Shown here one piece after another: positions 1 through 64,000 of a DNA stretch of 64,000 nucleotides. Positions within the stretch are counted from its first letter, which is position 1. Every line of letters starts with the position of its first letter. The DNA lies in NCBI RefSeq assembly GCF_030013595.1, contig NZ_CP122768.1. One strand, written 5' to 3'. The notes beneath the pieces are model-generated. The model was not told the origin of the DNA and ran no database searches. It was given only the letters and a program-made list of their open reading frames with translations. Made by a program: the position numbers and the translations under genes. This DNA is from Escherichia coli (GTDB lineage: Bacteria > Pseudomonadota > Gammaproteobacteria > Enterobacterales > Enterobacteriaceae).

Positions 1-222
1 ATGCGCGATCACAAAATCCTTATTGCTTCAGGTTCCCGGCGCAATGTGCCAATGCAGGAATATATGGATCGCGGCTATTTCACAGTGAAAGAAACAGCGG
101 TCAATACAAATCACGGAATACAGATATCGTTCACCACAAAAATCACCGGGCGTGGCCAACAGTGGCTGACCAGAAAGCTGCTCGATAACGGAATGCTGAA
201 AGTAACAGGGGAGGCTGCTTAA
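1..222 (+). CDS. Hypothetical phage nin-region protein, possibly truncated at the window edge
   Basis: ORF immediately upstream of ybcO-like/rusA in the same direction; no family recognised. Confidence 0.35.
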   Translation: MRDHKILIASGSRRNVPMQEYMDRGYFTVKETAVNTNHGIQISFTTKITGRGQQWLTRKLLDNGMLKVTGEAA

Positions 223-512
223 TGGCCAATCTACGCAAAGAAGCACGCGGCAGAGAATGTCAGGTACGTATTTACGGCGTATGCAATGGCAATCCTGAAA
301 CTACAGTTCTGGCACATTACCGGATGGCTGGAATTTGCGGAACGGGAATGAAGCCTGACGACCTGATCGGCGCATGGGCTTGTAGCGCGTGTCACGATGA
401 AATCGACCGACGCACCCATAATCTCGACAACAAAGACGCCAGACTTTACCACCTCGAAGGTGTGATCAGGACGCAGGCGATACTGCTGAAGGAGGGGAAG
501 ATTAAGCCATGA
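222..512 (+). CDS. ybcO: YbcO-like (DUF1364) putative nuclease of lambdoid nin region
   Basis: 96 aa with Cys/His-rich motif (CQVRIYGVCNGNPETTVLAH...CSACHDEIDRR) recalled from DLP12 YbcO; synteny upstream of rusA. Confidence 0.7.
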   Translation: MANLRKEARGRECQVRIYGVCNGNPETTVLAHYRMAGICGTGMKPDDLIGAWACSACHDEIDRRTHNLDNKDARLYHLEGVIRTQAILLKEGKIKP

Positions 513-871
513 ACGAATATCAGTTTGTGCTTCCTTACCCGCCGTCGGTGAATACCTACTGGCGAAGACGGGGAAGCCAATACTACATCAGCGATAAAGG
601 CCAGAAATACCGAAAAGACGTTCAGCAAATCATTCGCCAACTCAAGTTAGACATTTTCACCAAATCACGACTCCGTATCAAAGTCATCGCAGACGTTCCA
701 GACTCCCGCCGCCGCGACCTCGACAACATCCTGAAAGGTTTACTCGACTCCCTTATCCACGCCGGATTTGCGGAAGACGACGAGCAATTCGATGACATTC
801 GCGTAATTCGTGGTGTGAAAGTACCAGGCGGAAGGCTTGGAATAAAAATCACCGAACTGGAGAACGTATGA
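509..871 (+). CDS. rusA: Holliday junction resolvase RusA
   Basis: 120 aa; motifs PPSVNTYW and RRRDLDN typical of RusA; start overlaps the upstream stop. Confidence 0.85.
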   Translation: MNEYQFVLPYPPSVNTYWRRRGSQYYISDKGQKYRKDVQQIIRQLKLDIFTKSRLRIKVIADVPDSRRRDLDNILKGLLDSLIHAGFAEDDEQFDDIRVIRGVKVPGGRLGIKITELENV

Positions 872-1056
872 ACGCCACAATTCAAACGATACCAGAACTT
901 CTTATCCAGACACGAGGCAATCAGACCGAAGTGGCGAGGAGGCTTTCCTGTGCAAGAGGAACAGTGCTCAAGTACAACAGAGACAGCAAAGGCGAGCGTC
1001 ACGCAATAGTTAACGGCGTCCTGATGGTCAAACAGGGCAAGAGGGGAAGACGATGA
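868..1056 (+). CDS. ninH: NinH-like small DNA-binding protein
   Basis: 62 aa; motif GNQTEVARRL...RGTV...HAIVNGVLMV recalled from lambda NinH; located just upstream of Q. Confidence 0.75.
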   Translation: MNATIQTIPELLIQTRGNQTEVARRLSCARGTVLKYNRDSKGERHAIVNGVLMVKQGKRGRR

Positions 1057-1676
1057 GACTCGAAAGCGTAGCTAAATTTCATTCTCCAAAAAGCCCGATG
1101 ATGAGCGACTCACCACGGGCTACAGCTTCTGACTCTCTTTCCGGTACTGATGTGATGGCTGCTATGGGGATGGCGCAATCACAAGCCGGATTCGGTATGG
1201 CTGCATTCTGCGGTAAGCATGAACTCAGCCAGAACGACAAACAAAAGGCTATCAACTATCTGATGCAATTTGCACACAAGGTATCGGGGAAATACTGTGG
1301 TGTGGCAAAGCTTGAAGGAAATACTAAGGCAAAGGTACTGCAAGTGCTCGCAACATTCGCTTATGCGGATTATTGCCGTAGTGCCGCGACGCCGGGCGCA
1401 AGATGCAGAGATTGCCACGGTACAGGCCGTGCGGTTGATATAGCCAAAACAGAGCAGTGGGGGAGAGTTGTTGAGAAAGAGTGCGGAAGATGCAAAGGTG
1501 TCGGCTATTCAAGAATGCCAGCAAGCGCCGCATATCGCGCTGTAACGATGCTAATCCCAAACCTTACTCAACCCACCTGGTCACGCACTGTTAAGCCGCT
1601 GTATGACGCTCTGGTGGTGCAATGCCACAAAGAAGAGTCAATCGCAGACAACATTTTGAATGCGGTCACACGTTAG
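1053..1676 (+). CDS. Q: Late gene antiterminator Q (lambda-type)
   Basis: 207 aa; sequence recalled as essentially lambda Q (MRLESVAKFHSPKSPMMSDSP..., zinc-binding CRDCHGTG...CGRCKG); followed by pR'-like promoter. Confidence 0.9.
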   Translation: MRLESVAKFHSPKSPMMSDSPRATASDSLSGTDVMAAMGMAQSQAGFGMAAFCGKHELSQNDKQKAINYLMQFAHKVSGKYCGVAKLEGNTKAKVLQVLATFAYADYCRSAATPGARCRDCHGTGRAVDIAKTEQWGRVVEKECGRCKGVGYSRMPASAAYRAVTMLIPNLTQPTWSRTVKPLYDALVVQCHKEESIADNILNAVTR

Positions 1677-1718
1677 CAGCATGATTGCCACGGATGGCAA
1701 CATATTAACGGCATGATA

Positions 1719-1747
1719 TTGACTTTTTGAATAAAGTTGGGTAAATT
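1719..1747 (+). promoter_or_regulatory. Late promoter pR' (-35 TTGACT, 17-nt spacer, -10 TAAATT), with the Q-utilisation region expected to overlap
   Basis: Canonical sigma70 hexamers directly downstream of Q, in the position of lambda pR'. Confidence 0.7.
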
Positions 1748-1753
1748 TGACCC

Positions 1754-1947
1754 AACGATGGGTTAATTCGCTCGTTGTGGTAGTGAGATGAAAAGAGGCG
1801 GCGCTTACTACCGATTCCGCCTAGTTGGTCACTTCGACGTATCGTCTGGAACTCCAACCATAGCAGGCTGAGAGGTCTGCAAAATGCAATCCCGAAACAG
1901 TTCGCAGGTAATAGTTAGAGCCTGCACAACGGTTTCGGGATTTTTTA
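1754..1947 (+). ncRNA. Lambda-type 6S leader RNA (pR' to tR' transcript)
   Basis: About 194 nt from the predicted pR' start to the tR' T-run, matching the known lambda 6S RNA length; start site inferred. Confidence 0.5.
1891..1947 (+). terminator. tR' intrinsic terminator
   Basis: Inverted repeat cccgaaac...gtttcggg followed by a T-run (attttttatt). Confidence 0.65.
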
Positions 1948-1950
1948 TTT

Positions 1951-2025
1951 GGGTCAGTCGTATAAAGGTCATTACGGAAGGCTGTTAACCTTCTTATCGT
2001 GGTTCGAGTCCACGCTGTCCCGCCA
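1951..2025 (+). tRNA. tRNA-like gene, anticodon GUU (Asn), with one acceptor-stem mismatch; possibly degenerate
   Basis: Hand-folded cloverleaf: anticodon stem gaagg/ccttc with loop ctgttaa, T-arm cgtgg-ttcgagt-ccacg, 3' ctgtccc-g-CCA; T:T mismatch at acceptor pair 4:69. Confidence 0.5.
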
Positions 2026-2030
2026 AATAT

Positions 2031-2106
2031 GCTGGTTTAGCTCCAATGGTAGAGCGGTCGCCTTGTAAGCGAATGGGTAGCGGTTCAAGTCCGTTAACCA
2101 GCACCA
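2031..2106 (+). tRNA. tRNA-Thr (anticodon UGU)
   Basis: Hand-folded cloverleaf: acceptor gctggtt/aaccagc, D-stem gctc/gagc, anticodon loop cttgtaa, T-loop ttcaagt, discriminator A plus CCA. Confidence 0.7.
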
Positions 2107-2348
2107 TAACTGAGCCGTAGCCACTGGCTATCCTGAATTCATGAGTGATAGTTACGCTGCGGCCTTCTACACATGATCTTCGTGAAAGCGGGTGACAGGA
2201 GGTCGCGCTAACAACCTCCTGCCGTTTTGCCCGTGCATATCGGTCACGAACAAATCTGATTACTAAACACAGTAGCCTGGATTTGTTCTATCAGTAATCG
2301 ACCTTATTCCTAATTAAATAGAGCAAATCCCCTTATTGGGGGTAAGAC

Positions 2349-2672
2349 ATGAAGATGCCAGAAAAACATGACCTGTTAGCCGCCATTCTCGCGGCAAAGG
2401 AACAAGGCATCGGGGCAATCCTTGCGTTTGCAATGGCGTACCTTCGCGGCAGATATAATGGCGGTGCGTTTACAAAAACAGTAATCGACGCAACGATGTG
2501 CGCCATTATCGCCTGGTTCATTCGTGACCTTCTCGACTTCGCCGGACTAAGTAGCAATCTCGCTTATATAACGAGCGTGTTTATCGGCTACATCGGTACT
2601 GACTCGATTGGTTCGCTTATCAAACGCTTCGCTGCTAAAAAAGCCGGAGTAGAAGATGGTGGAAATCAATAA
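2349..2672 (+). CDS. S: Holin/antiholin S (class I holin)
   Basis: 107 aa; dual-start [10 protein letters not shown]...; sequence recalled as near-identical to lambda S. Confidence 0.9.
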
Positions 2673-3132
2673 TCAACGTAAGGCGTTCCTCGATATGCTG
2701 GCGTGGTCAGAGGGAACTGATAACGGACGGCAGAAAACCAGAAATCATGGTTATGACGTCATTGTAGGCGGAGAGCTATTCACTGATTACTCCGATCATC
2801 CTTGCAAACTTGTCACGCTAAACCCCAAACTCAAATCAACAGCAGCCGGACGTTACCAGCTTCTTTCCCGTTGGTGGGATGCCTATCGTAAGCAGCTTGG
2901 CTTGAAAGATTTCTCTCCGAAAAGCCAGGACGCAGTTGCACTGCAGCAGATTAAAGAGCGTGGCGCTTTACCTATGATTGATCGCGGTGATATCCGTCAG
3001 GCAATCGACCGTTGCAGCAATATCTGGGCTTCACTGCCGGGCGCTGGTTATGGTCAGTTCGAGCATAAGGCTGACAGCCTGATTGCAAAATTCAAAGAAG
3101 CAGGCGGAGCGGTCAGAGAGATTGAGGTATGA
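2656..3132 (+). CDS. R: Endolysin R (lambda-type lytic transglycosylase)
   Basis: 158 aa; [24 protein letters not shown]... recalled from lambda R; overlaps S stop. Confidence 0.9.
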
Positions 3133-3596
3133 GCAGAGTAACCGCGATTATCTCCGCTCTGGTTATTTGCATCATCGTCTGCCTGTCATGGGCTGTTAAT
3201 CATTACCGTGATAACGCCATCGCCTACAAAGAACAGCGAGATAAAAAAGTCAGTGAGCTGAAGCAGGCGACCGCCACCATTACTGACATGCAGCAGCGCC
3301 AGCGTTCTGCTGATGCGCTCGATGCTAAATACACGAAGGAGTTAGCTGATGCGAAAGCTGAAAATGATGCTCTTCGGCGCAAGCTTGATAATGGTGGTCG
3401 GGTGTTCGTCAAAGGAAAATGCCCTGTGCCATCCTCAGCCGAAACCTCCGGCGCCTCCGGCATGGGCAATGATGCCACCGTCGAACTCTCTCCAGTTGCT
3501 GGACGAAACGTTCTCGGTGTCCGGGACGGAATTATCCGCGACCAAACAGCACTGAGAACGCTTCAGGAATACATCAGGACGCAATGCCTTCGATGA
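3129..3596 (+). CDS. Rz: Spanin inner-membrane subunit Rz
   Basis: 155 aa; N-terminal TM segment and coiled coil; N-terminal half recalled as lambda Rz, C-terminal half divergent. Confidence 0.85.
3349..3555 (+). CDS. Rz1: Spanin outer-membrane lipoprotein Rz1, embedded in Rz in the +1 frame
   Basis: Embedded ORF with lipoprotein signal (LIMVVGC lipobox) and proline-rich region; true start may be an internal Met. Confidence 0.7.
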
Positions 3597-3769
3597 TAGC
3601 GATAATTTTACTCATCATCCTTCACATCTGGCTCTGTAGACAGGGTGGTGATCACTTCTGGAGTGAATCCAGATTAAACATCTCATTGCTGATGCTTGAA
3701 GTTGAGCATCTGGCGCGCGGTAAGGGGCTGCGTTGAGATAAGAGCCAGTCATTACAAATACCAGGATTT

Positions 3770-3796
3770 AGCCTCGCATTCGCGGGGCTTTTTTAT
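3770..3796 (+). terminator. Putative intrinsic terminator downstream of lysis genes
   Basis: Hairpin gcctcgc-att-gcggggc followed by ttttttat. Confidence 0.4.
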
Positions 3797-3941
3797 ATCT
3801 GCAACAAACGCGCTTCACACGCGCGACTTATGAACACAGAACCTTTCAGGATGACCCTTGAGGATGCCGGTTTGGTGATCGGTGCCTTTCTGTGGGCCGG
3901 AATCCTGTGTGACAAGGTTCATCACTAAAAGGTGAGCACTG

Positions 3942-4484
3942 ATGAATTATCCAACTATCGTTAACGGCATCGATTTCCGAGAACTGATTTTTGTGGCAAA
4001 CAACGATCCGGTTACAGATTCTTTTATGGTGGCAAAAGCATTTGGAAAGCTGCCGAAGAACGTGGTTCGTGACATTGAGCGAACCATAGAAGCTTGCCCT
4101 CCTGAGTTTGATACAAAGCTCAACTTTGAGCTTTGCTATAAAAACAATGAGTTACAGAATGGTAAGCCGCAAAAATTCTACCGTCTACGCAAGGATGGGT
4201 TGATGCTTTTGGTTATGTCCTACACCAAAAAAGAAGCAATGCGTATCAAAATTGCTTACATCAACGCATTTAACTGGATGTACGCCATGCTTCAGGTTGG
4301 TCATCGTCAATTTGAAGAAGAGAGAAATGCCGTAATGCTGGAGTACATGAAAGAGAAGGATGTTGCCAGCATGTCAGGTCGCCTGCTAAATCGCTGGGGC
4401 AAAATTAAGAAGCCACAGTTGCTGGCTAGAATTGAACGCCTTGAACAGCACGGGCAAACCGTAATCCCCGGACTCATCAATTAA
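3942..4484 (+). CDS. rha: Rha-family phage regulatory protein
   Basis: 180 aa; N-terminal region typical of Rha/ORF6N-type phage regulators; position between lysis and terminase genes as in P22-like phages. Confidence 0.65.
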   Translation: MNYPTIVNGIDFRELIFVANNDPVTDSFMVAKAFGKLPKNVVRDIERTIEACPPEFDTKLNFELCYKNNELQNGKPQKFYRLRKDGLMLLVMSYTKKEAMRIKIAYINAFNWMYAMLQVGHRQFEEERNAVMLEYMKEKDVASMSGRLLNRWGKIKKPQLLARIERLEQHGQTVIPGLIN

Positions 4485-4691
4485 CGGCAGTACCGCGAAA
4501 CAACCCAAGCCAGTAAGTGGGGAAATAACTGAAAGATGAACCTCCAGCCTTATGGCAAAAAAGATTCTTTGTGGTGGCGGACTGATGGAAAGACATCGGA
4601 TAGAATAAAACAGTGGCTAGGGTAGCTCCCGAAAAGCGGAATCGTCACCGCCAGCCACTGAATCTATGACGAACAACTAGACGAGGTTGAT

Positions 4692-4934
4692 ATGAGTGAA
4701 ATTGATAAAATAATAAATGGTACATGTAACTTTCAATCAATGCCGCCAGGTAGTTATGTAAAACAATGTAGTGAAATAGTTAATGGTCAGCTTGTAATGT
4801 CAAATGCAGGACGTGGAGTTTCTACGGATGAAAAAAAATCAATAAATGAAGCCCTATTAAGCATCAATGTTTTTGACTTGTTTCGCCCATCTTGGGTTAT
4901 TTTGCAAAATAGTAGTCAATTCCCACATTATTGA
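4692..4934 (+). CDS. Hypothetical small protein (low-GC moron)
   Basis: 80-aa ORF with markedly AT-rich codon usage compared with flanking phage genes; followed by a T-rich stretch. Confidence 0.45.
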   Translation: MSEIDKIINGTCNFQSMPPGSYVKQCSEIVNGQLVMSNAGRGVSTDEKKSINEALLSINVFDLFRPSWVILQNSSQFPHY

Positions 4935-5081
4935 TAAATTAATTAATAAATTGGTCGCTCAGGCGGCCTTTTTTATTGCCATCACAAAAGCCATTCCCTA
5001 CAGAGTGGCTTTGATAATGGCTTATACCCTACACGGGATAACTTAACTGATATCCCTTTTAACGGATAAACGGAGCCAACA

Positions 5082-5324
5082 ATGGCAGAGATTATTCCCA
5101 TGACTGAAGAACAGAAATTCCAGTTAGAGATTTACAAGCTGGTCATGAACCAGAACGCAGCCGCAGAAGAAGCATTTCAATTCATTGGCACTGACGAACT
5201 GAAGCTTGAGCTATTCAAAATTCACTTCCAGTCAGGTGGCGCTAATTCAGATATCACGACCCGAACTATCGAAGCGGTGCGTAAATCGAAGGAAGCGTTA
5301 GACCTGTTCACTACCGGAGCATAA
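5082..5324 (+). CDS. Hypothetical phage protein upstream of small terminase
   Basis: 80-aa acidic ORF with phage-like codon usage; conserved position in P22-like genomes. Confidence 0.5.
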   Translation: MAEIIPMTEEQKFQLEIYKLVMNQNAAAEEAFQFIGTDELKLELFKIHFQSGGANSDITTRTIEAVRKSKEALDLFTTGA

Positions 5325-5403
5325 ACATGGCAACTCAAGGTTTCGACAACCCATCCAAATTCCGCGATGAATGGGATAAGCAAGCAGAAGGGAAATAATC
5401 AAT

Positions 5404-5892
5404 ATGGCAGCACCAAAGGGCAACCGATTTTGGGAGGCCCGCAGTAGTCATGGGCGAAATCCTAAATTCGAATCGCCTGAGGCGCTGTGGGCTGCTTGTT
5501 GTGAATACTTCGAGTGGGTAGAAGCTAACCCGCTATGGGAGATGAAGGCGTTCTCGTATCAGGGTGAAGTGATACAAGAGCCTATCGCCAAGATGCGAGC
5601 GATGACCATTACCGGACTCACTCTGTTCATTGATGTGACGCTTGAAACATGGCGCACATATCGCCTGCGAGAAGATTTATCTGAAGTCGTTACGCGAGCA
5701 GAGCAGGTCATCTACGACCAGAAATTCTCTGGCGCAGCCGCTGACCTTCTCAACGCTAACATCATCGCCCGTGATTTGGGCCTCAAAGAGCAGTCGCAAG
5801 TTGAAGACGTGACACCTGATAAGGGAGATCGCGATAAGCGACGCTCTCGTATCAAGGAGCTATTCAACCGTGGAACTGGACGCGATTCTTGA
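5404..5892 (+). CDS. Terminase small subunit (P22 gp3-like)
   Basis: 162 aa; [29 protein letters not shown]... recalled as P22 gene 3 product. Confidence 0.85.
5671..5692 (+). other. Putative pac site (headful packaging initiation) inside the small terminase gene
   Basis: Sequence gaagatttatctgaagtcgtta matches my recollection of the P22 pac site, which lies within gene 3. Confidence 0.5.
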
Positions 5893-7369
5893 TAACCTGA
5901 GCGACGAAGAGCAAATCGAGTTGCTCGAGCTACTCGAAGAAGAAGAGAACTACCGGAACACACACCTGCTATATGAATTTACGCCATACAGCAAACAGCG
6001 TGAGTTCATCGACGCCGGGCATGACTATCCAGAGCGCTGTTTTATGGCTGGTAACCAGCTTGGTAAGTCATTTACTGGTGCTGCTGAAGTCGCGTTTCAC
6101 CTTACCGGGCGTTATCCGGGCACAAAAGGCTATCCGGCTGATGGTAAATATGGTGGGGAGTGGAAAGGTAAGCGTTTCTATGAGCCTGTTGTCTTCTGGA
6201 TTGGCGGCGAGACAAACGAGACTGTAACCAAAACGACTCAACGCATCCTGTGCGGTCGTATCGAAGAGAATGATGAGCCTGGCTACGGCTCCATACCGAA
6301 AGAGGACATCATTAGCTGGAAGAAGTCTCCTTTCTTTCCGAACCTTGTTGATCACCTTCTGGTTAAGCATCACACGGCTGATGGCGTTGAAGATGGCATT
6401 TCAATCTGCTACTTCAAGCCATACTCGCAAGGTCGTGCTCGCTGGCAGGGTGACACAATCCACGGAGTGTGGTTTGACGAAGAACCACCATACAGCATTT
6501 ATGGCGAAGGGCTTACCCGTACCAACAAATACGGGCAATTCTCAATCCTGACGTTTACCCCGCTGATGGGGATGTCTGACGTTGTTACCAAGTTCCTGAA
6601 GAATCCCAGCAAGTCGCAGAAAGTGGTCAACATGACCATCTATGACGCTGAGCACTATACCGACGAGCAGAAAGAGCAAATCATCGCATCCTATCCAGAG
6701 CATGAGAGAGAGGCTCGAGCTCGCGGTATTCCTACGATGGGTAGTGGTCGAATCTTCCAGATACCGGAAGAGACGATTAAGTGTCAGCCGTTCGAGTGTC
6801 CTGATCACTTCTACGTAATTGGCGGGATGGATTTCGGATGGGATCACCCTCAGGCGCAGGTTCAGCTTTGGTGGGATAAGGACGCAGACACAATCTACGT
6901 TTCGCGCGTGTGGAAGGCGAAAGAAAAGACAGCTGTTCAGGCGTGGGGAGCCGTTAAACCATGGGCGCATAAAGTGCCAACCGCATGGCCCCATGACGGA
7001 AACCAGCACGAGAAGGGCGGCGGTGAGCAGCTTAAAGGGCAGTACGCGGACGCTGGTTTTATGATGTTGCAGGAGCATGCGACATGGCCTGATGGCGGTA
7101 ACGCTGTGGAGCCTGGAATCACTGAATTGCGCGACATGATGCTTGATGGTCGCTTCAAAGTATTCAACACCTGTGAGCCATTCTTTGAGGAGTTCCGCCT
7201 CTATCACCGTGATGAAAACGGGAAGATCGTCAAGCTTAACGACGACGTGCTATCCGCCGTTCGCTATGCATACATGATGCGCCGCTTCGCAAAAATGATG
7301 CGCGACATCAAAAAACCAAAAGAGAAAAAGATACCAGCCCCAATCAGGCCCATCGCACGGAGAACTTAA
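5870..7369 (+). CDS. Terminase large subunit (P22 gp2-like)
   Basis: 499 aa (same length as P22 gp2); ATPase/nuclease-type motifs; overlaps terS end. Confidence 0.85.
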
Positions 7370-9535
7370 ATGGCCGACGAAAACAGACTCAATTCCATTC
7401 TGTGTAAGTTTGACGCAGACTGGATGGCGAGCGATGAAGCCAGAACCGAGGCGACAAATGACCTGTATTTTAGCCGAGTGTCGCAATGGGATGACTGGCT
7501 ATCAAACTACACCACCCTGCAATATCGCGGACAATTCGATGTTGTCCGCCCGGTTGTCAGGAAGTTGGTCGCAGAGATGCGCCGGAACCCTATCGACGTT
7601 CTCTTCCGACCAAAAGACGGTGCTAATCCTGATGCTGCCGATGTGCTGATGGGGATGTATCGTACTGATATGCGCCATAACACGGCAAAAATTGCCGTTA
7701 ATGTTGGCGTTCGTGAGCAGATAGAGTCAGGCGTTGGTGCATGGCGTCTGGTCACGCAGTACGAAGACAACGACCCAACAAGCAACAATCAGGTAATCCG
7801 ACGCCTGCCAATCCATGAAGCCTGCTCACACGTCATATGGGACGCCAACAGCAAGCAGATGGATAAGAGCGACGCTAAGCACTGCACGGTGATTAACGCC
7901 TTGTCACGCAATGGCTGGAAAGAGTTCGCAGAGGATTACGGTATTGATCCTGACACCTTGCCATCTTTCCAGAATCCGAACGATACATGGCTGTTTCCGT
8001 GGGTATCGAATGATGTCGTCTACGTCGCTGAGTATTACGAGGTCGAAGAGAAGAAGGAGAAGGTCTTCATCTACCGCGACCCGCTGACAGGTGAGCCGGT
8101 CAGCTATTACCAGCAGGATATCAAAGACGTCATCGACGACCTGGCTAATCGTGGATTCATTAAGGTAGCAGAGCGCAAGGTGAAGCGTCGGCGTGTGTAT
8201 AAGTCGATCATCACCTGCACGCAGATACTGAAAGACCGAGAAAAGATAGCCGGAGAGCATATCCCAATCGTTCCAGTGTATGGAGAATGGTCATTCGCTG
8301 GTGACAAGGAGTGCTACGAAGGAGTGGTAAGGCTGACGAAAGACGGTCAACGCCTTCGTAACATGATCATGTCATTCAACGCCGATATTGTTGCTCGTTC
8401 ACCGAAGAAGAAACCGACCTTCTTCCCTGAGCAAATCGAAGGCTACGAATACATGTACGGTGGAAATGATGACTATCCGTACTATCTGCAGAACAGGACC
8501 GATGAAAACGGTAACGACCTGCCGATTGGTCCAATCTCCTACATGGAAAACCCTGAAGTGCCGCAAGCCAACGCTTATATGCTTGAGGCTGCCACCAACG
8601 CAGTGAAAGAGGTGGCTAGTCTTGGTGTGGATGCGCAGGCAGCAAACTCTCAGGTCGCTTTCGATACCGTCAATCAACTGAACATGCGGGCAGACCTTGA
8701 GACATACGTGTTTCAGGATAACCTGGCTACCGCAATGCGACGTGATGGCGAGATTTATGCCTCAATGGTCAACGATATTTATGACGTTCCTCGTCATGTA
8801 ACGCTGACACTTGAAGATGGAAGCGAGAAAGACGTTCAACTCTATGCGCAAGTTGTCGATTACCAGTCCGGCAATGTGGTCACACTCAACGACATTCGTG
8901 GTCGCTATGAGTGCTATACAGACGTTGGACCATCCTTCCAGAGTATGAAGGAACAGAACCGCGCAGAGATTCAGGAGTTACTCACCAAGGTTCCGCAAGG
9001 TACTCCAGAGTTCCAGATGCTGATGCTGCAATACTTCACGCTCCTTGACGGTAAAGGCGTCGAGATGATGCGAGAGTACGCGAACAAGCAACTGGTGATG
9101 ATGGGGCTGAAGAAACCAGAAACACCTGAAGAGATGGAGATGGTACAACAGGCACAACAACAGCCGCAGCAGCCATCAGCAGAGCAAATTCAGGCGCAGG
9201 GTATCCTTCTGCAAGGTCAGGCTGAATTGCTCAAGGCAGAGAACCAACAGGCACAGATTCAGGTTGAAGCCGCCAAGGTTGAAGCCCAAAACCAACTCAA
9301 CGCCGCGAAGATTGCAGAAATCTTCAACAATATGGACCTCGACAAGCAGGCAGAACTGCGTGAGTACCTCAAGCTAGTAGGTCAATTCCAGCAACAGCGC
9401 AGCAAAGATGCTCGTGCTAACGCTGAGCTGCTTCTTAAAGATGCAGACCAGAATCATTCACAACGCATGGATTTCGCGAATCTTATGCGTCAAGTTCAAA
9501 TCCCCTCCGGCGGAGTAGCCGAGACACCTCAATAA
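7370..9535 (+). CDS. Portal protein (P22 gp1-like)
   Basis: 721 aa; Gln-rich C-terminal coiled-coil barrel region; position after terL. Confidence 0.85.
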
Positions 9536-9548
9536 GAGAGAGTTAATC

Positions 9549-10460
9549 ATGGACCAAACCACCGACATTCAGGCTTCTGAAGAATTAACCCTGCCCGGCA
9601 ATCATGCAGCGGCATCTGCTGATGGCTTAGTTGTCGATAATGCCAACGACAACGCAGGTCAGGAAGAAGGCTTTGAGATTGTCCTGAAAGACGATGAGAA
9701 ACCAAAACAAGACCCGGCAACTAATGCTGAATTTGCCCGTCGCCGCATCGAACGCAAACGCCAGCGTGAGCTTGAGCAGCAGATGGAAGCGGTTAAGCGT
9801 GGAGAGTTGCCGGAGCACCTGCGGGTGAACCCTGAGTTACCAAAACAACCAGACCCTAACGATTATCTTTCCGAAGATGCACTGGCTAAGTACGACTATG
9901 ACCAGAGCCGCGCACTGGCTGCCTTCCAGCAGGCAAACAGTGAATGGCAGATCAAGGCTATGGACGCACGAAGCCAGGCTGTCGCCGAGCAGGGCCGCAA
10001 AACTCAGGAGTTCACCCAGCAATCAGCGCAATACGTCGAGGCCGCCCGTAAGCACTACGATGCAGCGGAAAAGCTTAATATCCCTGACTATCAGGAGAAA
10101 GAGGATGCATTCATGCAACTGGTGCCGCCAGCAGTCGGTGCCGACATCATGCGCCTCTTCCCGGAGAAATCCGCCGCTCTCATGTATCACCTTGGTGCTA
10201 ATCCTGAGAAAACACGCCAGTTGCTGGCGATGGACGGGCAATCCGCGCTGATTGAACTCACTCGACTGTCAGAACGTTTAACTCTCAAGCCTCGAGCAAA
10301 GCCTGTTTCAGAAGCCCCGTTACCTGATGAACCCATTCAGGGACACGCTGTTGCTGCAAATATCTCTGCGATTGAAAAGCAGATGGAAGCGGCAGCAAAC
10401 AAAGGGGATGTAGAGACGTACCGCAAGCTCAAGGCGCAACTGAATAAAGGAATTCGATAA
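9549..10460 (+). CDS. Scaffolding protein (P22 gp8-like)
   Basis: 303 aa, highly charged helical protein between portal and coat. Confidence 0.8.
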
Positions 10461-11755
10461 TGGCATTAAATGAAGGTCAACTGGTCACGTATGCTCTGGA
10501 TGAAATCATCGAAACCGTCCAGAACCTGACGCCAATGGCGTCCAAAGTGACAAAATACACCCCTCCGGCAGAATCCATGCAGCGTTCAAGCAACACCGTG
10601 TGGATGCCTGTTGAGCAGGAAGCGCCAACCCAGACTGGCTGGGATTTAACTGGCAACGCAACCGGGATTCTGGAACTCTCCGTGAAATGCAACATGGGCG
10701 ATCCGGATAACGATTTCTTCGAGCTTCGTGCAGATGACCTGCGTGATGAGCGTTCTTACCGTCGCCGCATCCAGGCATCCGCCAAAAAACTGGCGAATAA
10801 CATTGAGTCAGCGATTGCCAAACAGGCAACTGAAATGGGCTCGCTTGTTGTTCACGATACCCGCGCAATTGGTCCATCTACTGGCCTTTCTGGCTGGGAT
10901 TTTGTGTCTGATGCAGAGCGCCTGATGTTCTCCCGTGAGCTAAACCGCGATATGGGCATCAGTTACTTCCTGAACCCTGACGATTACCGCAAAGCAGGCC
11001 GCAACCTGGTAGATGGTGACATCTTCGGGCGCGTTACTGAAGACGCGTATCACAACGGTACTATTCAGCGTCAGATTGCTGGCTTTGATGAAATTCTTCG
11101 CTCACCGAAACTTCCCGCAGTTACCAAGTCAACCGCTACTGGTGTAACTGTTTCTGGTGCGCAGAAGTTTAAGCCGCAGGCATACACCCTTGATACCGAT
11201 GGTAACAAAGAGAACGTCGATAACCGTGTTGCAACGGTGACCGTATCCTCCACCACCGGATTTAAGCGCGGCGACAAAATCAGCTTCACTGGTGTGAAAT
11301 TCCTGTCTCAGATGGCGAAGAACGTGCTGACTGATGATGCGACTTTCTCAATCACCCGTGTGATCGATGGTACTCACATCGAAATCACGCCGAAGCCGAT
11401 TGCGCTGGATGACGCGTCACTGACAAAAGAAGAGAAGGCTTACGCTAACGTAAACACCTCTCTTGCTGATACCACTCCGGTAAACGTTCTGAACGTGGCA
11501 ACAACCACCGCTAACGTGTTCTGGGCTGATGACTCAATCCGTCTGCTGTCTCAGCCGATCCCGGTAACCCATGAACTGTTTGCTGGCATGAAAACGTCTT
11601 CCTTCAGCATTCCTGGTATTGGTGTTAACGGCATCTTCGCAACGCAGGGGGATATCAACACTCTGTCTGGCAAGTGCCGTATTGCTGTGTGGTATTCAGC
11701 ATGTGCTGTACGACCAGAGGCAATTGGTGTTGGTCTGCCTAACCAGACCGCGTGA
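10460..11755 (+). CDS. Major capsid (coat) protein (P22 gp5-like)
   Basis: 431 aa; [22 protein letters not shown]... closely matches recalled P22 coat protein. Confidence 0.9.
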
Positions 11756-11763
11756 TAACCAGA

Positions 11764-11787
11764 GGGAGCTTCGGCTCCCTTTTTTAT
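11764..11787 (+). terminator. Intrinsic terminator after coat gene
   Basis: Hairpin gggagc-ttcg-gctccc followed by tttttta. Confidence 0.7.
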
Positions 11788-11799
11788 CTGGAGACAAGC

Positions 11800-12054
11800 A
11801 TGACACACATGATCTTTCGTCATGGAGACATGAAGAAGTGGAAAGGCGTTGGATACGACTTTGAAATCGTGAAAGCCGAAGAGCTTCAGGAATATCTGGA
11901 TGCTGGCTGGTTTGCACATCCCGATGACCTTCTGAAGGATGTTGCAGAGTCAGAGCCAGAGCTAGAACCAGAGTCAGAGCCAGAAGAAAAACAGCGTAAA
12001 AAGCCTGGTCGAAAACCTAAGGCGGTAGCAGATGAACCTGACAACGAAGGGTGA
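11800..12054 (+). CDS. Hypothetical acidic small protein between coat and gp4
   Basis: ATG at 11800 preceded by GGAGA; 84 aa with [13 protein letters not shown] acidic repeat; the ORF-track start at 11752 would lie inside the terminator. Confidence 0.5.
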
Positions 12055-12532
12055 TTTAGTTCTTGCGGCATTACGTAAGCTCGGTGTGGCATCAAATGCC
12101 ACGTTAACCGATGTCGAACCGCAGTCTATGGAAGATGGCGTCAACGACCTTGAAATGATGATGGCTGAATGGCTTGGCGGTGATGCGTCACCTGGGATCA
12201 ACGTTGGCTACATTTTCGCTGATGCAGATGTCGCTCCAGATCCGGGCGATGAGCACGGCTTATCAAATAACGCTATAAATGCCGTCATTTTCAACCTTGC
12301 CTGCCGCATTGCTCCAGATTATGCGCTGGAAGCGCCAGCAAAACTTATAACCACTGCCAGATACGGGAAAGAGCGACTCGTCAAACCGTCTGCAATGGAC
12401 AGAGCAAAAGCCGCTAAATGTAAGTCCGGTTATCCAAACCGTATGCCTGTTGGTAGCGGTAACCAGTTGGCGAAGTGGAATGGTTGGAATTACTTCCACC
12501 GAAAGGAACCTTGCGATAACGGGAGCGAATAA
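12032..12532 (+). CDS. Head completion / tail accessory protein (P22 gp4-like)
   Basis: 166 aa, same length and position as P22 gp4. Confidence 0.75.
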
Positions 12533-13951
12533 ATGCCGATTCAGCAACTTCCGCTTATGAAAGGTGTCGGCAAAGACTTTCGAAACGCCGACTATATCGA
12601 CTATCTGCCAGTGAATATGCTGGCTACACCCAAAGAAATCCTGAACAGCAGCGGATATCTTCGCTCATTCCCTGGCATTGCCAAACGCTCTGATGTGAAC
12701 GGTGTATCTCGCGGCGTCGAGTACAACATGGCGCAGAATGCTGTTTATCGTGTGTGTGGTGGCAAGCTGTACAAAGGAGAAAGTGAAGTCGGTGACGTCG
12801 CCGGAAGTGGTCGCGTATCAATGGCGCATGGTCGTACATCTCAGGCGATAGGTGTTAATGGTCAACTGGTCGAGTATCGCTATGATGGCACGATTAAAAC
12901 CGTCTCAAACTGGCCTACAGATAGTGGATTCACTCAGTATGAGCTAGGTTCGGTTCGTGACATTACGCGCTTACGTGGGCGTTATGCGTGGTCAAAAGAC
13001 GGCACTGATTCATGGTTTATCACTGATCTTGAAGACGAATCGCATCCTGACCGCTACAGCGCACAATATCGTGCCGAGTCTCAGCCGGACGGCATCATCG
13101 GCATCGGCACATGGAGAGACTTCATCGTCTGCTTTGGTTCATCGACGATTGAATATTTCTCCCTGACTGGTGCAACCACCGTTGGTGCTGCTTTGTATGT
13201 CGCACAGCCATCACTGATGGTGCAGAAAGGCATTGCCGGGACTTACTGCAAAACGCCGTTTGCTGACTCGTATGCGTTCATCAGCAATCCGGCAACAGGT
13301 GCGCCGTCTGTATACATCATCGGCTCCGGTCAGGTATCACCAATCGCCAGCGCGAGCATTGAGAAAATACTACGCTCCTACACTGCTGATGAACTGGCTG
13401 AAGGCGTGATGGAATCGCTGCGGTTTGATGCGCATGAGTTGCTGATTATCCATCTTCCGCGCCATGTTCTCGTATACGACGCATCTTCAAGCGCCAATGG
13501 TCCGCAATGGTGTGTATTGAAAACAGGCCTGTATGACGATGTGTACCGCGCTATCGACTTCATTTACGAAGGCAATCAGATAACGTGCGGCGATAAGCTG
13601 GAATCGGTGATCGGGAAATTGCAGTTCGATATCAGCAGCCAGTACGACAAGCAACAGGAACACCTGCTGTTTACTCCGTTGTTCAAAGCGGATAACGCCA
13701 GATGCTTTGATCTGGAGGTGGAATCATCGACTGGTGTTGCGCAGTATGCTGACCGCCTGTTCCTCTCTGCAACCACTGACGGCATCAATTACGGTCGTGA
13801 GCAGATGATTGAGCAGAATGAACCGTTCGTTTACGACAAACGCGTTTTGTGGAAGCGAGTTGGGCGCATCAGGAAAAATGTCGGCTTCAAATTGCGCGTT
13901 ATCACTAAGTCACCTGTCACTCTGTCAGGCTGCCAGATAAGGATTGAGTAA
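12533..13951 (+). CDS. Tail accessory protein (P22 gp10-like)
   Basis: 472 aa, same length and position as P22 gp10. Confidence 0.75.
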
Positions 13952-14799
13952 TGGCTGATTCGAATCTCAATGTGCCGGTAATCATTCAGGCTACACGGCT
14001 CGACACATCAGTCCTTCCACGCAATATCTTCTCGCAGTCGTATCTGCTTTACGTTATCGCACAGGGTACTGATGTTGGTAACGTGGCGAACAAAGCCAAC
14101 GAGGCCGGACAGGGTGCTTATGACGCACAAGTCAGGAACGATGAGCAGGATGTGATTCTCGCTGACCATGAGCAGCGAATTTCTGCTGCGGAAGCAACGC
14201 TTGTTAATCATGAGGAGCGAATCAGCCAGGCAGAATCAACTCTTCAGGAACATGAAACGCGAATCGCTCAGAATGAAAGCGATATTGCGTCGCTTGATAC
14301 CAGAGTTCAGTCGCTGGAGTCGCAGGTTTCAGACCATGAATCGCGCATCGATTCTCTGGAGTATGCCACTACTCGCAAAAAGTCAGAGGTTGTTTACTCT
14401 GGCGTATCTGTAACCATTCCGACAGCGCCGACCAACCTTGTTAGCCTGCTGAAAACGCTCACGCCGTCATCAGGCTCGTTGGCACCATTCTTCGACACCG
14501 TTAACAACAAGATGATTGTGTTCAACGAGAACAAAACCTTGTTCTTCAAGCTGTCGATCGTCGGGACGTGGCCCAGCGGAACAGCCAACAGGTCAATGCA
14601 GCTAACCTTTTCCGGCTCTGTTCCTGACACACTGGTAAGCAGTCGCAACTCGGCTACAACAACCGATAACATCCTGTTAGCTACGTTCTTCAGCGTGGAT
14701 AAAGACGGCTTTCTTGCCACAAATGGCAGCACGTTAACCATCCAGTCAAATGGTGCGGCGTTTACTGCCACAACTATCAAAATCATTGCGGAGCAGTGA
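13951..14799 (+). CDS. Tail needle protein (P22 gp26-like) with C-terminal knob extension
   Basis: 282 aa; N-terminal heptad-repeat coiled coil ([41 protein letters not shown]) followed by an extra C-terminal domain. Confidence 0.75.
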
Positions 14800-15266
14800 T
14801 GGAAATAAAGCTCATCGATAATCCGGTGAAGCTTGCAGAATTCCTCAACAACCCGGCAAACACGGGAAATATCGTAGATAGTGGAGATAAATACTACATC
14901 AAGCCTGATGCGGTATACCTCGGCATCTACGAAGGATTAGTGCTGGCTGGCGTTCATGAAGTGCGTAACTTCTGGCATAGCGTTGTTGAATGCCATGCGG
15001 TGTACGACCCCGGATTCCGTGGTGAATATGCACTGCAAGGGCATCGATTATTCTGCAAGTGGCTTCTCGAAAACTCACCATTCCTTAACAGCATTACCAT
15101 GGTTCCTGACACCACGAAATACGGACGGGCAATTATCCGTTTGCTTGGCGCTACCCGTGTTGGTCACCTTGATGATGCGTACATGAGTAACGGAAAACCG
15201 GTTGGAATCACCCTCTATCAATTACCTCGTTCAAAATATGAGGAGCTATTAAATGTTAGTACTTAG
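14796..15266 (+). CDS. P22 gp14-like assembly/ejection-associated protein
   Basis: 156 aa in the position of P22 gene 14. Confidence 0.55.
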
Positions 15267-15933
15267 CGAAAGCTTCAAGAATAAATTGCTTCCCATGAAT
15301 GGGTATATGAAAGGCGGCAGCGACTCCGGATCTAAAGCCCAGGCACGCGCAACTGAAAAGGGCATCGAACTGCAGCGTGAAATGTGGCAAACGAACATGC
15401 AGAACCTTGCACCGTTCACGCCACTCGCTAAGCAGTACGTATCACAGTTGCAGAATCTTTCCTCTCTTCAGGGGCAAGGTCAGGCGCTTAACCAGTATTA
15501 CAACTCTCAGCAGTATAAAGACCTTGCAGGGCAGGCACGCTATCAGAGTCTGGCAGCAGCAGAGGCAACGGGTGGATTAGGCTCTACAGCAACAGGAAAC
15601 CAGTTAGCAGCAATCGCACCTACACTCGGTCAAAACTGGCTGTCAGGTCAGATGAACAACTACAACAATCTGGCAAACATTGGCCTTGGTGCTCTTACAG
15701 GTCAGGCAAACGCTGGGCAGAACTACGCTAACAACGTCAGCCAATTGTATCAACAGCAGGCGGCAGCATCTGCGGCGAATGCTAACCGACCATCAGGACT
15801 GCAATCAGCCTTGGGAGGTGCCATGAGCGGTGCGGCATCAGGGGCGATGATTGGCTCTGTGGTGCCAGGAATAGGTACAGCTGTTGGCGCTATTGGTGGC
15901 GGTATTATCGGTGGTCTTGGATCATTGTTTTAA
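15253..15933 (+). CDS. Ejection (internal) protein, P22 gp7-like
   Basis: 226 aa; Gln/Ala/Gly-rich low-complexity protein with Gly-rich C-terminus; syntenic with P22 gene 7. Confidence 0.7.
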   Translation: MLVLSESFKNKLLPMNGYMKGGSDSGSKAQARATEKGIELQREMWQTNMQNLAPFTPLAKQYVSQLQNLSSLQGQGQALNQYYNSQQYKDLAGQARYQSLAAAEATGGLGSTATGNQLAAIAPTLGQNWLSGQMNNYNNLANIGLGALTGQANAGQNYANNVSQLYQQQAAASAANANRPSGLQSALGGAMSGAASGAMIGSVVPGIGTAVGAIGGGIIGGLGSLF

Positions 15934-15942
15934 GGTGGGAAT

Positions 15943-17325
15943 ATGGCTAGTTGGCAACAAGGAATCAACTCAGGCGGCTTTCTTGCTGGTATCGGTGGGC
16001 AAAACTCAAATGCGCCAAAGGCAAGTGATGTAAGTGAGGCGTTGGCCTATATTCGCCAGAACAACGAAATGGAGCGCTCAGGTCGCAATAACATCGGCCT
16101 TCAGGCGTTGCAGGGGCTTGGTAGTGTCGCTCAAACATATCAAGCCGCAAAGCAACAGGAATTCCAAAAAGAATATGCGGCAGCCATCCAGTCAGGTGAT
16201 CGGCAGCAGGTGCGAGATCTGATGACCAAATATCCTGGTCAATTAGAGAAGATTCAGTCTGGTATGAAGTGGGCAGACGAAGACCAGCGCAATTCTATCG
16301 GCACCTTAGCGGCTGGCGCACGCCTTGCGTCATCGTCTCCAGAAGCAATGCAATCATGGCTGCAAAACAACGCCAAGGAACTGGCGCGCGTCGGTGTTGA
16401 CCCTAACAGCGTTGCTCAGATGTATCAGCAAAACCCTTCAGGATTTGGTGAGTTTGTTGATCACCTTGGAATGGCTGCTCTTGGTCCGATTGATTACTTC
16501 AATGTTCAGGACAAGATGGCTGGTCGTGAAATTGACCGAGGCAAACTGGCAGAGACAATCCGCAGCAATCAGGCTGGCGAGGCGCTAACAGCACGAGGCC
16601 AGAACATCACGATGCGCGGTCAGGACTTATCTGCTTCTACTGCGCGACGAGGTCAGGATTTGGCAATGCAGCGAGCGTCAACAAGACGAATCGCTGGGAA
16701 TGATGAGCGTACAGTTCAGTTATCAGATGGCAGAACTGTAACGGTAGGCGGGAAGCTTCACGGCGCTGGGGCTAATGCGTTCTACGAAGGCATCGACAAC
16801 GAGGGGAATATGGTTCGCGTCCCTGCTGGCTCTATTGCCGCTCCGGCTACATCGGCAGCAAGCGCGCAGAATTACGCAATGAAGAAAGATCTTGATGCAA
16901 TTTCTGGTGCATCAATTGACGATCTTGGCTTCATGACTGGCATTACAGGCTCTTCAGGTTCTCCTGCTCTTGGTGCAGATATTCGTAGCCGTGCATCTGG
17001 TGGTGATCAGAGGAAACTATACAACGCTGCACAGCGAATCCAAGGAAAGATGCAGAATCAGGGCATTGCAGCAGCCAGAGACATGGGGGCATCCGGTATC
17101 AACACCGTTGCAGAAGCAAAGATGTATTTTCAAGGTATGCCACAGGTTGATTTCTCAAGCCCTGAAGCACTGCAACAATCAATGCGCGACATTCAGCAAT
17201 ATACCGACAATTACAACCAGCAATATAACGTTAATGTTGGTAAATCTCAGCGGCAGCAATCTCAACCTGCACAGGTATCACAGCCAGCAGCCAGCAGTAA
17301 CTTTTCTTCACTATGGGGTGATTAA
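15943..17325 (+). CDS. Ejection protein, P22 gp20-like
   Basis: 460 aa; position and composition as P22 gene 20. Confidence 0.7.
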
Positions 17326-19430
17326 TGGCTAAAGCATGGAAAGATGTTATCGCTTCTCCACAGTATCAGGCGTTAGCACCAGAACAAAAAGCGCAGGCTC
17401 AGGAGCAATACTTCAATGAAGTCGTGGCCCCGCAAGCCGGAGAAAGTGTAGAGCAGGCTAAGCAGGCTTTTTATGCTGCCTATCCACTACCATCAACGAA
17501 TGAAATAGACCGATACCAATCAGCAACTCAAAATATTCAACATACATCATCTGATAATTCTCTTGCGTCAGGGTATGCAAAGTTAGCTACTCAGCAAAGA
17601 GAGGGGCTTGAGCGTTCAGCAGAACAGGGAGCCAGTCTTGGGGCTGCGATGCGCGATGCTATAACAGGCGAAAGCCGAATGACTCCAGAGATGGAGAGAC
17701 TGCAAAATGTCGACCTTGCCCCAGAGTTAACCTCACTCAGCATGGATGCTCTAAAAGCTCGATGGTCTCAACTTTTCGGCTCTGACGCATCTCAGGAAAA
17801 GATTCTTCAGAGCATGGGAGCGAAATTAAGGCAGGATGAGAAGGGGAACACTATCGTTTCCCTGCCATCCGGTGATTATGCTCTGAACAAGCCGGGTTTA
17901 TCGCCGCAAGACGTGGCATCGTTTCTGGCTAATGCGCTGGCGTTTACACCAGCGGGCAGGGCTGGAACGGTGCTTGGTGCCATAGGAAAATCAGCAGCTA
18001 CAGATTTAGCACTACAGGGAGCCACCAGCCTTGCTGGTGGAGAAGATATTGATCCGTTACAAACGGTAATTTCTGCTGGCATTGGTGGTATTGGTAAGGG
18101 GCTGGAAAATACAGCGAGTGCGGTTTCGAGGGCTGTTCGTGGTGATATGTCGCCTGAAGCAAAGGCTGCTGTCGACTTTGCATCGGAAAGAAATCTGCCG
18201 TTAATGACCAGTGACATGCTGAAAGATAAAACCTTTATGCAGAGTCAGGCTCAGACATTAGGCGAAAGAGTTCCTTTTTTTGGAACCGGTAAGAATCGGC
18301 TGAATCAACAACAAGCACGAGAAAATTTAGTCAGAACATTTAGCGATGGTCTGGGTGGTATTTCTGATAAACAGCTTTATGAATCTGCGACTAAAGGGCA
18401 ACAAAAATTCATTGAGGCAGCAGGAAAGCGATATAACCGCATAATTGACGCTATGGGGGATACCCCTGTCGATCTCTCAAACACGGTAAAAGCTATCGAC
18501 AATCAGATTGCCGTGTTAAGCCGCCCGGGCAAATCTCAGGATAGAGCCGCGGTAAAAGTCTTGCAGCAATTTAAAGACGATATCACCAGCGGGCCAAATG
18601 ACCTGCGTCTGGCGAGGGAAAACAGAACCGATCTTCGAAAGCGATTTATGGCGTCATCTGACACTGTTGATAAAGATACGCTCCAGAAAGCCAGCGATAT
18701 TATCTACAAGGCATATACGGCGGATATGAAAAAAGCCGTAGCCAAAAATCTTGGAGCAGACGAAGCCATTAATATGGCAAGGGTTGATCGCTCATGGTCT
18801 AAATTCAATGACATGATGGGAAGAACGCGCGTTCAAAAGGCAATAGCCAGCGGCAAGGCCACGCCTGAGGATGTAACAAAACTCGTTTTTAGCCAAAGCC
18901 CATCAGAACGTTCTCAGCTTTACAGGCTTCTGGATGACAATGGTAGGCAAAACGCACGAGCAGCCATAGTTCAGAATGCTGTAGATAAGGCGACTGATCC
19001 GTCTGGAAATATCAGTGTTGAGAAGTTTATTAATGCGTTACACCGGAACAGGAAGCAATCAGCAACTTTCTTTAAAGGCGTACATGGAAAGGAACTGGAC
19101 GGCGTTATTAAATACCTCAACGATACAAGACACGCGGCAAAAGCGAACGTTCAAAACTTAAATGGTCAGCAGCTTTATGGATTGTTAGTTGGTGGTGGCA
19201 TCATAAACGCAGCAGTATTAGCGGGGATGCTAAAAACGGCTGCGTTTGTTGTTCCTGCTGCTGGTGCCGTAGGCGGAGCAGCGAAGGCATACGAAAGCCC
19301 TGTTATACGAAATGCCTTGTTACGTCTGGCAAATACGCCAAAAGGTAGCACAGCATATGACAGAGCGATCAGTACGGTCACACAATCGCTCACCAGAGTC
19401 GCACAGGCATCACAAAAAGAAGCTCAATAA
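17325..19430 (+). CDS. Ejection protein, P22 gp16-like (longer than I recall for P22)
   Basis: 701 aa; last gene of the rightward virion operon. Confidence 0.7.
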   Translation: MAKAWKDVIASPQYQALAPEQKAQAQEQYFNEVVAPQAGESVEQAKQAFYAAYPLPSTNEIDRYQSATQNIQHTSSDNSLASGYAKLATQQREGLERSAEQGASLGAAMRDAITGESRMTPEMERLQNVDLAPELTSLSMDALKARWSQLFGSDASQEKILQSMGAKLRQDEKGNTIVSLPSGDYALNKPGLSPQDVASFLANALAFTPAGRAGTVLGAIGKSAATDLALQGATSLAGGEDIDPLQTVISAGIGGIGKGLENTASAVSRAVRGDMSPEAKAAVDFASERNLPLMTSDMLKDKTFMQSQAQTLGERVPFFGTGKNRLNQQQARENLVRTFSDGLGGISDKQLYESATKGQQKFIEAAGKRYNRIIDAMGDTPVDLSNTVKAIDNQIAVLSRPGKSQDRAAVKVLQQFKDDITSGPNDLRLARENRTDLRKRFMASSDTVDKDTLQKASDIIYKAYTADMKKAVAKNLGADEAINMARVDRSWSKFNDMMGRTRVQKAIASGKATPEDVTKLVFSQSPSERSQLYRLLDDNGRQNARAAIVQNAVDKATDPSGNISVEKFINALHRNRKQSATFFKGVHGKELDGVIKYLNDTRHAAKANVQNLNGQQLYGLLVGGGIINAAVLAGMLKTAAFVVPAAGAVGGAAKAYESPVIRNALLRLANTPKGSTAYDRAISTVTQSLTRVAQASQKEAQ

Positions 19431-19448
19431 CTGGTTAGCCATGGATGG

Positions 19449-19637
19449 TTATTTCCTTAGCACATGAAACAATGTTTGCTTTAATTCCACCCATACAATT
19501 ATGACCACTATAGACAGACAAAAGAAACTGAATGCATTGGCATCACGATCGAAACCTTCTCCGGCACTAAATCCGTAAAAGGTCATAAAAAATATAAAAA
19601 TTGCGCACTTTGCAACGTTTACAAATTTTTTCTTCAC
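19449..19637 (-). CDS. Hypothetical small membrane protein (moron, antisense to late operon)
   Basis: 62 aa, two predicted hydrophobic helices, low GC; lies where P22 carries sieA. Confidence 0.4.
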   Translation of the reverse strand: MKKKFVNVAKCAIFIFFMTFYGFSAGEGFDRDANAFSFFCLSIVVIIVWVELKQTLFHVLRK

Positions 19638-20011
19638 ACCAACCTCCTTAGTTTTGCTCAGGATACCAGATGATACTTTATTGGTGGAGTGGTGTGTGAA
19701 AACGTGTCAACGACAAACCATCCACAACTTGGACGAATGATTTAGCAAAAAGTGCTATTTTTGGTGTTTAGTGTCATAGAAAAGTGAATAGCTCACTTTT
19801 CAACATTGCATGAAACTTGCAGGAAATGTGACATTACCTTATAGGTAATTTCGGCGAAAATGCAGTAAATGTGAAACGTAATGGTTTAAACATGTCGCTA
19901 AAGTGGTTGTAAGTTAGCCTCCGAAGGATTGCTGATAGCTTTGTTATAGTATTAAATGACATTTGACATAGTTGGATACTTAGCTGTGGCTATCAAGATG
20001 GAGGTGTGTTC

Positions 20012-20455
20012 ATGCTTACTTGTTTTGATGTCGCCGACTACTTCCTGTCGCGGTGTGACGAGGATAGCGGTGACACAATCTCTAATTTAAAATTACAAAA
20101 GCTTGTTTACTATGCTCAGGGGTTTTCATTGGCGTTGCTTGGTGAGCCTCTTTTTCAGAATAAGATGGAAGCTTGGATGCATGGCCCTGTTGTCCCTGAG
20201 CTTTATCGCCGTTATAAACAATATGGTAATGGAGCTATCCCTTCTCCAGAGTCTTTTGATGCTGAAAAATTCAGCGAAGAACAGTTAGAGCTATTAGAAG
20301 AAGTCTGGGATGTTTTTGGGCAATTTTCTGCCTGGAAACTGAGGAACATGACACACGAAGAGTCACCATGGAGATCAAACTATATTGAGGGTGTTGGTGG
20401 TTCTGAAATTAGCTCTAAGGAGATGGCAGAGTACTTTGCAACTCGGATTAACTAA
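20012..20455 (+). CDS. DUF4065 / Panacea-domain protein (putative antitoxin, PanA/SocA-like)
   Basis: Motif LKLQKLVYYAQGFSLALLGEPLF...EAWMHGPVVPELYRRYKQYG typical of DUF4065 phage-associated proteins; GGAGG 7 nt upstream of ATG 20012 (the ORF track uses GTG 20006). Confidence 0.65.
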   Translation: MLTCFDVADYFLSRCDEDSGDTISNLKLQKLVYYAQGFSLALLGEPLFQNKMEAWMHGPVVPELYRRYKQYGNGAIPSPESFDAEKFSEEQLELLEEVWDVFGQFSAWKLRNMTHEESPWRSNYIEGVGGSEISSKEMAEYFATRIN

Positions 20456-20459
20456 CGAG

Positions 20460-20879
20460 ATGGCAAGAAAATCTAAAAGGATTATCCCCCCTGCTGAATC
20501 TACAGGTAAGTTAAAGTTAGGGCCGCAGTCAGGGGGGAATTCAGATCAAAAGAAACCGAAATTTTCATTCTGTTACATCCAAAGCTCTCACTGCATAACG
20601 AAATGCCAAAAAGATGAGAAAGCTGGCTTAGCTGATAAATTATACAGATTAAGTCAACTAACATGGGCAGAGATTAAGCAGCAAGGTAGGCATAAGCTTG
20701 GATTTGAGAAGATTGCAAGGGGTGCAATTAAAGCTGGTATCCCCGGTCATATAACGGAAGACGTAGATCATTTCTTGGCTTTTAGATTTGATGATTTGAA
20801 AGCCATGGTTGGTTATCGTCTTGGATCGACATTTTTTGTTATATGGCTTGATAGAGAGTTCAACCTATACAAGCACTAA
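20460..20879 (+). CDS. Uncharacterised partner protein of the Panacea-like gene (candidate toxin/effector)
   Basis: ATG 4 nt after upstream stop; 139 aa, basic N-terminus, Cys cluster (CYIQSSHCITKC), C-terminal GYRLGSTFFVIWLDREFNLYKH weakly like RelE/ParE-type toxin C-termini; followed by strong terminator. Confidence 0.5.
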   Translation: MARKSKRIIPPAESTGKLKLGPQSGGNSDQKKPKFSFCYIQSSHCITKCQKDEKAGLADKLYRLSQLTWAEIKQQGRHKLGFEKIARGAIKAGIPGHITEDVDHFLAFRFDDLKAMVGYRLGSTFFVIWLDREFNLYKH

Positions 20880-20908
20880 TAAAACCCACCGTCAGGTGGG
20901 TTTTTTTG
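20879..20908. terminator. Strong, probably bidirectional intrinsic terminator
   Basis: Hairpin acccacc-gtca-ggtgggt flanked by an A-run upstream and a T-run downstream; sits between convergent genes. Confidence 0.8.
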
Positions 20909-20923
20909 TTGGAGATAAAATGG

Positions 20924-21127
20924 TTAACCAAATCGATCCTTAAAGCGTCTATCGCTGTTGCGTCTCTCCATTTTACTGTTGCAGTACGGACAAAGATGCT
21001 GTTTCTTTCCATCGATAGTCCATGTGAAGTACTTTTTCTTAAATCCAGCACCACAGATATCGCAACTTCTTGGTTTAAACATACTGGCTATGAAGATAAG
21101 AACAACAAATCCTATGATCCATTCCAT
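20924..21127 (-). CDS. Hypothetical small membrane-anchored zinc-ribbon protein
   Basis: 67 aa; N-terminal hydrophobic helix then CDICG...CPYC (CxxC...CxxC); low GC. Confidence 0.45.
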   Translation of the reverse strand: MEWIIGFVVLIFIASMFKPRSCDICGAGFKKKYFTWTIDGKKQHLCPYCNSKMERRNSDRRFKDRFG

Positions 21128-21268
21128 ATCATGTACCTGTTTTAACTTTATTTTTTGATTTTTAGGGATTAATCAGAAACTTTATCTTGCGATTAAGCAA
21201 AGCTACTAGCTAACAAAAGAGTGCGTATACAATCAATCGTTTCACATCAACCTCAACAAGGAGAAATC

Positions 21269-30617: not shown

Positions 30618-31958
30618 TCAGAACGCGTAGTTAAAGTTAGTACCGAACAGCCAGGCTTTACCTTCAGACTCGAACTGGTATGGGCCTTCGTTAATTTTCA
30701 CGCTCTGACCGTGCATATAAGAAACACCAACATCGACTGAAGCATCTTTATTAAATGCGTAAGTCGTACCTGCACTCAGCCAGAAACGGTCCTGGTCCGG
30801 AATGGAGATAGAACGATTCTGTGCCGGAACTGGGCTGTCATCAAAGGCGATACCGGTACGGAAGGTCCAGTTATCATCGTAGTAATAAGTGGTTCCCAAC
30901 GCGATGCGGTAAGCATCTTTAAAGCCTTCATGTTTCTGGAACAGCGTGTCGCCACTCGTTGAGGTCGCTTTCAGCTGCTGGAACTGACTCCAGCTGGTGT
31001 AAGCCAGGCTATAGTGAATCGCCCACTGCGGATCAACACGGTTATAACCCGACACTTCCCACATTTCAGGCAGGTTCAGCGTCAGATAACCCGATTGCGT
31101 TGCGCCACCTGTCGCGGTAGGTATTGGTAAACCGTAGTTATTAAACGCACGATTAAGATCGCTGCTGTAGTTACCTTTGAAGTCAATTTTCACTTCAGAA
31201 CGGTAGGTCAGTGCATAGCGGTTATTTTTATCCAGTTCATACAGGATACCGGCGTTCCAGCCAAAGCCCCACTGGTTACCGTTCAGATGAGCGATTTTGG
31301 TATTACTGTCGATACCGTTGGCGGTAGCTGCCAATGCTTGCCCTTGAGGAGTCTGCCCGGCAGGAGATTGCATGATCTGACCGGCAACCAGCTGCCCCAG
31401 ATCGCCTGCGAAACGTTCAATCTTCGCGCGAGCGTAGACGGCGTTGAAACCAAGACCAAAGCTCCATGCATTATTTAAGCGATACGCACCGCTTAAGTTC
31501 AGGTTCATGGTTTCAAGGTCGGTTGTACCCCCGACAGAGCCGCCTGCATAAGTATCGTTAAACTCTGTTGCCAGGCCATAGTTAGAGGTAATAGAAGCGC
31601 CCCAACCAAATTGGTCGTTAATCGGTGCAACAAAGTGCATGTTCGGAACCCATGCCGTAGGCGCGATGTTATCGGCTTTCAGGCTACGACCAGATGGAGA
31701 CGTTCCGCTGATATTTACATCCGGATCAATATAAACCGCACCCGCAGAAAATGTCGGGCGGTCAAACATGGTAATCAATGCGGGGTTACGGCTAACGTTA
31801 CCTGCATCATCGGCAATTGCGCCTTCCCCTGAATAAGCCCGGCCCAGGCCAGAGGAAGAAAATTCGTTTAACTGAAAGCCTGCCGACCAGGCCTGGGTGG
31901 AGATAAGTGCCACTGCGACTGCGAGAGCAGACTTTGTAAACAGGGTTTTCTGGCTCAT
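30618..31958 (-). CDS. fadL: Long-chain fatty acid outer membrane transporter FadL
   Basis: Start at [25 protein letters not shown] signal peptide; beta-barrel ending in ...NFNYAF. Confidence 0.9.
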
Positions 31959-32329
31959 GACCATAACCTCAATGATTTATTTTTATACAAACTATGTTAC
32001 GTGCTGTAACAGGAGCGCGAAGTGTAGGGTCTGAGGTACATCTTAGAAATCAGACCAGTGGCGAGAGTATAGGTCGGACCAGCTGGAATGTTGCAAGTAT
32101 GTTTCTATCTTTTTTCAAATATGATCTAAGAAACGCGATCCAGCTGGCAAAATTTGGAGGTGGCGCACTCATGGATTCGGGTGAATTTTGTTTTAGATCA
32201 TTTTTAAGTGTGATTTCGGTCACTTATCCGATTTTGCAGAATTAACAACTGGAGCAGCACTTTCCGGAAGCGTAAAATATCCACAACGTTTATCTGGCAC
32301 CTTGGGTGCACATACAGAGGAAATCAACG

Positions 32330-32614
32330 ATGAGTAAATGTAGTGCTGATGAAACCCCGGTTTGCTGCTGTATGGATGTTGGCACCATTATGGACAACTC
32401 CGACTGCACCGCGTCTTACAGCCGCGTGTTTGCAAACCGCGCAGAAGCAGAACAAACGCTGGCGGCGCTGACTGAAAAAGCCCGTAGCGTGGAATCCGAA
32501 CCGTGCAAAATCACCCCGACTTTCACTGAAGAGTCTGACGGTGTGCGCCTGGATATCGATTTCACTTTTGCCTGCGAAGCTGAAATGCTGATCTTCCAGC
32601 TGGGTCTGCGTTAA
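32330..32614 (+). CDS. yfcZ: UPF0381 protein YfcZ
   Basis: 94 aa from MSKCSADETPVCCCMDVG...; synteny upstream of fadIJ. Confidence 0.85.
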   Translation: MSKCSADETPVCCCMDVGTIMDNSDCTASYSRVFANRAEAEQTLAALTEKARSVESEPCKITPTFTEESDGVRLDIDFTFACEAEMLIFQLGLR

Positions 32615-32631
32615 TTCCTCTCGGGTACGTA

Positions 32632-32667
32632 CGCCCCTGTCAGTTGTTGGCAGGGGCGTTTTATTTT
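32632..32667 (+). terminator. Intrinsic terminator after yfcZ
   Basis: Hairpin cgcccctg-...-caggggcg followed by ttttatttt. Confidence 0.75.
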
Positions 32668-32794
32668 CTCTTCTACTTTTCTCTCTGTGTCATAGCTCCC
32701 ACTTTCCCTTTTCTCCGCTTGGCTAAATGTAAAAAAATGGTTAAGACTATGATCAGGTCAGACCACTTTATTTATTTTTTTACAGGGGAGTGTT

Positions 32795-34105
32795 ATGGGT
32801 CAGGTTTTACCGCTGGTTACCCGCCAGGGCGATCGTATCGCCATTGTTAGCGGTTTACGTACGCCTTTTGCCCGCCAGGCGACGGCTTTTCATGGCATTC
32901 CCGCGGTTGATTTAGGGAAGATGGTGGTAGGCGAACTGCTGGCACGCAGCGAGATCCCCGCTGAAGTGATTGAACAGCTGGTCTTTGGTCAGGTCGTACA
33001 AATGCCTGAAGCCCCCAACATTGCGCGTGAAATTGTTCTCGGTACCGGAATGAATGTGCATACCGATGCTTACAGCGTCAGCCGCGCTTGCGCTACCAGT
33101 TTCCAGGCGGTTGCAAACGTCGCAGAAAGCCTAATGGCGGGAACTATTCGCGCGGGGATTGCCGGTGGGGCCGATTCCTCTTCCGTATTGCCAATTGGCG
33201 TCAGTAAAAAACTGGCGCGCGTGCTGGTTGATGTCAACAAAGCTCGAACCATGAGCCAGCGCCTGAAACTCTTCTCTCGCCTGCGTTTGCGCGACTTAAT
33301 GCCGGTGCCTCCGGCAGTGGCGGAATACTCTACTGGCTTGCGGATGGGCGACACCGCTGAACAAATGGCGAAAACCTACGGTATTACTCGCGAACAGCAA
33401 GATGCATTAGCGCACCGTTCGCATCAGCGAGCCGCTCAGGCGTGGTCAGACGGTAAACTCAAAGAAGAGGTGATGACTGCCTTTATCCCTCCTTATAAAC
33501 AACCGCTTGTCGAAGACAACAATATTCGCGGTAATTCCTCGCTTGCTGATTACGCAAAGTTGCGTCCGGCGTTTGATCGTAAACACGGGACGGTAACGGC
33601 AGCAAACAGTACGCCGCTGACCGATGGCGCAGCGGCGGTGATCCTGATGACCGAATCGCGGGCGAAAGAATTAGGGCTGGTACCGCTGGGGTATCTGCGC
33701 AGTTACGCATTTACTGCGATAGATGTCTGGCAGGACATGTTGCTCGGTCCGGCCTGGTCAACGCCGCTGGCGCTGGAACGTGCCGGTTTGACAATGAGCG
33801 ATCTGACATTGATCGATATGCACGAAGCCTTTGCAGCTCAGACACTGGCGAATATTCAGTTGCTGGGTAGCGAACGTTTTGCTCGTGATGTACTGGGGCG
33901 TGCACATGCCACTGGCGAAGTGGACGATAGCAAATTTAACGTGCTTGGCGGTTCGATTGCTTACGGGCATCCCTTCGCGGCGACCGGCGCGCGGATGATT
34001 ACCCAGACATTGCATGAACTTCGGCGTCGCGGCGGTGGATTTGGATTAGTGACCGCCTGTGCTGCGGGTGGGCTTGGCGCGGCAATGGTTGTGGAGGCGG
34101 AATAA
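32795..34105 (+). CDS. fadI: 3-ketoacyl-CoA thiolase FadI (anaerobic beta-oxidation)
   Basis: 436 aa thiolase; synteny with fadJ. Confidence 0.9.
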
Positions 34106-36249
34106 TGGAAATGGCATCAGCGTTTACCCTTAATGTCCGTCTGGACAACATTGCTGTTATCACCATCGACGTACCGGGTGAGAAAATGAATACCCTGAAG
34201 GCGGAGTTTGCCTCGCAGGTGCGCGCCATTATTAAGCAACTCCGTGAAAACAAAGAGTTGCGCGGCGTGGTGTTTATCTCCGCGAAACCAGACAACTTCA
34301 TTGCTGGCGCAGACATCAACATGATCGGTAACTGCAAAACGGCGCAAGAAGCGGAAGCACTGGCGCGGCAGGGTCAACAGTTAATGGCGGAGATTCATGC
34401 TTTGCCCGTTCCGGTTATCGCGGCTATTCATGGCGCTTGCCTGGGCGGTGGGCTGGAGTTGGCGCTGGCGTGCCACGGTCGCATGTGTACTGACGATCCT
34501 AAAACGGTGCTCGGTTTGCCTGAAGTACAACTTGGATTATTACCCGGTTCAGGCGGCACCCAGCGTTTACCGCGCCTGATAGGTGTCAGCACAGCATTGG
34601 AGATGATCCTCACCGGAAAACAACTTCGGGCGAAACAGGCATTAAAGCTGGGGCTGGTGGATGACGTTGTTCCGCACTCCATTTTGCTGGAAGCCGCTGT
34701 CGAGCTGGCGAAGAAGGATCGCCCATCTTCCCGCCCTCTACCTGTACGCGAGCGTATTCTGGCGGGGCCGTTAGGTCGTGCGCTGCTGTTCAAAATGGTC
34801 GGCAAGAAAACAGAACACAAAACTCAAGGCAATTATCCGGCGACAGAACGCATCCTGGAGGTTGTCGAAACGGGATTAGCGCAGGGCTCCAGCAGCGGTT
34901 ATGACGCCGAAGCTCGGGCGTTTGGCGAACTGGCGATGACGCCGCAATCGCAGGCGCTGCGTAGTATCTTTTTTGCCAGTACGGAAGTGAAGAAAGATCC
35001 TGGCAGTGATGCGCCGCCTGCGCCATTAAACAGCGTGGGAATTTTAGGTGGTGGCTTGATGGGCGGCGGTATTGCTTACGTCACTGCTTGTAAAGCGGGG
35101 CTTCCGGTCAGAATTAAAGATATCAACCCGCAGGGCATAAATCATGCGCTGAAGTACAGTTGGGATCAGCTGGAGGGCAAAGTTCGCCGTCGTCATCTCA
35201 AAGCCAGCGAACGTGACAGACAGCTGGCATTAATCTCCGGAACGACGGACTATCGCGGCTTTGCCCATCGCGATCTGATTATTGAAGCGGTGTTTGAAAA
35301 TCTCGAATTAAAACAACAAATGGTGACGGAAGTTGAGCAAAATTGCGCCGCTCATACCATCTTTGCTTCGAATACGTCATCTTTACCGATTGGTGATATC
35401 GCCGCTCACGCTACGCGACCTGAGCAAGTTATTGGCCTGCATTTCTTCAGTCCGGTGGAAAAAATGCCGCTGGTGGAGATTATTCCTCATGCGGGGACAT
35501 CGGCGCAAACCATCGCTACCACAGTAAAACTGGCGAAAAAACAGGGTAAAACGCCCATTGTCGTGCGTGACAAAGCCGGGTTTTACGTCAATCGCATTTT
35601 AGCGCCTTACATTAATGAAGCTATCCGCATGTTGACCGAAGGTGAACGGGTAGAGCACATTGATGCCGCGCTGGTGAAATTTGGTTTTCCGGTAGGCCCA
35701 ATCCAACTTTTGGATGAGGTAGGAATCGACACCGGGACTAAAATTATTCCTGTACTGGAAGCCGCTTATGGAGAACGTTTTAGCGCGCCTGCAAATGTTG
35801 TTTCTTCAATTTTGAACGACGATCGCAAAGGCAGAAAAAATGGTCGGGGTTTCTATCTTTATGGTCAGAAAGGGCGTAAAAGCAAAAAACAGGTCGATCC
35901 CGCCATTTACCCGCTGATTGGCACACAAGGGCAGGGGCGGCTCTCCGCACCGCAGGTAGCTGAACGGTGTGTGATGTTGATGCTGAATGAAGCAGTACGT
36001 TGTCTGGACGAGCAGGTTATCCGTAGCGTGCGTGACGGAGATATTGGCGCGGTATTTGGCATTGGTTTTCCGCCATTTCTCGGTGGTCCGTTCCGCTACA
36101 TCGATTCTCTCGGTGCGGGTGAAGTGGTTGCAATAATGCAACGACTGGCCACGCAGTATGGTTCCCGTTTTACCCCTTGCGAGCGTTTAGTCGAGATGAG
36201 CAAGCGTGGGGAAAGTTTTTGGAAAACAACTGCAACTGACCTGCAATAA
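34105..36249 (+). CDS. fadJ: Fatty acid oxidation complex alpha subunit FadJ (enoyl-CoA hydratase/3-hydroxyacyl-CoA dehydrogenase)
   Basis: 714 aa; crotonase motifs plus NAD-binding [10 protein letters not shown]. Confidence 0.9.
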
Positions 36250-36451
36250 GAAGGTCAAAGCTATATGAATCCGCGCTGAATGGCGGAGTGTTGCTCAAAA
36301 TGTAAACGCATATTGACTATACTTACGCCATTGAGGTAAAAAACAGCGTTTCATTCGGTGAATGGATAAGGCACAATGCCGGCCACCGTTTTCTTTCTCT
36401 GGTTTCAGATGAAAGAAAACGGGCGAATCTGGTTAACAAAAGCGGTGCAAT

Positions 36452-36937
36452 ATGCAAGTTTTTATCATGCGTCACGGCGACGCAGCCCTCGATGCCGCCA
36501 GTGATTCGGTTCGTCCTCTGACTACTAACGGTTGTGACGAATCTCGCCTGATGGCGAACTGGCTGAAAGGTCAAAAAGTGGAAATCGAACGCGTTCTGGT
36601 GAGCCCGTTCCTGCGAGCCGAGCAAACACTGGAAGAAGTAGGGGATTGTCTGAACCTGCCTTCCAGTGCAGAAGTTCTGCCGGAGTTAACGCCCTGCGGC
36701 GATGTTGGTCTGGTCAGTGCCTATTTACAGGCGTTGACCAATGAAGGTGTTGCTTCGGTACTGGTGATCTCCCACTTACCCTTAGTCGGGTATCTGGTTG
36801 CTGAGTTATGTCCGGGCGAAACGCCGCCTATGTTTACCACCTCGGCCATTGCCAGCGTAACGCTTGATGAAAGCGGAAACGGCACATTCAACTGGCAGAT
36901 GAGCCCGTGTAATCTGAAGATGGCAAAAGCGATTTAA
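36452..36937 (+). CDS. sixA: Phosphohistidine phosphatase SixA
   Basis: 161 aa; N-terminal RHG catalytic motif (MQVFIMRHGDA). Confidence 0.9.
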   Translation: MQVFIMRHGDAALDAASDSVRPLTTNGCDESRLMANWLKGQKVEIERVLVSPFLRAEQTLEEVGDCLNLPSSAEVLPELTPCGDVGLVSAYLQALTNEGVASVLVISHLPLVGYLVAELCPGETPPMFTTSAIASVTLDESGNGTFNWQMSPCNLKMAKAI

Positions 36938-36950
36938 TACGCATGCACAA

Positions 36951-36987
36951 GGCCCGCTGGTGTAATCTATCGGGCCTTTATTTTTTT
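36951..36987 (+). terminator. Intrinsic terminator after sixA
   Basis: Hairpin ggcccg...cgggcc followed by long T-run. Confidence 0.8.
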
Positions 36988-37598
36988 CTGGCAATGTTGA
37001 ATTTATGCAATCTTATTGTACTAACAATGATCCGCTTGTGATCGAATGGTCTTTATTTTATACGGCATGACGCTTTTATTTGTAAAAATTTACATATTGA
37101 AAGAGAATTTACTTTTATTCATAAATTATTTTTCTGGAAGCATTTTTAGGTAAATAATGACTAAAGTGAAAAATATTATTGGGTCTTGATTTTATATTAA
37201 TTATAGTGTTTTAATATTATATCGTTGCGAAATTAATATCACAAGATAGTCATCGCCATGTGATTGTTTTTGACTTTAATTTATTCACTGGATTTTTGCA
37301 TTTGCCGTTTTTTTGAACTTATTCTTCATTATTGAGATGAAAAGTTTCAGTAATTATTATCCCCGACTATTAATTAAGTTTTTCTAACTTTGAATGTTAG
37401 AAAATCTAAATTGCATCAGTCATATTAAAATATCAACATGTTCGGCGCGCCAAAGAATATTATATCAAGGAACCTGTTTTTTCAGGAGCTGACAATCTGT
37501 TCATTGGCTGCTTAAAAGTCGCTGTAAAAATTGAAGAAGCTCTGTGTCAATATTTCAGTTGGCTTATATTCTAATTATTTATGATTTAAGGACAAATA

Positions 37599-38165
37599 AT
37601 GAGTAAGTTTGTAAAAGCAGCAGTTGCCACGGCAATGCTCATGGGGGCGCTGACTTCAGCATCAGTCGTTGCCGCAGGGAACAACGGTACAGTGAGATTT
37701 TACGGCACAATTGAAGACTCCCCGTGCTCAATTGTTCCTGACGATCATAAACTGGAAGTGGATATGGGCAGCATCGGTACGGGTTCTTTAACCGGCGGCA
37801 AAACAACCACACCAAAAGATTTCCAGATTCGTTTACAGGACTGTAATTTCAATACAGAAACGACAATGGCTACCACATTCACCGGTAATCCGTACTCCAC
37901 TAACGCAGATAACTATTCTCTGTCTAACATGGATAATGGAATTGAAATTCCAAACGTTAGCCTGGTTATCGGTGACCAGCACGGTACAGGTTATGCACTG
38001 GGAGCAGAGATTAAGCAACCTATCGTGAAGGACAGTTCAACGGGAAAAGGCAAGCCTAAACAAACTCTGAACTTTAAAGCATGGTTAGTGGGTGAAACGG
38101 ATGCTGTAACACCAACACCGGCACCGTTTGAAACGCTGACGACGTTCCAGATCACGTATCTCTAA
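37599..38165 (+). CDS. yfcV: Fimbrial major subunit (YfcV-like)
   Basis: 188 aa with signal peptide and fimbrial subunit C-terminal strand; first gene of chaperone-usher operon. Confidence 0.8.
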   Translation: MSKFVKAAVATAMLMGALTSASVVAAGNNGTVRFYGTIEDSPCSIVPDDHKLEVDMGSIGTGSLTGGKTTTPKDFQIRLQDCNFNTETTMATTFTGNPYSTNADNYSLSNMDNGIEIPNVSLVIGDQHGTGYALGAEIKQPIVKDSSTGKGKPKQTLNFKAWLVGETDAVTPTPAPFETLTTFQITYL

Positions 38166-38236
38166 TGTATTTCCCCCATAGCTGCAAAGTTATGGGGTTT
38201 ATAACTACCAAATAACTAAATTATAAAAAATCATGG

Positions 38237-40888
38237 ATGGATACGCCGATGCCAGAACATTCTTTTCTCCGTTTACGGGGGCTTTCGTGGTGGATTGCTC
38301 TGGCAATTTCTGGAAGTCCATTTAATGCCCTGGCAGACGATACCATTCAGTTTGATGGCCGATTTCTTGATTTAAAAGGCAATACCAAAATTGATTTGGG
38401 CCGTTTTTCGCAAAAAGGCTATGTAGAACCGGGAAAATATAACTTACGCGTTCATGTAAATAATCAGCCGTTACCTGACGACTACGATATCTACTGGTAC
38501 GCAACTGAAAACGATCCGAATAAATCATATGCCTGCTTATCGCCAGAGCTGGTTGCCCAGTTTGGTCTGAAGGAAGATATTGCGAAGAATTTGCAATGGA
38601 TCCGCGATGGTCAGTGTCTGAATACGGCACTTTTAGCAGGTACAGAAATTAGCGGCGATTTAGGCCAGTCTGCACTCCTTGTTTCTGTACCGCAGGCTTA
38701 TCTGGAATATACCGACAGCGAGTGGGACCCGCCTTCGCGCTGGGATGACGGTATCCCTGGGCTTATTGCCGATTACAGTATCAACGCGCAAACCCGACAT
38801 GAAAATGGGGGTGATGACACTAACGACATCAGCGGTAATGGTACGGTCGGCGTTAACGTTGGGCCGTGGCGCTTACGAGCTGACTGGCAGAGCGATTATC
38901 AGCATACCCGCAGTAACGATGACGGCGACACTGACGATAGCGGTACGCAAAAAAACTGGGAGTGGAGTCGTTACTACGCCTGGCGCGCCTTGCCGTCATT
39001 AAAAGCCAAACTTTCGCTGGGCGAAGATTATCTCAACTCCGATATTTTTGATGGCTTCAGTTACATTGGCGGCAGCATCAGTACCGATGATCAAATGTTA
39101 CCGCCAAACCTGCGCGGCTACGCCCCCGATATTTCAGGTGTTGCACACACTACCGCTAAAGTGACCGTAACCCAAATGGGCCGTGTCATTTACGAAACCC
39201 AGGTGCCCGCAGGGCCATTCCGCATTCAGGATATTGGCGATTCCGTCTCTGGCACGCTGCATGTCCGCATTGAAGAACAAAACGGCCAGGTACAAGAATA
39301 CGACGTCAGCACGGCGTCCATGCCGTTCCTGACTCGCCCCGGCCAGGTGCGTTATAAAGTGACAATGGGGCGTCCACAAAACTGGGACCATCAGGTTGCA
39401 GGTAGCTTCTTCTCGGGCGGCGAGGCATCGTGGGGGATTGCCAATGGCTGGTCGCTCTACGGCGGTGCGTTAGCCGATGAAAACTACCAGTCGGCGGCGC
39501 TGGGCCTCGGTCGTGACCTGGCGCTGTTAGGCGCGTTAGCGTTTGATGTCACTCACTCTCGTGTTCAACTCGACGATAACAGCGTGTATGGCAACAAAAC
39601 GCTGGACGGCAACTCTTATCGCGTCAGCTATGCCAAAGATTTCGATGAACTCAACAGTCGGGTGACGTTTGCTGGATACCGCTTCTCTGAAAAAAACTAC
39701 ATGACCATGAGCGAGTATCTGGATGCGAACGACGACGACCGGGCGCGCACCGGTAACGACAAAGAGATGTATACGGTCACCTATAACCAGAACTTCACGG
39801 ATGCGCGCGTTTCGGTCTATCTCAACTATTCCCACCATACCTACTGGGATCGCCAGGATCAGACCAACTACAACATGATGCTTTCTCATTATTTCAATTT
39901 AGGAAGCCTTCGCAACCTGAGCGTTTCTCTGACCGGTTATCGCTACGAATACGATAAAAGTGCCGACAAGGGTGTTTATCTGTCCTTAAGTTTGCCGTGG
40001 GGCGACAACAGCACTATCAGTTACAACGGCAACTATGGCAGCGGTGCCGACAGCAATCAGGTGAGCCTGTATCACCGCATTGATGACGCCAGCCACTACA
40101 CGTTAAGCGCCGGAACCAGCGAAAACCACAGCAGCGTGGATGGCTACTACAGCCACGATGGCACTCTGGCAAAAGTTGATCTCAGTGCTAACTACCATGA
40201 AGGGCAATACACCTCAGCGGGGATCTCTTTACAGGGCGGGGCAACGCTGACCGCTCACGGCGGGGCGCTGCATCGTACACAAAACATGGGCGGTACACGT
40301 CTGTTAATCGACGCTGATGGCGTTGCTAATGTGCCGGTTGAAGGTAATGGTTCCGCCGTTTATACCAACATGTTCGGCAAAGCGGTGGTGGCAGATGTGA
40401 ATGATTACTACCGCAACCAGGCTTATATCGATTTGAACAAACTGCCGGAAAACGCCGAAGCTACAAAATCAGTGGTTCAGGCAACGCTGACGGAAGGCGC
40501 TATTGGCTACCGTAAATTTGCGGTAATCAGCGGTGAGAAGGCGATGGCAGTGCTGCGCTTGCAGGATGGCAGCCATCCGCCATTTGGGGCGGAAGTGAAA
40601 AACGATAATCAACAACAAGTAGGGTTGGTTGATGACGAAGGTAATGTTTATCTGGCAGGCGTTAAACCGGGTGAACATATGACCGTTTTCTGGGAGGGTG
40701 AATCTCACTGCGATATCAGCCTGCCAGACCCGTTACCGAATGACCTGTTCAATGGCTTGTTGTTGCCATGCCAGCAAAAGGGGGGAAGTTCTCCCGTCAT
40801 ACCGCATGATATTCAACCCGTCATTCAGGAGCAGACACAACAGGTGACACCAATGGAACCGCCGATGTCTGTTTCATCGAACCAATAA
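38237..40888 (+). CDS. yfcU: Fimbrial outer membrane usher, full-length (YfcU-type)
   Basis: 883-aa uninterrupted ORF with usher features; from memory the K-12 counterpart is annotated as disrupted. Confidence 0.8.
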   Translation: MDTPMPEHSFLRLRGLSWWIALAISGSPFNALADDTIQFDGRFLDLKGNTKIDLGRFSQKGYVEPGKYNLRVHVNNQPLPDDYDIYWYATENDPNKSYACLSPELVAQFGLKEDIAKNLQWIRDGQCLNTALLAGTEISGDLGQSALLVSVPQAYLEYTDSEWDPPSRWDDGIPGLIADYSINAQTRHENGGDDTNDISGNGTVGVNVGPWRLRADWQSDYQHTRSNDDGDTDDSGTQKNWEWSRYYAWRALPSLKAKLSLGEDYLNSDIFDGFSYIGGSISTDDQMLPPNLRGYAPDISGVAHTTAKVTVTQMGRVIYETQVPAGPFRIQDIGDSVSGTLHVRIEEQNGQVQEYDVSTASMPFLTRPGQVRYKVTMGRPQNWDHQVAGSFFSGGEASWGIANGWSLYGGALADENYQSAALGLGRDLALLGALAFDVTHSRVQLDDNSVYGNKTLDGNSYRVSYAKDFDELNSRVTFAGYRFSEKNYMTMSEYLDANDDDRARTGNDKEMYTVTYNQNFTDARVSVYLNYSHHTYWDRQDQTNYNMMLSHYFNLGSLRNLSVSLTGYRYEYDKSADKGVYLSLSLPWGDNSTISYNGNYGSGADSNQVSLYHRIDDASHYTLSAGTSENHSSVDGYYSHDGTLAKVDLSANYHEGQYTSAGISLQGGATLTAHGGALHRTQNMGGTRLLIDADGVANVPVEGNGSAVYTNMFGKAVVADVNDYYRNQAYIDLNKLPENAEATKSVVQATLTEGAIGYRKFAVISGEKAMAVLRLQDGSHPPFGAEVKNDNQQQVGLVDDEGNVYLAGVKPGEHMTVFWEGESHCDISLPDPLPNDLFNGLLLPCQQKGGSSPVIPHDIQPVIQEQTQQVTPMEPPMSVSSNQ

Positions 40889-40907
40889 CGTGATTAAGGA
40901 ATGATCC

Positions 40908-41657
40908 ATGACTAAATATCTCTCTGCCAAAACATTGACAACGGTACTGTCGTTACTGGCAGCAACGGTAAGTTTTTCTGCTCAGGCGTCAGTAACGCCC
41001 GATCGTACTCGCCTGATTTTTAATGAAAGCGATAAATCTATCAGTGTGACGCTGCGTAATAACGACCCCAAACTGCCTTATCTGGCGCAAAGCTGGATTG
41101 AAGATGAAAAGGGCGTCAAGATCAGCTCGCCGCTGGCGGTATTGCCGCCTGTACAGCGCATTGAAGCAATGATGAATGGCCAGGTTAAAATTCAGGGCCT
41201 GCCGGATATTCATAAATTACCTGCCGATCGGGAATCGATGTTCTATTTCAACGTGCGCGAAATTCCGCCGAAATCGAACAAATCCAACACGCTACAAATC
41301 GCTCTTCAGACGCGTATCAAACTTTTCTGGCGACCGAAAGCTCTGGAAAAAAACACCACGCAAAACCCGTGGCAGCATAAAGTGACCTTAACCCGCAACG
41401 GTCAGGAATTTACTGTCAATAACCCTACGCCGTATTACGTCATTTTCAGTAATGCCAGCGCACAGAAAAATGGCAATCCGGCAGCCGGTTTCTCGCCAAT
41501 AGTGATGTCGCCGAAAACCTCTGCACCGCTGAATGTGAAGATGGGGAGTGTGCCGGTACTGACCTATGTCAACGACTATGGCGCTCGGATGCCGCTCTTT
41601 TTCACCTGCAACGGCAATAGTTGCCAGGTTGATGAAGAGCAGAGCCGCAAAGGCTGA
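40908..41657 (+). CDS. yfcS: Fimbrial periplasmic chaperone (YfcS-like)
   Basis: 249 aa PapD-like chaperone with signal peptide. Confidence 0.8.
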   Translation: MTKYLSAKTLTTVLSLLAATVSFSAQASVTPDRTRLIFNESDKSISVTLRNNDPKLPYLAQSWIEDEKGVKISSPLAVLPPVQRIEAMMNGQVKIQGLPDIHKLPADRESMFYFNVREIPPKSNKSNTLQIALQTRIKLFWRPKALEKNTTQNPWQHKVTLTRNGQEFTVNNPTPYYVIFSNASAQKNGNPAAGFSPIVMSPKTSAPLNVKMGSVPVLTYVNDYGARMPLFFTCNGNSCQVDEEQSRKG

Positions 41658-41672
41658 GGCCGGGAGTGTGAG

Positions 41673-42164
41673 ATGAAACGACTACTTTTGGCCGGGCTGG
41701 GAGGAGTGCTGCTTACGGGCAGTGCTCTTGCCGGTGAAACGAAAAGTGTGCCATTGACATTGCGCGTACTGGTAGACCCACCACCTCCTTGTACCGTAAA
41801 AGGCAGTAACGTCGATTTTGGTGATGTGATCATCAAAAAAATCAATGGTACTGAATATCGCAAAGATGCAGGTTATACCCTGAACTGTGCCAATAGCCTG
41901 AGCGATGACCTTCAGATGCAGTTTAAGGGCACAACCACCACGATCAATGGCGAAACGGTGTTAAGCACGGGAATTACCGGGTTTGGCATTCGTATTGAAA
42001 ATGCAGCCGATAACTCTCTGTTTGCGATTGGCGACAATACCTGGACTCCATTTAGCGTCAGTAGCCAGCCACAACTCAAAGCAGTGCCAGTCAAACAGGA
42101 TGGCGTGACGCTGACAGGCGCGCAGTTTAACGCCAGCATGACAATGGTGGTGGATTACCAATGA
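41673..42164 (+). CDS. yfcR: Fimbrial subunit (YfcR-like)
   Basis: 163 aa, signal peptide, fimbrial subunit features, synteny. Confidence 0.7.
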   Translation: MKRLLLAGLGGVLLTGSALAGETKSVPLTLRVLVDPPPPCTVKGSNVDFGDVIIKKINGTEYRKDAGYTLNCANSLSDDLQMQFKGTTTTINGETVLSTGITGFGIRIENAADNSLFAIGDNTWTPFSVSSQPQLKAVPVKQDGVTLTGAQFNASMTMVVDYQ

Positions 42165-42640
42165 AACGACTCTCGTTAATTTTATTATCCGCTTTTTGCA
42201 CCATAACGCATGCCGCACCGGAAGATATCACCTTCACGGGTACGCTGATCGAACCTCCGGTCTGCACCGTCAGCAATGGTGATGATATTGAGATCCAGTT
42301 TATCGACGTCATTATCGACAATATTGACGGGGTTAATTACCGCAAAGATGTTCCGTACCAGATAACGTGTGACCCTGATATTACCGATGACGCCTGGGTA
42401 ATGACGCTAACCTGGACCGGTACACAGACCAGCTATAACGATGCGGCGATTCAGACGGATGTCACGGGATTAGGGATTGAACTCCAGCAAAACGGTCAGC
42501 CCTTTAAGCTGAATACCCCGCTTAACGTGACACCCGCCAACCTGCCGAAGTTGAAGGCCGCACCTGTAAAAGCTTCCGATGCCACGCTGACTGACGGTAA
42601 CTTTTCCGCTTACGCCACATTGCAGGTGGATTATCAATGA
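42161..42640 (+). CDS. yfcQ: Fimbrial subunit (YfcQ-like)
   Basis: 159 aa, signal peptide, fimbrial subunit features, synteny. Confidence 0.7.
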   Translation: MKRLSLILLSAFCTITHAAPEDITFTGTLIEPPVCTVSNGDDIEIQFIDVIIDNIDGVNYRKDVPYQITCDPDITDDAWVMTLTWTGTQTSYNDAAIQTDVTGLGIELQQNGQPFKLNTPLNVTPANLPKLKAAPVKASDATLTDGNFSAYATLQVDYQ

Positions 42641-43182
42641 ACAAACTGAAGAAATATCAATGTATCAGGGTGCAAACCTTTCTGTTGTGCGGTGTGCTGG
42701 TGCTGGCGAGTCATTCAGCACTGGCAGCTAATAATTTGCATTTTTACGGCAACCTGATGAGCAAAACCTGTACTCCGGTGGAACAGGCTGGAACGTTGGC
42801 AGAGGTACAGTTTGCGAATATTAGCCACAAAGATTTGATGGTGCGCGGTCAGTCCGATCGTGTACCGGTGGTTTTTCGCCTGAAAGATTGCCGTGGGCCA
42901 GCGCAGTACAGCGTAAAAGTTACCCTGACCGGAACAGAAGACAGTGGGCAACCGGGATTCCTCGCTCTGGATGGTACCTCCGGCGCACAGGGCGTAGGCA
43001 TTGGTATGGAAACTACTGATGGTACTGCTGTTGCTATTAATAACACGACGGGAGTGACCTTTGTGCTGAATGATGGCAATAACAGTCTTAATTTCAGAGC
43101 ATGGTTACAGGCAAAAGAGGGGCGTGATGTAACACCTGGTGATTTTACCGCCCAGTTAACCGCAACGTTTGAGTATATTTAA
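42637..43182 (+). CDS. yfcP: Fimbrial subunit (YfcP-like)
   Basis: 181 aa, signal peptide, fimbrial subunit features, synteny. Confidence 0.7.
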   Translation: MNKLKKYQCIRVQTFLLCGVLVLASHSALAANNLHFYGNLMSKTCTPVEQAGTLAEVQFANISHKDLMVRGQSDRVPVVFRLKDCRGPAQYSVKVTLTGTEDSGQPGFLALDGTSGAQGVGIGMETTDGTAVAINNTTGVTFVLNDGNNSLNFRAWLQAKEGRDVTPGDFTAQLTATFEYI

Positions 43183-44047
43183 GATGAAAATAATGCGCTG
43201 GATTTTGGGCCTGCTGATATCACTTTTCTTCAGTACAGCAGTTCAGGCGAATGTCATTGTTGCAACAATGTATACACCGATAGGGTATGCAAGCTACACA
43301 ACGAAGATAACTTATTATCTTGATGTTCTTACCCCCGATAGCGTCAATCACGGTGTTTATGAGACACCAAATAACACCGGTTTAATCACTGGATGGATAC
43401 CTTTGAAAAGCTGGACGGGACCTGGCCCTGCACCATCATTAAAAGTCATATCGATGACAGCGATATCACAATCATCTTGTCCGGGGCTTGCAGAGTATGA
43501 CAGCCGTGCGCAAAGGACGATGTGGACTTGTTATGAAATACGAATGGAAGTCTGGAAGGAAGACTCCAGCGTTCATGGCTGCCCGTGGCTGGTATCGACA
43601 CATGCAGATAGCATTGATCTTATTGATCCTGCTCCGGGAACCTATTCCGGACGCACAGTCAGTAACTCTTCTTGTCCACCTATACCGTTAGGGCCTTATG
43701 ATGTCTCCTGGAATGAAAGTCGGGTTGTGCATGATAAGACGTTAGCGCTCCAGTCTACCGGCGGGATAATTGAAAAAACGCTCTCCACCTACCTGATGAA
43801 AGACGGCAAACTGTGTGACGGCAGCAAATTTGGTGATACTGACGATCGTGGTGCTTATTGTCGTTGGGTGTCGCAGATGCTCACCTTCACCTCATCGGGC
43901 TGTGACAATGCCAAAGTGACGGTAACACCAAATCGTCACCCCATTACCGACAAAGAGCTTCATGATATGGTGCTTCGCGTGGATACCACCTCGCGGCAAC
44001 CTATTGATTCTACCTGTCGATTCCAGTACGTGCTGAATATGCTGTAG
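43169..44047 (+). CDS. yfcO: Putative fimbrial tip adhesin-like protein (YfcO-like)
   Basis: 292 aa Cys-containing secreted protein at the operon end. Confidence 0.65.
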   Translation: MSIFKMKIMRWILGLLISLFFSTAVQANVIVATMYTPIGYASYTTKITYYLDVLTPDSVNHGVYETPNNTGLITGWIPLKSWTGPGPAPSLKVISMTAISQSSCPGLAEYDSRAQRTMWTCYEIRMEVWKEDSSVHGCPWLVSTHADSIDLIDPAPGTYSGRTVSNSSCPPIPLGPYDVSWNESRVVHDKTLALQSTGGIIEKTLSTYLMKDGKLCDGSKFGDTDDRGAYCRWVSQMLTFTSSGCDNAKVTVTPNRHPITDKELHDMVLRVDTTSRQPIDSTCRFQYVLNML

Positions 44048-44067
44048 TAGTTCGTCGTTGTGCACTG

Positions 44068-44104
44068 ATGCCTGATGCGACGCTGAAGCGTCTTATCAGG
44101 CATT
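44068..44104. repeat. REP (repetitive extragenic palindromic) element
   Basis: gcctgatgcgacgctgaagcgtcttatcaggc imperfect palindrome typical of E. coli REP. Confidence 0.8.
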
Positions 44105-44116
44105 CGATGCCAGCAT

Positions 44117-44668
44117 TCACGGTAATTCCGGTGGCAACCACTCATCCACTTCAATCAACACCAGCAATGCCGCATCACCACCGTACTCTTTTGGTGCCTG
44201 GTGAAATGCCATCACATGCGGATGTTGCGCCAGCCACAGCGGCGTTTGCTGCTTCAAAATATGCTTCCCATGACCATGCATCACGCAGGCACAAAACACA
44301 TGTTCGCGGCGACAGGCGGCAATCAATGCACCTAACTCCTGCTTGGCTTGCAGCTGCGTCAAACCGTGCAAATCCAAAAACAGCTCCGGTGAATAATCGC
44401 CACGGCGTAACTTCTTCGCCTCAAAATGGCTTACATCTGGGCGAACATATTTCACCGGACCTTCGGTATTCAACAACGGCTGAAACTCATCGGAAAAATA
44501 ATGGCTGGCATCGGCCTGCTCCTGAATCAACCGCTTTACTGGCACTTCGCTGATTTTCTTACGCTGCGGTCGGTGGACAATCGTGTCCTGCTTAATCTTG
44601 CGAGTCCCCGCCATCAACTGGCGAAACAGCGCCTGGTCCTCCTCGCTAAGTGTTGTTTTCTTTTTCAT
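44117..44668 (-). CDS. smrB: Ribosome rescue endonuclease SmrB
   Basis: 183 aa with C-terminal Smr domain; synteny with prmB. Confidence 0.9.
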
Positions 44669-44833
44669 TTATCTGTCTCTATTTCTAATTTTCCTACAGT
44701 TTACCCGACTCGTAGCGCAATCGATCGTTTTAAACGTATTTTTCCTCACTCACCGCGCGTGAATGCTGATTTATCGTCATCTTCATGGCAAACTAGCCGC
44801 CGAAATTATTGCGATCATGCCCTGGAGGAATAC

Positions 44834-45766
44834 GTGGATAAAATTTTCGTTGATGAAGCAGTAAATGAGCTGCAAACCATTCAGGACATGTTGCGCTGGT
44901 CGGTGAGCCGCTTCAGCGCGGCAAATATCTGGTACGGTCACGGCACCGATAACCCGTGGGATGAAGCCGTACAGCTGGTGTTGCCTTCGCTCTACCTGCC
45001 GCTGGATATCCCGGAAGATATGCGCACCGCGCGTCTGACCTCCAGCGAAAAACACCGTATTGTTGAACGCGTGATCCGCCGCGTCAATGAACGCATTCCG
45101 GTGGCTTACCTGACTAACAAAGCGTGGTTCTGCGGTCATGAATTTTACGTCGATGAACGCGTGCTGGTGCCGCGCTCGCCGATTGGTGAACTGATCAACA
45201 ATAAATTTGCCGGACTTATCAGCAAGCAACCGCAGCACATTCTGGATATGTGTACCGGTAGCGGCTGCATTGCGATTGCCTGTGCTTATGCTTTCCCGGA
45301 AGCGGAAGTCGATGCGGTAGATATCTCTCCCGACGCGCTGGCGGTTGCTGAACAGAACATCGAAGAACACGGTCTGATCCACAACGTCATCCCGATTCGC
45401 TCCGATCTGTTCCGTGATTTGCCGAAAGTACAGTACGACCTGATTGTCACTAACCCGCCGTATGTCGATGCGGAAGATATGTCCGACCTGCCAAATGAGT
45501 ACCGTCACGAGCCGGAACTGGGCCTGGCATCTGGCACCGACGGCCTGAAACTGACGCGTCGCATTCTCGGTAACGCGGCAGATTATCTTGCTGATGATGG
45601 CGTGCTGATTTGTGAAGTCGGCAACAGCATGGTACATCTTATGGAACAATATCCGGATGTTCCGTTCACCTGGCTGGAGTTTGATAACGGCGGCGATGGT
45701 GTGTTTATGCTCACCAAAGAGCAGCTGCTGGCGGCCCGTGAACATTTCGCGATTTATAAAGATTAA
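44834..45766 (+). CDS. prmB: Ribosomal protein uL3 glutamine methyltransferase PrmB
   Basis: 310 aa from GTG start ([13 protein letters not shown]...); NPPY motif; the longer ORF-track start would overlap smrB. Confidence 0.85.
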
Positions 45767-45800
45767 GTAAACACGCAAACACAACAATAACGGAGCCGTG

Positions 45801-46886
45801 ATGGCTGGAAACACAATTGGACAACTCTTTCGCGTAACCACCTTCGGCGAATCGCACGGGCTGGCGCTCGGCTGCATCGTCGATGGTGTTCCGCCAGGCA
45901 TTCCGCTGACGGAAGCGGACCTGCAACATGACCTTGATCGTCGTCGCCCTGGGACATCGCGCTATACCACCCAGCGCCGCGAGCCGGATCAGGTCAAAAT
46001 ACTCTCCGGTGTTTTTGAAGGTGTTACTACCGGCACCAGCATTGGCTTGTTGATCGAAAATACCGACCAGCGTTCTCAGGATTACAGCGCCATTAAAGAC
46101 GTTTTCCGTCCAGGCCATGCCGATTACACCTACGAACAAAAATACGGCCTGCGCGATTATCGCGGCGGTGGACGTTCTTCCGCCCGCGAAACCGCCATGC
46201 GCGTGGCGGCGGGGGCGATTGCCAAAAAATATCTCGCCGAGAAATTTGGCATTGAGATTCGCGGCTGCCTGACCCAGATGGGCGACATTCCGCTGGAAAT
46301 CAAAGACTGGTCGCAGGTCGAGCAAAATCCGTTTTTCTGCCCGGACCCGGACAAAATCGACGCGTTAGATGAACTGATGCGCGCGCTGAAAAAAGAGGGC
46401 AACTCCATCGGCGCGAAAGTCACCGTCGTTGTCAGTGGCGTACCCGCCGGACTTGGCGAGCCGGTCTTTGACCGCCTGGATGCCGACATCGCCCATGCGC
46501 TGATGAGCATCAACGCGGTGAAAGGCGTAGAAATTGGTGATGGTTTTGACGTGGTAGCGCTGCGTGGCAGCCAGAACCGCGACGAAATCACCAAAGACGG
46601 TTTCCAGAGCAACCATGCAGGCGGCATTCTTGGCGGTATCAGCAGCGGACAGCAAATCATTGCCCATATGGCGCTGAAACCGACCTCCAGCATTACCGTG
46701 CCAGGGCGCACAATCAACCGCTTTGGCGAAGAAGTTGAGATGATCACCAAAGGCCGTCACGATCCTTGTGTCGGGATCCGTGCGGTGCCGATCGCAGAAG
46801 CGATGCTGGCGATCGTTTTGATGGATCACCTGTTACGGCAACGGGCGCAAAATGCCGATGTGAAGACTGATATTCCACGCTGGTAA
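45801..46886 (+). CDS. aroC: Chorismate synthase AroC
   Basis: Start [20 protein letters not shown]; 361 aa. Confidence 0.9.
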
Positions 46887-46889
46887 AAA

Positions 46890-47714
46890 ATGAACAAAAC
46901 CGCGATTGCGCTGCTGGCCCTGCTTGCCAGTAGCGCCAGCCTGGCAGCGACGCCGTGGCAAAAAATAACCCAACCTGTGCCGGGTAGCGCACAATCGATA
47001 GGCAGTTTTTCTAATGGTTGTATCGTCGGCGCTGACACGCTGCCGATACAGTCCGAACATTATCAGGTCATGCGTACCGATCAGCGCCGCTATTTCGGAC
47101 ACCCGGATCTGGTGATGTTTATCCAGCGTCTGAGTAGCCAGGTGAGCAATCTGGGCTTGGGCACGGTGCTGATTGGCGATATGGGGATGCCTGCTGGTGG
47201 TCGTTTCAACGGCGGTCACGCCAGCCACCAGACCGGACTGGATGTTGATATCTTCCTGCAACTGCCAAAAACACGCTGGACCTCCGCGCAGCTCTTGCGC
47301 CCGCAAGCGTTAGATTTAGTTTCCCGCGACGGTAAACACGTTGTTCCGACGCTGTGGAAGCCGGAAATTTTCAGCTTGATCAAACTCGCCGCCCAGGACA
47401 AAGACGTCACGCGTATTTTTGTTAATCCGGCGATTAAACAACAACTTTGCCTTGATGCGGGCACCGATCGCGACTGGTTGCGCAAAGTGCGACCCTGGTT
47501 CCAGCATCGCGCGCATATGCATGTACGATTACGTTGTCCTGCCGATAGTCTGGAGTGTGAAGATCAACCTTTACCGCCACCAGGCGATGGTTGCGGGGCA
47601 GAACTGCAAAGCTGGTTTGAACCTCCAAAACCGGGAACAACAAAGCCTGAGAAGAAGACACCGCCTCCGTTGCCGCCTTCCTGCCAGGCGCTACTGGATG
47701 AGCACGTGATCTAA
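46890..47714 (+). CDS. mepA: Penicillin-insensitive murein DD-endopeptidase MepA
   Basis: 274 aa with signal peptide; synteny. Confidence 0.9.
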
Positions 47715-48523
47715 TGGAAACGTTTAATAGCCTGTTTATGGTTTCCCCGCTGTTGCTGGGAGTTCTCTTTTTTGTCGCCATGCTGGCGGGATTTATCGAC
47801 TCGATTGCCGGTGGCGGTGGGTTACTCACCATTCCGGCATTGATGGCAGCGGGGATGTCTCCCGCTAATGCGCTGGCAACCAATAAACTGCAAGCCTGCG
47901 GCGGCTCTATTTCCGCCACTATCTACTTTATTCGCCGCAAAGTGGTTAGTTTAAGCGATCAGAAACTCAATATTGCCATGACCTTTGTCGGCTCAATGAG
48001 CGGCGCACTGTTGGTACAGTACGTTCAGGCTGATGTCTTACGGCAGATTTTGCCCATTCTGGTGATTTGTATCGGCCTCTATTTCTTGCTGATGCCAAAG
48101 CTGGGTGAAGAAGATCGCCAGCGCCGGATGTACGGTTTACCCTTCGCGTTAATTGCCGGTGGCTGCGTCGGTTTTTATGACGGATTCTTTGGTCCGGCAG
48201 CCGGATCGTTTTACGCGCTGGCCTTTGTTACGCTGTGCGGATTCAACCTCGCCAAAGCCACGGCTCACGCCAAATTACTCAACGCAACGTCAAATATCGG
48301 CGGTTTACTGCTGTTTATTCTCGGTGGCAAAGTGATTTGGGCGACAGGATTCGTGATGCTGGTGGGGCAGTTCCTCGGCGCGCGCATGGGTTCACGACTG
48401 GTGTTGAGCAAAGGACAAAAGCTGATCCGCCCGATGATTGTTATTGTCTCAGCGGTGATGAGTGCCAAATTACTTTACGATAGCCACGGACAGGAGATCC
48501 TCCACTGGTTGGGGATGAACTAA
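47714..48523 (+). CDS. yfcA: TauE/SafE-family inner membrane transporter YfcA
   Basis: 269 aa polytopic membrane protein; synteny. Confidence 0.85.
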   Translation: METFNSLFMVSPLLLGVLFFVAMLAGFIDSIAGGGGLLTIPALMAAGMSPANALATNKLQACGGSISATIYFIRRKVVSLSDQKLNIAMTFVGSMSGALLVQYVQADVLRQILPILVICIGLYFLLMPKLGEEDRQRRMYGLPFALIAGGCVGFYDGFFGPAAGSFYALAFVTLCGFNLAKATAHAKLLNATSNIGGLLLFILGGKVIWATGFVMLVGQFLGARMGSRLVLSKGQKLIRPMIVIVSAVMSAKLLYDSHGQEILHWLGMN

Positions 48524-49071
48524 TGAACAGTACACACCACTATGAGCAGTTGATTGAAATTTTTAATAGCTGCTTTGCCGATGAATTTAATACCCGTCTG
48601 ATTAAAGGCGACGACGAACCGATCTATCTTCCTGCTGATGCGGAAGTACCATATAACCGAATCGTCTTTGCTCATGGCTTTTATGCCAGCGCAATTCATG
48701 AGATTTCGCACTGGTGTATTGCCGGGAAAGCGCGTCGTGAGCAGATTGATTTCGGCTACTGGTATTGCCCGGACGGTCGCGATGCCCAGACGCAAAGCCA
48801 GTTTGAAGATGTTGAAGTGAAGCCGCAGGCGCTCGACTGGTTGTTCTGCGTGGCGGCGGGATATCCGTTTAACGTCAGTTGCGACAATCTGGAAGGGGAT
48901 TTCGAACCGGACCGCGTGGTGTTTCAACGGCGGGTACATGCGCAGGTGATGGATTACCTGGCAAACGGCATTCCTGAACGCCCGGCACGCTTCATTAAAG
49001 CACTACAAAATTATTATCACACGCCGGAACTTACGGCGGAACAGTTCCCGTGGCCGGAAGCGCTCAACTAA
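48523..49071 (+). CDS. epmC: EF-P hydroxylase EpmC (YfcM)
   Basis: 182 aa; synteny. Confidence 0.85.
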   Translation: MNSTHHYEQLIEIFNSCFADEFNTRLIKGDDEPIYLPADAEVPYNRIVFAHGFYASAIHEISHWCIAGKARREQIDFGYWYCPDGRDAQTQSQFEDVEVKPQALDWLFCVAAGYPFNVSCDNLEGDFEPDRVVFQRRVHAQVMDYLANGIPERPARFIKALQNYYHTPELTAEQFPWPEALN

Positions 49072-49104
49072 AGCCAGCGCCACGTTTTACAATGAGGAAA
49101 GAAG

Positions 49105-49383
49105 ATGATCGCGGAGTTTGAATCACGCATTCTGGCATTAATCGACGGTATGGTTGACCATGCCAGTGATGATGAGTTGTTTGCCAGTGGGTATTTGCGT
49201 GGCCACCTGACATTAGCCATCGCAGAACTGGAAAGTGGTGATGACCACTCCGCCCAGGCGGTACATACGACCGTTAGCCAGAGTCTGGAAAAAGCCATTG
49301 GTGCCGGTGAGTTGTCGCCGCGTGACCAGGCGCTGGTGACCGATATGTGGGAAAACCTGTTTCAGCAGGCGTCACAGCAGTAA
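49105..49383 (+). CDS. yfcL: Uncharacterised protein YfcL
   Basis: 92 aa; synteny. Confidence 0.8.
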
Positions 49384-49390
49384 GTAATGT

Positions 49391-49420
49391 GCCGGATGCG
49401 GCGTTCACGCCATATCCGGC
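49391..49420. repeat. REP element
   Basis: gccggatgcggcgttcacgccatatccggc palindromic REP-type sequence. Confidence 0.75.
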
Positions 49421-49438
49421 AAGCAATGCCAGAGCAGA

Positions 49439-51511
<2,073 letters not shown>

Positions 51512-51603
51512 CTATTAATTGGCTGATCGGACTTGTTCGGCGTACAAGTGTACGCTATTGTGCATTCGAAACTTACTCTATGTGCGACTTACAGAGGTAT
51601 TGA

Positions 51604-52824
51604 ATGAAACGTGCAGTGATTACTGGCCTGGGCATTGTTTCCAGCATCGGTAATAACCAGCAGGAAGTCCTGGCATCTCTGCGTGAAGGACGTTCAGGGA
51701 TCACTTTCTCTCAGGAGCTGAAGGATTCCGGCATGCGTAGCCACGTCTGGGGCAACGTAAAACTGGATACCACTGGCCTCATTGACCGCAAAGTTGTGCG
51801 CTTTATGAGCGACGCATCCATTTATGCATTCCTTTCTATGGAGCAGGCAATCGCAGATGCTGGCCTCTCCCCGGAAGCTTACCAGAATAACCCGCGCGTT
51901 GGCCTGATTGCAGGTTCCGGCGGCGGTTCCCCGCGTTTCCAGGTCTTCGGCGCGGACGCAATGCGCGGCCCGCGCGGCCTGAAAGCGGTTGGCCCGTATG
52001 TGGTCACCAAAGCGATGGCATCTGGCGTTTCTGCCTGCCTCGCCACGCCGTTTAAAATTCACGGCGTTAACTACTCCATCAGCTCCGCGTGTGCGACCTC
52101 CGCACACTGTATCGGTAACGCAGTAGAGCAGATCCAACTGGGCAAACAGGACATCGTGTTTGCTGGTGGCGGCGAAGAGCTGTGCTGGGAAATGGCTTGT
52201 GAATTCGACGCGATGGGTGCGCTGTCTACCAAATACAACGACACCCCGGAAAAAGCCTCCCGTACTTATGACGCTCACCGTGACGGTTTCGTTATCGCTG
52301 GCGGCGGCGGTATGGTAGTGGTTGAAGAGCTGGAACACGCGTTGGCACGTGGTGCTCATATCTACGCTGAAATCGTTGGCTACGGCGCAACGTCTGATGG
52401 CGCAGACATGGTTGCTCCGTCTGGCGAAGGCGCAGTGCGTTGCATGAAGATGGCGATGCACGGTGTTGATACCCCAATCGACTACCTGAACTCCCACGGT
52501 ACTTCGACTCCGGTTGGCGACGTGAAAGAGCTGGCGGCTATCCGTGAAGTGTTCGGCGATAAGAGCCCGGCGATTTCTGCAACCAAAGCAATGACCGGTC
52601 ACTCTCTGGGCGCTGCTGGCGTACAGGAAGCTATCTACTCTCTGCTGATGCTGGAACACGGCTTTATCGCCCCGAGCATCAACATTGAAGAGCTGGACGA
52701 GCAGGCTGCGGGTCTGAACATCGTGACCGAAACGACCGATCGCGAACTGACCACCGTTATGTCTAACAGCTTCGGCTTCGGCGGCACCAACGCCACGCTG
52801 GTAATGCGCAAGCTGAAAGATTAA
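51604..52824 (+). CDS. fabB: 3-oxoacyl-ACP synthase I FabB
   Basis: 406 aa beta-ketoacyl synthase; synteny. Confidence 0.95.
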
Positions 52825-52830
52825 TTCGCA

Positions 52831-52866
52831 GTAGGTCGGATAGGACGCGTCAGCGTCGCATCCGAC
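52831..52866. repeat. REP element
   Basis: gtaggtcggataggacgcgtcagcgtcgcatccgac palindromic REP-type sequence. Confidence 0.75.
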
Positions 52867-53085
52867 GATATGCGGCAATGCTGCCTCCGGTACTAAAGAA
52901 TAAGGGAACCTGATGGTTCCCTTTTTCACATTATTGACAATCGCCGCCTGTTCCAGGCAAACTTCCCGCTTTGTCGATTTCCTTCTGAAAAGACGTACGC
53001 GTTAAATCCTGCCAACGCACCGTAACCCTGAAACCAGAGAGATGAGACGGGGAAATTCCTCGCCTTGCGCTGCATTCTGGAGTAA

Positions 53086-55259
<2,174 letters not shown>

Positions 55260-55357
55260 TACGTATCCTTATACCTGAAATCTTCGCAAGTATGCCTGGC
55301 CGCGAGATTATGGCACACTTGTCCGGTTAACTCTCGTCTCATACAGGTAACACAAAC

Positions 55358-56494
55358 GTGAAAATCCTTGTTGATGAAAATATGCCTTATGCCCGCGACT
55401 TATTTAGCCGTTTGGGTGAGGTGACCGCGGTTCCCGGGCGTCCAATTCCCGTGGCTCAACTGGCAGACGCGGATGCGATGATGGTGCGTTCGGTCACGAA
55501 AGTGAATGAATCTTTGCTGGCAGGAAAACCCATTAAATTTGTTGGCACTGCCACCGCGGGGACCGACCATGTCGATGAAGCGTGGTTAAAGCAGGCGGGA
55601 ATTGGTTTTTCCGCGGCACCTGGCTGTAATGCGATTGCGGTGGTGGAATATGTTTTCTCCTCACTGCTGATGCTTGCCGAACGCGATGGATTTTCACTGC
55701 ACGAGCGTACCGTGGGGATCGTGGGCGTTGGTAACGTTGGTCGCCGTTTACAGGCGCGACTGGAAGCGTTAGGGATTACAACCTTGCTTTGCGATCCGCC
55801 CCGCGCCGACCGTGGGGATGAGGGGGATTTCCGCTCGCTGGATGAATTAGTTCAGCATGCGGATATTCTGACTTTCCATACGCCACTCTTTAAAGATGGT
55901 CCGTACAAAACGCTGCATCTGGCGGATGAAAAACTGATCCGCAGCCTGAAGCCGGGAGCGATTCTGATTAACGCCTGCCGTGGCGCAGTTGTCGATAATA
56001 CCGCCCTGCTGACCTGCCTGAACGAAGGCCAGAAGTTAAGCGTAGTGCTGGATGTCTGGGAAGGCGAACCGGAACTTAACGTGGAATTGCTGAAAAAAGT
56101 GGATATCGGCACGCCGCATATCGCAGGCTATACCCTGGAAGGTAAAGCACGCGGTACTACGCAAGTGTTTGAAGCTTATAGCAAGTTTATTGGGCATGAA
56201 CAGCACGTTGCGCTGGATACATTACTGCCCGCGCCAGAGTTTGGTCGCATTACGCTGCATGGCCCGCTCGATCAGCCAACGCTGAAAAGGCTGGTGCATT
56301 TGGTGTATGATGTGCGCCGCGATGACGCACCGCTGCGTAAAGTCGCCGGGATACCGGGTGAGTTCGATAAACTGCGCAAAAACTATCTTGAGCGCCGTGA
56401 ATGGTCATCTCTGTATGTGATTTGTGATGACGCCAGCGCGGCATCATTGCTGTGTAAACTGGGTTTTAACGCCGTTCATCATCCGGCACGTTAA
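55358..56494 (+). CDS. pdxB: Erythronate-4-phosphate dehydrogenase PdxB
   Basis: 378 aa, GTG start, [16 protein letters not shown]...; 2-hydroxyacid dehydrogenase NAD-binding motif. Confidence 0.9.
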
Positions 56495-56559
56495 TCTCTT
56501 CTTCATGCTCTCTGCTGTAATATTGGCAGGGAGCTTTGCTATTTCTGGAGTAAACCACC

Positions 56560-57573
56560 ATGTCTGAAGGCTGGAACATTGCCGTCCTGGGCGCAACTGG
56601 CGCTGTGGGCGAAGCCCTGCTTGAAACGCTGGCTGAACGTCAGTTCCCGGTTGGGGAAATTTATGCACTGGCACGTAACGAAAGCGCAGGCGAACAACTG
56701 CGCTTTGGTGGTAAGACAATCACCGTGCAGGATGCTGCTGAATTCGACTGGACGCAGGCGCAGCTGGCGTTTTTTGTCGCAGGCAAAGAAGCTACCGCTG
56801 CCTGGGTTGAAGAAGCGACCAACTCAGGTTGTCTGGTGATCGACAGCAGCGGATTGTTTGCTCTCGAACCTGACGTACCGCTGGTGGTGCCGGAAGTAAA
56901 CCCGTTTGTACTGACCGATTACCGCAACCGGAATGTCATCGCCGTACCGGACAGTCTGACCAGCCAACTGCTGGCGGCACTGAAACCGTTAATCGATCAG
57001 GGCGGTTTGTCGCGTATCAGCGTTACCAGCCTGATTTCAGCCTCCGCCCAGGGCAAAAAAGCGGTCGATGCGTTAGCGGGGCAGAGTGCGAAATTACTCA
57101 ATGGCATTCCGATTGACGAAGAAGATTTCTTCGGGCGTCAGCTGGCATTCAATATGCTGCCGTTACTGCCGGATAGCGAAGGTAGCGTGCGTGAAGAACG
57201 TCGTATCGTTGACGAAGTACGCAAAATCCTGCAGGACGAAGGGCTGATGATTTCGGCAAGCGTCGTCCAGGCACCGGTATTCTATGGTCATGCCCAGATG
57301 GTCAACTTTGAAGCACTGCGTCCGCTGGCGGCAGAAGAAGCGCGTGATGCGTTTGCTCAGGGCGAAGATATTGTGCTCTCTGAAGAGAACGAATTCCCGA
57401 CTCAGGTGGGGGATGCTTCTGGTACGCCGCATCTTTCCGTTGGCTGCGTACGTAATGACTACGGTATGCCGGAGCAAGTCCAGTTCTGGTCGGTGGCCGA
57501 TAACGTTCGCTTTGGCGGCGCGCTGATGGCAGTAAAAATCGCCGAGAAACTGGTGCAGGAGTATCTGTACTAA
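56560..57573 (+). CDS. usg: Aspartate-semialdehyde dehydrogenase paralogue USG-1
   Basis: 337 aa; N-terminal NAD-binding GATGAVG; synteny. Confidence 0.9.
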
Positions 57574-58385
57574 TGTCCGACCAGCAACAACCGCCAGTTT
57601 ATAAAATTGCGCTGGGCATTGAGTACGACGGCAGTAAGTATTACGGCTGGCAACGGCAGAACGAAGTCCGCAGTGTGCAGGAGAAGCTGGAAAAGGCGCT
57701 CTCCCAGGTGGCGAACGAACCGATCACCGTCTTCTGCGCCGGGCGTACTGACGCAGGTGTACACGGCACCGGGCAGGTTGTGCATTTCGAAACGACCGCG
57801 CAGCGCAAAGACGCTGCGTGGACGTTGGGCGTAAATGCGAATTTACCTGGTGACATCGCCGTGCGTTGGGTTAAAGCTGTACCTGATGATTTTCATGCCC
57901 GATTTAGCGCCACGGCTCGCCGTTATCGCTACATCATCTACAATCATCGGCTGCGCCCGGCGGTATTGAGTAAAGGGGTAACCCATTTTTACGAACCGCT
58001 GGACGCTGAACGGATGCATCGGGCTGCGCAATGTTTGCTGGGCGAGAATGATTTCACCTCGTTCCGTGCGGTGCAGTGTCAGTCCCGGACCCCGTGGCGC
58101 AACGTTATGCATATTAATGTCACGCGTCACGGTCCTTATGTGGTGGTAGATATCAAAGCGAATGCCTTTGTACATCATATGGTCAGGAATATTGTCGGCA
58201 GCCTGATGGAAGTCGGTGCCCACAACCAGCCGGAGAGCTGGATAGCAGAGTTGCTGGCGGCAAAGGACAGAACGCTGGCGGCAGCAACGGCAAAAGCGGA
58301 AGGGCTATATCTGGTCGCGGTGGATTACCCTGACCGATATGATCTTCCAAAACCGCCAATGGGCCCGCTATTTCTGGCGGACTAA
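57573..58385 (+). CDS. truA: tRNA pseudouridine(38-40) synthase TruA
   Basis: 270 aa; catalytic RTDAGVH motif. Confidence 0.9.
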
Positions 58386-58467
58386 CGAGAATAATGCTCG
58401 GAACATTTCAGGCTGTAGCCAACGTAGTTACAGCCTGATAGATGACGAGTACAAGGCATAGGCAAAT

Positions 58468-59127
58468 ATGGACCTGATTTATTTCCTCATCTATTTTATC
58501 CTGCACATTGACGTGCATCTGGCAGAACTGGTCGCGGAGTATGGCGTCTGGGTTTATGCCATTTTGTTCTTAATTTTGTTCTGTGAAACCGGTCTGGTGG
58601 TAACGCCGTTTTTACCGGGTGATTCATTGCTGTTTGTTGCCGGTGCGTTGGCATCACTGGAAACCAACGATCTCAACGTCCATATGATGGTGGTGCTGAT
58701 GCTGATCGCCGCGATTGTGGGTGACGCGGTGAACTACACCATTGGACGGTTATTTGGTGACAAACTGTTCAGTAATCCGGATTCGAAAATCTTTCGTCGC
58801 AGTTATCTTGATAAGACTCATCAGTTTTACGAGAAACATGGCGGCAAAACGATTATTCTCGCCCGTTTTGTGCCGATCGTCAGAACGTTCGCGCCGTTCG
58901 TTGCGGGAATGGGCCACATGTCGTATCGTCATTTCGCCGCTTTTAACGTCATCGGCGCGTTGCTATGGGTACTGATTTTTACCTACGCGGGTTATTTCTT
59001 CGGAACGCTCCCCTTCATTCAGAGCAACCTTAAACTGATGATTGTTGGCATTATTTTTGTTTCAATATTGCCAGGTGTTTTCGAATTTATTCGCCACAAA
59101 CGCGCTGCGGCACGCGCCGCAAAATAA
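58468..59127 (+). CDS. dedA: DedA-family inner membrane protein
   Basis: 219 aa polytopic membrane protein; synteny. Confidence 0.9.
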
Positions 59128-59282
59128 AAAGTAACTCCGCGGTTCGACCACTTTTTTATCCAAAGTTTCGGGCTGTTATGTTTTAATGTGCAACATTCAT
59201 GGTCTGTTGGGGGCAAAAATGGCATTATGCGTCCCCAAAGATAAAACTGGCATCGAACCAGGTTCAGACAGAAAGGTCCCTA

Positions 59283-64000: not shown

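Follow-up and report, generated by a model that had tools for sequence, protein, structure and literature searches.

A probable composite moron control region with an exchangeable, cargo-independent module upstream of a Panacea-type operon in a P22-like prophage of Escherichia coli

The stretch of Escherichia coli DNA analyzed here (64,000 nucleotides; "the window") is a P22-like (Lederbergvirus-type) prophage, and the interval under study, 19638-20011, lies between a leftward small membrane ORF and a rightward Panacea operon (Table 1). A preliminary description of this gap as AT-rich, noncoding control DNA was borne out by our analysis. The interval is 374 bp long with a GC content of 38.0%, compared to 49.5% for the whole window, and no conserved or annotated ORF was present within it in any relative that we examined. 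It represents regulatory DNA that travels together with the operon. The moron DNA around the interval (19350-22300) is equally AT-rich (35 to 43% GC), and the ejection genes have a GC content of 45 to 54%.

Given that ejection genes lie upstream and mnt/arc/ant-type genes lie downstream, the interval sits in the sieA slot of P22, which we take to be the position between the gene-16-like ejection gene and mnt/arc/ant. Homologues of the flanking genes in related records carry the annotations Ant, tailspike or head-binding protein. The same arrangement was found in Emek, phiv205-1, E212 and EC.P3, as well as in about 81 complete E. coli genomes. The slot in relatives holds YafO, P63C, repressor/Rha (JEP4 was also seen) or nothing, and the breakpoints, which we mapped, are sharp. 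Morons are said to be independent promoter-gene-terminator units inserted in late operons, a concept associated with Juhala and Hendrix. The cassette in the window resembles them in that it is inserted between conserved late genes of the phage, is absent from relatives or exchanged there for other cargo, has a base composition of its own, lies on the late-operon strand, and is equipped with a putative σ70 promoter and its own factor-independent terminator downstream. It differs from the usual moron in that its upstream region is unusually long (~320 bp), its promoter is putative, and its conserved module is common to at least six cargos in two phage groups. The element type, a moron control region, is thus a known one, of which the long, exchangeable, marbox-headed module is an unusual variant.

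Downstream of the interval, the PanA-like protein consists of 147 aa, in which Pfam identified the Panacea domain alone (residues 28-120); the NCBIfam match to SocA fell below threshold, and neither Pfam nor NCBIfam detected an HTH or other DNA-binding domain. Among the diverged loci that we examined, which extend to ~46% identity, most have a partner of 134 to 149 aa behind PanA. This partner (phrog_8366) has no Pfam family, and a PDB sequence search with the putative toxin returned no hit. The PanAT systems (Kurata et al. 2022, PMC8832971) have the same gene order, with a conserved partner gene next to that of the Panacea-domain protein, and the toxin role of PanT is putative. In the accessible part of that study, phrog_8366 is not visibly among the toxin classes. 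The terminator, which would close the Panacea unit, is annotated as such in phage Emek and is 94 to 98% conserved while the genes diverge.

Table 1. Positions of the genes, predicted signals and repeats at the locus (window coordinates)
Feature	Positions	Strand	Remarks
Ejection-protein genes	15943-17325, 17325-19430		Upstream of the interval
Small membrane ORF, 62 aa, phrog_21338	19449-19637	-	GTG start at 19637
Expression signals of the leftward gene	19638-19690	-	SD, extended −10, alternative −10
Portable cargo-independent upstream module, ~240 nt	19735-19975	+	nhmmer E 1e-37 to 1e-72
Near-consensus marbox GCACTTTTTGCTAAA, predicted MarA/SoxS/Rob site	19741-19755	-	Distal module edge
Inverted repeat GAAAAGTGA-ATAGC-TCACTTTTC	19779-19801	.	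Perfect 9-bp arms; P=0.017
Direct repeat copy 1, TGCAGGAAATGTGA	19818-19831	+	P=0.004 for the pair
Palindrome ATTACCT-TAT-AGGTAAT	19833-19849	.	Part of block TTACCT-N4-GGTAAYTTCKGCGAAA (19834-19859)
Direct repeat copy 2, TGCAGTAAATGTGA	19861-19876	+	Overlaps the weak marbox-like site
Weak marbox-like site GCAGTAAATGTGAAA	19862-19876	+	13.0 bits; overlaps direct repeat copy 2
Candidate Panacea operon promoter TTGCTG-N18-TAAATG	19929-19958	+	Conserved family position
Cargo-specific leader	19959-20011	+	Inverted repeat TAGC-TGTG-GCTA 19981-19992; SD GGAGG 20000-20004
PanA-like antitoxin (Panacea/SocA domain)	20012-20455	+	PF13274, E=1.8e-24
Putative PanT toxin (phrog_8366)	20460-20879	+	Weak match to NsnC C-terminus
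Rho-independent terminator	20881-20904	+	10-bp stem and T-run; closes the cassette
Mnt/Arc-type repressor gene	21778-22029	-	Downstream of the interval
Arc-like gene	22107-22280		Downstream of the interval
ant-like ORF	22347-23276		Downstream of the interval
Tailspike-like ORF with P22 N-terminus	from 23377		Downstream of the interval

The motifs that the preliminary description had picked out are all present in the interval, even though not all of them carry the meaning first given to them. The perfect inverted repeat TTACC-TTATA-GGTAA lies exactly at 19834-19848 and lengthens to 7-bp arms in the window; position 19849 is a C in every relative, which leaves arms of 6 bp there. The aaatgtga motif, AAATGTGA, occurs at 19824-19831 and 19867-19874, and both copies sit within a 14-nt direct repeat, TGCAG[G/T]AAATGTGA, 43 bp apart. 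The promoter-like hexamers TTGACA (19963-19968) and TATAGT (19945-19950) are also there, but they do not pair as a promoter, given that TATAGT lies upstream of TTGACA; TTGACA additionally falls in a 10- to 12-nt segment missing from two diverged relatives, L070 and L043. We compared the repeats with 2000 dinucleotide shuffles of the interval. In 23% of shuffles (P=0.23), one or more perfect inverted repeats had arms of at least 7 bp, and repeats with 5-bp arms, the form originally described, arose ~4 times per shuffle, so that the palindrome on its own does not exceed chance. The 14-nt direct repeat and a 9-bp inverted repeat at 19779-19801, which had been overlooked, are both beyond chance (Table 1), and the 9-bp and 7-bp inverted repeats occurred jointly in 0.25% of shuffles. 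Elsewhere in the 64-kb window, none of the palindrome, marbox or direct-repeat motifs recurs. A CRP site was considered and rejected by eye: AAATGTGA is a perfect half-site, but the second half is absent at both copies. No match in the interval was seen by eye to LexA, Fnr, σ54, σ28, σE, NarL, CpxR or IHF motifs, or to the P22 Mnt, Arc and c2 operators.

The left end of the interval is occupied by the signals of the leftward gene. These comprise an SD, AAGGAGG, at 19649→19643, an extended −10, TGGTATCCT, at 19668→19660, and an alternative −10, TATCAT, at 19675→19670; the −10 elements are the top minus-strand weight-matrix matches, with a score of 8.9. Read on the minus strand, 19638-19675/90 is ATCATCTGGTATCCTGnnCAAAACTAAGGAGGTTGGTGTG, which runs from the −10 through a short (15-nt) leader and a strong SD to the GTG; four or more distinct leftward ORF bodies are preceded by an identical copy. 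These left 37 to 53 bp are matched in 217 E. coli records and are the sole part of the interval common to prophages with other rightward cargos (YafO, P63C, JEP4; repressor/Rha) and other leftward ORFs. Positions 19638-19690 belong to the leftward gene, with a predicted minus-strand start near 19653-19663, and several leftward ORFs reuse these signals.

The remainder of the interval behaves as a separate unit. Identity profiles showed that the interval and the terminator are 94 to 100% identical in loci where PanA falls to 71% aa identity and the second gene falls to ~50% nucleotide identity, so that two operon alleles lie between conserved flanks. A lambdoid hybrid retains the sequence from 19690 onward plus the operon, and one genome retains 19638-19866 with the operon lost. 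In the diverged PanA loci L070 and L043 (67 to 68% aa identity), conserved islands stand amid scrambled sequence, namely GCAAAAAGTGCTATT, the TTACC/GGTAA arms, TCGnCGAAAA, ATTGCT-N16-TATTAAAT and the ribosome-binding region. Scanning of viral contigs for the first of these islands, followed by an nhmmer profile, defined a module family, to which the window contributes the match at 19739-19974. In P22-like and HK639-like phages, members of this family stand ahead of six distinct two-gene cassettes: PanA with phrog_8366 (window, L028, L070 and L043), a 64-aa protein with a Fic/Doc toxin (PF02661; L174 and relatives), HK639_17 with a YafO toxin (PF13957; phage HK639 and L099), a 190-aa Panacea protein (PF13274) with a different partner (L173 and L189), a 72-aa and 279-aa pair (L135), and a 113-aa and 241-aa pair (L243). 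The module and cassette of HK639-like phages lie between the tape-measure/lipoprotein and minor tail genes, again within the late region and in the orientation of the late genes; their inverted repeat at the position of 19779-19801 is a different one, ATAGGC-N3-GCCTAT (ATAGGT/ACCTAT in L105). No match was obtained in E. coli genomes with an HK639-like module as the query. An independent scan with a palindrome-block pattern, TTACCTNNNNGGTAAYTTCKGCGAAA (21 specified bases), recovered 48 stretches, which together with the other loci in the set make 84 occurrences and 27 distinct modules, whatever the cargo. Each of the 27 distinct modules has a marbox-type element ~95 nt upstream of the block and ATTGCT or GTTGCT downstream. 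Collectively, these sequence comparisons indicate that the module recombines as a unit in front of at least six toxin–antitoxin-like two-gene cassettes.

The proximal end of the module carries the candidate operon promoter. Of the promoter-like positions in the 16 modules that we aligned, TTGCTN-N18-TAAAT(T/G/A) alone is conserved in every one, with a median score of 8.6 and a minimum of 5.5, and the ATTGCT and TATTAAAT islands are kept in diverged relatives. It reads −35 TTGCTG at 19929-19934, an 18-nt spacer and a −10-like TAAATG at 19953-19958, without the conserved T at −7, in the window, where an extended −10, TGTTATAGT (19942-19950), overlaps it in the window's lineage. Conserved sequence extends for ~190 bp upstream of the candidate promoter. 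As a single sequence, the candidate, with a weight-matrix score of 6.2, is no better than chance; the best plus-strand score in the weight-matrix scan of the interval was 6.1, and the best score of shuffled sequences averaged 9.9. A single-sequence tool scan likewise found no σ70-like site scoring at least 9/12 inside the interval. From the conserved position we infer promoter use, with a predicted plus-strand start near 19957-19966, which would leave ~50 nt before the start codon (ATG, 20012). Cargo-specific sequence starts directly past the −10. Within the leader, TAGCTGYGGCTATCAAGATGGAGGT is conserved only among PanA/phrog_8366 cassettes, Fic/Doc cassettes have different inverted repeats at this position, and the SD is spaced 7 nt from the ATG. 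A weak σ70-type promoter at this end of the module would express the Panacea operon in the lysogen, and read-through of the late operon, on the same strand, would add to its expression during lytic growth.

From the anatomy, modularity, cargo independence and motif matches observed at the locus, we propose that the interval is probably a composite moron control region in which a reused leftward start is joined to a cargo-independent module ending in a weak σ70 promoter. The upstream blocks of this module (the palindrome block, the marbox, the 9-bp inverted repeat and the pair of direct repeats), which are conserved whatever the cargo, would not be sites for the Panacea proteins and are probably read by host factors common to these prophages; for the marbox, we infer that these are MarA, SoxS or Rob, and any protein binding is predicted in the same way. 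If this reading is correct, diverse toxin–antitoxin and abortive-infection cassettes of prophages would not each be governed by their own antitoxin but would be attached to a common control region that can be exchanged, which would explain how cassettes are swapped freely between phages with proper expression kept. The inputs deciding toxin production would then be MarA/SoxS/Rob and a further factor at the palindrome block.

The marbox, which the preliminary description had missed, provides the most specific candidate for such an input. Read on the minus strand (19758→19740) as ATAGCACTTTTTGCTAAAT, it matches AYNGCACNNWNNRYYAAAY perfectly, as no other site in the 64-kb window does, and agrees at 19 of 19 positions with AYnGCACnnWnnRYYAAAY, reportedly the marbox consensus of Martin et al. 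1999. It also matches the consensus GCAHWWWWTGYYAAA at 15 of 15 positions (Kettles et al. 2019). On a weight matrix that we derived from 33 MarA sites mapped by ChIP-seq (Sharma et al. 2017), the marbox reaches 17.9 bits, which is the best score in the 64-kb window, would rank 6th of the 33 ChIP sites, and was attained in 1 of 20 shuffled 64-kb sequences. The ypeC and yeeF sites, to which MarA binds both in vivo and in vitro, agree with it at 14 of 15 positions, and the K-12 marO marbox does so at 17 of 20; H10407-specific MarA ChIP sites differ from it in sequence. Its likeness to the marbox regulon (marRAB, ypeC, yeeF and micF) lies in this fit to both forms of the consensus and in a score on a par with the best validated sites, and it is oriented in reverse relative to the operon, as at PmarRAB. 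Judging from its sequence, binding of MarA, SoxS or Rob at 19741-19755 is likely, and any regulatory role of the predicted marbox is hypothetical.

We considered that MarA, SoxS or Rob at the marbox, and perhaps at 19862-19876 too, could tune the cassette or the leftward gene and thereby couple them to stress. We regard this as a possibility to be held tentatively. In its favor, beyond the perfect consensus, the high score and the near-identity to bound sites, the marbox is kept in diverged modules, with the caveat that those modules were partly selected by the same 15-mer. The same 15-mer also stands at class I positions (~−51 and −61, reverse) before good promoters in other phage contigs, and in phage T1 it precedes 16 promoters from the class II position (−40). 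However, activation by these proteins follows position rules relative to the σ70 promoter (class I, reverse orientation, −53 to −73; class II, forward, −30 to −42), and the marbox in the window has no core promoter at either distance: no acceptable −10 was found in class I or class II register on either strand, such that a core promoter at −41 or at −52 to −72 of the marbox is absent on both. Measured from the site, the predicted operon start is ~215 bp away and the leftward start 85 to 95 bp away. At csgD, SoxS reportedly acts from −294, and 17 of 36 mapped Salmonella targets are also outside the class I/II rules. Two further points weigh against a role: the second marbox half-site is degenerate in HK639-like modules (GCACTTTTTGCACAA, 10.6 bits), and E. 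coli contains ~10,000 marbox-like sequences, most of them nonfunctional. A string search of the literature for the marbox 15-mer returned nothing, and no paper in the literature set searched connects marboxes to T1-like phages or to toxin–antitoxin modules of prophages. The broader idea, that a marbox-headed module subjects unrelated prophage toxin–antitoxin or defense cassettes, among them those of Panacea, Doc and YafO, to shared MarA/SoxS/Rob control, appears unlikely. If it held, antibiotic, oxidative or bile stress would retune prophage-borne toxins, and lytic T1-like phages would exploit the same host factors.

Phage T1 contains 23 near-consensus marboxes, 16 of which are at the class II position. 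The T1 gene ST23 was examined as a potential phage MarA-like factor and was rejected, given that it is Cro-like and not AraC-like.

It could be argued that, beyond a minimal promoter, the sequence upstream of the operon has no function and is simply recently shared DNA that serves as a homology arm for cassette exchange. The interval is 94 to 99% identical across ~80 E. coli genomes and phages, divergence increases toward the genes, and the recombination breakpoints are sharp, all of which would be expected from such an arm. Within the P22-like lineage, this conservation may indeed reflect recent shared ancestry rather than selection. However, the diverged members of the module family keep the same blocks (the marbox, the palindrome block, TCGTCGAAC, ATTGCT and TATTAAAT) while the sequence between them is scrambled, and we therefore consider a functionless arm improbable.

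The palindrome had been proposed to be an autoregulatory operator for the antitoxin or the toxin–antitoxin complex. This would mean that PanA or PanA-PanT represses the operon promoter in the style of a classical type II system, in which (as in phd/doc, relBE and ccdAB) an inverted repeat likewise stands upstream of an antitoxin-first two-gene operon. The interval retains its reading as a control region, but this assignment of the palindrome is not supported. The palindrome itself is real, with conserved arms around a variable spacer (TTATA, TTACA, TGAGG and TTAGA), and distant PanA/phrog_8366 loci (e.g., L045, L048, L049 and L071) have inverted repeats near their own promoters. Regulation of transcription has also been supposed for some PanAs; in the accessible part of Kurata et al. 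2022 (PMC8832971), it is inferred for those with an N-terminal HTH or PAD1 alone, features that the window PanA lacks, as it lacks any other DNA-binding domain. The repeat moreover overlaps neither the promoter nor the start that it would have to control, as 80 bp separate it from the −35 (19929), ~105 to 125 bp from the conserved promoter-like site and ~115 bp from the predicted start, all of which lie downstream. It is also not specific to its own gene pair: the block TTACCT-N4-GGTAAYTTCKGCGAAA is also present ahead of Fic/Doc, YafO, the second Panacea pair and two unknown pairs. Given that the block is conserved whatever the cargo, a Panacea-specific repressor cannot account for it, and a role of the palindrome as a Panacea-specific operator is very unlikely on these comparisons. 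If the cassette is autoregulated at all, the leader with its TAGC-TGTG-GCTA repeat would be a more plausible place for the operator. During annotation, one should thus not presume that a palindrome ahead of a toxin–antitoxin operon is its operator.

The composite control region that we favor was also weighed against the possibility that the interval encodes a small minus-strand protein (42 to 44 aa) or a small or leader RNA, which we consider highly improbable: a ~44-aa minus-strand ORF (…FAEVTPQVIVNYCHVLRR) is open in several HK639-like modules and a 42-aa one lies at 19834-19962, but the homologous frame is interrupted by two stops in the window and by a frameshift in L115, it lacks an ATG in both L105 and L173, and 3-nt periodicity is absent (0.80/0.80/0.83), so that a small protein was rejected; fold z-scores reach ~−1.9, but they do so on both strands, which indicates DNA-level repeats rather than a strand-specific RNA, and a structured RNA was rejected as RNAalifold on 16 family members gave 9 pairs with zero compensatory change and Rfam gave no hit in the interval at E≤10 (19000-22500 searched).

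Speculatively, a leftward internal promoter, TTCGCC-N16-TAATGT, could also be drawn in the module, with a possible minus-strand start near 19824; this promoter scores only 3 to 7 and is absent from three family members, and its −35 would be at 19858→19853 and its −10 at 19836→19831, with the palindrome in the spacer.

The PanA/partner operon occurs as two alleles, one in the window (20012-20879) and the other in the comparison loci L028-L042, L002, and L004. Between the alleles, PanA shares 71% amino-acid identity and gene 2 about 50% nucleotide identity, and the gene 2 partner of either allele belongs to phrog_8366. The flanks of both alleles, comprising the upstream region and the terminator, are nearly identical. 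Given that diverged operon alleles lie between nearly identical flanks, these sequences suggest that the Panacea cassette is replaced via recombination in the flanks.

Two prophage variants were found around the cassette. In E. coli ETEC6334 (locus L005), positions 2501-2729 keep the match to window 19638-19866 and the Panacea operon is absent; past the junction, the sequence is similar to window DNA near 21300, which fits the expectation for a deletion. E. coli Z1323CEC0016 (loci L006 and L019) carries a hybrid prophage in which lambda-like tail-fibre genes are fused directly to the Panacea cassette at the equivalent of window 19690, with mnt/arc/ant following the cassette. Comparison of the leftward ORFs of window 19600-19690 and of loci L001, L003, L004, L007, L008, and L009 showed that a -10, leader, SD, and GTG plus the first codon or two are common to several different ORF bodies. 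The PGAP start lies 21 nt further in in several genomes and probably misses this conserved GTG behind a strong SD. At one position within the portable module upstream of the operon is an inverted repeat whose sequence differs by lineage (Table).

The 15-mer of the window marbox, a predicted MarA/SoxS/Rob site, was also found, identical and in reverse orientation, in two groups of viral contigs, and in both groups the predicted sites are centered at canonical class I positions. Phage T1 (NC_005833) contains 23 near-consensus predicted marboxes of at least 15 bits, compared to 0-1 in shuffles. At 16 of these 23 sites, a good and often extended -10 follows 19-21 nt past the marbox, and none of the 16 has a -35. 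With this spacing, these 16 predicted marboxes are forward-oriented and occupy -39 to -41, the arrangement of canonical class II MarA/SoxS/Rob promoters. The same marbox/-10 pattern was present in other contigs of ~47-52 kb, presumed to be T1-like, in which sequence differences are mostly limited to the marbox spacer positions. Our literature search found no paper describing class II-type marboxes in phage T1.

Table. Inverted repeats and predicted marboxes in the window, alignment A2, and viral contigs
Feature	Location	Sequence or context	Marbox centre
Inverted repeat	A2 columns 58-74, group containing L070	ATAGGC-N3-GCCTAT; L105 double change ATAGGT/ACCTAT	
Inverted repeat	Window 19779-19801	GAAAAGTGA/TCACTTTTC	
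Marbox, reverse	L116-L121, L124, L131, L167-L170	7 bp upstream of TTGAAT-N15-TATACT + LexA box	about -51
Marbox, reverse	L098, L133, L142, L175, L182, L185, L187	15 bp upstream of TTGAAA-N16-GATAAT	about -61
Marbox, examples	Phage T1 (L210): 1453, 2272, 2833, 3538, 4347, 4867, 6534, 36447, 39979, 40311, 47616		

Sequence searches with the putative toxin (20460-20879) gave weak matches only, to the NsnC C-terminus and the MAG6450 family, and a PDB sequence search returned no match. By eye, its C-terminal motif (…FRFDDLKAMVGYRLGSTFFVIWLDREFNLYKH) is like that of RelE/ParE-type toxins. In Rfam, window 22280-22346 (minus strand) matched sar RNA below threshold (29.3 bits versus a gathering score of 43, E=0.005). 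This stretch separates the Arc-like gene from the ant-like ORF, which is the location of sar in P22.

Follow-up and report, generated by a model that had tools for sequence, protein, structure and literature searches.

The two genes that lie between the ejection-protein genes and the mnt region of a P22-like prophage in Escherichia coli form a PanA-PanT module, in which a Panacea-domain protein (PanA) is paired with a member of partner cluster T1, a putative RNase that is predicted to adopt the RelE fold and is related to the anti-phage effector NsnC. We regard this identity as settled. The pair itself was already known, as the locus, its assignment to Panacea, the prediction of an RNase-like partner, and a toxicity test of that partner all pre-date the present analysis. 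With regard to function, we find about as much for as against a T1 RNase that is activated conditionally, with PanA as its sensor or regulator, and that likely serves phage exclusion or abortive defense.

The window, that is, the whole 64-kb stretch of DNA that was analyzed (64,000 nucleotides), contains a P22-like prophage (right half: terminase, portal, coat, and ejection-protein genes), and further right come an immI region with mnt, arc, and ant, then a tailspike gene and an integrase gene. The last ejection-protein gene (17325-19430) is followed by a 62-aa ORF on the minus strand (19449-19637), which is the left neighbor of a mobile cassette, or moron, on the plus strand at about 19629-20906. 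The cassette consists of an AT-rich non-coding region of 370 nt (19638-20011), panA (20012-20455, plus strand; 147 aa, ATG at 20012 and TAA at 20453-20455), panT, the gene of the cluster T1 protein (20460-20879, plus strand; 139 aa, ATG at 20460 and TAA at 20877-20879), and an intrinsic terminator on the plus strand that closes it (20881-20910, with the stem at 20881-20904). A GGAGG Shine-Dalgarno sequence at 20000-20004 precedes panA, and exactly 4 nt (CGAG) separate the panA stop codon from the ATG of the T1 gene, which confirms the two-gene unit with a 4-nt gap described in the original prediction from this DNA. The GC content is 0.40 to 0.43 in the gene pair and 0.37 directly upstream, versus 0.45 to 0.53 in the virion genes, and the terminator has a 10-bp stem with five G-C pairs, a 4-nt loop, and a T run; a lower GC content than that of the virion genes and a strong terminator downstream had both been expected. 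Thus the panA and T1 genes are tightly linked and make up a cassette of low GC content, bounded by a terminator, within the accessory region of a P22-like prophage.

The cassette sits between the ejection-protein genes and the mnt region, with the 62-aa ORF and the immI genes as its neighbors in the window. It had been predicted to occupy the position at which P22 carries sieA. In P22, sieA lies on the minus strand and directly follows gene 16; here the 62-aa minus-strand ORF fills that slot and the panA-T1 cassette is placed to the right of it, before the mnt region. A kinship of the cassette with SieA was considered and dropped, genomic position being the only thing that is comparable.

Window positions 19629-20906 are 99% identical to Salmonella phage vB_SemP_Emek (hereafter Emek) and to E. 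coli phage phiv205-1, and the cassette has a match in 176 of 5426 complete E. coli genomes (about 3%), with varying flanks; since the same cassette is found in all of these, the locus alone adds little. In Emek the DNA is essentially identical, the position after the ejection-protein genes is the same, and the same terminator is annotated in the Emek record as a rho-independent terminator, but the left neighbor is a 129-aa ORF rather than the 62-aa ORF of the window. The related phages JEP4 and UPF_BP1 share window positions 19440-19675 only and are without the cassette, and the homology of the cassette with other phages stops at the terminator. Since it is kept while its flanks vary, and since JEP4 and UPF_BP1 have only the DNA on its left, the cassette acts like a moron whose right edge, at the terminator, is sharp.

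The first gene had been read as DUF4065/Panacea, and an HMM search places it there far beyond chance: PanA matches Pfam PF13274 (SocA_Panacea) with an E value of 3.2e-24 and 86.4 bits over model positions 1 to 112 of 113. It also matches phrog_1281 (E 6e-60), and its RefSeq name is 'Panacea domain-containing protein'. PanA is an acidic (pI 4.57), single-domain protein, for which Pfam indicates neither an extra N-terminal domain nor a DNA-binding domain, and none of the PADLOC defense models matches it. The Panacea domain is common to PanA and SocA, the founding Panacea antitoxin of the type VI SocA-SocB system of Caulobacter. Against the NCBIfam model SocA_antitoxin (NF047745), however, PanA scores 71.4 bits (E 7e-20), far below the equivalog cutoff of 190 bits, and we therefore assign it as a Panacea-domain protein and not as SocA; its partner, with a predicted RelE fold, is likewise unrelated to SocB. 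A further contrast with SocA-SocB is that the PanA proteins tested by Kurata et al. 2022 neutralize without a need for the ClpXP or Lon proteases (PMC8832971).

The partner, T1, is a 139-aa basic protein (pI 9.74), as had been predicted, and is a 'hypothetical protein' in the databases. A model of T1 generated with AlphaFold2 consists of a disordered Lys/Arg-rich tail (residues 1-30, pLDDT 55-65) followed by a RelE/YoeB-like BECR-fold domain (residues 31-139), in which an N-terminal strand, two helices, and an antiparallel sheet are arranged as in RelE. The three strands at residues 104-131 of this model agree with the beta-rich C-terminal tail of the original prediction. Two methods support the RelE-superfamily fold, although structural matches of T1 within the superfamily have identities of only 4 to 14% and weak Foldseek E-values. 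At the level of sequence, T1 does not belong to the curated RelE, ParE, YoeB, HigB, or YafQ families: a Pfam search returned nothing even at E ≤ 10, an NCBIfam search returned no toxin model and only a match to MAG6450_fam below its cutoff, a PDB sequence-profile search with the T1 family alignment returned no toxin and one chance match (E 1.2), and hhalign gave no meaningful alignment of the T1 family profile with a single, approximate E. coli YoeB sequence.

Among 61 T1 sequences, E83, R109, and D131 are invariant and H78, K84, R120, Y137, and H139 are conserved in at least 90%; K54 is also among the invariant or nearly invariant polar residues of the family. By their position in the fold, these residues resemble the Glu, Arg, and C-terminal His-Tyr set of YoeB, which we take to be E46/R65/H83/Y84, and would be compatible with YoeB- or YafQ-like active sites. 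The Cys cluster noted in the original prediction is present (C38, C45, and C49) but is not a conserved motif, since Cys occupies these positions in 5, 54, and 37 of the 61 homologs, respectively, and a zinc- or metal-binding site was rejected on this ground.

A relationship at the level of sequence was found with NsnC, which acts as effector in the anti-phage system Menshen NsnABC (Li et al. 2025, NAR, PMC12065111). [quoted passage not shown] T1 residues 31-135 align with positions 178-279 of the 284 positions of the PADLOC NsnC model with an E value of 9e-6, and 10 of 10 diverse T1 relatives match the same region of NsnC (about 180-284) with E values from 2.6e-11 to 0.025, from which we conclude that the homology of T1 and NsnC is real. 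With 11 of 11 T1 members matched over the whole core, PB-BECR1 is the sole sequence-level relative of T1 that has a functional context. The conserved T1 residues may also be likened, by fold position, to the H-R-H triad of PB-BECR1, with H78, R109/R120, and H139 following in a comparable order. Taken together, the fold model and the profile matches identify T1 as a putative endoribonuclease of the RelE/ParE (BECR) superfamily that is homologous to NsnC PB-BECR1. Unlike NsnC, T1 stands alone without the inPIN N-terminal domain, and its locus has a Panacea gene instead of a nearby NsnA (ParB-DUF262) or NsnB (ABC ATPase); in the absence of inPIN and of NsnA and NsnB neighbors, the T1 locus is not a Menshen system.

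Clustered at 50% identity, the T1 family comprises 864 representatives with E ≤ 1e-3; almost all of them are 130 to 145 aa long, and no Pfam domain or informative name was found among these representatives. The family is under purifying selection. A scan of viral contigs gave 80 T1 loci, of which 75 have a PanA gene immediately before T1 on the same strand, corresponding to 31 distinct PanA-T1 pairs. Three of the five exceptions are truncated remnants of the gene. A fourth (L083) has a divergent PanA and, downstream, a second PanA together with a toxin-like partner. In the fifth (L028), the T1 gene is intact and most of panA is deleted, and the roughly 25 codons left at the 3' end of panA are fused to a lambda-type tail-assembly gene to which T1 is directly coupled; an intact T1 gene without a functional panA fits a protein that is tolerated alone.

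The same linkage, whose conservation among homologs of the partner the original prediction had named as a check, recurs in distant bacteria. In a Solidesulfovibrio prophage, the Panacea gene lies immediately upstream of T1, with a P22-type portal gene as neighbor; in a P2-like prophage of Aeromonas, the two genes are inserted between tail-completion and baseplate genes; and on a metagenomic chromosome (L008), a Panacea gene upstream of T1 is surrounded by unrelated chromosomal genes with no phage genes nearby. In very different genomes the two genes nearly always adjoin in this order, with 1 to 40 nt between them, and the contexts span P22-like, P2-like, and lambda-like prophages as well as non-phage DNA. 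As a moron the module is promiscuous, with insertions at different hot spots in prophages of the P22-like, P2-like, and lambda-like types. In all 31 pairs, PanA is acidic (mean pI 4.8) and T1 is basic (mean pI 9.5). Over one set of 30 pairs, PanA identities are 44 to 71%, versus 31 to 52% for T1, a figure that the disordered tail of T1 lowers. By the definition of PanAT pairs in Kurata et al. 2022, the window locus is such a pair: the Panacea domain passes the Pfam threshold, the partner lies within 100 nt on the same strand (at 4 nt) in a two- or three-gene architecture, and the arrangement is conserved across the viral pairs and the Solidesulfovibrio, Aeromonas, and metagenomic loci.

Kurata et al. 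2022 (PNAS, PMC8832971) surveyed the neighborhoods of DUF4065 and named the domain Panacea. The Emek pair (YP_006560565.1 and YP_006560566.1), to which the proteins of the window are identical at 145 of 147 (PanA) and 137 of 139 (T1) positions, appears among the Dataset S1 entries in putative toxin cluster T1 with a reciprocity of 4 of 5 (PMC8832971). In the same entries, T1 is the first-labeled of 88 Panacea-partner clusters and has at least about 217 loci listed, about the same as T2 (PMC8832971). Table S1 of that study predicts T1 to be an 'mRNase' and gives the Emek protein as 'not toxic', with neutralization n/a; the T1 protein of E. coli MOD1 (WP_077635758.1) is likewise 'not toxic', the host for the toxicity assays being E. 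coli BW25113 (PMC8832971). These two published results match what the original prediction had named as counting against it, a partner without toxicity by itself. On current published data, the pair lacks the mark of a bona fide toxin-antitoxin (TA) system, namely, a partner that is toxic alone and is neutralized by PanA. Our survey of later literature on the T1 cluster found nothing beyond two papers from the Hauryliuk/Atkinson laboratories.

The proteins that were assayed probably differ from the native one. The Dataset S1 entries give gene overlaps of -62 for the Emek pair, with a partner of 161 aa, and of -20 for the MOD1 pair (PMC8832971), and these values correspond exactly to in-frame TTG codons in the window at 20394 (161 aa) and 20436 (147 aa). 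The window supports the 139-aa form rather than the 161-aa Emek annotation that was cloned: ATG 20460 corresponds to a Met that is invariant in the T1 family alignment, the reading frame of relatives such as L005 opens only three codons upstream of that Met, and the RefSeq annotation in E. coli is the 139-aa form. Judged from these alignments, the cloned Emek and MOD1 ORFs probably carried 22 and 8 extra N-terminal residues, respectively, owing to mis-annotated starts. Since such extensions prolong a tail that is already disordered, they are unlikely to explain the negative toxicity result, though they leave it open; with N-terminally extended ORFs as the ones tested, a role in TA or abortive infection is neither shown nor excluded. 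Given the native 139-aa start, and with T1 among the two most populous Panacea-partner clusters listed, the 'not toxic' verdict deserves a re-test.

In the reading that we favor, acidic PanA would bind basic T1 directly and hold it inactive. Once activated, T1 would cleave RNA in the manner of RelE-family enzymes, with mRNA or some other RNA involved in translation as the most likely target; translation in the lysogen would stop, and the likely benefit would be the exclusion of superinfecting phages or an abortive defense against them. We favor a conditional effector because two copies of T1 were reported to be non-toxic when over-expressed alone; an effector that is silent until triggered is further suggested by the orphan T1 gene of L028, by the higher conservation of PanA relative to T1, and by the fact that other RelE-fold effectors are gated by sensors, as is NsnC in Menshen. 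Another is Cami1, a cA4-activated, RelE-like, ribosome-dependent RNase of type III CRISPR systems, which was among the structural matches of T1 and, as an effector that stays silent until its sensor module is triggered, offers a mechanistic analogy for a conditional T1. A benefit through the exclusion of other phages is suggested by the place of the cassette in the prophage, beside immI and the sieA slot. A sensory role for Panacea has been hypothesized by Ernits et al. 2023 (PMC10440598) in antitoxins that neutralize through other domains. Modeling of a PanA-(GGGGS)6-T1 fusion in AlphaFold2, from a 29-row paired alignment, gave a pTM of 0.54, with confident domains and a relative placement of the two that was not confident; the linker and the tail were disordered, and tail segment 4-13 of T1 rose slightly to a pLDDT of 70.

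More tentatively, T1 may be no classical toxin but an inert RelE-like RNase that needs PanA, as the sensor of a phage-derived cue, for its activation, so that the pair would be a two-gene anti-phage system sharing ancestry with the NsnC nuclease. Activation of T1 via PanA would account for the lack of toxicity in the assays, for the persistence of an orphan T1 gene, and for the conservation of PanA above that of its partner. The Menshen paper makes no mention of Panacea (PMC12065111), and the homology of T1 with PB-BECR1, drawn in neither the Panacea nor the Menshen study, links a large and so far unexplained Panacea family with a defense effector that is already known. If PanA-T1 is a trigger-activated defense, it would help to clarify what the Panacea domain senses.

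We rate a classical addiction module, with a T1 that is toxic constitutively, as less likely than a conditional effector. In such a type II TA system, which we consider unlikely here, T1 would be a constitutive RelE-like mRNA interferase neutralized stoichiometrically by PanA, the prophage would be stabilized, and the reported lack of toxicity would be an artifact of the cloned ORFs. The antitoxin-first order, the translational coupling of the genes, the acidic and basic protein pair, and the fold, which is that of RelE-family toxins, all have a natural place in this explanation, as do the upstream TTG starts of both assayed ORFs when set against the invariant Met and the L005 frame. T1 is, like the ribosome-dependent mRNA interferases RelE, YoeB, HigB, and YafQ, a basic protein with a predicted BECR fold. 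It differs from these interferases in its extra basic tail of 30 residues and an inserted loop of about 15 residues at 87-103, in its lack of toxicity on over-expression in the published assay, and in its partner, which is a Panacea protein and not a RelB, YefM, HigA, or DinJ antitoxin. Moreover, the extensions add to a disordered tail and are unlikely to unfold an enzyme, two independent constructs were both non-toxic, the intact T1 gene in L028 persists without a functional panA, and PanA is without the DNA-binding domain through which type II modules typically regulate themselves. The higher conservation of PanA relative to T1 also reverses the usual pattern of a faster-evolving antitoxin. 

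It is also doubtful that T1 is a non-lethal RNA-binding or RNA-processing protein that, with PanA as its partner, serves the phage life cycle, for example in translation or host physiology. A benign role of this kind would accord with the absence of toxicity on over-expression, with the coupling of T1 to a tail-assembly gene in L028, and with the location of the module within virion-gene clusters of P2-like and lambda-like prophages. Both genes are, in addition, co-oriented with the late operon, and late read-through is possible because no terminator-like site was detected on the plus strand between gene 16 and the cassette. However, the module is also found outside phages, between the unrelated chromosomal genes of L008, and its unrelated insertion points are as seen for morons and defense genes; of its sequence relatives whose context is known, the closest is an anti-phage effector, and the validated Panacea partners are all toxins (PMC8832971). 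The proposal that the second gene encodes a toxin type not yet described, to which the missing Pfam match and the name 'hypothetical protein' might seem to point, is very improbable given the predicted RelE-superfamily fold, the homology with NsnC PB-BECR1, and the prior listing of the family as PanT cluster T1, a predicted mRNase (PMC8832971).

The promoter or promoters for panA and panT and for the divergent 62-aa ORF presumably lie in the non-coding region at 19638-20011. This region had been described as AT-rich and promoter-like; the first of these attributes holds, whereas a scan of the plus strand upstream of panA with the sigma-70 consensus found no sigma-70-like site, the strict consensus included. 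A perfect TTGACA hexamer is present at 19963-19968, without an acceptable -10 hexamer at a spacing of 16 to 18 nt. A search of the 370 nt for a structured leader gave an RNA fold z-score of -1.65, which is not significant, and a search for a small RNA gave no match to an Rfam family. A 14-nt direct repeat, TGCAG(G/T)AAATGTGA, occurs at 19818 and 19861. The region at 19638-20011 is 96% identical to phage EC.P3, whose match to the whole cassette averages about 84%.

The second gene of the Panacea cassette, panT (window 20460-20879, +), encodes a 139-aa RelE-like putative RNase of the Panacea-partner cluster T1 and appears in public records with four annotated lengths, namely 139, 147, 160, and 161 aa. 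In-frame TTG codons are present at 20394 and 20436, upstream of the ATG at 20460, and the two constructs tested by Kurata et al. 2022 correspond to the 161-aa and 147-aa versions of the gene (overlaps of -62 and -20). In the disordered basic tail of the protein, the family alignment of homologs reveals, within residues 1 to 17, a loosely conserved N-terminal motif with the consensus M-x-K-x-x-I-K-x-P. When PanA and T1 were modeled as a linked fusion using AF2, the motif segment rose to a pLDDT of 70 and formed a β-bridge, a hint of possible docking of the tail on PanA.

Upstream of panA, a 370-nt non-coding region (window 19632-20011) is 96% identical to nucleotides 2495-2890 of the viral contig of phage EC.P3, with full identity over approximately 19632-19850; across panA/panT, the average identity between the same two sequences is just about 84%, in a match that spans roughly half of the query. 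Within this region, a 14-nt direct repeat, TGCAG(G/T)AAATGTGA, occurs at 19818 and 19861. The segment common to the window and EC.P3 is either regulatory sequence that the two share or the joint of a recombination event.

Variant T1 loci were observed in two other viral contigs. In L028 (3688-4423), panA is mostly deleted and an intact T1 gene is still present: the final 25 or so codons of panA form an in-frame fusion with a lambda-type tail-assembly (gpI-like) gene, and T1 starts 1 nt past the fused ORF. This T1 is an orphan partner gene, apparently tolerated without PanA. In L083 (3462-5386), PanA is divergent from a T1 gene, and another such pair is encoded downstream, consisting of a second PanA of 157 aa and a T1-like protein of 147 aa that is more distant and ends in ...ILWWDPHHTVC...; the arrangement looks like tandem Panacea modules.

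[quoted passage not shown] The 62-aa ORF is not annotated in the RefSeq record of E. coli W4 and matched phrog_21338 (function unknown, E 5e-45) in the PHROG comparison. Just right of the cassette terminator, a 67-aa ORF (20924-21127, -), with no PHROG match and likewise absent from the W4 annotation, has a product with a hydrophobic helix at its N terminus and two CxxC pairs, features suggestive of a zinc ribbon. The gene directly downstream of mnt shares its strand, overlaps its stop codon and encodes a 105-aa protein (21464-21781, -; phrog_19844, function unknown) with a signal-peptide-like N terminus; it is probably another accessory gene expressed in the lysogen. Between arc and ant, Rfam analysis gave a sub-threshold match to sar RNA (RF00262) at 22280-22346 (-), with 29.3 bits where the gathering score is 43 (E 0.004); the antisense sar RNA of P22 occupies the same position between arc and ant.

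What the first reader, a model, noticed from the sequence alone, without database searches (positions are those of the whole stretch)
20924..21127. Membrane-anchored zinc-ribbon mini-protein
The 67-aa ORF combines an N-terminal transmembrane helix with a CxxC...CxxC zinc ribbon (CDICG...CPYC) and a basic C-terminus. It is on the opposite strand to the late operon and shares the bidirectional terminator with the Panacea-like operon. Small membrane zinc-ribbon proteins in prophage accessory loci are plausible exclusion or sensor factors but are essentially uncharacterised.
Basis: inference. Interest (0 to 1): 0.45.

Follow-up and report, generated by a model that had tools for sequence, protein, structure and literature searches.

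The report
Membrane-anchored zinc-finger mini-protein, prophage cargo
A real, conserved but unnamed 67-residue inner-membrane protein with a small cytoplasmic zinc finger sits in the accessory region of an E. coli P22-like prophage; in many other phages it follows the secondary-immunity repressor gene, so it is a candidate phage-exclusion gene, but its function is untested.

Summary
The ORF at 20924-21127 (-) exists as described: a hydrophobic N-terminal helix, four invariant Cys (CDIC...CPYC) and a basic tail. It is a genuine gene. Homologues (60-97% identity) occur across Enterobacterales under purifying selection, and 23 of 24 species-representative copies are intact. At least 129 more distant clusters share the same module, a TM helix followed by CxxC-x20-CxxC. 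No Pfam, NCBIfam, PHROG, PADLOC, PDB or literature match names it. RefSeq leaves it unannotated in 29 of the 31 complete E. coli genomes that carry it.

The AlphaFold model looks more like a treble clef than a classic zinc ribbon. Fusions to secreted N-terminal domains indicate that the finger is cytoplasmic.

In at least 7 other phage or prophage lineages the gene lies 0-60 bp downstream of the Mnt-like or CI-like repressor that faces an antirepressor. On small plasmids it follows an RHH-ParE pair. In some genera it is a solitary chromosomal gene.

In this window it is a ~350-bp insertion absent from phage Emek. It carries a ~50-nt remnant of an mnt-like 3' end and has no convincing promoter of its own.

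Best guess (about 35%): a lysogen-expressed exclusion factor acting at the inner face of the membrane. Nothing here tests the function.

The parts
20924..21127 (-). Coding sequence of the 67-aa membrane-anchored zinc-finger protein (stop codon 20924-20926)
   Evidence: ORF list. Homologues at 60-97% identity. Non-synonymous divergence is 0.12-0.25 while synonymous sites are saturated. 23 of 24 species-representative copies are intact.
21077..21124 (-). Codons for residues 2-17: N-terminal transmembrane helix (signal anchor, N-out/C-in inferred)
   Evidence: Hydrophobicity 2.3-2.5. AlphaFold helix 2-16. K-P-R follows the helix. In longer relatives a signal peptide plus periplasmic-type domains (SH3_3, Sel1) precede this helix.
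20981..21064 (-). Codons for residues 22-49: C4 zinc-binding core, CxxC-x20-CxxC
   Evidence: Four invariant Cys. The 20-residue spacer is fixed in 122 of 129 family representatives. Model: knuckle, beta-hairpin 34-38/41-45, second CxxC at the helix N-terminus.
20927..20989 (-). Codons for residues 47-67: basic C-terminal helix with conserved [KR][KR]xS and terminal RFG
   Evidence: AlphaFold helix 47-66. S58 is invariant. F62, F66 and G67 are invariant in the enterobacterial subfamily.
21136..21139 (-). Weak Shine-Dalgarno-like CAGG, 8 nt before the ATG
   Evidence: Sequence. Homologues carry stronger GGAG or AGGAG motifs at the same distance.
21140..21188 (-). Remnant homologous to the 3' end (including the stop codon) of an mnt-like repressor gene
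   Evidence: Local alignment to the end of the Mnt-like gene of L013 scores 22, against 9.5 +/- 1.4 for 500 shuffles, none of which reached it.
20908..21257 (.). About 350-bp insertion (the gene plus its upstream DNA), lying between the terminator and the orf61 ribosome-binding site and absent from phage Emek
   Evidence: Three-way alignment of window, Emek and E. coli EC28. Emek annotation.
20881..20904 (.). G+C-rich hairpin shared with the convergent Panacea pair; likely transcript end for both strands
   Evidence: Terminator scan, + strand. Folds at -18.2 kcal/mol (+) and -15.4 kcal/mol (-), z = -4.3 and -2.7.
22058..22086 (-). Candidate Pmnt promoter (TTGATA-17-TATCCT); possible source of read-through transcription into the gene
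   Evidence: Promoter scan. No - strand terminator is predicted between 22029 and 20925. Read-through itself is inferred, not shown.

Best explanation
The gene encodes a single-pass inner-membrane protein with almost nothing exposed outside the cell. Its 50-residue, strongly basic C4 zinc finger is held at the cytoplasmic face of the membrane.

It is mobile cargo (a 'moron') that temperate phages and small plasmids place at the end of constitutively expressed, self-repressed operons. These are the Mnt-type or CI-type repressor operons of an antirepressor module, and RHH-ParE operons. The carrier cell would therefore make it all the time.

The most likely role is protection of the carrier against incoming foreign DNA (superinfection exclusion). 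The finger would bind either the entering DNA or the cytoplasmic side of the entry machinery at the inner membrane.

Shown: the gene is real, its architecture, its likely topology, its mobility and its recurrent placement. Inferred: that it is expressed in lysogens, that it excludes phages, and what it binds.

In this window the copy has been cut away from its original mnt gene. It would depend on read-through from the resident mnt-orf105 transcript or on an unrecognised promoter.
For: Same-strand placement 0-60 bp after the repressor that faces an antirepressor:
- Edno5
- KP12
- L010, L011, L012 (CI/S24 type) and L013
- Citrobacter L023/L024

Other context evidence:
- The window copy lies in the gene 16 to gene 9 accessory region of a P22-like prophage, where P22 carries mnt-orf59a-sieA.
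- A mnt 3' remnant lies upstream of the window copy.
- There is a presence/absence polymorphism against Emek.
- The gene follows RHH-ParE on 5-9 kb plasmids and in Pantoea.
- Distant members occur next to an integrase and VWA/PP2C genes.
- One distant member is fused to a HIRAN domain, known from established work to bind DNA 3' ends, directly after a phage tape-measure gene. Another lies near a separate HIRAN gene.

Protein evidence:
- Net charge of the cytoplasmic part is about +9.
- Topology is supported by relatives with a signal peptide and SH3_3 or Sel1 domains N-terminal to the helix.
Against: No experiment or expression data exist. There is no PADLOC hit.

In Morganella, Proteus and Photorhabdus the gene is a solitary chromosomal gene between housekeeping genes and is syntenic within each genus. 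That pattern fits a cellular function better than a phage-specific one.

The tiny external segment cannot contact periplasmic phage parts.

On the plasmids a terminator-like hairpin separates ParE from the gene. In this window no promoter is predicted and the SD is weak.

Placement at operon ends is typical of any cargo gene, not only of exclusion genes.
Confidence: 0.35

Rival explanations
1. It is a general cellular adaptor. The membrane-tethered finger binds a conserved cytoplasmic host component (ribosome or RNA, a protease or chaperone, or acidic lipid) and alters host physiology. Phages and plasmids merely borrowed it.
For: - Solitary, genus-syntenic chromosomal copies lie between housekeeping genes.
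- A wide family of at least 129 clusters carries varied periplasmic N-terminal domains, as if the TM-finger were an output module.
- Weak but repeated similarity to the N-terminal zinc ribbon of the ribosome-binding archaeal MBF1 (E 4e-5 to 5e-3 in 5 of 6 members, far below the model cut-off).
Against: The enterobacterial subfamily is strongly associated with mobile elements. The aMBF1 similarity covers only a generic CxxC...CxxC stretch. No partner gene is conserved.
Confidence: 0.25
2. In this particular prophage the gene is a silent or nearly silent passenger. It was copied from an mnt-gene operon by illegitimate recombination and lost its promoter.
For: - Only a ~50-nt remnant of mnt remains upstream.
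- No sigma-70 match upstream.
- The SD is weak compared with homologues.
- PGAP does not call the gene in 29 of 31 E. coli genomes.
Against: The ORF is intact and at least 99% identical in all 31 E. coli carriers, including prophages with a different left flank. No - strand terminator separates it from Pmnt. However, such near-identity says little about selection.
Confidence: 0.2
3. It is a small membrane-active toxin or addiction/lysis-timing factor, kept in check by the adjacent RHH protein or by low expression.
For: - The layout (short hydrophobic helix plus basic tail) resembles small membrane toxins.
- It is recurrently adjacent to RHH genes and toxin-antitoxin pairs: ParE, YafO and Panacea.
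Against: The RHH partners are bona fide Mnt-type repressors facing arc/ant, or complete ParDE-type pairs, so no antitoxin is left over. Solitary chromosomal copies have no partner. A folded, invariant C4 finger is unusual for pore-forming mini-toxins.
Confidence: 0.1
4. It is a regulatory component of the Mnt/Arc/Ant immunity switch, for example by sequestering the antirepressor at the membrane.
For: Co-location with the module in at least 8 lineages.
Against: The accompanying antirepressors and repressors belong to different families: P22_AR_N, Bro-N/ORF6N, KilA/Rha; Mnt-like or CI/S24. Many copies lack the module altogether. A specific partner is therefore unlikely.
Confidence: 0.07

Closest known systems
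P22 SieA (superinfection exclusion protein A) and the mnt-orf59a-sieA arrangement
   Same: Both are inner-membrane proteins encoded in the gene 16 to gene 9 accessory region of P22-like phages. Both lie on the strand opposite the virion genes and downstream of mnt (for P22; here). In other phages this gene directly follows mnt.
   Different: No sequence similarity: tblastn of this protein against 50,697 phage records found no P22-group hit. By the paper's description SieA is a much larger multi-pass protein with no zinc site. Exclusion by this protein is untested.
Small prophage or phage inner-membrane exclusion proteins such as HK97 gp15 and T4 Imm (from established literature, not tested here)
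   Same: Very small, membrane-anchored cargo genes inserted among tail genes, thought to act at DNA entry across the inner membrane.
   Different: Those proteins have no metal-binding cytoplasmic domain. No homology was detected with any PHROG of known function.
Lambda cI-rexA-rexB logic (exclusion genes co-transcribed with a prophage repressor; established knowledge)
   Same: The gene sits at the 3' end of a repressor operon that is active in the lysogen.
   Different: Here the repressor is the secondary-immunity (Mnt-type) repressor. The product is a single 67-aa protein. The window copy is no longer attached to the repressor gene.
Generic C4 treble-clef or zinc-ribbon fingers (ClpX zinc-binding domain, aMBF1 N-terminal ribbon, Pfam Zn_ribbon_8, DZR_2, zf_Tbcl_Rhp7)
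   Same: Two CxxC pairs, a beta-hairpin, and the second pair at a helix N-terminus. Weak profile hits.
   Different: All hits are below the curated cut-offs. Structure searches found nothing better than E = 0.5 (PDB) or 0.018 (viral). None of those domains is directly preceded by a membrane helix.

Membership tests
Classic zinc ribbon (e.g. Pfam Zn_ribbon_8 PF09723, DZR_2 PF18912) | Profile score above the curated gathering threshold | tested here: not met
   Best hits are 16.8 bits against a cut-off of 34.4, and 15.4 against 27. Homologues score similarly.
Classic zinc ribbon | Two zinc knuckles, each contributed by a beta-hairpin | tested here: not met
   The AlphaFold model (pLDDT 83.9) has one hairpin, and the second CxxC starts a long helix, which is treble-clef-like. 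This is a model only.
C4 zinc-binding finger (general) | Four conserved Cys in CxxC...CxxC with fixed spacing | tested here: met
   Invariant. The spacer is 20 residues in 122 of 129 representatives. Metal binding itself is not testable here.
P22 SieA family | Sequence homology to SieA types A-C, including the FxRYPxEAxxFNK motif | tested here: not met
   The motif is absent from the 67-aa sequence (motif taken). No P22-group hit in tblastn.
P22 SieA family | Blocks DNA injection by P22-like phages | not testable with these tools
   Needs plating and potassium-release or DNA-entry assays.
Phage 'moron' (accessory cargo gene) | Present or absent between otherwise collinear related phage genomes | tested here: met
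   A ~350-bp insertion relative to Emek, present in E. coli prophages with different left flanks.
Phage 'moron' | Own promoter and terminator | tested here: inconclusive
   The hairpin at 20881-20904 can serve as the terminator. No sigma-70-like promoter was found in the 141 nt upstream.
Known anti-phage defence systems (PADLOC-DB 2.0) | Match to any defence protein model | tested here: not met
   No hit at E <= 0.1.
Archaeal MBF1 (TIGR00270) | Full-length match including the HTH domain, score >= 110 bits | tested here: not met
   Only model positions 1-37 match, at 17-24 bits.
Type II toxin-antitoxin third component / small membrane toxin | Obligate pairing with a cognate antitoxin gene | tested here: not met
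   Solitary copies occur in Morganella, Proteus and Photorhabdus. Partners vary elsewhere.

The most novel reading that the evidence does not exclude
This is the founding member of an undescribed family of membrane-tethered zinc-finger proteins that temperate phages co-transcribe with their secondary-immunity repressor. The finger would intercept incoming DNA, or the cytoplasmic end of the injection conduit, at the inner membrane. That would be a one-gene exclusion mechanism with a DNA- or protein-binding finger as its active part. The HIRAN-fused relatives would point to recognition of DNA ends.
Probability: 0.25. Interest if true: 0.65.

Novelty: new variant of a known kind. Interest (0 to 1): 0.42.

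Why it matters
If the protein excludes phages, it would add a very small, easily tested, non-homologous type to the short list of inner-membrane exclusion proteins. It would also show that the Mnt/Arc/Ant module is a recurrent landing site for such genes in both short-tailed and contractile-tailed phages.

Independently of function, this is a conserved small-protein family that no curated database names and that RefSeq misses in 29 of 31 E. coli carriers. It is therefore invisible to most comparative and defence-island surveys.

Tried and rejected
- Pfam, NCBIfam, PHROGs and PADLOC scans of the protein, close homologues and distant members gave only sub-threshold generic zinc-finger hits.
- Foldseek searches of the model against PDB and viral structures found nothing significant. 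The afdb50 library was unavailable.
- A profile search of PDB sequences returned only spurious C2H2 'CDVCGKxF' matches.
- The multi-stretch hits in the 1.84-billion-protein search are eukaryotic C2H2 arrays and were discarded.
- Literature searches by topic and by accession found nothing on this protein.
- A broad alignment was too divergent for the genome scan. The close alignment was used instead.
- A promoter search upstream of this copy and of 13 homologues found no shared sigma-70 motif.
- Rfam found no RNA family overlapping the ORF.
- 'Chance ORF' was rejected because of conservation and purifying selection. My Nei-Gojobori counts gave pS above 1 in some pairs, so only the qualitative result (synonymous sites saturated, non-synonymous sites low) is used.
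- A functional link to the divergent orf61 was rejected, because orf61 occurs without this gene in Emek and others.

Full report
**1. Observation**

The window is an E. coli P22-like (Lederbergvirus-type) prophage. The region is 100% identical to strains rl0044 and W4.

Gene order around the finding:
- ejection-protein genes, 15943-19430 (+)
- a SocA/Panacea-domain gene, 20006-20455 (+), Pfam E = 1.9e-24, and its 139-aa partner, 20460-20879 (+)
- a hairpin terminator, 20881-20904
- the finding, 20924-21127 (-)
- orf61, 21269-21454 (+)
- a 105-aa secreted-type ORF, 21464-21781 (-)
- mnt-like gene, 21778-22029 (-)
- arc, 22107-22280 (+)
- ant, 22347-23276 (+)
- tailspike, 23377-25272 (+)

The 67-aa ORF has exactly the reported sequence. 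Residues 3-17 are strongly hydrophobic. The remaining 50 residues hold 14 K/R against 5 D/E. The CxxC...CxxC pattern occurs in only 3 of 775 open frames in the window.

**2. It is a real gene**

- A search of 5.8 billion proteins found 18 clusters at 65-97% identity, all of about 67-72 aa.
- tblastn found the gene in Klebsiella phages KP12, klb_E and KpnBHU6, and in Edwardsiella phage Edno5.
- It is also on Klebsiella, Escherichia marmotae and Pantoea plasmids.
- A scan of one genome per species found 24 loci in 15 genera of Enterobacterales. Of these, 23 have an intact ORF and one has an internal stop.
- Between the window copy and 12 homologues, non-synonymous divergence is 0.12-0.25 while synonymous sites are saturated. 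This shows purifying selection on this reading frame.
- Most homologues have GGAG-type ribosome-binding sites at the right distance. The window copy has only CAGG.

**3. Architecture and wider family**

AlphaFold with 18 sequences gave a mean pLDDT of 83.9. The model has these elements:
- helix 2-16
- a knuckle at C22/C25
- a beta-hairpin, 34-38 and 41-45
- C46/C49 at the N-terminus of helix 47-66

This is treble-clef-like rather than a two-hairpin ribbon. The near-threshold zf_Tbcl_Rhp7 hit of one homologue agrees with that reading.

A profile search of 1.84 billion representative proteins gave 349 hits at E <= 1e-3. Of the top 150, 129 have a single CxxC-x20-CxxC motif with a hydrophobic helix directly upstream. 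Forty of those have the helix at the N-terminus, as here, and 89 have N-terminal extensions. The repeated-hit proteins are eukaryotic C2H2 arrays and are spurious.

Some extended members carry a signal peptide plus SH3_3 or Sel1 domains before the helix. This places the N-terminus outside the cell and the finger in the cytoplasm. The K-P-R that follows the helix fits this topology, and so does the established expectation that a Cys4 zinc site belongs in the reducing cytoplasm rather than the periplasm.

Invariant across the wide family are the four Cys, P47 and S58. W36 and N50 are nearly invariant.

**4. Nothing known matches**

- Pfam and NCBIfam hits are all below the curated cut-offs.
- PHROG hits have no assigned function.
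- PADLOC gave no hit.
- Fold and sequence searches of solved and viral structures gave nothing significant.
- Literature searches found nothing.
- Source names are 'hypothetical protein' or generic COG labels.
- In 31 of 5,426 complete E. coli genomes the ORF is present at >= 99% identity, but it is annotated in only 2 of them.

**5. Genomic context, the main new evidence**

(a) Downstream of the secondary-immunity repressor. In these loci the gene starts 0-60 bp after an Mnt-like ribbon-helix-helix repressor gene on the same strand, and that repressor faces arc plus an antirepressor:
- Edno5
- KP12
- L010, L011 and L013
- Citrobacter L023/L024

In L012 a CI/S24-type repressor takes the place of Mnt. 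The antirepressors belong to several families. Most of these hosts are contractile-tailed prophages, in which the module is embedded among tail and baseplate genes.

(b) In the immunity region but not adjacent. In Yersinia L007/L008 the gene is in the same module but separated from the repressor by a YafO-type pair.

(c) After a toxin-antitoxin pair. On 5-9 kb ColE1-type Klebsiella plasmids and in Pantoea it follows an RHH-ParE pair. A terminator-like hairpin lies between ParE and the gene.

(d) Solitary chromosomal copies. In Morganella, Proteus and Photorhabdus it sits alone between housekeeping genes, in the same place within each genus.

(e) Distant members. One lies next to an integrase and VWA/PP2C genes. 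One is fused to a HIRAN domain immediately after a phage tape-measure gene. One lies near a separate HIRAN gene.

**6. The window copy**

Compared with phage Emek, which has the same Panacea pair, terminator and orf61, the window carries an extra ~350 bp (about 20908-21257). This insertion holds the gene and its upstream DNA. E. coli EC28 has the same insertion next to a different left-hand gene.

Nucleotides 21140-21188 (-) align with the last ~50 nt of the Mnt-like gene of L013, stop codon included. The alignment scores 22, against 9.5 +/- 1.4 in shuffles, and 0 of 500 shuffles reached it. The cassette therefore appears to derive from an mnt-gene operon and to have lost the repressor gene and its promoter.

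No sigma-70 match lies upstream. A candidate Pmnt promoter at 22086-22058 could feed the gene, because no - strand terminator is predicted before 20925. That transcript would run through orf105 and antisense to orf61. This is inference only.

The hairpin at 20881-20904 folds on both strands, but a good T-run follows it only on the + strand.

**7. Interpretation**

P22 carries its exclusion gene sieA downstream of mnt in the same region. Lambda carries rexAB behind cI (established knowledge). By analogy, a small membrane protein repeatedly attached to the lysogen-expressed repressor operon is most simply explained as an exclusion or defence cargo gene.

Only about two residues are external, so the active part must be the basic cytoplasmic finger at the membrane. 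It could bind entering DNA or the inner face of the entry machinery. The HIRAN associations point weakly toward DNA ends.

Against this reading:
- the stable chromosomal copies in several genera
- the wide family with sensor-like periplasmic domains
- the absence of any functional data

I put exclusion at about 0.35, a host-directed adaptor role at 0.25, silence of this particular copy at 0.2 (not exclusive of the others), a toxin-like role at 0.1, and a role in the immunity switch at 0.07.

**8. Verdict**

The finding is a genuine, unnamed small-protein family with a suggestive, reproducible genomic association. Its mechanism is unknown. The interest is moderate, because the hypothesis is cheap to test.

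Noticed in passing
window 20006-20879 (+): A SocA/Panacea-domain protein (149 aa, Pfam E = 1.9e-24) is followed by a 139-aa partner (phrog_8366). The partner has a weak PADLOC NsnC hit (E = 9e-6). This is probably a toxin-antitoxin or defence pair. The same pair is present in phages Emek and phiv205-1.
   Followed up: partly
window 21464-21781 (-): A 105-aa ORF with a signal-peptide-like N-terminus overlaps the stop of the mnt-like gene (ATGA). It takes the position directly after mnt that the zinc-finger gene holds in other phages. It matches phrog_19844, of unknown function.
   Followed up: no
window 22280-22346 (-): A weak match to sar antisense RNA (Rfam RF00262, 29.3 bits against a gathering score of 43) lies between arc and ant. 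This fits a P22-type immI region.
   Followed up: no
window 19449-19637 (-): A 62-aa hydrophobic ORF (phrog_21338, E = 5e-45) lies just after the ejection-protein genes. It is another small membrane cargo gene in the same accessory region.
   Followed up: no
L004 (E. coli rl0044) 3031-3419; 31 E. coli genomes: RefSeq leaves the ORF unannotated in 29 of the 31 complete E. coli genomes that carry it. The homologues on Klebsiella and E. marmotae plasmids and in Edno5 are annotated.
   Followed up: yes
L049 4001-4750; L050 2788-3045 and 3592-4059: A distant family member is fused to a HIRAN domain right after a siphovirus tape-measure gene. Another member lies about 550 bp from a separate HIRAN gene.
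   Followed up: partly
L016 2688-2724; L021 634-670: On small Klebsiella plasmids a GC-rich hairpin with a T-run (GAAGCCCGCTATGCGGGCTTTTT) lies between ParE and the zinc-finger gene. Expression there may depend on terminator read-through.
   Followed up: no
L042 5001-5201 (Buttiauxella gaviniae): This is the only one of 24 species-representative copies with an in-frame stop (at the conserved Y33 position), so it is a likely pseudogene.
   Followed up: no
window about 59361 (+) and about 1404 (+): These are the only two other CxxC...CxxC frames in the window. The one near 59361 ([23 protein letters not shown], in a 336-aa frame) looks like the AccD zinc ribbon, recalled from memory. If so, the right end of the window would be host chromosome.
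   Followed up: no
L015 188-394 and L037 5001-5192: In two unrelated loci the gene lies next to an Hcp (type VI secretion) gene. In L015 it is also near a SymE-type toxin and a Tlde1-domain gene.
   Followed up: no

Follow-up and report, generated by a model that had tools for sequence, protein, structure and literature searches.

The sixA-yfcV spacer of an Escherichia coli genome as a probable H-NS-silenced control region of the cryptic Yfc fimbrial operon

The AT-rich spacer between sixA and yfcV in the analysed stretch of an Escherichia coli genome (64,000 nucleotides of contig NZ_CP122768.1, hereafter the window) is an ordinary control region whose K-12 counterpart is already catalogued, and the nucleoid protein H-NS most likely silences it. 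Our analysis suggests, with a probability of roughly 0.8, that it acts as the cis-regulatory, H-NS-silenced promoter region of the cryptic Yfc chaperone-usher operon. The original prediction had described a silenced fimbrial promoter that might also contain a phase-variable switch; the silenced promoter is supported by synteny, composition and the K-12 literature, whereas the switch is not supported.

Boundaries, composition and neighbours of the spacer

The spacer is the exact gap from the stop codon of sixA to the start codon of yfcV (Table 1), in the gene order fadI, fadJ, sixA (36452-36937), 661-bp spacer and chaperone-usher operon; sixA, which matches Pfam His_Phos_1, ends at 36937, and a major-subunit gene matching Pfam Fimbrial begins at 37599. 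With a GC content of 0.293, as against 0.495 in the window, it is the most GC-poor of all 661-bp segments in the 64 kb. It holds 20 homopolymer A/T tracts of 4 nt or longer, among them 11 that reach 5 nt and 3 that reach 6 nt, and 17 runs composed purely of A and T that span 8 nt or more, the longest of which measures 17. No ORF longer than 35 aa was found inside it, and no small ORF is conserved in frame between spacer alleles; a recurrent ORF ending, '...IIY(D/G)LRTNNE*', was rejected as a by-product of invariant leader nucleotides. No Rfam 15 covariance model matched positions 36700-37800 on either strand at E<=1, RefSeq carries no annotation within the spacer of matching genomes, and paralogous copies elsewhere in the genome were absent at blastn sensitivity. 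The original prediction of about 660 bp of very AT-rich non-coding DNA with long A/T tracts ahead of yfcV agrees with these values. A 1.9-kb query around the spacer was 100% identical to strain HCP5S3_I2, and sixA was matched in 5,425 of 5,426 complete genomes.

Table 1 Features of the sixA-yfcV spacer and the adjoining operon (window coordinates; a dot marks features without strand)
Feature	Coordinates	Strand	Remarks
Complete sixA-yfcV intergenic region	36938..37598	.	661 bp, GC 0.293; syntenic with the K-12 sixA-yfcV spacer
sixA intrinsic terminator, GGCCCG...CGGGCC hairpin (36949-36978), then TTTATTTTTTT	36949..36989	+	fold -16.9 kcal/mol
Only two GATC sites (37029, 37040)	37029..37043	.	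11 bp apart, about 560 bp upstream of the ATG
Distal promoter-like site TTGGGT-17-TATAGT	37179..37207	+	positional equivalent of the K-12 'constitutive' RpoD promoter TTGAAA-17-TATAGT (PMC3946193)
Distal conserved block TCTTGA...AATATTATATC	37184..37223	.	conserved in most divergent alleles
Conserved block TATTAATTAAG	37368..37378	.	allele alignments
Perfect 9-7-9 palindrome TTTTCTAAC-N7-GTTAGAAAA	37380..37404	.	full form specific to the window allele
Conserved block TTAGAAAATCTAAATTG	37397-37413	.	allele alignments
Conserved block AAAATATCAACAT	37427-37439	.	allele alignments
Left arm CCAAAGAATA of the conserved inverted pair	37450..37459	+	nearly invariant in 10 distinct alleles
Right arm TGTTCATTGG of the inverted pair (TATTCAATGG in most alleles)	37498..37507	+	allele alignments
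Promoter-proximal leader: -10-like TATATT (37565-37570), Shine-Dalgarno AAGGA (37588-37592)	37561..37598	+	nearly invariant
yfc chaperone-usher operon	37599..44047	+	ORFs, Pfam, RefSeq annotation

The first ~50 bp of the spacer are the intrinsic, Rho-independent terminator of sixA and stand apart from the regulatory part. The terminator hairpin lies just past the stop codon, is followed by the U-run UUUAUUUUUUU, and is kept in every spacer allele with differing stem sequences; a simple terminator scan missed it because its apical part exceeds the 8-nt loop limit of the scan.

Downstream of the spacer, all components of a Yfc-type chaperone-usher operon are encoded in one direction: a yfcV-like major subunit (188 aa, 37599-38165), an usher, a chaperone, three minor subunits and a YfcO-type adhesin. 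The corresponding Pfam matches are Fimbrial (four genes), Usher with PapC_N and PapC_C, PapD_N/C, and DUF2544 (YfcO-type). The downstream gene had been named yfcV, and it is indeed the yfcV ortholog, though in a divergent allele; the amino-acid identity of its product is 66% to K-12 YfcV and 73% to YfcV of the B2 type. The usher ORF (38237-40888) is uninterrupted in the window and encodes 883 aa with a full-length Pfam Usher match; in K-12 and in the otherwise near-identical HCP5S3_I2, the annotated usher gene carries an internal stop and is classed as a pseudogene. HCP5S3_I2 also carries IS1397 after the adhesin gene, and the window has no IS1397 there.

Elsewhere in the window, the second most GC-poor part (GC about 0.31) holds a minus-strand gene (28960-30252) for a 430-aa 'hypothetical protein' between mlaA and fadL, at the equivalent of which K-12 carries yfdF, flanked by a listed promoter island (yfdF/mlaA). 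An integrated element at 14800-26721 beside tRNA-Arg (26647-26721) probably contains integrases at 18618-19619 and 25206-26468, together with toprim-domain, Icd-like and ogr/Delta-like zinc-finger proteins and a P2-family capsid gene, a content taken from the annotation of a strain whose fad-gene coordinates coincide with those of the window. A MazEF-type toxin-antitoxin pair is annotated there just upstream of this element.

Promoter-like sites and the case for H-NS silencing

The several TTGACA/TATAAT-like hexamers of the original prediction are present as one-mismatch forms on both strands and are explained by composition. The plus strand of the spacer contains neither an exact TTGACA nor an exact TATAAT, and its one-mismatch hexamers comprise 5 TTGACA-like and 14 TATAAT-like sites, with similar numbers on the minus strand. 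Paired -35/-10 sites, counted with a surrogate PWM on a uniform background and not with PlatProm, amounted to 78 (40 on the plus strand, 38 on the minus strand), where a 661-bp stretch of the window has a median of 6, making the spacer the densest spot in the window at 13 times the median. Compared with dinucleotide-preserving shuffles of the spacer itself, the enrichment in promoter pairs was not significant (6 vs 3.5 ± 2.0). As the pair count is no higher than in composition-matched shuffles, the promoter-like hexamers are a by-product of AT-richness, and composition-driven promoter-likeness is precisely what the term "promoter island" describes. A-tract or AA/TT helical phasing, a possible curvature signal, was not significant in the spacer either, 26% of shuffles being equally strong.

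Scored with the surrogate PWM, the spacer shows the extreme two-strand promoter density over at least 300 bp by which the Ozoline group defines promoter islands, and it is syntenic and alignable, at ~57% identity, with a listed island. This is the K-12 sixA-yfcV spacer, entered as 2453647_489 yfcV/sixA among 78 E. coli promoter islands (Panyukov & Ozoline 2013, PMC3661553). The K-12 and window spacers occupy the same locus (680 vs 661 bp, GC 0.32 vs 0.29) and share the two-strand promoter density, a TATAGT -10 element and the proximal conserved blocks. They differ in the distal promoter-like site, which keeps its TATAGT in the window allele and has a degenerate -35 element (TTGGGT vs TTGAAA in K-12), with a PWM score of 5.9 vs 10.1. 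The proximal TATATT is the sole promoter candidate that recurs at one alignment column in most alleles, being found there in 6 of the 10 sequences scanned, and the Shine-Dalgarno sequence lies 6 nt ahead of the yfcV ATG.

Island 2453647_489 is flagged as H-NS-bound in the ChIP-chip data of both Kahramanoglou (MG1655) and Oshima (W3110) (PMC3661553). Genomic SELEX placed on the K-12 spacer an RpoD holoenzyme peak, assigned to TTGAAA-17-TATAGT and carrying an HNS flag (PMC3946193), and an RpoS holoenzyme peak at 2454170 (PMC5493296). The original prediction had pointed to H-NS ChIP data as a check, and for the K-12 ortholog two such data sets report binding; for the window allele, whose identity to the K-12 allele used in the H-NS and RNA polymerase binding measurements is only ~57%, we infer H-NS binding and the same behaviour from that ortholog. 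Wurpel 2013 (PMC3559732), citing Korea 2010 for both points, regards the products of the yfc genes as functional but cryptic fimbriae, and separately counts many of the chaperone-usher fimbriae found in commensal E. coli as cryptic and H-NS-repressed. The low transcription that has been published concerns the K-12 allele only. High-throughput data, which could reflect indirect effects, associate over-production of BolA, TosR or CsiR with increased yfcV mRNA and place a CsiR ChIP peak inside the spacer at this locus. The hns paper on EAEC 042, a strain with the window allele, contains nothing on yfc.

The spacer contains 4 near-matches to the H-NS motif TCGATAAATT, whereas the average rate across the window would predict 0.78 in 661 bp. 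The reading as AT-rich silenced DNA is further supported because a complete chaperone-usher operon without a regulator gene lies downstream. Similar arrangements precede the other cryptic fimbrial operons of K-12: the upstream regions of yad, ybg, elf/ycb, yeh, yra and sfm are, like that of yfc, AT-rich directly before the major-subunit gene and have no dedicated regulator gene; five of the six have a GC content of 0.24-0.29, and several are listed as promoter islands. In comparison with these six, the yfc spacer is the longest, and its conserved inverted pair is absent from all of them.

Taken as a working mechanism, transcription of sixA would stop at the terminator in the first ~50 bp, and H-NS would nucleate on and then spread over the remaining AT-rich ~600 bp. 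RNA polymerase at the many promoter-like sites of both strands would be trapped or excluded, and the operon would remain cryptic, being off under ordinary conditions and requiring relief of silencing for its expression. Silencing could be lifted if H-NS is lost, or if an anti-silencing regulator engages the blocks conserved over the promoter-proximal 250 bp. Transcription might then start proximally, from the -10-like TATATT with a leader of about 22 nt, or distally, from TTGGGT-17-TATAGT about 390 bp upstream, through one or both of these putative promoters.

Divergent alleles and conserved blocks

The yfc cassette of ~7.2 kb (36938-44110), comprising the spacer and seven genes, is hyper-divergent between E. 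coli lineages. When the window was compared with K-12 and a B2-type strain, identity was 94-100% through sixA, fell to 0.36-0.64 right after the stop codon, ranged from 0.4 to 0.83 across the whole yfc operon, and recovered to 0.9-1.0 near 44.1 kb, towards smrB; both boundaries of the cassette, this one and the sixA stop codon, are razor-sharp. At least six distinct types of spacer allele can be told apart: the window type (633 genomes), the K-12 type (about 3,500), the B2 type (about 1,200), and further alleles of the O157/E. whittamii type, the E69 type, and the EC42405 and HH45 variants. Pairwise spacer identity between alleles is about 0.53-0.68 (~55%), and GC is kept at 0.27-0.32 in every allele despite this divergence.

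Several rearranged or mislabelled copies were also encountered. IS1 was found at the equivalent of the spacer (window 36938-38300) in NZ_CP068041.1, NZ_CM129872.1 and NZ_CP124483.1, in one of these strains as a simple IS1A insertion in the AT-rich spacer and in the other two right after sixA, where yfcV is missing together with the spacer and the 5' portion of the usher gene. Two separate matching places for the spacer occur in 5 of 3,529 K-12-type genomes and 12 of 1,227 B2-type genomes, which could be due to IS insertions, duplications or rearrangements. The 2.2-kb contig JAIJJM010000567.1, labelled 'MAG: Collinsella sp.', is 98% identical to the E. coli sixA-yfcV spacer and is almost certainly a mis-binned E. 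coli fragment.

Conservation is concentrated in short blocks (Table 1). Six variants of the window allele differ at 56 spacer columns, all of them outside the invariant blocks: 37188-37237, both arms of the inverted pair, and 37572-37637 are free of polymorphism. Between alleles, the last ~40 nt before the ATG are nearly invariant, even in Pseudocitrobacter. The two arms of the inverted pair are mutual reverse complements with the half-site CCAWWGAATA and lie 35-44 bp apart, depending on the allele; in an alignment of 11 sequences, 90% of the pair cells are complementary, compared with 19-39% when one partner is slid. The pair could represent two protein sites or a stem in a leader RNA, or two conserved 10-mers could match by coincidence. 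In Pseudocitrobacter vendiensis, a member of another genus, 167 nt upstream of a yfcV-like gene preserve the leader and both arms, CCAAAGAATA / TATTCGATGG, so the conserved module travels with the cassette.

The half-site was absent from the upstream regions of yadN, sfmA, ybgD, elfA, yehD and yraH in K-12, and elsewhere in the window it has one hit, the chance level. Since these six other cryptic fimbrial upstream regions lack it, any binder is not a shared fimbrial regulator. Resemblance of the conserved blocks to the consensus sites of Lrp, IHF, RcsB, ArcA and sigma-54 was partial and unconvincing, and none of these is claimed. It is conceivable, though we think it rather unlikely, that the inverted pair, the blocks at 37368-37439 and the 40-nt leader form a dedicated control module for Yfc fimbriae, which could consist of specific anti-silencer sites countering H-NS or of a leader-RNA structure.

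Competing readings and significance

The fimS element of type 1 fimbriae likewise lies in AT-rich, H-NS-bound DNA ahead of the gene for a fimbrial major subunit, H-NS binding of the yfc spacer being assumed here by analogy with K-12, and the fimE/fimA spacer is catalogued as a promoter island, as is K-12 yfcV/sixA (PMC3661553). A promoter flipped by a site-specific recombinase would turn Yfc fimbriae ON and OFF, and this was the form of switch for which the original prediction had proposed a search for flanking inverted repeats. The inversion of fimS relies on repeats of 9 bp only, and perfect inverted repeats of this length do occur at 50-600 bp spacing in the spacer, for example TTTTAATAT/ATATTAAAA, 204 bp apart; however, 9 bp is the longest perfect repeat there, and 91% of dinucleotide shuffles match or exceed it. 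Beside the operon, neither a recombinase gene of the fimB/fimE kind nor a regulator gene is present, the neighbours being sixA and the yfc structural genes, and the only tyrosine recombinases in the window (18618-19619 and 25206-26468, in the tRNA-Arg element) are more than 10 kb away. Among the 635 complete genomes matching the window allele, none has a second matching place, and the 633 in which one collinear piece covers at least 80% of the query show a single orientation; the divergent alleles likewise all align collinearly in that orientation. Inversion as in fimS is close to refuted. An epigenetic switch of the pap kind, with heritable ON and OFF states set by Dam methylation at two GATC sites against Lrp and a PapI-like factor, is hardly more credible. 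For pap and yfc alike, a long AT-rich intergenic stretch governs a chaperone-usher operon, and the yfc usher and chaperone match the PapC and PapD Pfam families; two GATC sites are present, and an AT-rich spacer may bind Lrp. These sites are nevertheless at chance level (2 observed vs 1.72 expected), are spaced by 11 bp instead of about 100, adjoin the sixA terminator far upstream of the ATG, and are missing at that position from all other alleles, those of the B2 type having no GATC at all; divergent papI/papB genes are absent, and so is any papI/papB-like ORF within the spacer. As to slipped-strand tracts, homopolymer indels do occur among window-allele variants, but the T-runs affected (36981-36983 and 37308) belong to the terminator tail and to DNA that is not conserved, and neither falls within a promoter spacer. 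The phase-variable switch thus finds no support in repeats above chance, in adjacent genes, in orientation or in conserved GATC sites, and the spacer is, with high confidence, not an invertible or Dam-type switch.

Two other readings, which we consider improbable to much the same degree, concern the conserved blocks and the DNA around them. A long 5' leader transcribed from the distal promoter could contain a cis-acting RNA structure that controls the stability or translation of yfcV mRNA, with the stem of 37450-37459 and 37498-37507, or the hairpin at 37380-37404, as candidates. The complementarity of two invariant blocks is consistent with this, as are the single-sided changes at pair 137/184, all from U-A to U-G and fitting the plus strand, the in vitro K-12 promoter about 390 bp upstream (PMC3946193), and the predicted folds of segment 37440-37516 (-20.6 kcal/mol, z -2.2) and of the palindrome (-9.5 kcal/mol, z -4.0). 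Against it, the eight inner pairs never vary and therefore yield no covariation, and the four outer pairs mix compensatory changes with breaks in several alleles, including one within the window allele (37511 C/G). The whole putative leader of 397 nt folds at a z of only -1.9, no Rfam family matches, and the other alleles do not conserve the 9-7-9 palindrome as a whole; both of its halves overlap conserved blocks, and 6% of shuffles yield a palindrome that is as good. A leader hairpin with the Shine-Dalgarno sequence in its loop and the AUG in its stem was discarded (-3.8 kcal/mol, z -0.9), B2-type changes breaking it rather than compensating. Alternatively, beyond a core promoter and ribosome-binding site, the spacer might be functionless AT-rich filler from horizontal acquisition of the cassette, as suggested by its distal 350 bp, which are mostly barely alignable between alleles (0.36-0.56 identity), by strains in which IS1 inserts in or deletes the spacer at no obvious cost, and by a composition that accounts for the promoter-like sites. 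Filler would not be expected to contain blocks that are invariant up to 250 bp, and in one case about 400 bp, upstream of the ATG in alleles of ~55% identity and again within the window allele; AT-richness is retained in every allele, and H-NS occupies the K-12 ortholog (PMC3661553).

Beyond annotation, the significance of an H-NS-silenced control region here is small, as such a region is expected for a core, cryptic fimbrial operon; its major-subunit gene, yfcV, serves as a marker of uropathogenic strains. What the analysis adds is evidence against an invertible or Dam-type switch for yfc, the distinction of the sixA terminator from the regulatory part, and a footprint map of divergence-resistant blocks that may provide a starting point for learning what activates Yfc fimbriae.

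Follow-up and report, generated by a model that had tools for sequence, protein, structure and literature searches.

The open usher gene in the yfc chaperone-usher operon of this Escherichia coli strain raises the question whether the strain may be able to assemble Yfc fimbriae, and whether its operon is simply that of K-12 freed of a lesion, as implied by an earlier note on the stretch of 64,000 nucleotides analysed here (the window). We consider, with a probability of roughly 0.9, that the gene is the intact usher of a complete Yfc-type operon, which corresponds in E. coli to stfACDEFGH of Salmonella and lies at its usual chromosomal position, flanked by sixA and smrB.

In the ORF listing of the window, positions 38237 to 40888 on the plus strand form one reading frame of 883 codons with an ATG start and zero internal stops. 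The uninterrupted frame reported in the earlier note was thus recovered, with no frameshift or other lesion, but its length of 883 aa probably has to be revised. The RefSeq start in near-identical genomes is placed 12 nt downstream (MPEHSF...), and since this start agrees with those of the K-12 (MPDHS) and CFT073 (MPNHS) ushers, the predicted protein probably has 879 aa. It is identical to RefSeq WP_001114066.1, and the exact protein is present on at least 1,000 public contigs; full-length ushers fall into clusters of 1,723, 12,700 and 3,733 member sequences. The usher of P0001 was rejected as an exact copy, as it is listed as 100% identical, yet differs at 3 residues.

The domains of a PapC/FimD-family usher are found in this single polypeptide, with Pfam matches along its entire length: PapC_N (38-184), Usher (201-761; E 5.5e-188, profile positions 3-549 of 549) and PapC_C (772-828). 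The alignment with full-length PapC (PDB 7lhg_C) runs end to end (query 34-842 vs 2-806 of 809, E 2.6e-221), and the window usher carries an extra C-terminal tail of ~40 residues past it. A PapD-like chaperone gene begins 20 nt after the usher stop and four Fimbrial-domain genes are found in the neighbourhood. The pi and gamma clades of chaperone-usher systems are those of the Nuccio and Baumler scheme. The usher scores 740 bits against PapC (E 2.6e-221) and about 273 bits against FimD, which represents the gamma ushers (E about 1e-80), which places it in the pi clade, to which yfc, a core locus of the pi family, has been assigned (PMC3559732, PMC5216030, PMC3032704). PapC and PapD of the P pilus (PDB 7lhg) are the best solved relatives of the window usher and chaperone, and both systems belong to the pi clade; however, the P pilus differs in gene order and has PapG as its adhesin, whereas that of the window is a DUF2544 protein.

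The complete yfcV-to-yfcO operon that had been proposed is indeed present (Table 1). Its seven genes, encoding a major subunit, the usher, a chaperone, three minor subunits and an adhesin of the StfH/YfcO family, lie in the K-12 order, and the six besides the usher are likewise open and, by ORF length and Pfam match, of the size and family to be expected. The flanking genes fadI, fadJ and sixA upstream and smrB and prmB downstream correspond to the K-12 yfc position. The chaperone (E 1.3e-60 against PapD, 7lhg_D) retains the DRTR motif (PapD Arg8), the QT(R/K)IKLF lysine (PapD Lys112) and the C-terminal Cys pair. The mechanical ORF of the adhesin starts at a TTG at 43169 and gives 292 aa, and DUF2544 (PF11245) covers 52-292 of that translation. 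This DUF2544 protein is the last in the operon, the RefSeq product name of a near-identical gene is 'StfH/YfcO family fimbrial adhesin', and the exact sequence of this predicted adhesin is found on 141 public contigs.

Table 1. Features of the yfc locus and its flanks (window coordinates).
Feature	Position	Strand	Remarks
sixA	36452-36937		Upstream flank; window ORF listing
AT-rich intergenic region, 661 bp, presumed promoter/regulatory region	36938-37598	+	Between sixA and major-subunit gene
Major fimbrial subunit, YfcV/StfA position, 188 aa	37599-38165	+	Pfam Fimbrial PF00419, E 5e-18; first operon gene, as K-12 yfcV
Outer-membrane usher, YfcU/StfC orthologue, PapC-like, probably 879 aa	38249-40888	+	Open ORF, Pfam, PapC 7lhg alignment, WP_001114066.1
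Periplasmic PapD-like chaperone, YfcS/StfD position, 249 aa	40908-41657	+	PapD_N and PapD_C
Minor subunit, YfcR position, 163 aa	41673-42164	+	Pfam Fimbrial, E 2.2e-16; first gene of exchangeable distal cassette
Minor subunit, YfcQ position, 159 aa	42161-42640	+	Pfam Fimbrial, E 2.7e-14
Minor subunit, YfcP position, 181 aa	42637-43182	+	Pfam Fimbrial, E 3.9e-20
Predicted tip adhesin, StfH/YfcO family, 287 aa	43184-44047	+	DUF2544, E 5.2e-73; last operon gene
smrB	44117-44668	-	Downstream flank; window ORF listing

The Yfc type has been defined by usher phylogeny and locus position (Wurpel et al., 2013; PMC3559732). The sixA-smrB (yfcN) position is the same in the window, K-12, CFT073 and O157, so that the usher does belong to the yfc operon, as had been claimed. 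The window usher is 77-80% identical to the ushers of K-12, O157 and CFT073 and 59-63% identical to those of E. marmotae, Pseudocitrobacter and the two Salmonella ushers compared (StfC included). In an NJ tree without bootstrap values, all E. coli usher classes group with the ushers of E. albertii and E. fergusonii.

What does not hold is the implied notion of a K-12 allele minus its lesion, as the window usher has 80% amino acid identity and a dS of ~1.9 to K-12 yfcU. Compared with K-12, identity is 84% for the chaperone, 66% for the major subunit (72% to CFT073, 99.5% to KE55), 60, 60 and 65% for the minor subunits at the YfcR, YfcQ and YfcP positions, and 49% for the adhesin (49% also to CFT073; 43-45% to M00057, CT265 and O157). 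With only 80% of usher and 49% of adhesin residues shared with K-12, the window operon is, on these protein comparisons, a separate allelic form and not the K-12 operon without one mutation. Over the operon, protein identity is 49-84% to K-12 and 49-77% to CFT073, compared with 97-100% for the flanking proteins, and the usher classes approach saturation at synonymous sites (dS about 1.7-1.9). The region upstream of the operon, with a GC content of 27% in 37000-37499 vs ~50% on either side, is also allele-specific as far as the boundary alignment indicates: in MAFFT alignments limited to the two boundary regions, identity to K-12, CFT073 and O157 falls from 92-100% to about 30-55% directly after the sixA stop.

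Such values might be taken to mean that a distinct fimbrial type has replaced Yfc at the same locus and that yfcU of K-12 belongs to a different system. The low identity of the operon relative to its flanks, the near-saturated dS and the unalignable promoter region would agree with this, and Archer et al. gave the O157/W-like cluster at sixA-yfcN separate names, eso/epo (PMC3032704). However, the seven genes match throughout in chromosomal position, order, number and Pfam family. The ushers of the different classes share 77-90% identity and group together, compared with 57-64% for those of E. marmotae and Pseudocitrobacter and the two from Salmonella, and the Wurpel criteria make them one type (PMC3559732). 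We therefore regard a replacement as very unlikely, and the choice between the two as largely a question of naming.

Within the Yfc type, the locus has at least four allelic classes that are deeply diverged, and the window carries one of them. Among complete genomes, 3,090 carry a K-12-type usher and 1,224 a CFT073-type or B2-type usher (both at >=95%), 633 a window-type usher (>=90%) and about 356-445 an O157-type usher. Megablast with the window usher matched 989 of the 5,426 genomes, K-12 not among them, and the comparison across classes was done on the K-12 and CFT073 protein alignments; the whole window operon was covered to at least 80% in 240 of the 5,426. Part of this allelic diversity has been noted in passing in genome papers (PMC2608844, PMC3032704). 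Moreover, the locus is a mosaic, in which the four distal genes are swapped as a cassette. The usher of M00057 is 99.9% identical to that of the window, its distal subunits are only 48% (YfcR position), 51% (YfcQ) and 57% (YfcP) identical and its adhesin 43-45%; the three minor subunits and the tip adhesin (window about 41,660-44,100) are thus exchanged independently of the yfcV-usher-chaperone module. The E. coli usher classes interleave with the ushers of E. albertii and E. fergusonii. As a tentative proposal, somewhat less probable than its opposite, the sixA-smrB segment of 7.2 kb would be an ancient multi-allelic, possibly trans-species polymorphism with an independently exchanged distal cassette. 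Import from other Escherichia species is an equally possible source of the divergence as selection.

The statement of the earlier note that K-12 yfcU is disrupted proved accurate: the gene (b4661) has a pseudogene annotation, and MG1655 carries a single in-frame TAG at codon 579 of 881. The K-12 alignment, which the earlier note had named beforehand as the check, gave a Tyr in the window at this codon. Of the two outcomes that would have spoken against the note, an intact K-12 gene or an overlooked frameshift, neither was seen. The true intact K-12 usher allele is WP_001112832.1 of strain 51008369SK1, the nearest natural relative of K-12. It is annotated as intact, and a single nucleotide (TAG to TAC) separates MG1655 yfcU from it. 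Of the 5,426 complete genomes, 363 contain the exact 63-mer bearing the TAG, and almost all of the carriers that were sampled are labelled as K-12 laboratory derivatives; the amber mutation (Tyr579, TAC to TAG) is private to the K-12 lineage. In a sample of 18 non-K-12 genomes, the usher was intact in 16, and of the core fimbrial clusters yfc alone has been reported to be intact in every genome examined (Wurpel et al., 2013; PMC3559732). Ancestrally, and in most E. coli today, the usher is intact, with K-12 as the exception; the finding of an intact usher in the window is correct but ordinary. A full-text search for "yfcU" brought up little besides malaria papers, in which yFCU is a selection marker, and no paper on the K-12 stop codon among the literature covered.

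K-12 is not the only lineage with a broken usher. HCP5S3_I2, the nearest relative of the window with 3 SNPs over 11.8 kb, has a stop at usher Tyr725 (window-ORF numbering; Tyr721 of the 879-aa protein), CPww7 has a frameshift, and IS1 insertions are found in the ushers of H81, H176 and H237. These repeated independent knock-outs suggest that loss of the usher is tolerated. Against six other alleles, dN/dS of the window usher is 0.014-0.074 (0.014-0.015 vs 99%-identical alleles, 0.064 vs a 92% allele and 0.06-0.07 vs other classes), and the usher is therefore under strong, sustained purifying selection. A functionally dead usher or operon behind an open ORF, whether through inactivating missense mutations or as a recently silenced relic without a stop yet, would fit the recurrent knock-outs but is highly improbable in view of these dN/dS values, the recurrence of the exact protein on so many contigs, the full-length Pfam domains and the conserved key residues of the chaperone.

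For the intact usher of a complete operon, the canonical chaperone-usher pathway suggests how assembly would proceed. The seven products all have a signal-peptide-like N-terminus and would be exported by Sec. In the periplasm, the PapD-like chaperone would cap and fold the subunits, which would polymerise by donor-strand exchange at the PapC-like usher, a gated pore in the outer membrane. The YfcV-like protein would form the fibre shaft and, in the presumed subunit order, the StfH/YfcO-family protein would be placed at the tip; the three minor subunits might act as adaptors, a role proposed solely from gene order and family.

In the region upstream of the operon, promoter-like hexamers occur at 37332-37360 and 37191-37220 (plus strand); since such hexamers are no commoner than in shuffled sequence, no promoter was assigned, the consensus promoter/terminator scan of 36900-44700 having found 10 promoter-like sites vs 11.2 expected in shuffled sequence. 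Because the upstream region has a GC content of 27% and K-12 yfc has been described as cryptic, the operon is probably not expressed in laboratory culture. By analogy with other cryptic fimbrial operons of E. coli, fimbrial assembly by the strain would probably depend on de-repression. Korea et al. (2010), as cited in PMC5343171, forced the expression of yfc in K-12 and saw no Yfc fimbriae; this fits a broken usher, and the K-12 amber codon may explain why the fibres remained unseen. The same citation reports that K-12 with forced yfc expression still gained T24-cell binding, so that usher integrity does not translate simply into phenotype.

Among the closest known systems, K-12 yfcOPQRSUV shares with the window the sixA-smrB locus, the seven-gene order and the protein families, and differs in its TAG and in an upstream regulatory region that cannot be aligned to that of the window. 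The Yfc operon of the uropathogenic strain CFT073, at the same locus, has all seven genes intact like the window, but its usher is 77%, its YfcV 72% and its adhesin 49% identical. The stf operon of Salmonella enterica (stfACDEFGH) has the same gene order and an adhesin of the StfH/YfcO family, although StfC is only about 59% identical to the window usher. Indeed, stf has been described as orthologous to yfc, with StfH as its adhesin, and StfH alleles vary mainly in the N-terminal half, with changes in cell-binding preference (PMC5343171); the hypervariable adhesin at the window locus parallels this variation.

K-12 is consequently a poor reference for whether Yfc fimbriae can be made, and "yfc" stands for several very different allelic operons, so that functional results obtained with one allele should not be transferred to the others. 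This concerns typing as well. CFT073 yfcV is the marker for predicting uropathogenic E. coli of Spurbeck et al. (2012), as cited in PMC9629502; judged by the sequence, allele-specific yfcV typing may miss the window strain, and presence/absence typing based on CFT073 yfcV should not be extended to other alleles. The yfc locus could be a handy natural system for the modular exchange of fimbrial tip cassettes and, were its allelic diversity maintained by diversifying or balancing selection acting on receptor specificity or antigenicity, the combination found in the window would endow its lineage with an adhesive specificity of its own.

The earlier note had described the usher of the yfc chaperone-usher cluster as a single uninterrupted reading frame within a complete operon, and both descriptions are borne out. 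The ORF listing gives 883 codons with no internal stop, and three Pfam domains span the full length of the product (PapC_N 38-184, Usher 201-761, PapC_C 772-828), with positions 3-549 of the 549 in the Usher profile matched (E 5.5e-188). Full-length PapC (PDB 7lhg_C) aligns with the usher end to end (E 2.6e-221), FimD being far weaker (E ~1e-80). A length of 879 aa is more likely than 883, since the second in-frame ATG, at 38249, is the gene start in the RefSeq annotation of near-identical genomes and agrees with the N-termini of the K-12 and CFT073 ushers. The exact 879-aa protein (RefSeq WP_001114066.1) occurs on at least 1,000 contigs. Strong purifying selection in all comparisons made (dN/dS 0.014-0.074) argues for a working gene rather than a decaying one. 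The neighbouring genes are all open and of the expected families, sixA and smrB flank the cluster at a site identical to that of yfc in K-12, and the chaperone conserves the residues that correspond to PapD Arg8 and Lys112, as well as the pair of C-terminal cysteines.

Elsewhere in the window, a P22/Sf6-like prophage adjoins a tRNA-Arg(CCU) gene, presumably its integration site. Its 701-aa ORF at 17325-19430 had no Pfam match. The prophage region also holds tandem tRNA-Asn(GTT) and tRNA-Thr(TGT) genes and an Rfam int-alpA sRNA match (1951-2106 and 4610-4672; 42 bits for int-alpA vs a gathering score of 35.8).

Features of the window, with protein identity to K-12 and CFT073 for the yfc locus and its surroundings
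Feature	Position (strand)	K-12	CFT073
P22/Sf6-like prophage	1-26739
Large terminase	5870-7369
P22-type portal	7370-9535
Scaffold	9549-10460
P22 coat	10460-11755
Stabilisation protein	12533-13951
Sf6-type tail-needle knob	13951-14799
Injectosome translocase	15943-17325
Tailspike with head-binding domain	23377-25272
Integrase	25349-26539 (-)
tRNA-Arg(CCU)	26665-26739 (-)
FadJ		98%	98%
SixA		100%	98%
YfcV-like major subunit (Fimbrial domain)	37599-38165	66%	72%
Usher	38237-40888 (+)	80%	77%
PapD-like chaperone	40908-41657	84%	75%
Three minor subunits (Fimbrial domain)	41673-42164; 42161-42640; 42637-43182	60-65%	64-67%
StfH/YfcO-family adhesin (DUF2544)	43184-44047	49%	49%
SmrB		99.5%	99.5%

The disruption of the K-12 usher gene, which the earlier note had mentioned, is likewise real. 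The annotation of NC_000913.3 lists yfcU (b4661) as a pseudogene, and its translation reveals a single lesion: codon 579 of 881 is an in-frame TAG, where the open window usher has an aligned Tyr. The K-12 ORF is therefore not intact like that of the window, and no frameshift in the window usher had been overlooked. The natural allele closest to MG1655, in the dog isolate 51008369SK1, differs in yfcU by exactly one nucleotide, has TAC in place of the TAG and is annotated as intact. With the TAG at its centre, a 63-nt query matched exactly in 363 of the 5,426 complete genomes, and a further 2,674 genomes carry K-12-type sequence without an exact match. Seven of eight exact matches sampled are labelled as K-12 or laboratory strains, among them MG1655, JM109, ER1709 and a Dam/Dcm strain; the eighth, TP6-1, lists a human host. 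Those K-12 derivatives that have the amber suppressor glnV44 (supE44) would partly read through codon 579, so full-length YfcU may be made by some laboratory strains.

In RefSeq annotation of 18 non-K-12 genomes drawn from every allele class, the usher was intact in 16, and the two broken genes had unlike lesions: HCP5S3_I2 has an internal stop, CPww7 (NZ_CP075716.1) a frameshift. Clusters of full-length ushers in the protein collection hold 1,723 window-type, 12,700 K-12-type and 3,733 B2-type member sequences. The pig isolate HCP5S3_I2 (NZ_CM149870.1) is the nearest complete-genome relative of the window, with three SNPs over 11.8 kb; two lie in its usher (6013-8652), namely W537C and Y725* (TAC to TAG; W533C and Y721* in 879-aa numbering). 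The window lacks both this nonsense mutation (window 40409-40411) and the IS1397 found between yfcO and smrB in HCP5S3_I2 (11903-13251; window ~44088). LCP30S3_I5, the sister strain of HCP5S3_I2, gave an equal whole-operon match score. IS1 insertions split the usher in three further natural isolates with K-12-type and B2-type alleles (H81, H176 and H237). Together with the K-12 amber codon, these lesions show that usher loss is independent and fairly frequent, yet a minority state. Yfc had earlier been placed among core-associated fimbriae and reported as the sole cluster of this kind to be intact in every genome examined (Wurpel et al., 2013; PMC3559732). The intact usher is confirmed, and its interpretation is factually supported but ordinary.

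By homology, the operon encodes a chaperone-usher system of the pi clade and corresponds in E. coli to Salmonella stfACDEFGH (PMC5343171; PMC5216030). Subunits would be exported by Sec, captured by the PapD-like chaperone and polymerised at the PapC-like usher by donor-strand exchange, with the StfH/YfcO-family protein as putative tip adhesin and the YfcV-like protein as fibre shaft. The analysis itself establishes that the genes are intact, that their architecture and key chaperone residues are conserved and that the usher is under selective constraint; we infer the subunit order, as well as expression and assembly of Yfc fibres. According to PMC5343171, which cites Korea et al. (2010), forced yfc expression in K-12 gave no detectable fimbriae but a tenfold rise in binding to T24 cells; the lack of fibres fits a truncated usher.

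Judged by sequence, the window operon is more than a K-12 operon freed of a single mutation. Four classes emerged from usher searches of the 5,426 genomes: K-12-type (3,090 genomes, identity at least 95%), CFT073/B2-type (1,224, at least 95%), window-type (633 at 90% or more, 517 of them at 99% or more) and O157-type (~356-445). Synonymous divergence among them is near saturation (dS ~1.7-1.9), and E. albertii and E. fergusonii ushers interleave with the E. coli classes in a neighbour-joining tree computed without support values. The borders of the divergent segment are sharp: identity drops steeply directly after the sixA stop (36,937), so the 661-bp region upstream of the operon (27% GC) is allele-specific too, and is regained at ~44,150, within the 3' end of smrB. 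The whole yfc locus (window 36938-44150), with its AT-rich upstream region, occurs in at least four deeply diverged haplotypes.

The locus is also mosaic. Strain M00057 is ~99% identical to the window as far as 41,657, where the chaperone gene ends, ~50% over 41,700-44,000 and 99% again from 44,100; its YfcV, usher and chaperone products show 99.5-99.9% identity to those of the window, its four distal proteins only 44-57%. The exact usher protein occurs with two different distal cassettes, and only 240 genomes cover the whole operon at 80% or more, vs the 517 with the usher at 99% or more. The minor subunits and adhesin (yfcR-, yfcQ-, yfcP- and yfcO-position; ~41660-44100, 2.4 kb) therefore travel together and swap as a cassette.

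Earlier genome papers partly anticipated this diversity: three yfc genes of SE11 have only 52-59% identity to MG1655 (PMC2608844), and E. coli W carries at sixA-yfcN an O157-like pi cluster to which its authors gave its own name (PMC3032704). Beyond the intact usher, the depth and modularity of yfc allelic variation, partly known already, are the sole mildly interesting aspect of the locus.
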